NCBI GenBank assembly: GCA_965637545.1
Contig: OZ281495.1
Location: 13,516,001 to 13,580,000, forward strand
Source: Phallusia mammillata
Taxonomy: Eukaryota
Direction of reading: 5' to 3'
Length of the DNA: 64,000 nucleotides
In this document: piece by piece, positions 1-64,000 of the stretch
Numbering within the stretch: position 1 is the stretch's first letter
Layout: each line of letters begins with the position of its first letter
Notes under the pieces: model-generated
Databases searched by the model: none
What the model saw: the letters and a program-made list of their open reading frames with translations, nothing else
What the model was told of the DNA's origin: nothing
Program-made: the position numbers and the translations under genes

Positions 1-518
1 AAACTGTAATGCTATTGTCACAAAATAATACAATGCGTTATTTTAAACCGGGTTACGAAAGTGAACACGATAGATAGAGTTTAGACAACTAAAATTAGAA
101 TGTTTTTGAATAAGCAAATTTAAAGTCGGTTATTTTTACGGATTTTTATGGGTTAATTTATACTTATAGCATTGGGGCAATTGTATGCTTTAGATGGAGA
201 AATAACAGGATATCTTTGAGGTAAATATCATCCAAAACCACGATTACTTTATGTTAGTAGTTTAAAGACTTATTAAAGGTGTTCAATGAGAACGTCCTTA
301 CTAACGACAAATTGGATTTGGATGCAAATGCTCATTATCTTGAAAATAAACCTGGGCCACTTAAGACATACAAAAATAAACACAACACGTGTTTTTGTTA
401 GGTCTAAGCAAACTAATTTTCTCCCAACTCATAGCAAAAGACACTAAACTAAGTAAACGAGATGCATAAAACTCCAGCATAAATATTTTGAGAGCATGAC
501 ATCCAAATGCAACATTAC

Positions 519-630
519 CTTGTTCCAAGTAAGAGGTTGTCATCTACGAATCGAACTTCTTGAACGTCCAGAATAGAACGAGGATCGCCTTCAGTTTTTT
601 TTCCAGTAAATCCTGCAACGTTTCTTAAAT
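519..630 (-). CDS. SEMA6: Semaphorin (class 6-like), coding exon 2, start of the Sema domain; gene continues beyond the left edge of the window
   Basis: Acceptor tttttgtttcag and donor AG|gtaatg. 112 nt, phase 1 to phase 2, open: (D)LRNVAGFTGKKTEGDPRSILDVQEVRFVDDNLLLGT(R). From recall this aligns to SEMA6A ...FVGHKPGRNTTQRHRLDIQMIMIMNGTLYIAAR. Not in the ORF track because it has no ATG. Confidence 0.8.
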
Positions 631-1582
631 CTGAAACAAAAACATTCGCATTTTAATTTTTGTTATTTACATTCTAAATACAAAGCCCACTTGGACAATC
701 ACAACTTTAGATGAACATTTCAAATAAGTTATTGGTAATATTTGACGAATGCCCAGCTCAATTTGCTCAATTGATGCAACAAAAAAGCAATTGAGCTTTG
801 TATGATACATGTGGAATTAAATGATTCTAATGGGCCAACCACAAAATCAAGCCACATTTCATAGCTGCGAGCAATTGGGAAAGGTTTTTCAAACAAAACA
901 GGGACTTATTCTGTCAGCCTGGATCGGTAACATAGTGGCATGATCCTATCGTGACCCAACGCACATCCCGTGATCTTCATGACACCACGGCGTTGCAATT
1001 TCGTTTCCGATAACGTAAATAAAATGCTGCGTTTAAACACGACATGACAATCACTATGTTGCTGTTATTAACCGGTTTTATTTATAGTTTTAAACAAAGG
1101 TTATGGTATTTACTTAACTAACCCTTGTTGCAATTTGGTTTATAATCACTCCTTTGTGATGTGGGCACAGTTTCGGTTTCTTTCATACTGATCAGCTGGA
1201 CGTGCCCATTTTAGGTATTTTACAGTCCAATAGCTCATGACTCTATAGTCTATACATTGCCTTTTAGGGCGAAACGAAACAAGCTGACCTAAATGGTCAA
1301 GTTTTGCTTAAAACGTACGAACTACTGCTTGTTTAAGTATCAAACTAAATTCTCTAGTGCACAGTAAGCTTTGTGGAATTTGTTTCCCCAAATTGGGTTA
1401 AGGACGGATCAACAAATATTATAACATAACTCATATAGTTTCAACATTCTAAAATGCATTATACACGAATTTAGAAAATACAAACAGTAAAAGACAAAGC
1501 TGGTAGATATTTTACAAATCGACGTTAGTGACCAGCCTGTTTTGCACAAATCATTCTGACAACAAACGGAAGCCCAACATAC

Positions 1583-1694
1583 CGTTAAGGTTCTTGACAA
1601 CGAGACGTGGTATTTGATCATCAGGGTAGGCAGCACTGCAGTAATTCCATGCGGCACAGAGAGTGAAGAAAATAACTACCCGCCACACAAGCAT
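1583..1694 (-). CDS. SEMA6: Semaphorin (class 6-like), coding exon 1, signal peptide
   Basis: MLVWRVVIFFTLCAAWNYCSAAYPDDQIPRLVVKNLN+G|gtatgt. Hydrophobic signal followed by YPDD (compare FPED in SEMA6A, from recall). The phase-1 donor matches the phase-1 acceptor at 630. An in-frame upstream ATG at 1751 would add 19 aa. Possible acceptor ttttaag|G at 1797. Confidence 0.8.
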
Positions 1695-4600
1695 CTTGAG
1701 AACTTCAGGCGCAAGATGTTGTATATTCCATGTAAAGTTGGTCTCATTCAAGTAAGAAGTGTTTTCGTTGAACTATCATCACTAACCAAAAAATCACCTT
1801 AAAATGCCAAAAAACGTATTTTCTTTCATCGTCGTGCTTAAGGGTATAAACGGCTCAGATTTGTTGCACTTGCATATAACACAGCCGCAAAACTAGTTAC
1901 ATGATGGCCTTACATTGTAGGCCTCAACATGCGTATATACACAAACAACCCTAGCTTTAATCCAACACGCAATTCAGCAATCTTTCACAGCAGGGTAGTA
2001 GCGTTGATGTATTGCAGTCACTTGCTGCTTTACATAGCTAATCTGTCTCTTAAACTGCTGACTGGGACCGACCCGTGTAACGGTGACATGCACATGCAGT
2101 CACACATAAGACAGCATGGATATGAGAAAGAAACTCTTGTGCTGTCAGTAGGATCATTTGATGCGGCCTGAACGGAAATTACTAAGTTCCGTTTGCCTCT
2201 GTGCGCGTCATTAACAAAATATATAAGAGTTGTGGGTTGATGTGCTATTGTTAGGTGAGATTTGCATTGATACCCAAATGCATACTGATTGTTTTTTCAA
2301 ACGAAACTGGCTGTTTGATTAGGCTATATTAAGGCATAGACTTTTTAACTTGCAGTTATATTATATCAGCTGTTGCTGCCAGGCATAATATCAACTTTAT
2401 AGTTGTAGTTCCATTGTTAGTATTTCATTATGGGACATATGTCAAAAGTCTCCCTACTATCAAAGACTCTATTTTACAAACAAACGTACAATATCAAACG
2501 CAACAATTTGATTACATTTCTTGATTACATGATTACAAAATTTTGACACAAATACAACAACTTGTTAATCCCACTTGTCACATTTTAGCCAGCAACTAAA
2601 ACTACACTTTTTATAAACTGGCTGGTTTATTTTAACGTCGAGGTCTACAAAGGATCGGAAATCCCAGGGCGGACGCAAAACAGAGGAAGCACGTTTTTTC
2701 TAAGCCTTAACCCTGTGTGACCTTTTGTTTTTACGAACTGACGTCAGTAGAAAATACTCAACAATAATCTGCCACCCTAGGTGCTAACATGGTCAGGCTA
2801 CACTTGGCAACCAAAACAAATCTGCGTTTTTATCATAGTGAATAAAGCTCGTGCTTATAAACAACACAGGAGCCGTATTGCAAGTAGATATAGCCAATTC
2901 GTTTAGTTTAAAATTACCCTCGTTTGGGGTTGCTTTTTTGTGCTGCCTCACAGCAAAAAGATTTTTGCATTTAAAACAGGCTTGTCATCCTTCACTTTCT
3001 GGAAATGCTGACTATTTCACCAAGATTGGTATACTGGTGTATCAGGCAGCTATTTCTGATGTAAACAATCAAATAAACTTCAACTCGCTTGAATCTTAAC
3101 AAAATCAAATCCTTAACTACTCAAACCTGTAAATTAACACTCGCGCAGACACTTTGCATGTTTTTCCATGCACGTCCGATCAGCAGGTACAACGTTTGAA
3201 CGTCTGGGCAAGAAAACTGTTGCCGGTGGTCGATAGAACGCCAGCTGTTGTTCCAGCGTCGGGCGGGAAAATCAATTATTCAAAGCGCGTTTCGGTGCAA
3301 AAGCGCACGAGGTGGGCCCACGAGCAGACAAGCTGACTGGGAGCTTTGGTGTGGGCGAAACGGAGCGGAATCAAGCTACATACAGATTAGAATTAGATAG
3401 ACTTATCACCGAAACACAAGTAGGCTACCTGATAACAGGAGTGCTTTCAACACTTGCCTTTTAAAGCTGTCATTCTGTTTAAAATAGTGCTTGGGCCGCT
3501 AAAGTGAACGTCGCGTATTGAAATGTAATACTTTTGTATTGTTGTACCATGTACAGTATTTGATATTTAGTGACAACTCTTCTCCATGAGTGTTCGAACA
3601 ATTTTTTTATTCAATTTGATTCCCATTTTCGCCAAATGTGAAACCTAAAAGCTGATAATTACAAATTCCGGTCATTTCGTTTGTGGTCTTGATGTGGGCC
3701 AGGTCCCTCAAAACATTCATTCAACTGGTTGGCCGCTCACATGCAGTACAACGGTGAGCTGCAGCGCGTCTACAACCCATCCACTTGCCACGTTTTTGCG
3801 CTCGATAATGTGCAATGTTGCGCAGCTATTTCCGGCTTGGTGATTGTTTTGCTGTATTTTCGTTCACCAAGAAAAATAAACTGAATCAACTTAACTCACC
3901 TCATTCCCTTAACTTATGCTCGCTCTCACAACGCCCATATTACCAAACCTTGACGCCACCATTCGGATATTTCAGTTCCATTTCTCAACGCATGGTGGCA
4001 GTACAGATACCAAAACTGTACGATGAAACGAAACTGCGTTTTTTATTCACAAAGTACAAGAGAGGAACCGTGTACCGAAACAATGGAAGCGGAACGAAAT
4101 AAGCAAAGCCCATTACAACGATTTCGGAACACATAGTGCACACAATAATACTGATCAAACAAATGTGAAATTCGTATTGGGAATGTCAGTACTTTTGTTA
4201 GTCATTTTAGTTTTATTTCGGTTGGACTTGTCGCAATGAAATACTGCGACTGGTACTTCAATTTAAGAAGCAATAGGTTTGCTCTGGATAATTGCCTACA
4301 GAAAGCATAGGCCTTAAAATGTTTTATACAACAAAACGAAGAAACAAAACATTTAGCTTTGAATCAATGGGTAATGCACAAACGGTTTTGCACAAAACAA
4401 AAATGACTTGCCAAATTACGATTTGCGTGCAGAGACTTGTTACATGTACGAAAATACAAAAATAGAAACTATTAAGTTACGAAAAACCAACTCATGCAAC
4501 TTAGCAAAGCACTAACTATGGCAGCTTAAATGTGACGCAAAAATCGCACGAAACAATGTGAAAATGCTGCAACACTGAAAAAGCATTCCAACGTATTAAC

Positions 4601-5553
4601 AGGTCATCGTGCAGTGTACATGGGCTGTTATAAGGTGTAACAGAAGAGGACAGAAGAGTTGTATGCGAGGCCACAAGCGGAAAAAAAGATATGAAGAAAA
4701 ATCTCGAACTTTCCACGGGCGAACAGGATAGGTGCAAAGCGAACTAGTGGTTATCGTATCACTGCATGGGATGAGAAACAAGGAACTTTTTACGCAAGCA
4801 ACACCGTCCGGGGTTTTGGGCCTGGCCTTGGTTTAGTTTGTATTTAAATTACTCAGTTCCACCATGTTAAATGTTCGTAATTTACCAAAATACAATCATC
4901 ATATACATCAAATGCAATACAACGTTAGATTGTAATAATCATATCCAATTTCTGACGGGTATGATTTTCATCAAACAACTGCTGTAATACAATTTAAAAC
5001 GTTTTGTATCGAATATCTATTAGGAGACTTTTCCAATACTCATTAAATGGGCATGTTAACAGTTTGAATTCTAAGTTATTGATGCCTCCATAATGTGTTA
5101 ATATGGTGTCAGTACAGAGGAATGATTAGCAAAGGCGGGGATGCATGACTACAGTACAATGCTGAACAAAACGTGGTGGGAGCAAACGGTATAAACGCCG
5201 CCAGTTTTTTTGCTTTCAAACGATTTTCTGTTACGTAATTTTGACGACGTCACACAATCAGTACACCTTGTGAAAGTTGCCATATGGGAGATATACATAT
5301 GCTGATAGGTCTTACAATTGGGTGTTAATGGATAAGCATACTTACATGTTGATTGTGTATGAGCTTACAACGCGGTCGAGAGGAGGTCACACAGAATAAA
5401 TACTCGTTACAAATACAAAAGAAGAACAAAGAAAAATGTAATCAACCATCCGTCAGCCGGCGCTGCGACTCGCGGCGAACGCACTCAAACGCACACTCCG
5501 CGCTGCGTCATAGGTCACGTGAGATGGCTTGGTAGTCTCGACGCAGTCCCGGG

Positions 5554-5699
5554 TCACTTGCGGAAGGTGATGGTCGAGTCTGGCGACGAATTGTGCTGGA
5601 AGCAGGTCAGGCAACACATGGTTCTGTAGTAGGTGTATGAGCAGAATCTGGCCCGTAACACAAGCTGGCAGTTGCGCAGGCGATCCGTGCAGTTCGGAT
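5554..5699 (-). CDS. THSD4/ADAMTSL4-like: ADAMTSL exon 16: PLAC domain and stop
   Basis: cttatacacag|AT; (D)PNCTDRLRNCQLVLRARFCSYTYYRTMCCLTCFQHNSSPDSTITFRK*. PLAC six-Cys pattern C-D...C..V.....C....Y...CC..C. Confidence 0.93.
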
Positions 5700-8600
5700 C
5701 TGTGTATAAGCAAGAATTGACGTTGGAACGCGCCCAGCGCGCGGCAAAGCAAATGCCAATTGAAAGTTGCATGCACAATCCACACATTGTATGTCAGGGA
5801 TTTTCAATCCAGGTTCTAGCGTCCAATTGCAAAATGTTTTTTGATTTTTTAAACAATTATGTGGACGGTTGGCACTTATGTTTATGTCAAGTAAGATGTG
5901 CGAGCGAAACGCCTACTGCTTAAAACGTACCATGTCTAAGTTCGCTATAAATTAAGAATCCCAAGGTGTCGTATACATATTGTTGGTGTTAAAACTGTAG
6001 AGAACTTGTTTTTCACATTTATGACAAAGTAGATTTAAAAGCGCAACCCAGACTAATTAGCGCAGCTAAATTAGGCAAAGCAGAAAAATTGCACACTTTA
6101 GCCATTGCTGCCCATATGAAAATATTTGTACCAAACGAATGTTGGCAAAATGTGAGCATTCAAACCGCAAAACACGGTAACCTTCAACACCACACAGCAG
6201 AAAGCATTCCAATCTCAACACACATCATACAGAATTCACAGATTGCAAATTCATCGTGACCGCAGCACACAAAAACCGCACCAACACGAGTCCGCAGGCG
6301 CAACGCGAAGCAGCTGTAATAACAACTCGTAAACGAGAAACGGGCTTATTGGATGATCTTATGCGATGAAATCAGCCTGTTATCACAACTTGCTTTTCCA
6401 GCAAATGAAAAATCTCAGCCACGGAGCCGGCATGTTTTGCTTGGCAAGCGACGAATCTTACAGTTTGTTGTTGCAGGGCTGGAAGGGCCAACCCAAGGCG
6501 ACAGGTCTTTACTTGGATAGATTTATGTACGTTGGTTATAACGAGTTATTAACGTTAGTATGCGGTTTACTTTCTTGTGTGCTTTATAACTGTTTACGAC
6601 TTCCGCGTTATGCTATATTTGATAGTTTAAAACGGTTCCCCCTGTTCGTAATCATCTTTGAACTAAACCGACGTATGAGTTAATGCAAACTTCTTTAGGC
6701 GCAGTTGATGTTTAACATAGAGTGATGTCGTTAACCAAACAAGCGTAATTTGTTGATGATATGCCACCGTAGTTTTTCGCAGGCAAGTAGTTTAACTTTT
6801 TGTACATTAAGCCCCACACATGATTCACTATTACGATTCAAATATTATCCCAAATAATGTTTTCCAAAGTAGCAATACGAGAGCATCACAAAACGCCAAA
6901 CGCTTTAATATAAGACAATGAAACAGGACAGTTTGTTGCAGCACGAGCAATTATCGTGCCTGAATGATAAGATGCAGGTCTTGCAAAGCAGCTCGTCAAG
7001 GTAATTGCCAAGAACGCGTTTCCACACTAAAGCCACCGCACTAACGTTTTGCACCCTACAATTACAACTTACCGTGAACTGAGACGCAGTTAGCGGTGTT
7101 GCATCGCTCCGAGTCACGTGGTCTCTCGTTCGCCGCACATAAGTCGCTGTAGTCGCCGTGCTCATCCAAGCATTGCACGTCACGTGACCGAGTACCGCCG
7201 TTGCACGATGCAGTGCACTGTAAGGAAACATGACGAGTCAATTTCGTCGAGAAAAGCGTCGTAATAGTCAGGTCGGACTTGAATTTCACTCTACCTTATT
7301 TACTATGCAATCGCATGCAGGTACAAATCCTGTAAATTATTATGTAACCGAGACCGCCAAATTGGTTTATTCCATAAACATAAATTTCAGGCTATTCCAA
7401 AACTTTAGGATTTAGGACGGCTTGAATACAGATCAATCTCCGACACATAAACGCAAAAAATGGTAATGTTGTAAGATTTTGTTTTCAAAAAATCATAATC
7501 ATCCAGAAATAAAGATGTTCAAAGGAACTTGATAGAGTAATCTATTTCTAAGCGTTAAGTTTCTTTCTAATTTTCTATTTTGGGGGGGAAATCTGTAATC
7601 CTATTCAACAGTTTAGGATGATTAGCTGAAATATTCAAAGCCCTGATTGAAAACATGTTCTGGTAAATTTTAGTTTAACTACCTCTGTCCATTGTGTGTG
7701 ATACCATCGTGAGCCACAGGACTGAGTGTTACAGGGTTGCTCTACATCAGGTTTCTCAGATTCGTTACACGGTAACTGTCCGTCTGTTTCTTCGGTGGAG
7801 CCCGTTGATCCGTCAGGGTTCACTCGCAGACAGACCACGCGTCTCTCCTGCACACCGGCTCCACAATTGCTTGAGCACTGCAAAAATACGATAAATTACA
7901 TAGAATAAAAAGTACTGGACTGTAAAGAAAAATAAAGGTGTTAAATGCCCGGTATTTTGATTTTGCGTTAAGCGTCTATTTTGCATACTTTTGTACATAA
8001 CAAATTTCTTGACCTATCAAAAGCAAAAAGAAGCTTTTACGATAAAATAAAGGTACAGTGTTCAAATGTAGACTTGAATTTTCAAAACAGTAAACATCAA
8101 TACCATCGCTAAATTTAAATTGGTCTCGGAACGTGCAATACACATAACTGAAATTTTCACTTCCGGGATTAGGTACCTGAGCATTGGCCAGGCCCAACGA
8201 TGGATCAAATACAGCACTTGATGTCTATACACAAAACGCACCTCGCTTTGTGTTCTGGGAAATTAGTTACAGTAAATGTTAAGGTCCATATATGGATTGG
8301 CGGTCTTTTGTTACATCCGTGCTATTCAACGCAAGAAGTGCCATCTCAAATGACGTTCACAATCACATAAATAGCATTTTACGCTTATCATTTTTTGGGG
8401 GAAACAATACTGTACTTCATCGGGTTAAGGTAGAAGCGTTTATCGTGTCTTAGATGTAGATATAGATCTAATTGCATTTGAAATATGCACAAATGGACGA
8501 CAGGTGACTTTTTTAAATCCATTTACCCCCTTCCAAGACCGGAACAAGCGTTATCTAAATTACAGGGCCGGTGGGTGCCTAATATCAAGCTTTGATCCCG

Positions 8601-11600
8601 CTAATGGCACTCAATTTACCGGACCACTGGGCCCCGCTGGTCGGCCCCACGCAGGTAAAACCGCTATCAGTGTTGCTTAGGCGGCAATTTGCACAAGCAA
8701 ATGACAATTTAAAGCGTAAAAAATAAGCCGCGTTTGATCAGATCAAGGCATTAGCTCCCTGTGCCCTTTATAGATGGTTCTGCCTCGGGGTAAAACGATT
8801 CCAGGCTCACAAATTTTGTAGATGATGTAAAGAATGTTTGCGATTCAGTTATTTATGTGTGGTATAAATTTAAAAAAAATAATCTTGGAGGCAACAACAT
8901 ACACCACAGGTATTGATCATTTTGTTGAGATGACCAAATTTGGACTTTACTGTTTCAACGTTTTGAGAAAAAAGTCTTAATTTCGCCAACATTGTCAACC
9001 AACCGTCCCATTTTGTTTTCGCTGGGGTATCTGTCGACAACAGTATAGCAAAAAGAAGCAATGTTAGCGTTTACTCCAGTTAACCGATGCAGGGACGCAC
9101 CTACATTTTTTGACGTTCCAAGAAAAGGCCAGCAAACGAGGTTTTAATGATCCGGCCAGTCGAACCAAAGATTGAAATCTCGTTTGTGTTATATTGTGAA
9201 AGCGGTTGGTTCTATCTTTAAAACCGTTGTTTTCGTCCATAACAATATCAAATGTCGGTAATGCACTCATGTTTAACGACACGTTATGTTACATGTCCAA
9301 ATATGTAACCAAACTCTTGTTTAGCTGCACTTTAAAATGAGGACTCGATATGAAACGCACAGTGTTGAAGTCAGCAAGGAACAGTTGTTGTATGCAAACC
9401 AGGCAAAAGATCAGCTTTGGATTACACGCAAATTTAAGGTTACCAGGTCAGTTACCCCTGCACTATTTCTGGACACAAGGGTGGTTTACTGTGGGCGGAA
9501 CGTCCGAAGGGATCTTAATCGTGCACAGGTCGGGTGTGTGACGTGGATCAAGATAAGCAGTTTGATTGACGTGAGCACACAAACCGACGTTTGTAGCCCT
9601 TTGATCCGATATAGGGAATTAGCCAAAAGGTGACCCCCAAAACGCAGAATTTACACTGAGGTTAAAACAACCTGATGAAGTGTTCTGAAATAGCCAAAGA
9701 GAATCTTCCTGATTTTTTACACTTGGTGTTAATGCCTAGCGGTTAGTGTAGTAATAGGATTAAAGGGATGGTGTCGGTCTGTTTTCGTGGTCAACCAGAC
9801 TTGTGTTTACACGCATTAGGAACAACCCTAAACACTCGACGAACACTGAGGCATGCGGCAGAAGCTCTGTAATTAAGATCCGTGGGATGAAGGTACAATT
9901 TGGGTCCTTAAGCGCAAGCAAACATTCTCACCATAACGAGTTAGGGCACCACACCAGAATCACGCACAGTTCTAAAGTGTCCAACATTCTTTCACGTAAC
10001 CACTCCCAGGCCAATTGTTTTACCCACTACGTCTGGTTTGTCTAACCATGATAAGTTGGGATAATTTATCAAACCGGGGTGACATTGTGTTGAGCTACTG
10101 TTCCTTTTAATTGGGCGGTGTGGTTTATTCAGCCTAATTTTAAATTTAATTTATTTGGGACTCGTTTGATAATCATTGATAAGTTTCTGGTGAGAAAGAC
10201 TAGCATGGTCGAAACGTGTTTTTAATGCAAACAAGATGTTAGCTTTAAAAAAGCCAAAACCGCAAAAAAATAAGAAAAACTCCGCAGGTCAAATCAATTT
10301 GTAATTTGTATCCTCTGTCAGAAACACGCTGTAAGTTTGCACGGGCCTACATCGTTTGAATGATTAAAAGCAAACACTCCACAACACGCACTGGTAATAG
10401 GATTCGATCAACCCCCAAAAGCAATCATTTGTTTCGAATCCTTGAAGATCTGTTTGCGATGCATTTAAACAACAAGTGGACCATGGCGCCACGTTGAAAC
10501 GAGTACTTGCTTACCCAGCCCCTATCTGAGCCTACAAGTTGTGAAAAGACCACCCCGGAAATTTTTAGACGGTTAAGGCGCTTGCGTTATTTGCTCAAGG
10601 ATTAGTTTCGGGCTCTGGAGCTTTGCTTGCAATGCCAGAACTTCAAAGTGTTGCGATAAGGATGGAGTTATAAAGTTCGGGTGGTTCACTGTGGTTTCAC
10701 GGGCAAGCGTTGTGTTTCGATTGTGTGTCCCAGTGAATCTGTACTTTAGAGGCCAATAGCTGTCCTTTGACAACACGGAATGCTAGAGACCAAACATCGT
10801 TGTCAACTTCTAACCCAAGTTCAACCCCACACAATGTTTCAAGACTCAGGATTGGTATTATGGAAATTTAAAGTAATTGCTTTATTGGTGGAATTTCAAC
10901 AGAACGTTATGAAGTAATTTATGTGTCTTGTGATCAGGAATTCGTGGAGATGACTTTGAGTAACGTTGTGCAAACATCACACATTCGATTGCGGTTAGAA
11001 AGAAGATTAATCAATACGTTGTTGAAATGCAACCCCTATCCGAACAATCTTATCAGCAAACATCGTGTTTCTCTTGTTTTCCAACAAAATCATCGTTTAG
11101 GGCCACGCCGTTCTCAAACAAGCAATTATTCATATTTGAACGTGGTTTTGGCCAGGACGGAAATCGAATTTGAAATGGGCTTGACCCGTGCGCCGCGCAT
11201 TCATCACGTAAGCTCCCCTTGACGATTGACGGGGAAAAGAGATAACGATCGCCGCGGAAAACGCGTTCCAGAGCCGGGCTTTCACAAGCTCAAAGCCACT
11301 GTTTACAGTTTGTCAGACACGATCTATCATTGATTGCAGCAGGCTCGCTTTACAAATCCTTACAACACAATGCCAGGGAAATAAATTTGAACGAAAGCAC
11401 TTGATATTTGTTCTAACAGGTTCATTGCTTGTGCTCATCAAATACCACCAAGGCTACATTAGTCACTCGTTTATTGCCACCTTGTAAGGTTTCCCAGGAA
11501 ACACAAAATGAATCTATTTACCTAATGTAAAACAAATATGAGGGTCGTTGCGCTCGCAACAAGATTTAGTTCAGAAACTACAGTTGCTAAATATGTATTT

Positions 11601-14600
11601 AAAGTTCTATACCAAACGTTACTTTGGAAATCTCAGCCCGTTAAAACGAGATTAGTTACCTGATGATAGGAATAAATGATATGTACATCTCATACAATAA
11701 CGCACAACGCCTTTGTATTCGCTGACTTAATGTTGATAATAGTATTCAAACCAACGCGAAATAATGAACCAGAGTCTTGTAGATAAACAGAATTCTACTC
11801 AGACTTACCGATCCCCACTTTCCAGCGAACCACTCGTATTTGATTCCGCATGATGTTCTCGCACAAGTTCTGGTTTCATGCGGCTGAGTCCGGGCTGGAC
11901 AACCGGTAGATGATTGGGCTGTGTTCAGACAATGCACGTTACGACGTTGCACACCTCGATCACAGTCTGATGAACACTGCGGAGAACAAGATTACATGAT
12001 AACCAGCACTGATGCCTTTCAAGCGTGTTTCAAACAACTTGCTTTTTTAAGTGGTCAAAGCGTTACGGCCTACAGGGTGGGTTAATGCAGCTACATATTT
12101 GTCACATATCAGTACACAGCATAAAAAATGGATGTGTTTCTTTACATATCTGTAATGTAATGCCGTAGACCCAGATAAGACATTAATTACTATCATAAAA
12201 TCAGAAGATCCCTACTCAGAACATATGTATATTGTATAGCATACTTAAAATTGCAGATATCTCAAATTACCTCTCTCCATTTAGTGACGAACCACTTGGT
12301 GACGCAAGGTCCGGCGTCACACTGACGTACGTGTGCTGGCCTCCTTGCATTAGAGCAGGCTGCCTCGGGGACTGTTCGTCCTTCACCGTCTTTACATTCC
12401 GTTCGTCGCGTTTGGCTCCCCGTTGCACACTTAACGTTGCACTGATAGAAAAATACAAAAGGAATTGGTATCACAAACATTTTGTGTAACTTTAAGTGCG
12501 TTTCCAAAACTATTAATCTACCCCGTCTATTGTAAAGTTTTTTTTTCCAGCAGGTTTTGAACAAAAAGCTTAACATAAGGTATTTGTACATTTATCATAG
12601 TTATTTTACTACCAGTATCCGTTTAACGAGAAATTTCAAGAAAAGGATCCGTAAACAGATGGAAACCGACTGAACCATTAGTTATTGGACACCCACAACT
12701 GTTATCGCTCACCTTTGACCATTCGCCTGTAACTTCCCAACGGGCGCACTCCTGTATCTGGCAATGTTCGTGGCTGTTCGGCTTCGATAAACGACCACAC
12801 TTCTGGTACATAACAGCCGAAGTAAAGTTACCGGCAAACCTTTGACGACAAATCACCCGCCGGGTCTTCCGTCCCATTCCACAAGACCGTGAGCACTCTG
12901 ACCAACTGCCTACGTCATAGCTGTGACGTAAGAAACCCGGTTAGTTTGTAAAACGCTTGTGTTATATACAGTGACTTACAAGGGTGGACAAGGCTGACTG
13001 TTGCATTGCTTGATCTTAGGTTTCGGTTTTGGTCCAACACATTGACTGTCATCAAGAACTTGTCGAGTGGATTGCACCAGGCAGACAAAACGTTGGATTT
13101 TGACTCCTTTAAACAGACAACACCTAGTTTAACTTATGACTGTATTCCCACACACAAGACGAGGACAGAAATTTACTGAACCTCATTTACGAGATATCTC
13201 TCATTTAAATATCGCCTTTTTGAAATGAGAAAATACTGTTTATTTTGTCTTTGCTTCGGTACAGGCAAATCCACAAATAAAAAAGCTAACGAAAGTATAC
13301 TTTGCTTGTGTAAACCACATTTTATCAATTTGCAAGCTATATAAAACACATAGTTGGTAGCAAACATACCTTGGGCGCAAGATTGCGAACAGGGGCCATA
13401 TCCTCGTTTTGTCCAAGCGGTAGATCCGTCAATAGTTTGCTGTCTGTTAATAATCTGCAGGGAGCGCCTTGAATTCGTGTTTCCATCCGCTGGATCGACA
13501 GATGTATCTACGTCTTCGACACTTGTAGGACGCCCCCAATATGGCGTGTTGCGATTGGTCCCAATGCGGGGCACGTGACTGAACATACGTCGGTGACCGT
13601 AGTAGCCGTTTCTCAGGGGGGTACGGTAAGGGGGTGATTCGGGGTATGGACGTGGACGTGATGCAGGAGGCCGAACTGGGGCGGGGTTGTAGGGGTTATT
13701 CAGGTTCAAATCGCCGCCTGCGTCTAATCGCTGATTTTCGCGTGGATTTGGTCCGCTGGGAGGCGCCATTTGTTTGGGAATGATGAATTCGTAGCGGATA
13801 CCAGGGTGACTGCCTTGATAAAACACCTGAAATTGATGAATTCATGGTCAGTGACTTGGGTTAGTTTTCGGATTTGCACAAGATGATTGATTTCAAGCAT
13901 CCTAAAATTGTAAATGAAGGAGCTTGAAAGTTTGACACTTTGTTATAAGGATTTCCGCAGTTAGGTAACGTAATCTATCTGGTATAGCTCAGGCGAAATC
14001 AATTAGCAAATCAATCATACGAATAGAATCAGCTATTGGATTCCGCTCAAAATATGAGAAGAAAGCAAGACGAAAACCATATTAACTAAAGTAGGTTGCA
14101 AAGACATTGCAAACATTTTCGTAGAAGCAATATTTATTGAAGTGATATCTATACACTTTTAGCCTACAGTTGTGTAGTTACAAATGGACATTAACTATCA
14201 ATGTATTATTCTAAACTGTGACCCGCTTTACATATACAAAAAATCCTGACCAAAAGTTTGCAGTCAAGTACAAAAAAGAATAAACATGGAAGAATAAAAC
14301 AGCGGAAACTCAGCGGAAACACGCAAATTGTGTCTGCATCTGCTGAAGCAGCAAGACCACCATCGCCACAACAGAAGGCATCCGAGAGTCAAGATTAGGA
14401 CCACCGCAAGATGTTTTTCGTAGAACAACACATGACTAAACGCAGGTCGATGTGGGTTGCGAAAGGTAAACATGGCGCTGTGTCAGACCCGTGCAACAGT
14501 GAGGTGCAGTTACTATCCAAACCGAACCTCGGTGCCTCTAAGTCCGTAGTTCGCAACTTTAGGTGAAAAATAGCAAAATATCGCCCAAAAGCTGCTCATT

Positions 14601-17600
14601 AATTTACGACCCGATACCTGCGATAAGCGAACGTGCCATTTCAGTAATCCTTGAAAGTGTATGCACAAGAATAAATGCTGTGATGGAAAAGATAGCTTCA
14701 CTATCTCATCCTGACCTGCAGGTGAACGTCGTGTTTTATGAAAGCAACTAAGGTCATGGTGAAGGTTATTTTAAAGCGTGCTGTGGCGGAAGAATCTTCT
14801 TGCTGTAAATGTGCCATGGCCCCGGTGCTTGAAAACGCCAACGCACAACTATTGTGGTTTACGTTTACGAAGTTGCTCAGACCTCGGGAAAAACAACCAG
14901 CTGAACTTGAATACGGCCTGACCATACGTAACATTCCGTAGATGGTTTAAAATACACCGCCATAAATGGTTGTGAATTTGGACCTACAGGCATTCGTGGA
15001 AAGTTTTCAAACACGACACGGCAGCAAAACTTTGCAAGCGTTTCGCAAACAAGAATTGGTGTTGAAAACCAACACACCATTGAGATTTTATTGTAAAAAC
15101 CCCAGAAACGCCTACACTGTACACACAGTAAATCATTTTTACAGCAACCATATACCCGTTCTGGTTAGGGCTTGTTCAAGTCGTTGCACCCGATGGCTTG
15201 TTCAAGTCGTTGCACCCGAACCACGGAATACAATGCAACATCTGTTCACTTCGGAAATAAACACGAAGTAGAAGGGGGCATTAAACGTTGTTGGCCTTAT
15301 CCAAAAATTTCGAGATTTACAGCTATTTATAGAACACTAGAGGTTTAAGACAAGTTGTGAAACAGCTGTTCCGTATAAACGCACTTGCGCACATTTGACG
15401 TACTAACTCTTTTCGCAACCAGGTGCTTCCCATCTTCAAAGAGCCTGAACTGACTTCTGTGTGAAGTCGGCGGTGTATGTGGGCACTCGACTCGTCGGCG
15501 GTCGTGGGTCGAGTGGGCGCAACGGTCGGGAGAATCTTCCAAAAAGGCGCCGAGGCCGGTTTACACACACAGATAGGGTAAAACAAGTAAGCCCTGTTTG
15601 TCGTGTGCTGACCGCCATCAATCTGTGTCCTTGTGGTGCTTTTGATTACAATCGGGAAGAGCGGTGGCGCCGGATATTTAGCTTAAGGACCGAGATTAAT
15701 GCCTGAATGACTCATGTGGGACTTAACCTTATTCGAATTTCCAAACAAATACCATAACATTATTCCTATGGATTGGTGTCAGGTGGAAAATGTACATATA
15801 AATGGTCCGTAGACACGATCTTTCAATAAAGGAAACAAGAAGGTAAAAAGGATCTCAAAACATTTTGTCATCTTTAACGAAATTCGGTCTTCTCACTGAA
15901 ACTCGAGGTCCTTTTTTGTGATTTTACAGCAGCTACATCTCTGGCATCTCTGGTTTGGGACTTTGACGCTTACGATCGCCGCTTTGTTTGCGCTTTCCCG
16001 TGGGTAAACACTACACCGGTCCACGACGAGTTTCAAGCATGATGGATCGCTTCTCGCCAGCGCTACGAGATCAAACAGTAGCTCCTGGACTTTGAGACAC
16101 AGTGGCATCTTTCCTTGTTTTCCGTACGTTTGTATCTGTGTAACTGATCTTATTTTGCTTGTAGGACATGACAGGAAGCACCAGTATGTGGACCAACGAT
16201 TAAGAGTTTACCATTAAGTCGTAAAACTCAACGTATCCTCATAAGGAGGTAAGAGACATTTTTGTGAGCCGAAAACAACTGCTGTTTATGGCTCATGTTG
16301 GTTTGTGTTTCAGATCATTTATAAACACATGGGTCGTCACGCAAGTGGGCCGTGTTTTAACAAACATTGCGTAGTTTAACAGTCGTTTTACGATGTTGTA
16401 GCTCGCGGTGACAAACAACCCAGAAAATGCGCAAGGGTGTAAAAGGGTTCAAGTGTCGGCTATTTTACATGAAATTTGGGCCAACTTAAACATGCCTAGC
16501 CCCAAAAAGCTAATAAACCTTACTTCTGATGATAAACTGTAACAATGCATGTCAGTGTGGTCATATATTGAGGAAGTGGTATCTTCCTGCTAAGGGTCTT
16601 GTTTTATCTCCAAGGTTCAACTACAACACAAAGCAAATTTGCCTCCCCCTGTCCAACAATCCTTCAGGATTTGCTCAAGAGCGTTTGGCAGCGATAAAGC
16701 GCAACCAACTGGCGTTGCCAAAACGATAAACTCCCCTCTTGAAACAAAGGTCCAACAAACCGGGCTGTCGGACGCGTCCGGAGAGCTCAAGATAAGCTGG
16801 ATCGACGGAAACGGACTCAATTTGTCACTCCGTCGTTCTTTGTCCCCGGTATCGGGGCTGGAAGCGGGAGGATCAGCGGGGATTCGACTACACAAGTGGG
16901 TATTAAACGACTGCCGGTCTGCGAGCCAATGTCAAGTGCAATTAGGGCGATAGCGGGATCCATGGGAACCACTCGTTGTGACTCCCTGCACTCCATACAG
17001 ACCGATATTGACTCGTGGCAAAACCGTTGGCGGCGCCACCCAGACAATGCATTTTTGCTTTTATATCTAAAGGTGGCCGCAAATCGGAAGCCTTTCAATG
17101 GACTGCGGGATTGGTTTGTGTTTAAAAGAAATATCCGCACTTGTGCTGGTTACACGAAACGATTTTAATTCAACCGCTAAGTTAAATTTCATTTTTCGTG
17201 TACAGGGTTGTTAAAGGACAAAAACTGAGTTTAAAATTGACATTAAAGTTGTAGACGTTGACAGAAATGAGGTTTTCGCCTTTGACAAAACTAGTGCATC
17301 ACACAAACAACTGCCACAGATTTGGAATATTCGCTAAAGCTTTACGTTACATAATCAAGTTAACGATACTTACCAATACTTCTAACGGTTCGTTGGTAGG
17401 TCCATCGCCGATCAGTGACTCTCCTTTGTCGCTATTGAACGGACGGTCATAGGTGAAGGTCGTGCCAGCAATAAGATACCTCTTGGATGGATCAGGTCGA
17501 CCCTGGTTCACTTCGGCGTTGACGTACATCGTTTTCCCGGGATTGGCTGAGCGCAGGGCTGAAAAATAAGTTGTAAGATCGGTTGGTGTTGATATTTCCA

Positions 17601-20600
17601 GTTGAGTTTTTTTAGTGCAAAGTGATAGCTAGGGCAGTGTTTTAAAATGAGTGAAAAACGTGCATTTTTGAGTATTTGGGAATTAGGCGAACGGAGAAAT
17701 GCCGATTTCCAAACGCACTGAGAATGGCCATTTTGTTTTCGTGATCATGTTTGCCCATAATAATCTTGTGCTGAGCGACGCAGCAAACAATACTGACATT
17801 TGGCTAGTTACACTCGCTAGGGCCGCAAAATATAACAAGACTAAAACTAAGTAATGTGTACATATTCATGTCGGCCTTCGTTCAGCACAAGAAAAACAAC
17901 GCTAAAACTTGAAACAGAAGTATACAAACGTTGAAGGAAATTAGTTTTTGCGGATTACGGGCGCGAGGGCTTCAAAGCTCATTTGGTTTAAGGTGCTTTT
18001 CGGTGACTTAACATCTTCTGAAGATTAACAGGGTCGCCGAGGTTTGAGAATATGATGGATGGACTTGTCGAAACATCAGTTAAAAACTCTGCCGAATCAG
18101 TTTGTTTTTGCGTTTGCTTTGTAAAATTGCGAACAAACGAAGCGTTATCAGGGAAACCTTCAAGACATTTAGTTGTAATAAAGTATTTTAAGAAATATTT
18201 TAAACGAGTAATGATATTAGGCAAAGACAATTTTTCGCACCCTATGCCTAAAGCAAAGTTTAGCAAGAAAACAAAGTAGCAGATTTTATTCAGCGAAAAA
18301 ACAAAAAACAAGTATTTTGTATTCCAGTAAAGTGATGACACAGAAGTAAATCTATGTGTATACCACTGTACACCGGTAAAATATATCATGTATCACTTGC
18401 AATGGGCAAATCCAATCATTGTTAAACGGGAGCCGTCTGAGGCCGCCACAAATACGGAAACCTACTTGTGGGGTGCCGCAGTAAGCTGAAGGTTAAAACG
18501 CCCATCAAAACCCACGAAATGATGATCAAGGCAACTAATGTGGTCCTGCGAGCAGTCAGGTGTGACAAAGCGCCCTGTTATTAACTGCTTGGGGCAACAA
18601 GCGTGCATAAGCTTCTATTATATTTAAAAAATCTGCTTAAAAAATGTAAATTGAACGCTTGTCTGTTTCCTGTCGGCAAGCGCTTAACGGTATTTGAAAG
18701 CAATACATTGATCCTTATTAGAGCTCTTTCAAGGCAAAAAGCAATTAGGATGGGCGGTCGATCGTACAAACTACAAGACAACCACAGAGAAAAGATATAA
18801 ATCTCCTGTGTAATTTACGCCGCTTCTCAACAGACCGGCGGCATTTTCCAGATTCTGCAACAGAAAGGGGAATGATTTGAAGCCAATGTTGGGAAATCGA
18901 CCACAAGGTCATTACCAGGGGTATTGTTTTTCAAATGGATGAGTGTTGGTATGACACACCACGATGGCATTCTGTTGTGGTTGGGGATTTGTCAGAGTAA
19001 TTTTCCAAATAGGAGCGATATTCTGTTTCACAGTGTTACGAATTTTATGTCTGTTTTCGCGTGGCTGTGGTTTAACGCACCTCATTAGTTTTGGTCAAGT
19101 TTTTGCAACCAAAACTTTTCAACTCGCCGTCTATATTTTGTTTGGTAATACGACTTTAAACAGCGTTCTAGTAAACAGGGGAAAGCGATCTGTGAAGTTC
19201 GACTTTTTGAACCACGAAACAATAGAGTTACATACAATTCCCTGGACTCAAATAACAAACAGCCCGACTGCCACTTGCAAAGAACTTTGCGGTTGACAGA
19301 ACGACGAATTGCCGTAACGCTTCTGTGTACTGAAGAGCCTGTGAAACAAGAGGCGTGAGTTCCAAGAAGCTGGGGTTGTGTGGTTTTGTGCCCCTTCAAT
19401 CCAAGTGAGTGAGAACCGATTGCTCGAGTATGGGCACAAACCGCGACATCGGCCCTCGATCGGGTTGTGACGGCCTGCGGTTGGAGTGATGGATGATTCC
19501 TGACTGGCTACCAACATTCCGGCTGTCGGAAAAGTGCATGTATGTGTACGTAAGCCTGTTTTGGCGGGATTTCGGTACCTGGTTTGCGTCTGTCGACGGA
19601 CACGCGTACGGCCTAATTGACGACCCGGTTTCTTGTCCGTCTTGGATGTGTGTTGATGTACAAGACATGGACTTGTGTGGATGTTGAACGTGATAAAAGG
19701 CACGTTAGGATGTTGTTTTCCTTCAGTGGATTAGCAATAATCACAGCGACCGGTAGTTGGAAAAACATAAGTGATTCATAGATATTGGTGTTTGTTTGAA
19801 AGGATGTTGACAAAATACTTGAGCTCATGCATTCCGTGAATAAGTAGACAAAAAGTCCTTTCAAATGCATTATTTGTTGTTTTTGAAAGTTGTTAATGTA
19901 GATAGTTGTTGACCATAGTTTTTTGATATTAAAAGTCAACTTGGATATATCTGAACCCACCCAGAGAACCAAGTGTGCATTGATGATGCTGGCAACAGTA
20001 AAACGTCTACAATAGTATGTATTGCGTCCATACAATTTTATTGGGAGTATTGTTTTTTAATGAGGAACCAATCAAAACTTTAATTCTGTTGGGAAAAAGT
20101 CCACTTTTAAAGAATCCAACTTTGCAACAAAATGTTTAAGTCAATCTGTGTAAAATTGGATACATTCCAGCAAATTGGCGAAAGCTCCAAGACACGGTTT
20201 TCCGGTGTGGCCTTAAGAAGTTTACCGATGAGCCGTGCAGTGTATGGGGTATGGCTCATTTACAGAGGTATCGTTGGTGCGCCAAAATTAGGGTGGGAGC
20301 ATCTAGGGAATCCGCCGTTAAGCCGATTACGCCTTTTCTGTCAGAATGTGTCAAGTGATTGGACCCCACATAAGATACCAGTTTTGGTGGCGTGGTTGAT
20401 TGCCCATAATTAAAATCATAAGTCCTACTTCTACATAATGTTAGTTAAAATAACACCTCCCTACACAGCAAAACGCACATATGTAATTCAATTTAAAAAC
20501 GCATTTAAACCTGTTACATTATATAACGTTACAAAATGACCTCAAATAAGTGGCTTGTATTTGCTATAAGCCCAAACAACTCCATGGTTTGCTATATTTG

Positions 20601-23600
20601 ACTTAAATAAGGGAACAACTGAAAGCACGGTCACGTTTGGGGCAGGCCGCACCTCTAACGAATCAACAGGTAGACACGTTTTTAAATTCACACAAAAGAC
20701 TAGGAAAACTTTGTGTGCTATTCGGAGAAGGAAGAACGTTTTTCGGTTAACCTAATTTGTGTTCAAAATTGCGTAGGCGGTCGGTAGTGTTGTTTAGCAT
20801 CAAATTTGCTAGGTACACACAACAAGAAAAGGATATGAACTGCTGCAGCGCGCAAAGAGAGCTAGGTTGTATATTCAACGAAGGCGCGGTGGCATTTGAT
20901 GGCTAGGCGATAAGTCGGGTTAATCCACGCTGCGTTTTACGGAATTGCGGACTTCTTTGAGGTGGAAATGTCAAAGTTCTTCATTCTCCGTAGGGAATAT
21001 GACTGCATTAGCGTTATCGTGTGCTGGTTTTGTTGCTGGACAAACGCAAAAGCTGATAAAAATCCGGATAGGAAGGTGAAGGCAACCACGCAAAGCCTAC
21101 TTAAACTAAAGAGGTCGAATACTCTTGGATCGAGTTAAATTCTTGTTTAGTTTCGGGTTTAGGAAACAAAACTTCAGATAAGAAAAAAAAACTACTTAAC
21201 AAGTGAGTAATGTGTTTGCACACTTAAAAGTTCAAAACCGCGAAAAGAACTACAATCATCCTCTTTAAACCCACTCAGTTGAAACAATTTACGTCGGAAT
21301 ATAGGAAACCTTTACCAAAAGTAAGAGCGATCGACTTTCAATTAAGAATGATCATTCGCAGCAACAGTCGCCTGTCAAAGCAACAGCATCCCTTTATGTC
21401 TCCTGAGATCGTTGTTAATCTCAAACACTCTCTGATCTCTCGGCAACAACAGCCAGCACGTACAACTAGCTCTAGAAGTATCCACTTTGGGCAAAAGTCC
21501 AAGACATCTCTCATCATTACAGAAGGCCACCGCTTGCCAGGGATTAGAGGAAGCACTCCATCTAAGCTTCCGCGCATTCAGCGACACGGAATTTCGACCC
21601 TCAAGGGTCCCGTTGTCAAGGCAACGTGAACACGTGATCGGGCTTTGGGTTAGTTAAGATGCGGTAATGAGTCAGGTTCGCAATTTGGGATTTGGAGAAT
21701 AAAAAAACACATTTTCTTAACGTGATATTTGTTTGTTTTTTTACATGTAACGTAACCTTAATTTTTTGTGGGTTTTACCAAAATATATTCGTAATTTTAC
21801 ATTGCAGTATTAAACGATTTAACGAAAATTATTTTTTTGCTGACATATTTTTTACGATTTAACTAAAATTATTTTTTGCTGGTAGTACCAAACCGAAGCT
21901 AAACATTTAGATACCTATTCAATTGAAATGTGATCAAAAATATGTGAATATTGTGGCATGTTTTTGTTGTTTATTACATCGCAAATTTTCTCTTACAAGT
22001 TTTTTGAATGTGATTTGTTGTATATTTTATTTGAAAAAGTGGTTTAAAAAATAACATGTCAAAACTTAAATGCCCCGACATTTTAACAGCTTTATTGCGC
22101 CAACAGATCTGCTCGGTTTGTTTGTCCCAACTAGGCTTGTATAGGTGCGACGCCGCAAACAGGTTATGGGTGTGGGTCCGGGTTCGGTCGAATGTTGAAA
22201 TCTTCTGTCACTTGTGGCAACCCTATTTTATAACAATTTATGGGACTTGGGATCACTTGCGAAGAAAAAAATCGCTGCAAGTTTGGATTAAGTTGTACCG
22301 CAGATTATCACGTTGTCAAATATGAGCCGGGGTATTATGTGGATGAGAGAGTCTGTTATTTAATGGAATTTCAGATTGTCTGTGTTTGTATATAATGGAA
22401 TTCCGATTTTGCGCATGAAACTTATGCGTTACTGGTAAAAGGTTGGGAATGTTCACTAAACGGACAGAACTTTGTTTTTCTAAGGCCTGTTAGAAACAAG
22501 AAACATGACATCATATGGAGTTTCCCTTGCGATTTTTACATTAAATCAATGTGTAAGATTTTATCTCCGTAAAACACGTACAAAAAAAACGCGAAAACGA
22601 CACAAAGTCACGAAAGAAATTGCTCAAAATTGGAAAAAGACGGCGCCAAGATTACAATTTACAAATTTAAGTATTGTGTTCGGAATTTGTCAATCGGTTT
22701 TGTGGTGCAACTGCTATAAACAAGCACAAGATTGATACTTTGTGGAGTTGCTACTCTATAATTTGACATCGCTGTAATCATCGACAATTTGCATTGTCCT
22801 TATACGACCGGACATTAAACTTGAGCGACACTTGAAGTAAATGTCGAAAACGTAAATATTCGTAAAACCCGAGGACTGTATTAGCATCTTCCACATATAT
22901 TTGTCATACAAGATTTTGCAAATTGAGAGCACAGGAACAATTTTAACACGTATCTAAAATATTATTACAAAACAAGCTCCAACTGAAATCTGTTTAAATT
23001 TGTATTCTTACCTAGATAACTTGGACTTCTCCCTTCCTCTGTAATGTGAATAAACTTTGCTCCAGCTGGAATCACTTTAACCAGATGAAAACCGTTGGTA
23101 GCAGGTTGGAAGCGATAATGTCCTGAAAATTTGCACAAAGACAATAATGAACAAATCACCACAAACTACAAAATACAATACCAAATGGTGCTAAACTATT
23201 GATTTAAAAATTTGTGGAATAAATGTAACCGCTCGCACATGAAAATGTATCCTTACCGTCACGGTAACTGCATGAAGCTCCTTTGCCCCCACATTCACCA
23301 CATTTGTCCACTTTCATTCCTGATGCGATTTGTCCATCACATCCCACAACCTAAAACAAAAATTGCTTTTAAACTGTGTTCAAAAGCCTAATTTAAAATT
23401 AGCGAGTTCTTTTTACTTAATTTAGACGACCTGCAAATAAAAAGTAAATTTTCACTGTGCAAATTTATATTTTGTTTTTTTATGAACTTGTTAAGGCAGT
23501 GGTTATCAACTGGTAGTCAATGGTTTTTTTGTGGTCTACAGGTTGTCCACTACATTTGATGATCAACTAAATAAGCGTTGGACATTCTCGTAATACATTT

Positions 23601-26600
23601 CAATTGCTTGTGGTCTGTATTACTTTATCCTTACTCAAAATGTAATGATGCAACGAAATGGCTGGAAATGGTTTAATTGAGTTGGTAGTCCATAACCGAA
23701 AACGAGTTGAGAACCAATGTATTAAGTGGTTAGGATAAAAGCATTTTCATTCTTTTCGAGTTTTGGCAAGCCCGCGGTATTCGCTAGAGATTTTAACACA
23801 TAAATCAAGCGAATTAACGAGACCACAGACTTAATGTCGGAACTGAATTCTCATCCGAAATCTTAGCACAAGTTTTCAAAACAAACTATAAGCTTGGTCG
23901 TTGGCACAGACCGTGCTGCGTTTAACAGCACACGGAAACCAATAAACGAATCGGTATATGTATATGCAAAAGGAGAAAATCCTGAATGCGGAACGTAATT
24001 GGAACCGCAATCGTACAACCGAAACCTTTTGTAAACTTTTAGTGTGTGTTTTGGCAGAGGCAAATGATAAATTTGACAATGAGCTTAAGGTTGAAATTGG
24101 AAATGCACTATTGGGTACTAAAGTGATGAAAACAAATTATCATGCCATCAAATGGCCCGTTCATCTGTTTTGACAACAAACTCGGTGGCATTTCAATTCG
24201 CGACAGTCGGTTGGCGTGGCTGATGCGGCCGACTGGAAAGTAAAAGGTTTTTTCCAAGAAAGATGATGCACAAACGAATGACCGTAACACACCATTGGAC
24301 CAATGTACCAAATACATGAGCAGATGTAACCTTGAAGACGAGACGCAACTATCTTTGACGTGAAATCGCGGAGACTTTAATTGGTTTAACCTTTTCAACA
24401 AATGCTAATAACGTTAACCTGTGAGTTATTTGCCGTGGCAGAAGAACACCAGAGAACCTATACACAAGCATCGGATACCTGCTTTTGGCAACAACACTTA
24501 ATTATTTGTCTTCCAAAAGTAATCGTTCACACGAAGTTGTTCTTCAGCAACGAAGAGAAACATTTCAATTTGGACGGGGATCACCGCAAATCAGGTTAAA
24601 AGATACTTCTCTGACGCATCAATTCCGATTTGGGTGACTCCTTCAGAAAACCGGGGCTACGGTGGCTTTGGAACTAATTGATTACAGCAAGCTTTGGGGA
24701 AAAACAACGACACTCGGTCATGGCAGTTTTGCACCAGGATAAACACCTGTAGCAAAAGAGGAAATAGCTTGGGTAATGAACCTGCTATCGCGTAATGGGT
24801 GGGATTTGAGACACGATATGCCCTGTAATGTATTCATATTATTACTCGCAACATAAGACCATCTATCTGCGGCTGAATTGCAAGTGTTTGAAACTGCTTA
24901 CGATGTCCCTCGTCAAGACCATCGAAAATTTATATTTGTTTTGGTGAGTTTGGCACAGGTTCTTGCTGTCTATTTACTTCTAATCTTCAAAAAAATGCGC
25001 GAAGAGTTAATTGCAAAGGTAATTTTTTAGGTAACATCTAAATATGTCCAGCGCAAACACAAAAGGTTTCCATTTCCCACAGATAAAATTCTGGTTTGAC
25101 TGGGCAAAAATTCCCTAACCACTGTGCTTTGTGTTAGCAGAAGAAGAACAAAAGGAAATAAAAGAGCAAAAAAACTGTGGAAACGGGTAACAATCGTCCA
25201 ACAAACGAACATAGTGTTTACTCTGCAAATTGCATTTAAACAAGGGCGTGTCCATATAGAATAACTCTGTCCCAATGTCAACTGGCTGGCGAAGCCGAAA
25301 GGAGGAACTTGGAGATATCTGTTTTGATGGAGTCCATTCGTCGCGCCGCTTTCCATCATTTATCCCTCTGACAACAATGGGGACACGCGCACAATAGGAT
25401 TAATGTCGACGGCGACGTTTACGGTCGTCGGCTATCGGTGGCTGATCTTGCATAAATATTGTCGAAGATAGAATGACGCCATTTTAGAACGACAAATGGC
25501 CTTTTATGGCACACGAAAAACAGGTAGAAAATTCGACTTTCGTGAAAATTCGGAAACCGTCAATTATAGTTGAACTTTATTTGTGAAGATCTTTGTGTGA
25601 GATTGTTTAGGTGATTGCGATGTTGAGAAAACAACCATATGTGGCACTTTTACATTGTAGTCTGCTTGACAATATAAAATGAGCTGTATAATGCCTCTTC
25701 TGTTTTACGAATTTTACAGTATTGATTCCAAGCAGGAAGAATACGCAATAACACAAGTCCAACAAGCGCTCTAAATAAACAAAACGGCACCTGTGCCTAC
25801 GAATGAACTTTATATTCTAACAAAAGACCGAAACCAGTTGGTTGAAACGAAGCATGCACGACTAAGACCGCGAAGGAACTAAAAATATATCAAATTTGGG
25901 TGTTGACATGTTGGCTACTGTCGTGCCCTGCCCGGGAAGTATTGACATTGTCAAGCGACCCTAAATGGCAAGGTCAAATCTTTGTGCTCCTATTTCGAAG
26001 GTTTGTCTTTCAGCGACTGTTTGGCGGGCCTCGGTCTGCTTTTGTTCCGGTCAAGGCTGAACCCAAACTCAAGAAACAGGCGTCACAGCGGGAAGTCGGA
26101 TTTTTGCGTGATTGTTTGGACGCTTTGTTGCCGTATTTCGCATTTGGTGACTCGGGTCTGCGGTGGTTTCATGGGAACACAACCGCTACTGTTCTACTAT
26201 CAAATTAGAAGTTTAGGAAATACGGGCAACTAATTTAAGCGTGCTATAAACAATTTCTCCCTTACTTGTATATATAGATTTCATGCAGTGTCAGCAAGGG
26301 TCGATTTGCTTCATATACGCTTGGTTTGCAGAGCGTGATATTTAAAAAATATCATCCCTGGCCGCCCAAAACACTAACTGCTTTTTTACATGAGGTATTT
26401 TTTCAACTACAACCTGTACCATCCACACAAATAAAATTTCGCACTTTTGATTGTTACGCAACGCTTGCATGGATGTCGCCTGTTCTCATTACCTCACATG
26501 GATTGTCCAAAACTTAGGTCTGTTGTACAAACTTTTCTTAAGGCCTGCTTCCTGAGTTAAATCATGACTACAATCACTTGTAAAGGTGCTTGCGCAATCG

Positions 26601-29600
26601 AAAACAAATCAACCAACTGAGAACAAGAATTCGTTTCCAATCGAGCAGTCGGGATTGATGAGGATGGACTTGACATCCAAGAGCAACAGCACAAGGCTAG
26701 ACGGTCATGCAAAGATCTTCCAGATAAGCCAGCTAATCCTCATAATTCTCGGTCAGTCGGCTCAACAACCAATATTGGCGTGTTGCAGGCTAATTAAGAG
26801 AGACGCATTGCCAGTCTGTGCGCAATTTTCTTCGACTGATGATCGAAGTTTCGATAGTGGCTGCACCTGAGAGTAAATTGAAGCTCAGAGGTGATGTTTG
26901 GAGCGTGTGAAAAATACATCAATAATGAGGTGTAAGAGACAAATCGCAAACAATTTTGTACAACGTCCATCATGACTTAAAAATGCACAAACACCATTTG
27001 ACGTTAATGTTTTGCAGGATTTTGGTTTCGAGGGACCTTTGTATTCGCATTGGAAAATTTAGTTGCCTCATTAGGTAATTTTAGTCTTAAACTCAGTGTG
27101 TTTAATTTTCAACGTTAAATACCTCTATCTCGAGATTAACAACAAAAATATAAACTTCAAGGTACAACTCTCCCACAATGTCTACACTTATTACGATTGG
27201 TTCATTTTTTTAAAGGTCAGGTATAGTCAGACATGATGTTGGGTAGTCAGTCAAACAGATTCCTTCCATCCTTTTGTTCAACTCTGATATAAGTAGGACC
27301 GATACTATCACCATCCATCTCTTTTGACCAGACAAATCGGAGAATAATTCCCTTTTTGCTTATCTCCGACCAGGTGCATCGCGACGCACATGACAAACAA
27401 ACGATTTGTTTGGGATCGGAAAAACGATGTCGGTTCTTTGATCACCGGCTTTCATATAATCCACCACACCTGTAGATAGTGCAAAGCCGGTTCGTGTGCA
27501 GTGGCAGGTTTGTTCCCACATGCATCAAGGACACTCAGTGTGTCATGCGCGATTTGTGTCACGAACTTAAGACGCAGACATTGACAGCCGTGAATTGGAG
27601 TAGTCTCTTCCGTATTTGGACCTGTACTTTCCACTTACAAAACGCATTGCGGTCAAATTCCAATGGTTGGCCAGAAGTGCAGCTGTACTAAATAGAATAT
27701 TTCGGGTTTTTAAGCTTAAATTCCGCTGGTTTTGAAGTTTACCCGCGTTTTTAGTCCAAATAAGTATTTTTTAAAGTACATTTCCGTTGTTTACCGAAAC
27801 AATTGTTGTCCGCAGACCATTTTTACAGTCGATTCGCTTTACGATAAAAGACTGGTAAACCCGAAAATTTAACGAGTTGCACCAAAATTGCTTTGAACTG
27901 CAGCAGGTACATGCTTGGATGAACCCACACAGGCAGAGCGTTTGAGGAACGAAACTGGCCTAATTTTGTTTCAAATATGGGTCGACATTTTTGCGGCGTT
28001 GTCGCGGACTTTGAGGCTTTCCTGTGGCATCAAAAATGTTATGCTAGATATCTCAATAGCATATTCCCGCCAGCCTGCTGGAACGCTTCTGAAATCATGC
28101 TTTTCGAAACGGAACGCTGCGCTTCCACGAATGTACTTTTCTCTAGAAAACTTGTTTTGGGGCAAGCATCTCCTAATGTTGGTAATTTTTCATTGCTATA
28201 ATAACTTACAGCACTTAAAATTCCGGACGTATGTTCAAGCAAAAGTCACATTAGGTCATCGGTTAGCTGAAAGTTTAACTAAAACAGAGATGAAACTCAT
28301 CAAAAGGCCTTATCCGAATTTGCATTATTTTCCCTTTTTTAAATTATCCGTCCAAATCAACCGCTTCTTGTGCAGAAATATTGATAAAATTTTGACTTCT
28401 AAATATATATATAAAAAACATACAGTGCAATTTTCACACTATCTTTGATCTTTACAGACCACCACCGACGAATGTTTGTAACTTATGCGGGTCACCGAGC
28501 GAAACATAATTTGTGCAGTTGACCCTGATAGGCAGTACTCCTAAGTGATGTTTTTGAAAACCGCCTATGTGCAATGCTCACATATTGTGTGTATGGTCTG
28601 ACACATGACAGATTAAATGAAGCATTGTTGCCACTACCACAAGGTTCAAGTTCGTAACCCCACCGACAGCTTTAAATTGAAGTCGTGGGTGCAAATAAGC
28701 CAATGATCACTAAAAATAGCGCCCTAGTTGGCAAAATGTCCTTGCATACGTGATCTGCAATCCTCTACTTTAAGCTTTCAAACACCATTGCGCAACTTGC
28801 CGAAAGCAATTTAAGCTTCCCACGCTTCCTGGCTTTGAAAATAATATGTATTTTTGCTTGCGACATCACACAACAAAGGAGAAGATCCTAAATGAACTAA
28901 GGCGACCCCTAGAAACCCGGATGTTTTCTGCTCTCAAAAGCTTCCTCTCAGCTTGTATAAGCAAACAGCAAAAACGTGCAAGTTTAGGGCAACACTTTTC
29001 CACGCGATAAACAGAGAAATCAGGAGCTTTGTCACGTAGAGTTTTAAGGAACTGCGTCAAAAAACTATGACGTAAGACCGGTGGCGAGACAGGCTTCGAG
29101 AAAAACTGTAAACTTTGATCTTAGCCCGACTGTGGCAATATTGAAAGCCCACGCAAAAAAAGATCTGCACGATTTGACACGACAAGTTCAGGTGGTGACG
29201 AGAAGTGTACACGAGAAGTAAAGGTTTCACATAAAAGGTCATTCATGTAGTGACAAGAGGCAGTTTATTCGTTGGCGGATAAAGGGTTTAATTGTTTCCT
29301 GATTTCGTACCTAATTTTTGGCAACAGTCATGACACTTGAAATACTCCACACCTACCCGACCATGCCATTGTGATACATGGCAGGTCATGCCGTTCTTGG
29401 CGTGAAAGCCCTTACCGGCAGAGCAATGGGCTTCGACGTTCAAGTGCGTCGTCCCAAAACGCCGGGACTTGATTGATTTTATTGAAACCGGAGTGGAACT
29501 ATTCACCACGTGTGCTTTGTTGAAAATGCGACAAAGTGCCTATCAGAGCCCAGGAGTGTAGAGGATCCGTCCTGGGTCAAGGGCTCGATAGGACGATTGA

Positions 29601-32600
29601 CACTCAGTTGGAGGCAAATGATTTCCCAACGCACGCGCCTTTGTAACCTGACTGTCGCCCATCCCGAGTACTGTGCCACGTTTCTGGCATTCCTGTGGCT
29701 TAAAACAAAATCCTGTCGTTGTGTCACCCTACATGGCTGGATAAATCGCGTCCTTTCGTTCAAAACAACCGAATGGGTTACTTGGCTTGATAGCGAGACT
29801 TCAAGGAGTATTTCATCCAACGCTTTTAGAGTTTTTATCCCAACTGCGGGTGCCCGATTAGAAATGTCGCCTCTTGTATTAGTTCCACTGCGGGTGGGAC
29901 TTAGTGGCATGGCACGCCCTCCAGTTCCTATTACATTTTTCAGTTAGAACAATTTTTTTGCGAGCTGTACGCTGCATGCACTAAAATCGGCCATTTAAAC
30001 TGTTGCTTGAAGCGTGAACATCTACGACAGCGGGACAAGATGAAAGGGAGTGGTGGCCACATTAAAGCAACCACAAACTTAGCTTTTTCGGGTTTGACTT
30101 CTTGTTGCCGTAGTTCATCAAGCGATCACAGAATACAGACCAGTGCGAGTATAAAGACCACTAGCCGGTCGCGCAAATTTGAACTCTCAAGATTTAAATT
30201 CCGTGCACTCGAGAAATGAGTTCAAACAGCGGTAAAACCCGTCAAAACACTTGACCTTAGCCGCTGGCAAACCCGTAAATGCGTTTGTTGCTAGCAAATG
30301 TATAAACCATGTTAGCAAACTGCCAGAGTGTTTCGTTCTGGTCAACGTGCTTATATTGTTCCACATTGATCTTGGATCTCGTTATCTAGTGAAATCTTCC
30401 ACCGTTTTCATGAGACATATGTGCGGTAGAACGCAAGAGGTAAAGATACAATCTTGGGTCGTGTTCGTGAACAAAGACTTCAGTCACCGGTATAATATTA
30501 TGACACATTTTTAATGCATCAGATTATACAGAATGTATGCCCGGGGTTATATAATGCCTATGAATCCGTCAAAAGCTTTCAAACATCGTCATCTCTATTG
30601 TATTACGTGTTGGACTAAATAATTCACTCACCTGTGTTTACATGTTGCTTTCAGCATAAAAATGTCACTTAAAATTCGCTTTCTTATTTTGACGCCTCTG
30701 TTTCTCAGGTCAGTACGGAAAACAAATAAGTCTAAGTGATTGAATCCTTATACGGATACATTGCAGCGTACTTTACATGGCGTGGTTTCTGCAGAGCTAA
30801 AGATACTCAAACCAGCTTGCAAGTTCTCGTCGGCAAAGACGAAAACCCACTATCTTGGGATATACGACCCACGTATGCGTAATATACACACACTGATAAG
30901 TCAGTGTACACAGCTTTAGGTAATTCTGCGAGATGTGTGTTGCAGCGATTAGCTCGTTTAGCGATTACTTGTCCCACCAACGAAGCTATAAGTTCCCGTA
31001 CCTTGATATATGCCTGGCAAGCCTTAATTCACCATCAATCGGGATGCAGTGTTTGGAGACAGAAGACGATCGTCAGTTACCGCGTGAAAACAAACAAGCC
31101 TAAGAGCTATATCTGATTGTGGCTTCGCGTTAATGGGCAAGTGGCAACTGCGATCTGGGATGATTAATTGCAATGCGATGGGTGGATTTGCCGAAAGCCG
31201 CACGGTAAAGAAGATTGCATATCGTCAATATCCGGTGTCAGGATATTTAAAGATTAAGCTGGGTTTGTTATTTGAATAAAGAGTATTAAAGTGATGTTTA
31301 CATACCAAAGACAAGAGAGAAATGGTTGTTTTAAGTTCAATTTGATGCAGTTGTTTACTAACTGTAAACTGTAAGTCAAACTGTAACTCGACGGATCTTT
31401 ACAACGTTAGAACGCAACCTTACTATTACAGGAGCTAATTTGGCAAAGAATAAGCATGACACAGCGCGGAGAAATAAATGATATTTTAAAATCACCAAGG
31501 AGGTGAATTATTCAAAACGTCCTCCTCACTGCCTGTATTACACGCTTACCACACCTCAGTTTTACTATCCACAAAAGAGGGAACAAAGCTTAATGGAGAT
31601 TTTAAAGTATTAGTTTCATTCAAAGAACCGTACATACGGCACACGCGCAGCCTTGCCTTGCACGCTTTTGTGGTTTCGCCAAAGTGCGTTAGTTGAGGAA
31701 TTTGCGTTGGCAAGCCATATCCCGTGGATCGCAGATGAAACCCAAAGCAGGACCAAAAACGTTGCTCGCGTGCTTTTGCGGCGGAATAACACTTGAAAAC
31801 CGGTGTCGAATTTCATTTCGTGCTGAGCTATAAATACGCTACAGGGTCACAAACATACTCGCATGCTTCTGAGTTGTCTGGTCTCAAAAAGCAGGTTACC
31901 ATGGTAAATATGGATGCGGGTGAATCAAACAGCTTCAGCGGCAGTCCATGATACGGATCATATACGACCAAGTGGTTGTTTTAACAGCCACAAATTTTGT
32001 TTTGCTTAGGCTGTTACTTCATTTAAAATTTGACCGCGTGTTTTAGAGAGAAGTGGATACATGTGACACGAAAGCAAGAAATAACAATGGGTCCTAAATT
32101 CTTTACAACAGAGCGTTTTCAATCACTTAAAAAAAGCTTATAGTGTCAGCACATTATAAATTACGGCTGTCTGCCAATTAGTACAGTATAGGTTGGTTTA
32201 GATACCGCTAACGTAACACATCTTTAAAATATCCTTTTTACAGCCTTGTTGTTGAGGACATTCGGGTCATTTTGAGATCACCACACGAAGATGTGTGTGT
32301 GTTTTTGAGGGCTGACTTAGTAAAAACACATCGTAGCTCAACGAAAAGAACGCTAAAACGTAAACACGCCTAAGTGAGTCTCGGCCTTTAGCGACGGACT
32401 TGCCTTTGACAACGGGACAATGCTTAGACTAAGGCGTGTTATTTACCCAATCCCCGAAATTCTGTGCATTCACAGCTTCACTATCGCTGCGATCAATGCT
32501 CGGTCCAAAGACCCTGGTCCCGTACATTTTCAGTCACTCGCATCCATTTACTGAGCAAATAAATAACAAAGGAGTCTCAACAAGAGGCCACCTACCCAGC

Positions 32601-35600
32601 AACACAGCCAGTAAATGGACTGCATCTGACGGTCGCGAAACGGTTGAATTTCAACAAACTGTTGTGTTGGGGCAACTGAAAGATTCCTGATGGACAGGTG
32701 TACAGTATCAGATACTGTGTGTTAAACAATTTCGTCAAAGTTGTCCCAAAGTTTTAGAAATTGCGTTTGATTTTCATTTGATTAAACCAAAAAGATACAA
32801 AAAGGCCTTGCAAGACACTTTACTATTTCGTCAGGTTAAATGCAGCGCTTGTTTCGATGCCCAGAGTTTTATAAACAACTTCAAAAATCGATCGTTATTT
32901 TGTGTTGAAACATGTCCCTATATTTTAATAGTGCTTTTCTGTGGAAATTTTAGCATTCATCCTAGGCAAAATTGACTGGTTAAAGACATACAAACGGCCT
33001 TCGCAGAGCAGTCAGCACAAATTCACGAAAGCTCGATTAATATATCTCACACAATTATTACCTTTCAATCAAGTACCGTACGTATTCTGACGGTGGCTTA
33101 ACGTCACCAACCCCTGACATTTTAAACAATTGTGCAACGCTAAATACATTTGCCATGAAAACCGCATGTCGCTGAACAAGGGTTAAAACCTGAAAGTTAA
33201 CATTGACAAAGTCGGCGGCAGAAAACCGCTGAATTCCGTGAACGATTAACAGAAACCGCACGCTATTGTTTTGCGCTTAACTGGCTCAACAGGGGTCACC
33301 TTCTACTTCACAAAAACACAATATTTTACCCTTTAAAATAATTTGCGACCTTTTCACCCCTCGGTATATATGCATAAGGTGTCTTGTAATACCAAGGGGT
33401 CAAATTTGGGTTAAGTAAACCTAATTAACACAGGGCAATGACTTGCACTTGCTCCTGACAATGACGCTGCAAGTACGAAGCAAACGAAATTGAACTAGTT
33501 CCGTATAAGTAGTGACGGAGACGAGGGTTTACCCCTATTGACCTAACTGGGGTCCTGTTTGGCGACCCGGGGCGCGATATTGATACAATGTAGACTTGTA
33601 ATCCTTAAATGTGTTTATTAAAGGTCAGGGTTGCGCAAGGTTTCATTAATCTCCCTTTAACTGAAAAAAAAACGTTCAGATTAAACATTCGGCAACACGC
33701 GGAGTTAAAATTTCATGAGAAAACCATCCAGTTGTTTATTCATCACAAACCTTATGCTATTACAACACAAAAGGAATAACTTTTTTCAACATTTTATTGC
33801 CCTATACTTCTGTGAAGTTACGCAAATGTGCTGTTGCACTGCGATTCCGACTAAAATTTAACTTGCTAAACCAACTGTAAAGCGGTTGGCCTGCAAACTG
33901 AAGTGGGCACATCCCAGGGTAATTGTGTTCACAGTGGAGAGGCTTGGCGTTTTGTCTAGCAACATTGGCGAGTGCCAAATAATCCGATTTCGGGTACCAA
34001 ACTCCACCGAGCCGAAACGGAATGGCACCAGTGAGCTCTGGTACCAATGCTTAGTCACTTTTGGGGTTCGCAAAAACCAACGCTCAAGTAATCGCATGGT
34101 TTGCATGTGAGGGTTAGGTGTATCAGCCGTGTAGGTAAACCACAAGCCATGACCCGCAGTAACAGCACACAACTGAAGAAAACCACATAAGAGAACCCAA
34201 GTCGGGTAATGAAGCTACTTGGCTAAAAGGACTTCTAAGGCAATGGAACTTTCACCTGGTACGAAATGTGCACCTACTTCACGGTGGGTGTGGGAAAGTG
34301 TGCGACAATAAACACGACACCACGACGATGCTCGAGAGACTAAACAGCAACAGTTGCAATTACAAGAGCCTGAAAGAATTTGACACATAAAACTGTTTCA
34401 ACGCTTTGCTTTTAACCACAGAAATGTCTTAGTGTTTTTACTGTCACTGCAGAAAACGTTGAAGATTCTACTCACTGCTAGTGAGATCCCTATTTAGTGA
34501 GAAGATGCAAAAAGTACACTTGAAAGAATTATGGCTTGCTGAAGTATTACCTCCACCCACACTTAGTAAAAGCTCATCCTCCAATAGGTAATAAATAATT
34601 GTTTACACTCGTGTAACCAAAGACGAGCACTACTGATAAAAAATAACTTAAAAAGTTAAATAACTCGAAATTTCCAAACTCAATACCATAAGTAAAACTT
34701 GATTCGCAACAAATTAAGTTGGTGTGTAAAACTACTCAGTTGAGACAAAACTCTATCATGAAACACACTTACCGGAGGATCGAGGACTTCAATGTCATTG
34801 GCGAAAGAGCATGACTGCTGGAGAAGCAGAAGAACCACGGGAAACCACTTCATAATTTAACACCACACACTTACAAGAAAAAAATTACTGAACAGTTTTT
34901 CTTTTTATCAAACCTATCTATTCATTTACGAGAGAGTACTTCAATACATAAACCTTCAAAAATAAACTTTATTTTTAAACGAAAATCCAAAATTCCGAAC
35001 AGCATTTGTATTGTTGACTATATAACTTAGATAACACATTTTGCCGCAAAATTGCTGGTTGTCATGTAAATCACAACAAGCGCCCGCTTCCTATGAATTT
35101 AAATTCAACCACAGGACCACATACGTCGCTGTCCCACTAATTACACCTTATCTGACGTCAACGTGTCCGAGGCCAGAGCGCTTGCTTGCAACTTGATATC
35201 GCAGTTGAAAACAAATGTGATCCTACTAATATAACTAGCAACTATAGTCACAGCCTTATGCATTTGCCTTACTACTTCGTGCTTGCCTTTCTGTAAGCCG
35301 CAAGTAAATAAGCGGACATGCAGAGACACAATGTGGGCAGTATTTTAAATCGCGTGCTTATCGAAATCCCAAAACAGCGCCCCAAATTGCTACCTTGATC
35401 GGAGGGGATGACTGAATAACAACCGACACGGTCTCGTTTTTTACGGTTTATTGGGAAGCAAGGTGAGCCGTAATTTAGGCCAGGTGCGGTTTCAGTGTCG
35501 CTGTGAATGTCGAAAATAACCAAGGTGATATTTTTTTGCGACTGGGAAGTAGCACAGGTGCGGTATGCACGTAAACTGGGCAAAATTGACTTCAACTCCA

Positions 35601-38600
35601 GATTAAAATGTCAACCACCGAAAGTGTCGTTAAACTTCGCTTTCAAATAGCCTTTCCTGCGGCAATAAACTGACTATTTTATGTGTATTTTCGCTTTTAC
35701 CAAAGGGAAACCATATTTGCGAAGGGTCGTGAAGGTTCGCTTACAAATCCACATCAGTTTGTGGCTGGAAAATTGCCTACCTGACGCATTTAAATGAAGT
35801 TAAAATTACACGTAAATGTGGCGTAAGGGTTTCGGAATCCTTTTTCACCGAATTGTACAGCGCCTAATTTGAAACGAGGGAGCCTTAGTCTTACATTCCA
35901 TTAGCCTGCATCACATCTGAAATGGTCGCGTTAAGTTTGGTATCAGATTGCCAACCCCTACTTAATTGAAAGCCGAGACAGAGAACCCAATTAGCATTTC
36001 CCTTGTGCCCGCTTGGATGTGTATGCCAAGTGTGGTGCGCGAATTGACGATCTTTATGGAGCCTAAGTGCGTCCGGTTTTCGCAGTTTTGCCAAAGCTTT
36101 GTGACATTGCCAAAGGGATGTGCGAAAAGAATGTTGCAATTTGTTTTTAGAAACATTGCCAAGACATAGTCAAACAAATTAAAAAAATCTTCACTTACAA
36201 AGTTTTTGTTTTATTTTTGCTGAAGGACTTTATATGCGCAAAGTAGGAAGTTGGCAATTTAAAAAGGAATTTTCGATTATTCGACGTATTTGAGTTTTAC
36301 TACAACGACACTATATGCAAAATCAATCTTGTATTGCTCACAACTCACATTCAAATGGCGCATCTGGAGCAAGATGCAGAATTCTCTCTTTGACTTGGAA
36401 CTGCCCCAGCCACTAATTGATGCTGATTTAATTACCGTCGTATTGGCTCTGACGATAGTCTATATTTGTCAATGTTTTCATCCAAGGGCCAACTCGAACT
36501 ATCTGTATGGCTATTTGGCAATTTAGGAACGGTAAATTATTCAAGTTACACACTGTTTTCACAAGTAAAACACATAAAAAAGCATTGTCGCAGCAAGGTA
36601 ATTGCTTGTGTTTTTAGACCTTAATACTTGCTTCCTTTTCAAGGCGCTGGAATAGTTAATTTCTTGAGCAAGGTGATGTAATCGTATTCTATTTTTAGTG
36701 TCCTCCGTCAGTCAAATACAAAGCAGCCACTTTATCAACACAAGGCTTTGGTAAAACTCGAAATCAAAATGCGGAAACGGCGGACGGTGGCTAAAAATGA
36801 CGCAATCTACATGTCAAACAGGCGACATGACTATCACACTCCAAGTTACGTCAATTTGGGAGGGCAATAGGTAACCAGATCACTTAATCTTCGCTTCCTA
36901 CGTTGTACTTCACACAAGACTCGTAGATCAAAGCACGGTCAAACTGAACATTACGCATTGAAAACGAGCCGGGCCAATGGCAACAAGGTTTGTCGGTCGC
37001 TCTTAGAAATCCAGTGATGTGGTTTTACTTGGATCACGCACAGCAATTTACGCCGTCAACCAAACTTGTTATTGTTGTTGCAACGCTGGCTGGCCTAGAT
37101 ACGTTTACGCGTGTACATCGACAGAGTAAATATCAGTGGTGCACTGAATGGTGTAAAATTCGGCACTCGTAAATTGGGTGATGCTTCCTAAACAAGCCAC
37201 CTACTTACGGGAAAATTTACACCAGGAACGTGTACAGAAATCCGTTATGGATACGTTAGTTTAAAAGCTTACTTGACAGTCAAAATATTGCTGCAGAATG
37301 GTAGTACACAAACCTGACCTCAAATGTGAACAGCAAACAGCCTGAATCCATCAAAACCTCGCACATGCGTCTTTGTTGTAAAGTTTCTGCACTTTAAGCT
37401 GTACTAAATATGGTTGTATTACTGCTTTGAGTTCTCGCATGCCTGGGAAGGTCGCATTACGAGGGCACACCCAGTTATTGACATGGCAGATTGCCCGTAA
37501 ACTTACACTATCAACACGATCCTGCGACATGCTCTATCGATTTACAGCGCTTTTCTGATGGTCTCAATTCACCTTCGTCAATTTTTCATCTCCTTTTTCG
37601 CTTGCTTTAATGTCTTTGATCAGAAACAAAAATAGGTCAAACGTAGCGAGTTACTTTATTTTACTGAATTTTTTACACCGGTGCCGCAAACGCAACCTTA
37701 TATTATAGACAGGTTTGCGATTTTTAGACTAGTTACAGCAGTGTATCGTCAAACTTCTCGTAATGTCTCACAAATATTAAAAAGTTTTCAACCCATTTTG
37801 AGTCGCTCCCTCGGCCTTCCATTCCAGCTGACCTAAACCGTTTCCAGCACGGACAATGCCCATGCCGCAAATGTTAACATACTCGCCAAGTACACCGCCG
37901 ACATCAAACAGTTTGCAGATTATTAACTCAACAACCTAAAAAAAAGTTCCTCCAGCTCAAATATTTGGAAACCAATAAACTTCAATTGTGGTTACACACC
38001 CTATCTGAACGAATCCACTGTAAGATCCTAAAATCTGAAAACTATCCATTAAAGGAACTAATATCACAACGCGGGCCAAGACTGGGTCTAACCTCGAGAT
38101 CAAGTTCTAACTTTGGCGGCATTTCGAGTGAGCAGCGGTCGCGGATCTATCCAAAATCGATTAGTAACTTACGTCAGTGAGCCCTTGGCCACCCCTGAAG
38201 CCGGAAAAATCGCACTATTAATAATTGAAAAAAACAAACCGGGCAGCAGCGGCGGCGTCTCAGGTATTAACGCCAGAGCGTCATTGAACGCCCTTGGAAT
38301 CGTCAAGTGCGAGCGGCTGGCGGTTAAGAGCGCCCTAATGGAGTTCGCAAACAAAACCAACCAGTCCATGCTTTATGTTTGCCCTGGATCCCACAAAAAT
38401 CTATTAACAAAGTGCTTCTCAGCAAAACGTTTTCTGACGATAAACTTAAAGCTGTCAAACCATGACAAATCGCCATATGTTCTGCAACTGTAACGGACTT
38501 CACGCAATATTGCTTTTATGCAAGGTTTGTTTCATATTCCGCATTCCAGTTTTTAATGCTGGAGTGTGTTTTGCAAACATCGGTTTTGAACCACACCGGC

Positions 38601-41600
38601 GCAAAGTTCTATTCCGCGCATTAAAAAGCCACAATGCCTTTACATATTTTCTGCCACGTTGCACCAACTTTTTGGAGACTCCAACCCTATAGTCGGGCTG
38701 AGGCGGTTTGCAAGGACACTGTGGAATATCTGAGGCCTTTATACGGAAGGTTAGGAAGTCACACTTTCTTCTTCTCGTGGTGTAAGTCTCGGGTGAAGAA
38801 AGGCGAGTATCACGACATACAGGAAGCCATTAGCAGTTTAGGCGAACCCCGGCGCTACGTCGGGTCACGCAAACCACGTGAATGCAACGTTCGTAGGGAG
38901 AAGAGCACATCAAACTTGGGGGCGATTATTATCTGTTACAAAGCGCGACTTCACTGACGTTTAAAATCTGTCTACGTATTTGCCCTGTCTAGCGAATTCA
39001 AAAGAAGTACACAGGGCTGTCAATCAATGAGTTAAAGTCAACGCTTCACGACAGCGTGTACACGAATTACATTTCCCTAATGTGGGGAATTTAAATGTCA
39101 AGTGCTTGCATTGTCTGGGCAAGGATGATTGTCGCGTAAGTTTTGACACAGACCTAATGAAATCTAGCGCAAAATTGTATCAGTTTATTTTAGCACAAAT
39201 AAAAATAACTCTTGTACAAGTTATTTATAATATTTTGTGGGGATAATTAGCCCGTGTTTTGTCTCAAAAATCCCCCCTTCTTATATCAACTTAGGACGCA
39301 ATTGCAAAATCTTAGGCTGTTTTGCAACACTGGAAACACCTTGAAACAACAACTAGCATCATGCTGCTTTTAGCTGAAGTCAAACACTTTCCTTTATCAC
39401 GTGACAATAAAGCGGAAACTATTCAAAAACACTCAGTAACAGCAAAGAACCATGAACTTGCACAGATGACGATCGTATAAGAGCATATTGCGCGAGGGTT
39501 TGGTAAATATTGGGGTTGTCGGTTCGAACCTCGGAGCAACCGCAAAACTGACAAAATACCTATCGCCTTGTCGCAAAGCAATAAAACAATCAAAATGCGA
39601 GAAAATCAAATAAGTCACATTTGAAGTTTGGTCGTCAATAAACAAAGCAGTTACGATCGCGTGATTTCGTAACTATCAGCCGTATTTTCTATCGCACCGC
39701 CCCGGCAAATCTTTTCGCAATCCTGAACAATGCCTTGCTTTGTTGCTCGTCAACTCGTTAAGTTCCGTCGGCAGCGGCGCCCGGGAGTCAATGATTAAAA
39801 AACCACACCGCAAAGATAAAAAACGAGGCTCGCGGTAACCACAATCTGCGAACAACAAGCCTTTCCTCCCCTAGTGATTGCCATTCGGAGTTAACTGTGC
39901 TAACCATGAGAACACGCCTGACCCCTCCGACCTGCTCTATTGCTGAACGAATTGAAAACCTTTCCAAACGGTTAGACAATTGCCTTTTTCTTGCGCTTCT
40001 CTCATTATGCTTTCTTTTCTCCAAATCTCTTCATCGAAAGCATGCAGGCGTTTTGGCAGAAGATTGAATTAGTAACATTTCTATGTTGTCGGGGCAACAA
40101 ATGTGCGATGTGTGCGAAACATATTTGAAGTTTTTTGTGCTATTACCATCAAACAAAACGATATTTTTGCGGTAGTGGTGCCTTGTTTCAAATTTTCATT
40201 CTCTTTCAAACGTGTTTGACAGTTTGTAAATGTCAACTTTGTCCGTTCGTTCCATCTTTTTCCAAGGATTTTTCATGAAAAATATTAGGGCTTACTAAAA
40301 AAAACTGTCACAAGTACACAAAAAATGTTTAAATTAACCAATTACTTCACCCACCTCTGGTGTTTTCCTACTTATCCTTAAAATCTAGTTATAGCGCAAT
40401 GGAGTCATTTGGAGTTAAATAACGTGGAAAAATTGAAAGACGAGATTCATGAGATAAAGATCAGTGTATTGAGAAAATTTAACTTTGTTAAGGGAGATTT
40501 GTTTCGAAACAACGGAATCATTGTGTCATGCAGATACGGTTGCTGTTTCGGAAACGCTGAATTATACACGGGTTAGGTCATTTGAAATGAAAAATAGACC
40601 AAGCAATCTGACCTTTGTTAGTTCTATACACCAAAGGTTCATCAAACAAAACAGGAAACCTGACCCGATTTAGTTTTCGGTCGTGATAGTTCGAATCTGT
40701 TGAAGTTTTGCTTTACTAATTTTTACGTATAGGTGTGTACAAAAGCAAATCGCACCCACGCGAAAAAAACACTTTTACCTCACAGCCTAATCTGACATTT
40801 ATCCACCTATCAGTACGCAAAAACTGAATATCAAGTGATTACCTGAATGGAAGAATTAACTTAAATGTACCTTTACGACTAATTGCACAGTCAGAACCTA
40901 TACAAACGGTAATCCCATTTAATAGACCTAATAATAAAGCAGCTTTTGCGAATTTGTCAAGGCCTTCCGAAATGAATGCAGCTAAAGCAAGGTTCTTCAA
41001 AAAAACAGGTCATAAAAGGACTGTTTCCATCAACGCAATCAACTACACAACCTTTGACTTATCAGATTTGAGATTACTTCTCGGTTACGGGCACCGGTAA
41101 GCCGCATTATCTTAAGCGGAGTTCACTGGAATTAGCGAAATCACGAAAATAAACTATAACGACAGAATACTGGATAGCTGTTTATGCATGTAGGTGTGCC
41201 GTGTTGATACACAAAATGTTAAAACACATCGTTTTCACCAAAGCCATTTCACATAAATTAAATATCATGAAATACATTTGTAAACATATGCAGTGAAAAG
41301 TCCAATGGCCCAAGCTTGTGGAAGACACGCCGTCTTGCGAAAGACCTAAATATATTTACAGTTCATTTAAAAGGACCAAGAAAGCATAATTAATTCGCTC
41401 TTCAAGATTGTATACATAAACAAATAAGGAAAAGCAAAGCTGCGCAAATATTCGAACCTTGGCATCTTGTGAGCTAACATTTTACAACTACAAATACATT
41501 CGTTTTGTGAAGTACGATTATTTACCATATCCCTTTACACACAAAAAAGCGTTTAGCCTAACACAAGCAAAACAGGGATATAGTTAACTGTGGTGTGTTA

Positions 41601-44600
41601 CCCTTTCCGATATTATATACCTGAAGTGTTTGAAGATGAAATAAAAACTATAACAGCAAACACGGATGAAATCCGATCTAGTGCTTAACGATACAACTAA
41701 GGGGGTAATGTTCTCAATTCTGGTACTACAAAGCGTTGTTGGGGGCCGTTGAAGTGTCGACCCAACGTTGGGAACAGGATGCTAGGGGTTAATCCTACTA
41801 CTCCTTGAACTTGCGGCATTTCGGGGGCGCACAAAAATCACAAACCGGCTGCAGTTTACCACTTATCGCTCGTCAGACTGCTGCAAGACGAACCTTCAGG
41901 TTTAGAGCGATAAGGTAATTTTTCCAGAGTGTGTGTTTAAAATGATTAGAATCTTTGTGGTTTAGAAAAGAAAATGAGAGGATTAGTGTACCGATTTTGA
42001 TCCCACTGAAAACGAAAAGAAATCGACGGACAAATACCTTATTTTTTTGACGACTTTTGTATTGTTTTTTGTTGTAGAAAAAATCCTATTAAACCATCAA
42101 ATAAAAAAATTAAAAAATTGAATTTTTAATTCTAAATAGTTATATTATGGCATTTCACAGCAATTACGCCATTTAACAATATGGGCCTAAAACATTACAA
42201 GGCGTTTTTGAGAATACCAAATTTTACTCTTATGAACTAAAACCGGCTTTAACTTCCCACAGAAAACCGCCTATTAAGGAAACATATAGTTCAAAGTCGA
42301 CCTCCTTGATTTGAAATATCGTTTGGGAATACAGCGGACCAAATAAAACCACACCGTTTACAAAGCAACCGCTTAATCTTGGCGGGCATGAATGGAACCA
42401 ATTGTGAAGGAAGGAATAGGGTTGTAAATTGTAATGGTGTTATTAGCTGGAATTGAATGGCCTGTACGGGCTTACAACTTTTTCTGGTAATCATAAACTT
42501 GTTTGGACAGCTTTGGAATTTGTACAGTAGGCAAAATTTACTGAGTACTAAATGGGCTATAACATGTGTTTTTCGCACCTGAAATAGTTCAATAAATTGG
42601 GCATATTTGCTTTTTTACATAGTAGGCTGAAGGTCACAAAGTGCCAAGCGCAAGGTACAATGCAATTTAAAAATTTGGGTTAGAACACGTTTTCCCAGTT
42701 TTTCTATGTATACTGAGTATTTGTACAAAAAGGACACAAAAGGGAAATTCCGACATGAAATGAAAACTCGTTTACTGTTCTTTAATCAGTTGAGCGTAAA
42801 AGAAAATAACACTCACGATTTGGGTATTCACAGAAAACAGTGTCGAATAAGGTTGTCATTTAAATATAGAGATATTGTTTGATCTGAGAATCAGTATTTA
42901 AGGTCTGTGGAAATAATGGTTTCCTTCTGTTGGTTTTTGCGTCTCAAAACCATTATTTATTGCGGCGTTTGTTGTCCATGCAAAGCAATTACGGCAAACC
43001 AACACCTACACAGTGCCAGGTAGAAAGTTACCTGCTCTATAGTACAACATACCACACACTGCAAAACACGAGCCAAAAGCGCGCAGATATTTATACAGAC
43101 GGGCGCATCAAAGCGAAGTATGCAAACCCGCAACGGAAGTTTTTCACGCAACAACCAAATTTAATTTTTTGCCCACACAAATACGGCTATTTCAGGCATT
43201 CAAAACCTTGCTTGATTAGCTTTTAGCGCTTCACGATGCTTGTAATATCGCATCCACGCGACAGGTTAATTGACGGTGCCTGCTTAGACGGTTGCGATTT
43301 TCGCACGGGACGTGTTACTGAGCAACGCCGGGTACTTAAGTATTGGCAAGCAAGTGATAGATGTTGTGAGCAGTAGCATATGGAGAAAGGTGGCATGGGC
43401 GTAATGACTTTAGGTTAAGACTTGTGCGAAACTTTTGTAATTCGTTGTAGAATCTGTGAACAGTGACAGGCCACTTACAGAACACGGTTTAGTACAGCAC
43501 AAAATTAAGTTTTATTTCTGTTTTGGTGTTGGTAGCAAGCGTTTGAGAAACAGAGAAATGTTCCATATAAAGTTGTACAAAAATAGAAGCAAGATATTTT
43601 AACGAGCTAACGTATATCGTAACGCTTTAGAACAGATTGTTGTGTCAAATGACCTTAAAATGAGATTAAAAATACACCAAATTGGTCTCTCATCAAATAC
43701 AGCCCATTTTTAAGCGTACCATTCAGTGCCAACCCACAACCAGACGCTCAATCCGTAGATCGGAATCCCACATTAAAGACGGGAATCATAACCTGCCTTT
43801 CCACCGCCCATCACGTCGTGTGAACCCAAGCCAACTTGACGCAAATGTACGCTCGATACGACCAATATACAAGCCCCTCTCTACAAACCAGAACCGCAGA
43901 GGTTATTGTACGTGAAGTATAGCTTCTTAGATTTCTTGATTGGATTGAAGGCGTTTGGATGGCGGTAATTTTACCCGTTTAAGCTGAAACGTAAGTTTTT
44001 GACACAAGCTTTGGCTATCAGGCAAAGGGGATTGTGGTTCTAGCCGCATGGGAACATATTCTGCAAAAATTTCCCTGGCGCGAACTGTCGACAGTTTTCC
44101 CACGCTTAATCACGTGACAAGTGACATCATGGTTTGCGACGACTGCAAAACCCAAGTGCCTTAAACGATATGAACATCAGAAATGAGTAAGAGGTTTTGA
44201 AATCTCAAAAAAACCTGCAATTAACAGAATCATCTTGGGTGATCACTAAAGTCCCGGTTAAGAGTTGCACGCAAATAATAAAGAAAATAATAAATTAGAG
44301 TCATTCTTATTCCATTTTCCATTTTTTTTATGTTTTCTCCCTAACCACCGACGTGATCAGCAATTCGCAAAAAGTATTCCTCCCCAGTTTGTACATTACC
44401 ACTGTAGGCCTTGATCCAATAATAGGAAGCAGTACCGTTTGAGTGGGTTAAACAAGTTGTAGTTAACGTGGCACCGACCGTGAAGCAGAAAGACAAGTAC
44501 ACCAATAGGTGCTTGAATGGAGAAAGTGTTTCCTGTACAGTACTAGCGATACACATTCGGCCGCAACAAATACTTACTTGATTTATTGGCCAAATCCTAT

Positions 44601-47600
44601 TATCCCCTGTCTTATAAAATGTACAGCCGCAATTACATGGAAAACAAGAAAGGCCTGTAATTATACTTATGTTTGCCGACTACTAAAGTAGAAACTGGTA
44701 GGCTACGAACACAAATAGGTCCTCTCGTGCCACCTTGCGGACAAAATATGTAGTTTTGTTCACTCGAATCAATTCCACTGAAAGTCTTTTTCAAGTCAAA
44801 CACTTTTTACATAATTGTAGTGTCGTTGTTTTTTTAAAGTTACCTAATTACTGGGTCAAATTGTGAAATAAATAACCAAAAAAAAACAGGTAAAAACTTA
44901 CCGGTTTATAAATGAACCTTTCTACAGGAAGTTTTCTTACTACTGGGGTCCAGTTTCCGTTTAGAAATGATTTGTCAGGATGCAAAAAGTTGTTGATCGA
45001 CTCCAGTCTATACCCGGTGCACAAAGATGTTGCAAACAACACAAGAACCAAGACTTTGACTGCCATGACTGTTCGTAGTCAATATTTCAAATGTTATCAA
45101 TGTTTCAGTACTGTTACAAAATCCACATTCAGTAACGTCTGTAGATTGAAAGCGGTCGTTAAACTTTGACTTTAATGAAGTAGCCCATTTGGAAAATCAG
45201 TGGGTTTAGTAACAAGACAATGCTGAACAACCTTGAAAATCTCTATTGCGTTAACTGTTTTTTTTTAATTTTACCTTAGTAACAATTCTGATTTACAACT
45301 CTTGGTTTAGGTCAGTGTTCACTTCTTGCCTAACTTTCCTAAACATGGAAATACGGTTACCGCTACTTGCGAAGTCAAAAAGGACAATTCAGTTTTGCAT
45401 ATAAATGTATTTTTGTCAGTTCTTCGTGCGCACAGAACTACAGCTGTTGCCACAATAAACAAAAGTAGATTTAAGTAGAAGAGAAAATGCCAGACTGTGC
45501 GTAAGCTGACCAACTGAACAAATATGAACAAAACGGCGAAAATGTAAATCGACAAATCAACAACTTTATCAAAAGTTCCGCCCAAACTGTTCGGAACAGT
45601 CGAAACCACCAATTCACTTTTTGTAACTTTTGTCTAATCTACTAACAACTCTAAGCTGATGTTCTCAGAATTTGGAAAATCAACACAAAATTGTATATCC
45701 TGTTGCAAACTATCTTAACAAGAACGTTAAAGGCCAATTAAACATAAGTGAAAGTGTTACCCAATACATACAAATTCTTGAAGTTTCAAAAGTATGCTCT
45801 AAACATCTATTTAGGCCAGGCCATGTTCTTTAACTGACAAACCAAAATATGTGATGCTGGTGACATATATGGATACTATGTTGTACCAAACTTACGTACA
45901 TGGGCTAAGTAAAGTTCATTGATAACCGCACCTAGGCATCCAACGTTTTTACAAGCAAACTTCTAAGCCAACGCAACGAAATCCGATATCGTATAATCCA
46001 GATATCCATTCTATCTACTGGCGTTTGTCACGCAATGCAACCGTACATATAGCACTCACACTCTCCCTATGAAACCCTAACCAAAGCCAATTGCTAAAGC
46101 TTCGAAATCCCGAAAAGCACTCTTACAGACCAAGCTCAATACACAGAAGAAAAATAGTAAGCAAGCAACATAATTAGGGCTTGAAAATAAAAAAAGGTTT
46201 TACTTATCTATTCACTACACGGCTAGCAGCGTACGGGGTTCTTAAATACCTCGAAACTTCCTTATCGTACAACTCAATCTTGCCCTCTCGGTATACACTA
46301 CGATCATGAAGTTGTAAACAGGTTCCCGGGACTAATAGGCGGAAGCACACAAGCAGGCATGTTTGAAAAGTTGCTTAAAACCATGTACGGAATGACGTCA
46401 CCGCCAAAACAGGTACGGTCGTGCGCTCAAAGTGGCTTGCTGTGTTCGACAAGGAGAAGGCGGGATCAACTTGTTAGGGGACAAGCTTTTGGCGTGATTA
46501 ATCCCAGACAAACAAAGCTTATAGTAGAAGAGTTACTGAGGCCGCTCTGTGTTTGCGAAGGAATTACCTGGGCGAAGAAAAAACGTCGAAGACGTAACCC
46601 ATGTGGTCAGGCCTCATTGAACGCGCGCGCCCACCAGAAATCGCTACTTTATAACTGTAAACATGTCTGTTGAAATAATAATTAAGCAAAAATGTGTTGC
46701 CTTTTTTGCAGACAGATAAGGTCTTAGGGAAAAACAAACGGTACATGGAAAAAACAATACCCAGTAAAAGAAACAAATGTTTTGTATGAAGATACTGGCT
46801 TGTATTTTTGCTAGGACTAGAAAACGTGTATTATATAGCTAGACGCGGATTTACAGCCAAGCTGAAATGCGAGTAAAACATTTTTACCAAATACTTTTCT
46901 GGAGGTCAAAAATTTTACGATTGTTGACATTACATAACCACTCATCATCAGTTTTTCTCGATTTTTACGTTCTTGTTGACGAGTCGCATTCCAGTCCATT
47001 CAGGCAATAAAAAGCGAAAATCGTAATACAAACGAAGTCCTCCCAAATCAGGCATCCTGAAAAACAATCGTTGAAGTGGGCACGAGCGGACCAGCTGACC
47101 GCATACTATAGCTATTGTTCGAACACGGAACAATCAACGCAAGTGTGAGGTCACCATCGGAAGTTATTATTCGCGCATCGTGGACACAAAGCACCGTTTA
47201 TGACGTAACAATCGAAAATCGCAGCCTCGGACCACAGGCTGAGCGTGTTTTCCAAAAGTTTATATGACCCGAAGGTCATGAATAAGGCCCTTAAGAACAA
47301 AGTCTCTGCCCGTGAATGTGATCCTAATATAAACCCGAGTAACAGCTGTGTTCGGTTTAATAGTTCGTGGATTGAGAGAGTAATCTTTCCGGGACTGAAT
47401 GTCACCATCTTTACGATTCGAATGATTTGCCAAACAAGGGTTAAACGACTCTTGATTCGAGAAGTTCAGGCACACTAAAAATGCGATGTGCACGTGTATT
47501 GACCAACAAGCTAGATCCCAATTTATCAGTTTTGAGAAACTAACGACAATAATTTCATATAGTGTAGGAACTTATTTTGTCGGACACAAAATTCAGGACC

Positions 47601-50600
47601 ACATTCAATATGATTATTCCGAATATAAATAATAAAAAATCATGACACAAACAGAACAGTTTATGTACCCTTTCCAGAAAATTCTATTCGAGAAATTTGT
47701 GACACAAATTAAGTCCTGGTAAAGCACTTTAGTACATATACTGAACCACTTGCCTATTTCACAAAAACAAATGCAACATCATCTTGTTCGACTTTCTAAG
47801 TTCCAAAAAACTCTTCCCACCTGCAGGCGCATTTACTTAACGACTACCTTCAGTACCAAAATAGTTCCGATCTAAATGCTCTAGGACCACGTAAAAAAAA
47901 CCATACTCGTGCCTGAACTCAAAAAAGTGCAGATTAAGACTCCCAAACAAGGTAATACGCGTTCTAGACCTAGTTTGCGGTGTGAAGTACAACAGGAACG
48001 GGCAGGTGCGGAAATCTAAAAGCCTCAATTATCATCGGTTCATTGTTTGATTGGCGTGTTTGGCTTAACTTCCAAATACCCGTGGTAGTTCGCGAAAGCA
48101 TTGTGCAACGACGAGATGGTGCGGTTTTTCTACAATCGATAATTCCAAGACGATTTGTTTGCTGATGCAAGTCGGTCAAAAGCTTCAGCGGTTTGAGGTT
48201 TTTGATGATGCAAAGTTAGGAATCAAAGGCGCCACGGAGAGCGTCTGTGGCTTGCGGAGGTTTCTTCCTTGCGCCAAATGCTACGTGAAAGTATAGATCG
48301 TGGCACGCGATGTACAATTGCTAAGAATTGTTCGAAATGTCCCATAGCTTCCCAGGGTCCCAATTCCAAACCACCGAACCGCAAACAAAGCCGGGTCCCA
48401 GAAAAGTTCAATAAAATTGAGGTCTCGACCAGGAAAATTTATTGGCAAGTGTTAACTTTGAAAAGCGCAATCACAAGCATTAAACATGATTAGCTACTTT
48501 AAAAACTGGCCCGCATTATCTAGAACAAAATTGACACAAAAGTCTTTTACAAGTCATATTAATATAACTTAAAACGTTTTCTTCAAAATCGCATCGACAC
48601 CCTTCGGTCACAAAATAGGTAAATATAATTCAACGTTAAATCCTGTGTGAGTCAGAAGATTGAAACGTAAAAGCCTATTTGCATAAACAGGTGTGCGTCG
48701 TGGTCTTGAAGGAATATTACAATTTTAGAAATCACCGTATTAAATACAACGCCCTTCATGTCAGTATACTCTTAGTTACTTTAATTTGTAGGGAATAATT
48801 CTGACAATAAGAAATTTCGACATGCTGATGTTCAATGAAAAAACGCACACCTGACAAAACAATGCAAAGTCCACAACTGGATGCTGCACCTAAGAACACA
48901 ATTAACTCTCACGCATGTCTAAACATTGTTCGCCTTCAATAAAAGATCGCCAGATCTCGAGTCTTTTAAATCACTGATATATTCAACTCATCATATTACA
49001 GTCCATCTGGGTTTGAATCAGTCACATATAGTAAGCTCTCTAGGCTGGACAAACACACATCATTACCTTGTCTATAGGCCTTGTTTACAGGTGGGCCACG
49101 AGCCTACTGTTCAAACGCCTTTAATGGCTTTTGCGTAAATATAACGTGCTCCCGGCTCTGACGCCACATATGACCTATAACGAGCTAATTGCTGACCAAA
49201 CAACCGCTATGGTGGAGTATTTTTTTATTCCATTGGTTGTGGTAGGATATTAATATCAAGTTGTAATGGAAACACCAAAGTCCAGATTACATTGTTCTTG
49301 TTCGATGTTCCCAAATGGAACCTAAATCAAAACTATAACTTCCTTACATTACATCCACAAAAGTATGTGTGTATCCTGACGATAGAATAACATCAAGATC
49401 GTAAATATGACACTCAACTACATTAATAACTTGCACACTCAGCCCATGCCCAGAGATTATAACACTTGAAAATTATATTTTTTCGCTTATCTGTTTTCTA
49501 AAACCTGCAAGAAAATCCGTCTACACCAAGTAATACCCTCGGATCAGCAACAATAACTCTAAATGTTAATCTGAGATCGAAGCAGAGTCGTTAAATACGG
49601 GAGGCTGCATCCAGAACACACATAGGCGGCAATTTCCTCCAGTTGTCAAATCAAGAAACCGTCAGCAGGGCACACGACCCGAAGAGGGAGGCAGGTGGTT
49701 CCTCAAGCCACTTCGACCACAGGAATTCTTCGAGGCGAACTTGTTAAAACGCAAAGGAAAGTACACGGAAGGCTAAGCAATGCGATCAAGTGCCAACGAA
49801 AACAGGCCTTGCAGCAAGTGCGTGTTTAATGATTGATGCGCTGCAAGCGAGGATAAAAAGATCAGCTTGAGGAAAGGATGAAAATATGGTGCGGAGGACT
49901 GCCAGACACCGTGCCTACGTGACATACGCATTTCGGGATATTGGGAGAGCATCTGTTCCTGGTTGTGTTTGTGTGTTGGGCGGATTTTGTTTTCGTGTAT
50001 TGCTTGGCGACTAGTGACATGTTTGATGTCGCTTGGTGATGGAAGCGTGTCTATGGAGCAGGTTTTAAGAGCCGACCGCAGACGCGTGGCTTGGGAGTGC
50101 GCAATATTTCATATAAAGACATTCGATATCTTCTTAAAACCTGCAACAGTATTGGGGATGAGTTTTCTTCTTCCATATATGCCGGGACTATAAATCGTTC
50201 TCGGAATCAGCCGGAATGTTTGTTTAAAATTATTTTTTTTCAGAAAAGCATTGCATTGGCTGCCGAGATCTCTGAAAGAAAGATGTATTGACGGCACCAC
50301 CATGGAAATTGTAGACGTCTGGGGTAAGAATAAATAATTCATTTTCCAGACAGCCGCAATTGATTTTCACTTTAGTCAAGAAAACAAGCTGTGGCAAAAT
50401 TCCTCAATTGACGTCAATCGGATTTTGATGGACATCCGCTGAGTTTAATTCAGTTCAAAACATGGAAAACAGTTTTTGCTATGAAACGTTGGAAAAATGT
50501 TTAAAAATGCAAACTTGTTCAACCCTGCATAAATATTTCATGCCGTAATATGAAACGACCAAATGGAAACGAAACAGGAAGGGGGACACGCAAGTTTAAC

Positions 50601-53600
50601 TATATACAACCTATAGTCTGACATCATCCAGCTAAAAAAACATAGACCGCGTCAAAAGATAAACACACAGGCTCAATTACACAGCTGTGCAGGCTGAAAA
50701 ATAACATCATCAAACGCATTCATATACAAGACATCATGCCTCTACCATTGTCGACCTTGAACATATGGCCAGCTCAACAAATGCCTTTATATTTCGGGTG
50801 TTTACGTAAGTGTTGACAGCACTCTAGTGTACATGCGAGCGAAGTAAATTCGTTTCATCTTCTGGGATTAAAATGTCACAGAAATAAATGAAATATTGGA
50901 CTTTACATCTTCGCTTCAGTGTATCGGAATGTAACTATTGGTTTTTACCTGTGACTTTTAGCGCTGTTTTCTGTGTTTATTACTTCAAACGTGCATTATG
51001 TTTTATGATATGATAAACCATTACCCTGTTGAATGTGTCTCATACAGGACGTCGAAACAGCATCAGCTTATTTAGTAACTTTTAAGTCGTCGTTCGTGAA
51101 TTAACAAGCTAAATTGTTCCTTTCTTCATAATATTTACTTTAATGACACATTCTGTCCTTTCTAGGAATAAGAGTTCGCTGCACGGGTAATAACACAGAT
51201 TTTAGCTTACGAATAAGTGTAGGAATCCCAAATCAAACGCTTTACGACTGTACAAACAAGATTTCGAAGAATATACAAATACCGCAAGTACAATGAGACC
51301 ACACAAAAAAGTGTCAAGCCAGGCACGTACATCAATGTGTGACGTTACACTAACCCCGCATGACGCAAGTGAATGAAAAACAGCGGCTTGTGATGAAAGT
51401 ATGGGGGCACGTCGGCGTCCTAATATACGTCTTACAGATGACAGTCAACACCATGACTAAGTCTTCCTGATCAAGTACCAAGCTAAACTGGGATCACGCC
51501 GGCTGCTCTGGTGCTAAAATTGGACCAAGTGTCTGGTTTCAGAAGCTCAGACCAATACAGTCCACATTCTAATACAACAAGTCATCGGGCATGATTGGGC
51601 ATTTTCAAAGTTAATAGGGATGTTGTGTAACGGCAGTAGCTGACAAGCCAGTGGGTGTACTTGGACAGCTTAAAACAGCGGTTTAGTAACTACGCCTGCA
51701 GATACAAATAACAATACAAGCATCTTTTTGGCTTGATATCCCCTAAACCGGTGTGGACGAACTTTATTGATTTGGGATCATGGAAGTATATGTATTGCAG
51801 GCCACATAGACATGCACGCTTAGCATGTTTTAATTTGGGTTCATGTGGACACAATGCTGACCATTAATGGAATACGATTCCGTACTGCGGCCGTCGAAAG
51901 GGAAAATGATGTGCGAACCAGTTTTAGAATAATATTACAATTTTGGTATCTCGGTATTCATTTGTGCCTACTTGCAGTGACTATACGCAAAAAATGCTTA
52001 CCTCATGAAAATGCTCATTTATATATATGCTTACATATAAAAAATGCTTATATATTTATATATATTTCACGGGGTTCGAACCCAGGACACCCCTGGGGAC
52101 GAATCCCGATCAGGTTTTTGGGCCAGGCGCTACAGGCCATTCAGCCAAGTTCCTGTCCATGTGAGTATATATGAACAACACTGGAAAATTAAACTGATGT
52201 TCAACTCCACCCAGCGGCGGGTGTCGTATTTAAGTATTGGCACGTGGTTTCAGAGCTGACGTCATGAAGCAAAAATACAAGTAAACTTGACCACAACTGC
52301 CACGAACGTGTTTGGCACCGGTAGTATATTTCAGAACTTAAACGGAAGTGCGGTCATTAACGGAAATGAGTAGGAAACAGTTTGACAGGTTTTATAATTA
52401 CCGGGATCCGCCCAGATTTACCTGTGTGTAATTATATGAAATACAGAGATGTTTTGCCACAGACCATTAAAGATCACATCAGCTTTGGATGAAGTTTCAA
52501 AGCACTGATTTATGTTGAACCCATTGTCATTTTGACTACATTAAGTACAGAAACTTCTTTTTTTTCCTTTATTGCTTCCTGCGGTTGTTTAAATATATCG
52601 TGAAAACAAATAAACGTAATCAAACCTGAAATTTACGTTTACGAGAATTTTTTGCTGAAACTTAGTAGCTCTGGAGGTGGTTGGTAAATGCCATGCCGAA
52701 CATCTCGTAAAGTATTACATATATTAGACTTTCGTTTCTAAGCATTCTTTTTTGTTGGCAACAATTTCATCTTAATTTCCAGGAAGGTTATACCTAAAGG
52801 TCGTGATATTTGCAACGCAGCAAAATGCTATCGCCTTTATTAAATCTCGGTTATTTATGGCAATTTGTAGGAAAGACGGACGTTGGATTCCATTAATCAC
52901 TCGGCGCCGATTTTTCAATTCAGGACTTGTTTGCATTCTGGGGAGCGTCTCCTTCAGAAACGCGAATTTGCCCTTGTATGTGTAAACGGTTTAGTTGGTA
53001 TCTTGAACTTTAGCATCCGGCAGTTTGGAAGTAAGTTAAATACGACAGTGCTATACCATCTCGGTTTGTAAGTATGGAAAAGAATTTAGAAACAAACAGA
53101 AGTATAGCAGATCTAAACAAAGTTTTTCAACATAACTTTTTTTATTATCGATTGTAAATACCTTCAGACTCATTTTATTAGAGAACAATACGGTGAAAAA
53201 CAAACTTATTTATCGCCTTACTATCAACTGAGCAATACAACCACCTGAAGGAGTAGCTTAACCCTGATAGTATTTATGTTTCTGTGTATAGTATGGAGCC
53301 TGTAAGCAGTGGGTACAAACGTGAACTTTTAGGCAACCGCCATGTAAATATGCACACGACCGTGCTGGAGCCGTAAAACTTTATTCTTGGCGTCGGAGTG
53401 GTGCTTGAATAGTCTGACCACCTTTTAACAATTTACGGGTCGCCACAGCAAAGGGCGGACAACCCGTAGGAGAACAAATAGCAAACAGTAACCAGAAACT
53501 GTATAACTTATGTTGGATGTTAAAAAATATATTTCCATTGTAAAAAAATGTTTAACTTTATTGATTGTCGCAAATGCTTTGTAAATCAACAGATATGTCC

Positions 53601-55480
53601 TTTGAATCAAACACAACAACATAATTTCAAAAAATTATAAAATGTTTTGTGACTTGCTCATTTCTCCCTATATTTTGTGACTTGCCCACTTCAGGTTTTT
53701 CATGTGTTGTTTGTTTGTTTTCGTAACATTTACACAATATACCTAACCTCAAGCAAATGGAATCTATCATACAAAACTGTAAACGATTTATATCTTGGAT
53801 TTTTAGCACCGACTTACCACGCATCTTCCATCGATGCACATTCTTTGCAGTCCTCTGTTTGTGAGGGGTGTCTTCTTTCCTCGGGGCTTGCATTCCATTC
53901 CATCTGTGATTGTGGTGGAACGTCGGAGGAAGAATCGATGACCCCTTGCGCTGCAGTAAAGCTGACATGGACCACCTTGACAAAATAAGTGAAACACACT
54001 TGAGTGAGCCAATTTTAACTTCATGACAGACCAAAACCATCGTAACACTGACTATTCAGATTCTCAGAGAGACAAAAAGTATAAGGCTACCCACTTTCAC
54101 AAAACACCCAGAGGCAAGCGCTGCAATTCACAGAACCTCGAAGCCCCTTGTCTTGTCATGCATTGGTAAAAAACATTTTAGGCCTTTTTTGCACTTTTGC
54201 GTGGAGATTTTAGAACACCTAGGTCTTACCTCTGTCCATTGGCTCCCAAAAATACTTTTTTCCACCAAAGTCTCGCAGGTTGTATTCCGCGCATTGATCC
54301 ACGGTTGTAACCAACCTTCCATTGGGACAAGGCTGTTGAAAAGCCAGTGCTTACAAATTAGTCAATCAAAATGTAAACAGATAGGCCAGTTAAAATTTTC
54401 TGGTGTCATTTTGTCTTACACCAGAAAGATCTAGATAAAATTAAAAATTTGCTGCTTTACAAAATCACTTAAAATCATATTTTGCCATATTTAAGTTTGG
54501 CCGCTTTCGACTTAATGTGAGAAACTTACTCAATTGAAATGTGTCGGTTTGAGGTTTTGTAAAAACGTGGAAAAATCATAATACCACCTACCTGGCGATT
54601 ACAAGGTTGATATCTTTTGTTCGATCCCAAGCATTCCTCATTGTTCATGGCAACATCCCTAAAACAACAAGTCAATGTTGTAGTCAAAAATGAGAACTGA
54701 ATTGACTGCTCACAAAAACCTCTTTAATTTTAAATGGTAACACAATGACTTTCATATATACACGGTTTCAAACTTTTACCAACAGGAAGACAATACAAAG
54801 ATTCACAAGTAATCTACTATTGAACATGCTATTTCAAACACTATATCAGCAGTTCAGATCATTATCAGCGTTCATGAAAATATACCACATAAACAATATT
54901 ATTTTCGAAGTGTTTAACAGTATTATAACTATAAAATTAATAAATGTCACCCGTTAGTGTTGCGACTTCGCTGACAACGACGAAATTGCTCTCTAACGCC
55001 ACCTCCACATGTGCGGGAGCATGACGTCCATCTGCTCCATAGACTCCATCCGCTAAGTGGCGTACCTGATTGACTTTGACCCTGAATTAAACATTTAAAG
55101 TAGAAAAAAGACTAATACGATGATTCGCACTGAGAAATAAAACAGGTAACGGATAACCAACATATTAAACTGCCAAAGATTTGCAAAAGAGCTGTGATTG
55201 AGAAAGTGTGTTTTAGGAAATGTAGATTTTTACATAAAATTTGGTTTTCTGAATAACCCTTCTGCGAATCTTAAGCACGATAAACGTAAATCGTAGTCAA
55301 CGTAACTTAAACAGCTGTATCGGTTATTTGTTGTCTGATTTGGTGTTCGGCGGTACCAAGATGATAAACAGAGATCATTGTACTTACATTTACATTCTGG
55401 TTTGGCTGGTTACCTTGCGCAGATATACACATGATCAGCCCCAATATCCAGGCCAGCATCAGAACGAAGTTTCCTTCCAT
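5554..55480 (-). CDS. THSD4/ADAMTSL4-like: Whole gene span: secreted ADAMTS-like protein (THSD4/ADAMTSL6-ADAMTSL4 family), 16 coding exons, 852 aa
   Basis: Exon lengths 93+131+67+103+158+94+111+185+457+127+208+171+168+195+145+146 = 2559 nt. All introns are GT-AG and all phases are compatible. Architecture SP-TSR-CysRich-spacer-linker-6xTSR-PLAC with no HExxH catalytic domain. Confidence 0.92.
7073..7217 (-). CDS. THSD4/ADAMTSL4-like: ADAMTSL exon 15: TSR7
   Basis: tccttacag|TGC; CTASCNGGTRSRDVQCLDEHGDYSDLCAANERPRDSERCNTANCVSVH+G|gtaagt. Confidence 0.93.
7683..7877 (-). CDS. THSD4/ADAMTSL4-like: ADAMTSL exon 14: TSR6 and start of TSR7
   Basis: tttttgcag|TGC; CSSNCGAGVQERRVVC...PCNTQSCGSRWYHTQWTE|gtagtt; 195 nt, phase 0-0. 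Confidence 0.93.
11809..11976 (-). CDS. THSD4/ADAMTSL4-like: ADAMTSL exon 13: TSR5 and start of TSR6
   Basis: ttctccgcag|TGT; CSSDCDRGVQRRNVHC...CARTSCGIKYEWFAGKWGS|gtaagt; 168 nt, phase 0-0. Confidence 0.93.
12271..12441 (-). CDS. THSD4/ADAMTSL4-like: ADAMTSL exon 12: TSR4 and start of TSR5
   Basis: ttctatcag|TGC; CNVKCATGSQTRRTEC...CDAGPCVTKWFVTKWRE|gtaatt; 171 nt, phase 0-0. Confidence 0.93.
12713..12920 (-). CDS. THSD4/ADAMTSL4-like: ADAMTSL exon 11: TSR3 and start of TSR4
   Basis: cgtcacag|C; (F)YDVGSWSECSRSCGMGRKTRRVIC...CQIQECARWEVTGEWSK|gtgagc; 208 nt, phase 2-0. Confidence 0.93.
12980..13106 (-). CDS. THSD4/ADAMTSL4-like: ADAMTSL exon 10: remainder of TSR2
   Basis: tgtttaaag|GA; (G)VKIQRFVCLVQSTRQVLDDSQCVGPKPKPKIKQCNSQPCPP+TT|gtaagt; 127 nt, phase 1-2; not in the ORF track; followed by a 59-bp intron. 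Confidence 0.9.
13370..13826 (-). CDS. THSD4/ADAMTSL4-like: ADAMTSL exon 9: end of spacer, Pro/Arg-rich linker, start of TSR2
   Basis: aatttcag|GTG; VFYQGSHPGIRYEFIIP (spacer end)...AWTKRGYGPCSQSCAQ+G|gtatgt; 457 nt, phase 0-1. Confidence 0.92.
15169..15219. repeat. Two-copy direct repeat, 25-bp unit with period 26
   Basis: ggcttgttcaagtcgttgcacccga at 15169-15193 and again at 15195-15219. Confidence 0.9.
17374..17558 (-). CDS. THSD4/ADAMTSL4-like: ADAMTSL exon 8: spacer domain
   Basis: tatttttcag|CC; (A)LRSANPGKTMYVN...YLIAGTTFTYDRP...ESLIGDGPTNEPLEVL|gtaagt; typical ADAMTS spacer motifs; 185 nt, phase 1-0. Confidence 0.93.
21814..21881. repeat. Imperfect AT-rich tandem duplication, period 40
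   Basis: acgatttaacgaaaattatttttttgctg and acgatttaactaaaattattttttgctg. Confidence 0.75.
23012..23122 (-). CDS. THSD4/ADAMTSL4-like: ADAMTSL exon 7: start of spacer
   Basis: aaattttcag|GA; (G)HYRFQPATNGFHLVKVIPAGAKFIHITEEGRSPSYL+G|gtaaga; IPAGA motif; 111 nt, phase 1-1. Confidence 0.93.
23257..23350 (-). CDS. THSD4/ADAMTSL4-like: ADAMTSL exon 6: second half (CB) of the Cys-rich module
   Basis: tttgttttag|GTT; VVGCDGQIASGMKVDKCGECGGKGASCSYRD+G|gtaagg; canonical GCD...DKCG.CGG...C; not in the ORF track. Confidence 0.93.
23497..23719. mobile_element. Non-autonomous hAT (Charlie-type) MITE, 223 bp
   Basis: Left end cagtggttatcaac and right end gttgagaaccaatg (12/14 inverted match), resembling the CAGTGGTTCTCAAC terminal repeat of Charlie-type hATs. 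Flanking 8-mers tgttaagg and tattaagt match 6/8, consistent with an aged 8-bp TSD. Confidence 0.65.
25120..25212 (-). other. Weak candidate alternative signal-peptide first exon (SP3) of the ADAMTSL gene
   Basis: MFVCWTIVTRFHSFFALLFPFVLLLLTQSTV then G|gttagg, a non-ideal phase-0 donor. The hydrophobicity may simply reflect T-rich DNA. Confidence 0.3.
34773..34817 (-). CDS. Candidate 45-nt (or 42-nt) phase-0 microexon inside the large ADAMTSL intron
   Basis: gttcttctgcttctccag|CAG|TCATGC...CCTCCG|gtaagt. Strong pyrimidine tract, NAGNAG acceptor and perfect donor; open frame QSCSFANDIEVLDPP. Confidence 0.55.
37930..38180 (+). mobile_element. Possible decayed LINE ORF2 C-terminal remnant
   Basis: Short open stretch LQLWLHTLSERIHCKILKSENYPLKELISQR loosely resembles the L..L..RR...KI.....HPL..L motif of L2/CR1-group LINE C-termini (from recall). 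No intact RT motifs seen. Confidence 0.2.
44902..45066 (-). CDS. Candidate alternative first coding exon (SP2), a signal peptide inside the 30-kb ADAMTSL intron
   Basis: acagtcATGG start with an in-frame TGA five codons upstream. MAVKVLVLVLFATSLCTG-YRLESINNFLHPDKSFLNGNWTPVVRKLPVERFIYKP|gtaagt; 165 nt, phase-0 donor matching the phase-0 acceptors at 34817 and 23350. Confidence 0.7.
50000..50150 (+). mobile_element. Possible decayed L1/Tx1-type LINE remnant
   Basis: WKRVYGAGFKSRPQTRGLGVRNISYKDIRYLLK resembles the W....PK..GGLG+.D....N.ALLLK motif downstream of the L1/Tx1 RT (from recall); a stop lies just upstream. Confidence 0.2.
52068..52157 (-). mobile_element. tRNA-Leu-like pseudogene or tRNA-derived SINE head
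   Basis: Minus strand GACAGGAACTTGGCTGAATGGCCTGTAGCGCCTGGCCCAAAA...CCAGGGGTGTCCTGGGTTCGAACCCCG. It has an A-box-like TGGCTGAATGG, B box GGTTCGAACCC and a CCTGG/CCAGG stem enclosing CAA. The 3' acceptor strand is missing and an AT-rich repetitive tail follows (about 51985-52067). Confidence 0.6.
53818..53975 (-). CDS. THSD4/ADAMTSL4-like: ADAMTSL exon 5: Cys-rich module CA, C-terminal part
   Basis: ttttgtcaag|GT; (G)GPCQLYCSARGHRFFLRRSTTITDGMECKPRGKKTPLTNRGLQRMCIDGRCV|gtaagt; C..YC, DG..C and MC+.G.C motifs; phase 1-0, joins to VVGCD at 23350. Confidence 0.93.
54230..54332 (-). CDS. THSD4/ADAMTSL4-like: ADAMTSL exon 4: end of TSR1 and start of Cys-rich module
   Basis: cttttcaacag|CCT; PCPNGRLVTTVDQCAEYNLRDFGGKKYFWEPMDR+G|gtaaga; QC..Y...F....Y.W.P motif. 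Confidence 0.92.
54592..54658 (-). CDS. THSD4/ADAMTSL4-like: ADAMTSL exon 3: second half of TSR1
   Basis: ttgttgttttag|G; (G)DVAMNNEECLGSNKRYQPCNRQ|gtaggt; 67 nt, phase 2-0; not in the ORF track. Confidence 0.9.
54951..55081 (-). CDS. THSD4/ADAMTSL4-like: ADAMTSL exon 2: first half of TSR1
   Basis: ttaattcag|GGT; GQSQSGTPLSGWSLWSRWTSCSRTCGGGVREQFRRCQRSRNTN+GG|gtgaca; WxxWxxW-CSRTCGGG; not in the ORF track. Confidence 0.93.
55388..55480 (-). CDS. THSD4/ADAMTSL4-like: ADAMTSL coding exon 1: signal peptide (SP1)
   Basis: tttgcgtttgcag|ATG; MEGNFVLMLAWILGLIMCISAQGNQPNQNVN|gtaagt; phase 0 matches exon 2. Confidence 0.88.
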
Positions 55481-58400
55481 CTGCAAACGCAAAAGTGTAC
55501 GATTTCATATTCGAATAACGTTGCCAAAAATTTGACCCAAGGTATACTTGGAGCTTGATAGTGACGCCATGCCAACAATGCACATCGACATATTCTTCCA
55601 TATTTGCGAAAAATCGCAGTCGATGACTGACCCTCGGAAGTCATAGCACCGTCAACTCGTCTCGTGTGGCCAGTCGGGCCGTCTGGAACCGCGGGATCAG
55701 GGCCAACGATACGGTTCACCGGTTTGAGCGAAAATGACCCGATACGCAATCGAGCGTGGTATCCGGCTTAAGGTTAGTCACACACGATGTACTTCAAGTA
55801 CCTTTTTCCGCTCCGCAAGTGCTTATCACTTGAACATAATTTTGAACATTCGAAAACGTGCGGCAAAGTGTTGATAATGCACAAAGTGTATGACTTTACA
55901 TCGCGGCTTTTTTAAGTGGGAAACAAATCACACTTATCCATTACACATTAAAATTGGGCACGATTTGCAACGTAAGCTATGATTGCAACGCTTCACCTTT
56001 AAGTCAGCTGTCGTTTGAAGGTTAAATTAAACAAAAAATCAATTATTTGAAACATTTAAACAAAGTTGACTTTAAAATTTGTCAAAAAGACTTAATCTGA
56101 TTGACAGGAAAGGTATTTGAATCTAATGGTGATGACTCAGTTAATGTGAATTTAACGAGCTGTCAATCACAGAATGTGGTTTCGCGTCGCATGCAACATT
56201 TTCAAGGTTGGCGAACAAGTCATATGACACATATCGAAACACAAATACGAGTAATCAAAGAGGCGCCGTTGAACCTAGAACGGGTGCTAAATCTCTTCAA
56301 ATTATTGCGTTCATAGTGAGACACGGAACGAGTGTTAGGTGTCGCATAGCCCCGGGGGTCAAACTCACACGAGTTGTGTGCAAACTTGATCTCTATCTTC
56401 ACACGGAGCTGCCTAATCCGCAAATCCTACTCAGTTTGAAAATCAACACTGTAAAATAATATCCTGAACCTAACGCGAAACTTGGGTAATTGTTTTCCCG
56501 GGACTTGAATGCAGGTAAAGGGAGCATAATTCATGACTGTATTAATGTTGTTAAATCTTGATCAAACGATAACATACAAAGGGCCGTACAGAAGTCAAGT
56601 CTATTAAATACAGTCTTGCTTTGTTACTCAGTAAGTTTTCGTACCTTTTAATTTAACCAATTTACAATATTGTAGACAAATGTTACAGTGTCAAACGCAC
56701 TGTGTAAAGTGCCAGTAAATTAACCGTATTTGGTAATCTTGTGCTATTGGTAATTCATTGAATCTAGCTTGGGGTGGTGTGCAAAATGTCTGAAACAATG
56801 AGTAAATGGATTACGAATTCGGAAAATGCTGTCTAGAGCACGTTTCCATATTTAACCTTGAGTTCGCGACAAAATTCCGGCTACTGCACACAAACGTCGC
56901 TATCATTGGCTCGAATCCAAAATCAAAAGGGCTTTTACGGATCCTTTAAAAGATTAATCTAGAATTGCTCAACATGGGGTTAATCATAGTGTTTAAACTC
57001 ACACCGTAATAATTTCAAAGCATTAATAATCTTTCGTGCCAAGTAATGCTTATATGTATGCAGCTGTGGTTTATCGTCCGCAAGGATTAGTGTGACGGTC
57101 AAAAAGTGATTTGTAGGAATTAGCAAGTTAGATAAGAGCTACGTGAATGTGCAGGTTGTACAAATACCGACCGGTCTTTAATCTTAGTTCGGATGCTAAA
57201 CCAAATAAACGTAATTTTCAAGCTCGGTGCACCTGCGCACGCAATCACATTGAGCACATTTTTTTTAACTGCCGGCGTCATATGAGCAAAGATGTAATGA
57301 TCATTGGTTTATTTCAAAAAATTCTGCACCGTGAGTTTTTTTTATCTTACTAATTTGTATTACGAGCCTCACACGAAAACGTGACATTTTATCAAAAGAT
57401 TTTATCAAAATATCAGCACAACCAACCATAATGATCCATTGTGATCTAGAGGGGAATTAAACTTCACTTAGTGGGCTGGAATATTTACCAGCAGTTTGAT
57501 AGATTTACATTTTAAGTACACGATGAATGCGATAAACCAACCAGTAACACCCGTATTGTAAAGTTTGCCCCGAATATAACCTTTTATGGATCGTTGATAC
57601 ACGCGTTTTAACTTTCCTCTGTGCTAAGGGCACTGCCAGATGGTAACCAGTTCGTTATTTTATTCAGTTTTTATGTTTCTTTCACATTTGTTTTGCACTA
57701 TTCATTAAAATACTCGCTTTTACAAAATATACATCAAGACATTTTTAATATTACATTGATGCTAACACTATCGCTATTACCTTATGCGACTTGATACTGC
57801 TGATTTGACCTTAACATTTTACTAGTTATGTCCATTTAAAAAGCCCGTTTGTTGAAAAAAGCATACAATATATGTAGGCTAACACCAACGCAAATTCAGG
57901 TAATTGTGGTTTGCAGTACAAATGCGAACTCGGTTTCCCTGAATGTTTCGCTGGATATTTGGTTGACAGCTGAAGGCGTTTGTGGTTAAGTGCAAACCCT
58001 TTTATGGAATGCGTACGTAAGCATCGATGATGGAGGGTTCATTTGTTATGGTCTGCCACGACACACTGGTATTTGGCTCAAACTTTGCAGTTTGTTTTGT
58101 CGGTAAAGCTAATCTGGAACGAAGCAACGCAGCTTAGAATAGCGAAAATGATCAATTGATCTACTACATCAAACGTGGCTTCAAACCCAATCCGGTCTTT
58201 CATCGGTTTTACACAAAATCAACACCTTTAAAGGAGATGCAAGGCAAAAATTCCACTGGGAATTCCTGGCCATGCCTTTAAACCAGTTTAACAAATGTGA
58301 AGTATAAACGCAAATCTTACCTTTCTACCTTCGAAGTGTATCTTGCAATCAACAAATATGATGACAAGTGAGTGTCAGTATACGATCACAGAGTTGAAGG

Positions 58401-60627
58401 GCAGCACTGCTGGTATTTTCCGAATTGCCTGAATCTGTTTGATCTGGACTACTTCGCTCTGTCAACGTCAGAGTTCAAAGGTTGCGGTGACTTTAGATTA
58501 AGTTTCCTAAAGATTTTTGATCAGCAGCAAGCGTGTTAGATCCAAATCCCTAAAGTTTTACACATGCCACCTGCACGGTAAAAAAGGTTGTGTCACATCC
58601 ATGTGGAAGCGCAAATTCCCCCACAGTTAATCCTCTAAAGGTCTACTTTAAAGTTATTCAATCGGAAACATTCTTTGGCAAATCTGCGATCTAAATTACC
58701 AAATTAGGAAGAAGAACGAAAAAATAATGAGAAACGAGAATGATTAATACATCATGGGCTACGAGTTTAAATAGAGACGGAAAAGGGGCAACAACGGTTC
58801 AATATAGATTGATGAATAGAAAAATATACGTAACGAAGGCACTCTGGAAATCCCAGGTTTTACTTCCGTTTTCCACATACTACGGTTAGCGTAAGTAGTT
58901 TCTCTAGTTTGTTTGTTAAGTTTTGACAAAATATCGCGAAAATACCTCGGTGTTCACCAGCTGACGCTGACAGTATAAAAAATTGTAAAACCTTGAAACA
59001 ATTTAAAACTATTTGCGAATATTTTGGTATGATTATTCCTGCTAAGAATGTTGAAAAACTTGTACATTACTGCAGCAAAAAAAATATTTACATGACGATT
59101 TGAAACAGTAATAACACAACTTTCTGTACCGCTTTTTAGAATTTGCTGAAACACCAATTTAAACGTTATGCAAATCACCTAATAAAATATCAAATCACGA
59201 TAAGCGTATTACATGGTAGTACAGTTCAAATATACGATCGTCCATCAAAAAAGTAAATGGTACGGAATAAAATCTCCTTTACAGTCAACAGCACAAAGCT
59301 TCTTGAAATCATAAAACCGGTCTTGATTATAAAGTGCCTGTTTAACGTGGGCTCTAAAACTTGTGACCTAATACACATATCTAACCTCTTTGAGTCAGAT
59401 AACCAAGACAACCATTTCTCCCCTTGGCAGAGACGCTACCTCATCTATATTACGCGTAACTCAATTTACTTCGGGCGAAAAGCGGCCTTGGGCTTATGTG
59501 AACGTGATGAACGTAGCACGCCGTTGTGTGCTACTCACCGCGGGAAGGCAAACACTGTGAAGAGGTGTTCATCACCGCAAATATACAGAGCTCTAGCATG
59601 TATTTTCAGGTTCGTAAAAAAAGAATCAACACGCCGTAATTATAGGGTCATAAACAACAAGCACTTAAGAGTCCTTTATCGGGCATTAGTGATTAGCGGC
59701 TATTTCCGACATGCCGACCACATGAATGGGATGGGAAAACAGAGCAAAACCCACAGATAGTTGACCGTTAGTTGAACACATGTCCCATGAAACTACATGG
59801 ACTTTGTTCAAGTGGTATTTCTAACGTCCGAAATGTCAACTGAAATCAAACGGAACCGAAAGCAAGGCGTTAGATTCAAGCTTCTTCAATTGTGCGCGAA
59901 ATTGTCAAGGGAATTCGGGCGGAAAATGTCAGTGTTTTCACGACAAACTGAGCAACAGAACTGTAACAAACTGGGAGATGAACGCATTTTCTGTGTTTCG
60001 CGCTCAAACCTAGAAGTTACACCAGTAAATGGTATTTCACCCAAACATGGAAATGTATGACACTTTAATATAGCAATCTCAAACAATAGTTGAAAAGCAG
60101 TTTGTTAAAATGCATTTTCGCTAAATATTGCAAAGTTACCTGACTAGGCAAATTCCTCGCTTACATTTTGAATTATTTCAACAGTTAAATTGTAAATAAA
60201 AAATAATATACGTCGACGAGACGATTTTAAAAATAGGAACCTACACAGGACAATAAACAACCAACAAACTGGGGTCAAAAGGTGCTATATAGGACATAAA
60301 AGGGCATAGCAGGTATAATTACTATACGTTACTCAAAGTTCAACCACCAATCTACAACCTTTGGACCCTGACAAACAACTTCATCGTAGCCCAGTATGAC
60401 GTACGACCACAACAACGTCACTTACACTTCCAAAATACTATACATAACATTGACTTCGAGATACTGTCTCGGGTTATAGTCAACTCATTAGCTGGTATTT
60501 GAACCCAGGTTATATACATATTTACCACCAACTTTCTACATAAGCAATTTGTCTCGATCCAATTTCCAAATGTAACACCTTTTAAACGTAAGTTAATGAA
60601 ATGGAAAGCAATGAGCTAGATTTCGAA

Positions 60628-60670
60628 TCAAGTGCCTTTGGGTTGGATTCGTCTACCCAAAGGCACTTGA
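60628..60670. repeat. Perfect 16-bp inverted repeat (hairpin) with an 11-nt loop
   Basis: tcaagtgcctttgggt (60628-60643) and acccaaaggcacttga (60655-60670) are exact reverse complements. Confidence 0.9.
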
Positions 60671-63600
60671 ATCCCGTCGATATGCTGACTCATCTTTAAA
60701 GGTCACTGACGCGACAAAAGCTATTCAACAGCTAAACAGATGCCATTGGCACAATTGTATGCTGGGTCTGACTGTGAACGTTTGCCAGCATGCCTTTTGC
60801 TGAATCACGCAACTTCCAGCTTGCGTTCCTACATATAAAGGAGATGTATTGACAATGACGGACAGCCTTTGGGTTGGCGTTAATCCGAAGGCGAACTCAC
60901 TTTGGCCCAAACACGCTGTGTCAACAAAACTCGCGTGCCTCTTTCCTATCTCGGCAGTAAAGGGAAAACTCTGAAATAGCAGATTTCCTGGGCTGGTCTA
61001 ACGCCGGCATGGCGCCAAACCTTGTGTTAAAACGCACTCAAAGATATGATCAACCCGCAGCAAAGGTGCTCTCTGAAGTAACATTACTGAAAGATTGATG
61101 CCTGGGGTGAAAGTCAACGTAAGCTCGCATTATTCTCTGCTTAAACACGTTTCCCTTCAGAGAGAGAGAAGTGTTTCGGAGGATCGACTACTTTCTGTTT
61201 CCGAATACACTGCTGCGCAATACCAGCACAACCCATGTTCACAAAAAATACTTTGCTACATAATTCTGAGTGATGAGTCACATAACAATAAATTAAACTG
61301 TTCTTCACCTGTGTGTGCAGTGGCAAAACATTTCTTATCTAATCACTTTTGAAAATCTCTAGAAAACCCATTAATCTATCGCAAAGGCTTCCAAGTTACA
61401 TAACAAAAAACACTACAACAAACGCTTGAAGTGTGCATCGATGCAGATCGACACTTGTCGAATAACTGCTCTTGCAAGTGCGTTTCGGTAAAGTGCGCTC
61501 GCGGCATATAAGGACCACAAGATCAGAGCATTTTTTTCTGAATCGTTGAGGTCAGTGAGTCCTGCGAACCGGGACGAGGTGTCAATACACGTGTCATGCA
61601 GTTTCCCCAATAGCCGGTGGAAAGCGTCCGATTGCCTAGACGCAGACATAAGATTGCGTGAAATGTGCGAAAGGCGTTATCGCACGGGTTTGCGACAGCC
61701 CACCACTTGCAATATGTCAACTTTGAACTTGACCGAAAATGCGTTCGCTTTATTGAGAAAAAAAACACAGATGTGATGATCAAACAGGAGCCCTACTCAC
61801 CAGACTCGCAACTCAAGTTTAATATTGGCCAAAAAGCATATTAAAACCGACATGCTTTATTCCCAAACGTTTCGACCAACATTTATGCCATCGTCAGTGA
61901 TTTGAATGCTTCTCGTAAACTAAAAAAGTGAAAGTGAAACGAATTACCATCCCAACTTGGTCAACACGGGCAAGATTATGAGCACATACATAGAAAAGAT
62001 GAAAAAGCAGCTTTTCCCCACAACATCGTGCCAAATAAAATGCCACCGGTTAGCGCGTTTTAGTGGCGCCAGAGGTGGAGTAATCCAGGGCAACTTTGCA
62101 TACCATAGGCGAGAAACCTTTCGGCTTCAGTTCAGGTCCGCAAGATCACAGGCTCAACACCCAATTGTCAAAGTTATTAACTCGAACCAATTTTCATATT
62201 GCTCTACTGCGGGACGTGGGAAATATATTAAGCGAGCCGCAGTGCTGGATGTAAATTCTGAACTAGTTAGGCTTTGATATCCGACAGTGCACGGAAATAG
62301 AAATCTGGATAGTTGTAAGCTTATCCACCACCGCAAAAACAACACACGAGCCTGTGAATTTCCAACTCTAAGACTGCGAAAACCTGATGTGTATGCTCAC
62401 AGCGGAACTGAATAGGGAGCACAAAATCAATTGCGGTTTGTATACCTTTTGAACAACTGCACGGCTGTTCGTGGGGAGTGCATTTAAATTAAAGTAAGCA
62501 CTTCTCTATTTTCAATTGTTCGGTACTCACGTTCGGCATTCACTTTGTGTACACGAAAAATTAGAATACAAACCATTGAATTAAAATGTAAAACTGAATT
62601 TTGAGTTGACTTTATGTACATTAATCTCGATCCCACAAAAGCAACCTGCTTTTAAGCTTAGGTCTCAATAACCAGAAAAAAGGGACATAGTCATGATCTC
62701 AACGTAAAGGAAGTTTGATATCAAATTGCTGGAAGCAACATGCACTTGCAAAATTGGCGCCTGTTTCGCATAGCATTTCCCAAATTACAGTATAGATTGA
62801 ACCGAAAGTATTTTTGTACTGTGAACCGGGCCTAAACCGGAACAGGCACTTTACACAGACATCGTAATCCGCATGTTTTGCAGCTAAAATTGCATGTAAT
62901 GACCTTTAAGCGGCTGTAGAGCAGTGAGGTGAAGCGGTAAGAAATTCAGGTCAAATTAAAGCGTCTCAAATTTGTGTTCAAAATTTTGACTTTGACGATG
63001 TCCCATTAAAGTTAAACATGGGACATATTTTTGGCTTTGTATAGAAATGATAGCAACGGGGCAATAAAACCTGGTGGTCACACATTGCGTGTATTGGAGC
63101 GCTTGTTTACATTTCGTCTGGTTGTGGCGAGTTACCTACTGTAATATGTAAACATAAAACATGTTTTTTAAATGTTTTACAAACCAAAATCACCTCCGTT
63201 TGGAACAACTATATAAGAACTTGTGCACTGTTTACGGCTTAATATTTTATCTGACAACAAAAGCACGTATAGTTGTTATGGTTGAAACATTTACTTTGGA
63301 GACCACATATTTTTCAGAGATTTTTTCGACATTCAGTGCTCAACCAAAAAAATTTCACATCCTCTAAATACGCCAGCGCAGGCCTAAAAAAAGTTGTGGG
63401 CAAAATCGACCAGATCTAAAACACCAAAAAACACTGAGCATGTTGCATACATAGCTTGCCTGACTTCACAATGCATGATACACAAAATGCGGTTTGGCAA
63501 TGCAACTCCCACATCAATACCACCACAAGCCGCCAACAGAAAGATGGCAGACTTCAGATCTGTCGTCTTGTTTCACATCTTTCAGCGGTCGCGTGCTCAC

Positions 63601-64000
63601 CACTTGTAAACTATTCGCAAGAAGCCAGAGCTGGAAATCCTTATCCGAAACGTCTCGAGCCCCTGCCGATACGGTACAAGTACGCTAATCCGGTAAGAGA
63701 TAAACTGCCCCGTCGAAAACCTTAACGGCTTGCAGAGTGTCCACTTATGGACACTTGACCAAACGTACGACTTGTATTAGACTCTAGACAAGCCCTGAAC
63801 ATGAACCACAATACCAAATCGGTACATTGCATAAAACATTTACTGAAAAGTTTCAAATTCAATTCAGCAAATCGCTTGAGGTATAACAATATCGAAACAG
63901 AAAAAACTATTTTTTCATGATGCTTTAAAAAACTGATATTACACAGTGTTTTGCACTGACAAACGTTTCCCATCTGCCACAAAAATTTCTCAGCTGCAAC

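Follow-up and report, generated by a model that had tools for sequence, protein, structure and literature searches.

The window, a 64-kb stretch of the Phallusia mammillata genome, carries on its minus strand a gene that, judged by its encoded domains, belongs to the ADAMTS-like genes of the THSD4/ADAMTSL4 group and corresponds to human THSD4/ADAMTSL6. Minus-strand open reading frames (ORFs) match the Pfam families TSP_1 (55111-54950), ADAMTS_CR_3 (54051-53806) and ADAMTS_spacer1 (23165-22968 and 17628-17350), as well as TSP1_ADAMTS repeats and PLAC (5793-5557). The nearest named relatives, found by comparing the spacer exon with protein-cluster representatives and then by a word search from the Ciona savignyi match, are tunicate proteins called "THSD4-like" or "ADAMTS-like 4". 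A partial Phallusia mammillata "THSD4-like" protein of 458 aa (UniRef A0A6F9DU47) matches the 3' exons of the window at 97-100%.

The long form starts in a coding exon at 55388..55480 (minus strand, as are all features below), which encodes a signal peptide (MEGNFVLMLAWILGLIMCISAQ...) and ends in a phase-0 donor; signal peptides were called throughout by a hydrophobicity rule and a -3/-1 cleavage rule. This exon splices in phase 0 straight to the TSR1 exon. Since the signal peptide thus leads into TSR1 and the propeptide, metalloprotease and disintegrin-like domains are lacking, the product is ADAMTS-like rather than a protease; the orthologues share this layout. TSR1 and the CA part are encoded by exons found in the long form only (55081-54951, 54658-54592, 54332-54230 and 53975-53818), which were placed by Pfam and by tblastn with Ciona isoform X2, and whose splice sites and frame were verified by script. 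The GCD (CB) exon at 23257..23350 begins with VVGCDG. The exons common to all forms then encode the spacer, six TSRs and PLAC (23122-23012, 17558-17374, 13826-13370, 13106-12980, 12920-12713, 12441-12271, 11976-11809, 7877-7683, 7217-7073 and 5699-5554, the last including the stop codon). They are based on Pfam, the 97-100% match to A0A6F9DU47, RNA contig joints at 23012|17558 and 17374|13826, and a frame check.

Within the intron that separates CA from CB lie two further candidate first coding exons, one "medium" (44902..45066) and one "short" (34773..34853). The gene would thus have three alternative 5' coding starts that exclude one another; each carries a predicted signal peptide and closes in phase 0. 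Both the medium and the short exon are predicted to splice directly to the GCD exon at 23350, the same acceptor that the long form would use from its last CA exon, so that all three N-termini share one phase-0 acceptor. The medium junction, 44902|23350, would read ...TATAAACCG|GTTGTGGGA. The models are open, with AG/GT at every junction, and encode 852 aa (long), 723 aa (medium, 55 + 668) and 695 aa (short). Isoforms were joined in script only, for length and stop count; exons were searched singly, and database proteins from related species were used in place of the spliced product. Because the medium and short starts join at the GCD exon, they should yield proteins that lack TSR1 and CA and retain CB, the spacer, six TSRs and PLAC, and each of the three forms is probably secreted.

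The medium exon encodes 55 codons, a signal-like N-terminus followed by 37 residues, and ends in phase 0. Its ATG lies at 45066-45064 in the context acaGtcATGg, with G at both -3 and +4. An in-frame TGA at 45079..45081 stands five codons 5' of the ATG (-15), and the stop-to-stop ORF begins LRTVM. From 45066 the DNA reads acagtcATGgca... and is translated as MAVKVLVLVLFATSLCTGYRLESINNFLHPDKSFLNGNWTPVVRKLPVERFIYKP, a peptide that begins MAVKVLVLVLFATSLCTG... and ends ...FIYKP. By the hydrophobicity rule its core is VLVLVLFATSL, with a mean Kyte-Doolittle value of 3.1 and small residues at -3/-1 (C-T-G). The exon closes with ...AAACCG|GTAAGT, where 44902 is the final exon base and the donor occupies 44896..44901. 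These features bear out what a preliminary description had reported of the start context, upstream stop, length and donor, as well as the phase match to the 23350 exon, which is phase 0 on both sides. Its predicted product lengths, 723 aa or 738 aa with an additional 45-nt piece, are also arithmetically right by the exon coordinates, and its placement of the exon in the CA-CB intron of an ADAMTS-like gene is supported.

Chance alone could place a functionless run of hydrophobic codons between an ATG and a GT within an intron, and a crude scan for ATG ORFs with a signal-like start and an internal GTRAG donor gives the background frequency. On the gene strand of the window the scan finds three places (55480, 45066 and 34853), all in phase 0, and on the opposite strand of the window no such ORF. 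Elsewhere in the genome, 320,000 strand-bases hold eight, about one per 40 kb of strand, a frequency that leaves room for chance. Half of these eight (4/8) are in phase 0, and one of the four has GTAAGT; this lone background ORF itself looks like a real exon. Two GTAAGT phase-0 cases within one 30.5-kb intron therefore amount to about 20 times the background rate, an excess that is suggestive but not decisive as evidence for real exons. The medium peptide occurs once in the 240-Mb Phallusia genome and hence is not a repeat. When the 76-aa ORF that contains the exon was used in a word search covering proteins of 42-133 aa, a range below full-length isoforms, no candidate shared three 5-residue words with it.

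Decisive evidence comes from other ascidians. The Ciona intestinalis THSD4-like gene has four RefSeq isoforms, X1 (870 aa), X2 (854 aa), X3 (769 aa) and X4 (703 aa); these, like the Clavelina isoforms discussed below, are automatic predictions. Isoform X3 (XP_078484407.1 / XP_018667347.1) has a unique N-terminus of 95 residues, with its own signal peptide, that ends ...DKWIPVVEELPVERFIYNP|KIGCDG, much as the Phallusia exon ends NWTPVVRKLPVERFIYKP before VVGCDG. This N-terminus is encoded by one exon (L018:10356-10640) within the 17-kb CA-to-GCD intron (5395 to 22406), upstream of the short-form exon, and in the model it is spliced directly to the GCD exon without an intervening cassette. When the Phallusia exon is compared by tblastn with the 42-kb Ciona locus, the end of the X3 exon is the top match (E = 2e-6), and the reverse search of the 64-kb window places 44952-44902 on top (E = 1.7e-5). 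The similarity resides in the last 17 residues, WTPVVRKLPVERFIYKP (44902..44952), which are identical at 13/17 positions to Ciona WIPVVEELPVERFIYNP. They follow the pattern W-x-P-V-V-x-x-L-P-V-E-R-F-I-Y-x-P and stand immediately before CB. The Ciona exon likewise ends with this motif and then GTAAGT at the same position. The remainder differs, since the Ciona exon has 95 codons versus 55 in Phallusia and only the last 17 residues align between genera.

Several observations indicate that this motif is kept as protein. Different codons are used at 7/13 of the identical residues, and Phallusia and Ciona share just 43% identity over the first 51 nt of intron; synonymous changes under kept residues beside so little intron identity point to constraint on the protein. 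Between the two versions of Ciona X3, of which XP_018667347.1 is the older, identity is 17/18 in the motif, 65/77 in the rest of the unique part and 661/674 in the common residues. Clavelina lepadiformis, with RefSeq isoforms X1 (846 aa), X2 (738 aa) and X3 (677 aa), has a medium-type first exon of 88 codons in X2 (XP_076803784.1). It too is a single exon (L019:8503-8766) in the same intron, upstream of the short exon, and is joined to GCD. Here an interruption and an extension alter the motif (GWKPVTDFRKQFPNLFPVKDENNFW...); this counterpart escapes BLAST, but a MAFFT alignment keeps the W, PV, PVE and final P columns. Only ascidians were seen to have the medium exon and its motif, and the few vertebrate THSD4 N-termini compared had neither. 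In Styela clava, a search of the 10 kb that precede the short-form gene found no medium-type or long-form exons.

By reciprocal match, position and motif, the medium exon is a real, conserved exon and the orthologue of the first coding exon of Ciona X3. Chance can hardly account for it. The absence of RNA coverage in the runs searched (see below) would fit a chance ORF, but the Ciona match is reciprocal, significant and matched in position, and carries synonymous changes under kept residues; the donor falls at the same motif position in both genera, and the exon order is common to three.

That order also bears on the short exon. In Phallusia the long-form exons (55480-53818) are followed by the medium exon (45066-44902), the short exon (34853-34773) and the GCD exon (23350). 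Ciona has the same succession, with long exons at 3001-5395, the medium exon at 10356-10640, the X4 first exon at 14883-14969 and GCD at 22406, as has Clavelina (3001-4697, 8503-8766, 17112-17189 and 25982, respectively). The Phallusia short exon, MKWFPVVLLLLQQSCSFANDIEVLDPP, spans 27 codons and ends in a phase-0 GTAAGT donor. The preliminary description had taken its last 45 nt, beginning at 34817, as a microexon; an in-frame ATG at 34853 sits 36 nt upstream, and it is simpler to take this piece as the downstream end of a third first exon with a signal peptide. Annotated short first exons of similar size and design occur in Ciona X4 (29 aa), Clavelina X3 (26 aa) and Styela clava (30 aa), and the short type is also found in two transcript-derived tunicate proteins, amphioxus and grass carp. 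Given the shared long, medium, short and GCD order in three ascidians, 34853-34773 is better read as a third first exon than as a microexon. The upstream ATG, the exon order and the cassette-free Ciona X3 all speak against the microexon reading. Use of the internal CAG acceptor of the short exon as a cassette is likewise not favoured, and nothing seen supports it. The short-type first exons show no sequence conservation when aligned across ten species, so their homology rests on position and design only. The tail of the Phallusia short exon resembles that of the Styela short form, FDIDVIDLK.

RNA data speak to the downstream part of the gene. Among Logan contigs, the twelve runs guessed to be RNA contain next to no words of the medium-exon stretch, and two probable DNA runs contain them. 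As a positive control, RNA contigs were mapped to the common region at 17365-23360. One 499-nt contig, from run X3, covers 23103-23012 joined to 17558-17372, with a loose end running into the 13826 exon; on the gene strand, the sequence missing between the two blocks is bounded by GT..AG. In its downstream exons, therefore, the gene is expressed and its splicing agrees with the model. This contig was the only one placed on the gene. It stops at 23103, leaving 154 nt to the GCD exon, and so is uninformative about the 5' exons. In another tunicate, full-length transcript contigs (JGI, Logan) represent a long mRNA encoding 848 aa and a short mRNA encoding 690 aa with different 5' UTRs. No spliced leader common to the two was found among these contigs, and together these features fit separate start sites.

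A large share of ascidian mRNAs are trans-spliced, and this common process offers a different origin for the 5' ends. A spliced leader added just upstream of the ATG could generate the medium (and short) 5' end from a pre-mRNA initiated at the upstream promoter, with no need for an internal promoter. An AG lies 2 nt before the medium ATG (gaacag|tcATG), with more AGs at -46 and -79, and a strong acceptor directly precedes the long-form ATG (ttttgcgtttgcag|ATG). However, pyrimidines are scarce ahead of the AG at -2, and the short mRNA contigs of the other tunicate have a 5' UTR of 126-130 nt with no leader in common with the long form. Vertebrate THSD4, moreover, uses an alternate promoter (PMC8559271). 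Trans-splicing is an unlikely source of the medium start. The medium exon is probably transcribed in Phallusia and may have a promoter of its own.

The exon could alternatively open a separate nested gene, or could have been retired in Phallusia. Its splice partner in this species is a prediction from sequence models, and its 55 codons fall short of the 95 in Ciona and 88 in Clavelina. Against this, no damage is seen in the ORF, ATG context, signal-like start, GTAAGT donor or motif, the exon ends in a phase that suits the GCD exon, and the RefSeq models of two other genera join the counterpart to the GCD exon. Moreover, the minus-strand ORF list has no other domain-like ORF between 44902 and 34853. 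Both variants appear quite improbable. Very probably, then, the Phallusia THSD4/ADAMTSL6-like gene has in 45066-44902 a genuine alternative first coding exon, one of its three starts. The preliminary description had proposed such an alternative first exon with its own signal peptide, and the Ciona X3 orthologue, modelled as spliced directly to the GCD exon, supports that proposal.

The arrangement has known parallels. Human THSD4 has two transcript variants; the second is transcribed from an alternate promoter, begins at a different start codon and encodes a 658-aa isoform whose N-terminus is distinct (PMC8559271). Tsutsui et al. described the alpha and beta forms of ADAMTSL6 in 2010 (as cited in PMC10850197), and the beta form binds the fibrillin-1 N-terminus (PMC10850197). 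Mammalian ADAMTSL6 beta (THSD4 isoform 2, NP_001273358.1), which uses an alternate promoter, resembles the medium and short forms predicted here in its alternate start codon, in its distinct N-terminus, in the absence of the N-terminal TSR1 and the CA part, and in the presence of the spacer, TSRs and PLAC. The vertebrate beta N-terminus differs from the medium exon and belongs, like the Phallusia 34853 exon, to the short type, in which only a few residues follow the signal peptide. The parallel with the long and short vertebrate THSD4 forms (PMC8559271, PMC10850197) had been drawn correctly in the preliminary description.

Short forms of the same design are annotated outside mammals and ascidians. 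In the fish THSD4 short form the shared sequence begins just before GCD, as in grass carp X2, which starts MMLSAVAPLLLVCLQMRVLGKPWSQSA|GCDD. Amphioxus short forms (e.g. XP_019623783.1 and CAH1252619.1) have a signal-peptide exon joined two residues before GCD (…AQEVL|RVGCDG). Amphioxus differs from the ascidians in that only the short kind of alternative first exon is annotated, and some of its long forms have a 14-residue cassette, EKRPWGRNSPYFYF, at the CA/GCD junction. A paper on Ciona ADAMTSL (PMC1867822) does not discuss isoforms. Since a signal-peptide exon just before GCD is annotated in all three chordate subphyla, the comparison favours a chordate-wide origin of the long/short design. 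Of the two origins first suggested, ancestral or evolved twice, the presence of annotated short forms in amphioxus, tunicates and fish favours the former and disfavours the latter. The suggestions that the N-terminal peptide is novel and the system undescribed do not hold, as the peptide is conserved in Ciona, and the same isoform is already present in RefSeq predictions for Ciona and Clavelina. The medium exon extends a known design and is no new system.

The role of the conserved motif is more speculative. The medium exon would add a variable stretch that ends in the 17-residue motif directly before CB, where the motif may act as a short binding or packing element. In an AlphaFold2 model of Ciona X3 residues 1-250, built on a 28-row alignment, CB and the spacer have pLDDT values of 85-95. 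The unique N-terminus, motif included, falls below 50 with three informative rows. Docking of the motif, as a strand, on CB or the spacer thus finds no support in this model, although three informative rows do not refute it. A short linear binding element is our best guess at its role. It is possible, if doubtful, that ascidians have a third N-terminal module with a functional binding or targeting motif, a module not known in vertebrates, on top of a long/short design inherited from the chordate ancestor. If so, the motif would give the medium isoform a partner or matrix location unlike those of the long and short forms.

For annotation, the Phallusia gene gains two unannotated first exons, and the microexon is corrected. 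The ADAMTSL6 alpha/beta design of THSD4 matters in mammals for fibrillin microfibril assembly and in aortic disease, and the comparisons above indicate that the long/short design is not a vertebrate invention. To it ascidians appear to add a third, medium N-terminus whose motif is under protein-level constraint. Ascidians, in which a single gene of the THSD4 group was found, offer a simple chordate model for telling apart what each isoform does.

The short form of the THSD4/ADAMTSL6-like host gene would begin with a signal-peptide exon of its own. The piece starting at 34817 had been described in the preliminary description as a microexon, but the sequence upstream favors another reading: an in-frame ATG lies 36 nt before it, and from there the stretch can be read as an entire first exon with a signal peptide (34773-34853, minus strand; MKWFPVVLLLLQQSCSFANDIEVLDPP). 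Its counterparts are the short forms annotated in Ciona, Clavelina, Styela, amphioxus, and fish. In Styela clava the short form is the only one annotated, with a first intron of ∼370 nt. A search of the 10 kb upstream of that gene for TSR1/CA exons and a medium-type exon found none; the Styela long form may be more distant or may have been lost.

The long-form ATG (55480) is directly abutted by a strong acceptor-like site (55481-55495, minus strand), reading ttttgcgtttgcag immediately before the ATG. This site could serve spliced leader trans-splicing or could belong to an upstream non-coding exon. Acceptor-like sites are also present in Ciona and Clavelina, 17-27 nt upstream of their long-form ATGs.

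Further downstream, a 499-nt spliced RNA contig from run X3 (17372-23103, minus strand) confirms the host-gene junctions 23012/17558 and 17374/13826. The public Phallusia "THSD4-like" partial protein (P0021) starts at an internal Met at 13586 and is therefore a 3′ fragment of the same gene; it differs by one residue from the TSR exon at 7683-7877 (minus strand), with ERPVVC against ERRVVC.

In some THSD4-like long forms of amphioxus, 14 extra residues (EKRPWGRNSPYFYF) are inserted precisely at the CA/GCD junction, as seen by comparing isoforms P0092 and P0026. Another chordate therefore has a true cassette at this intron.
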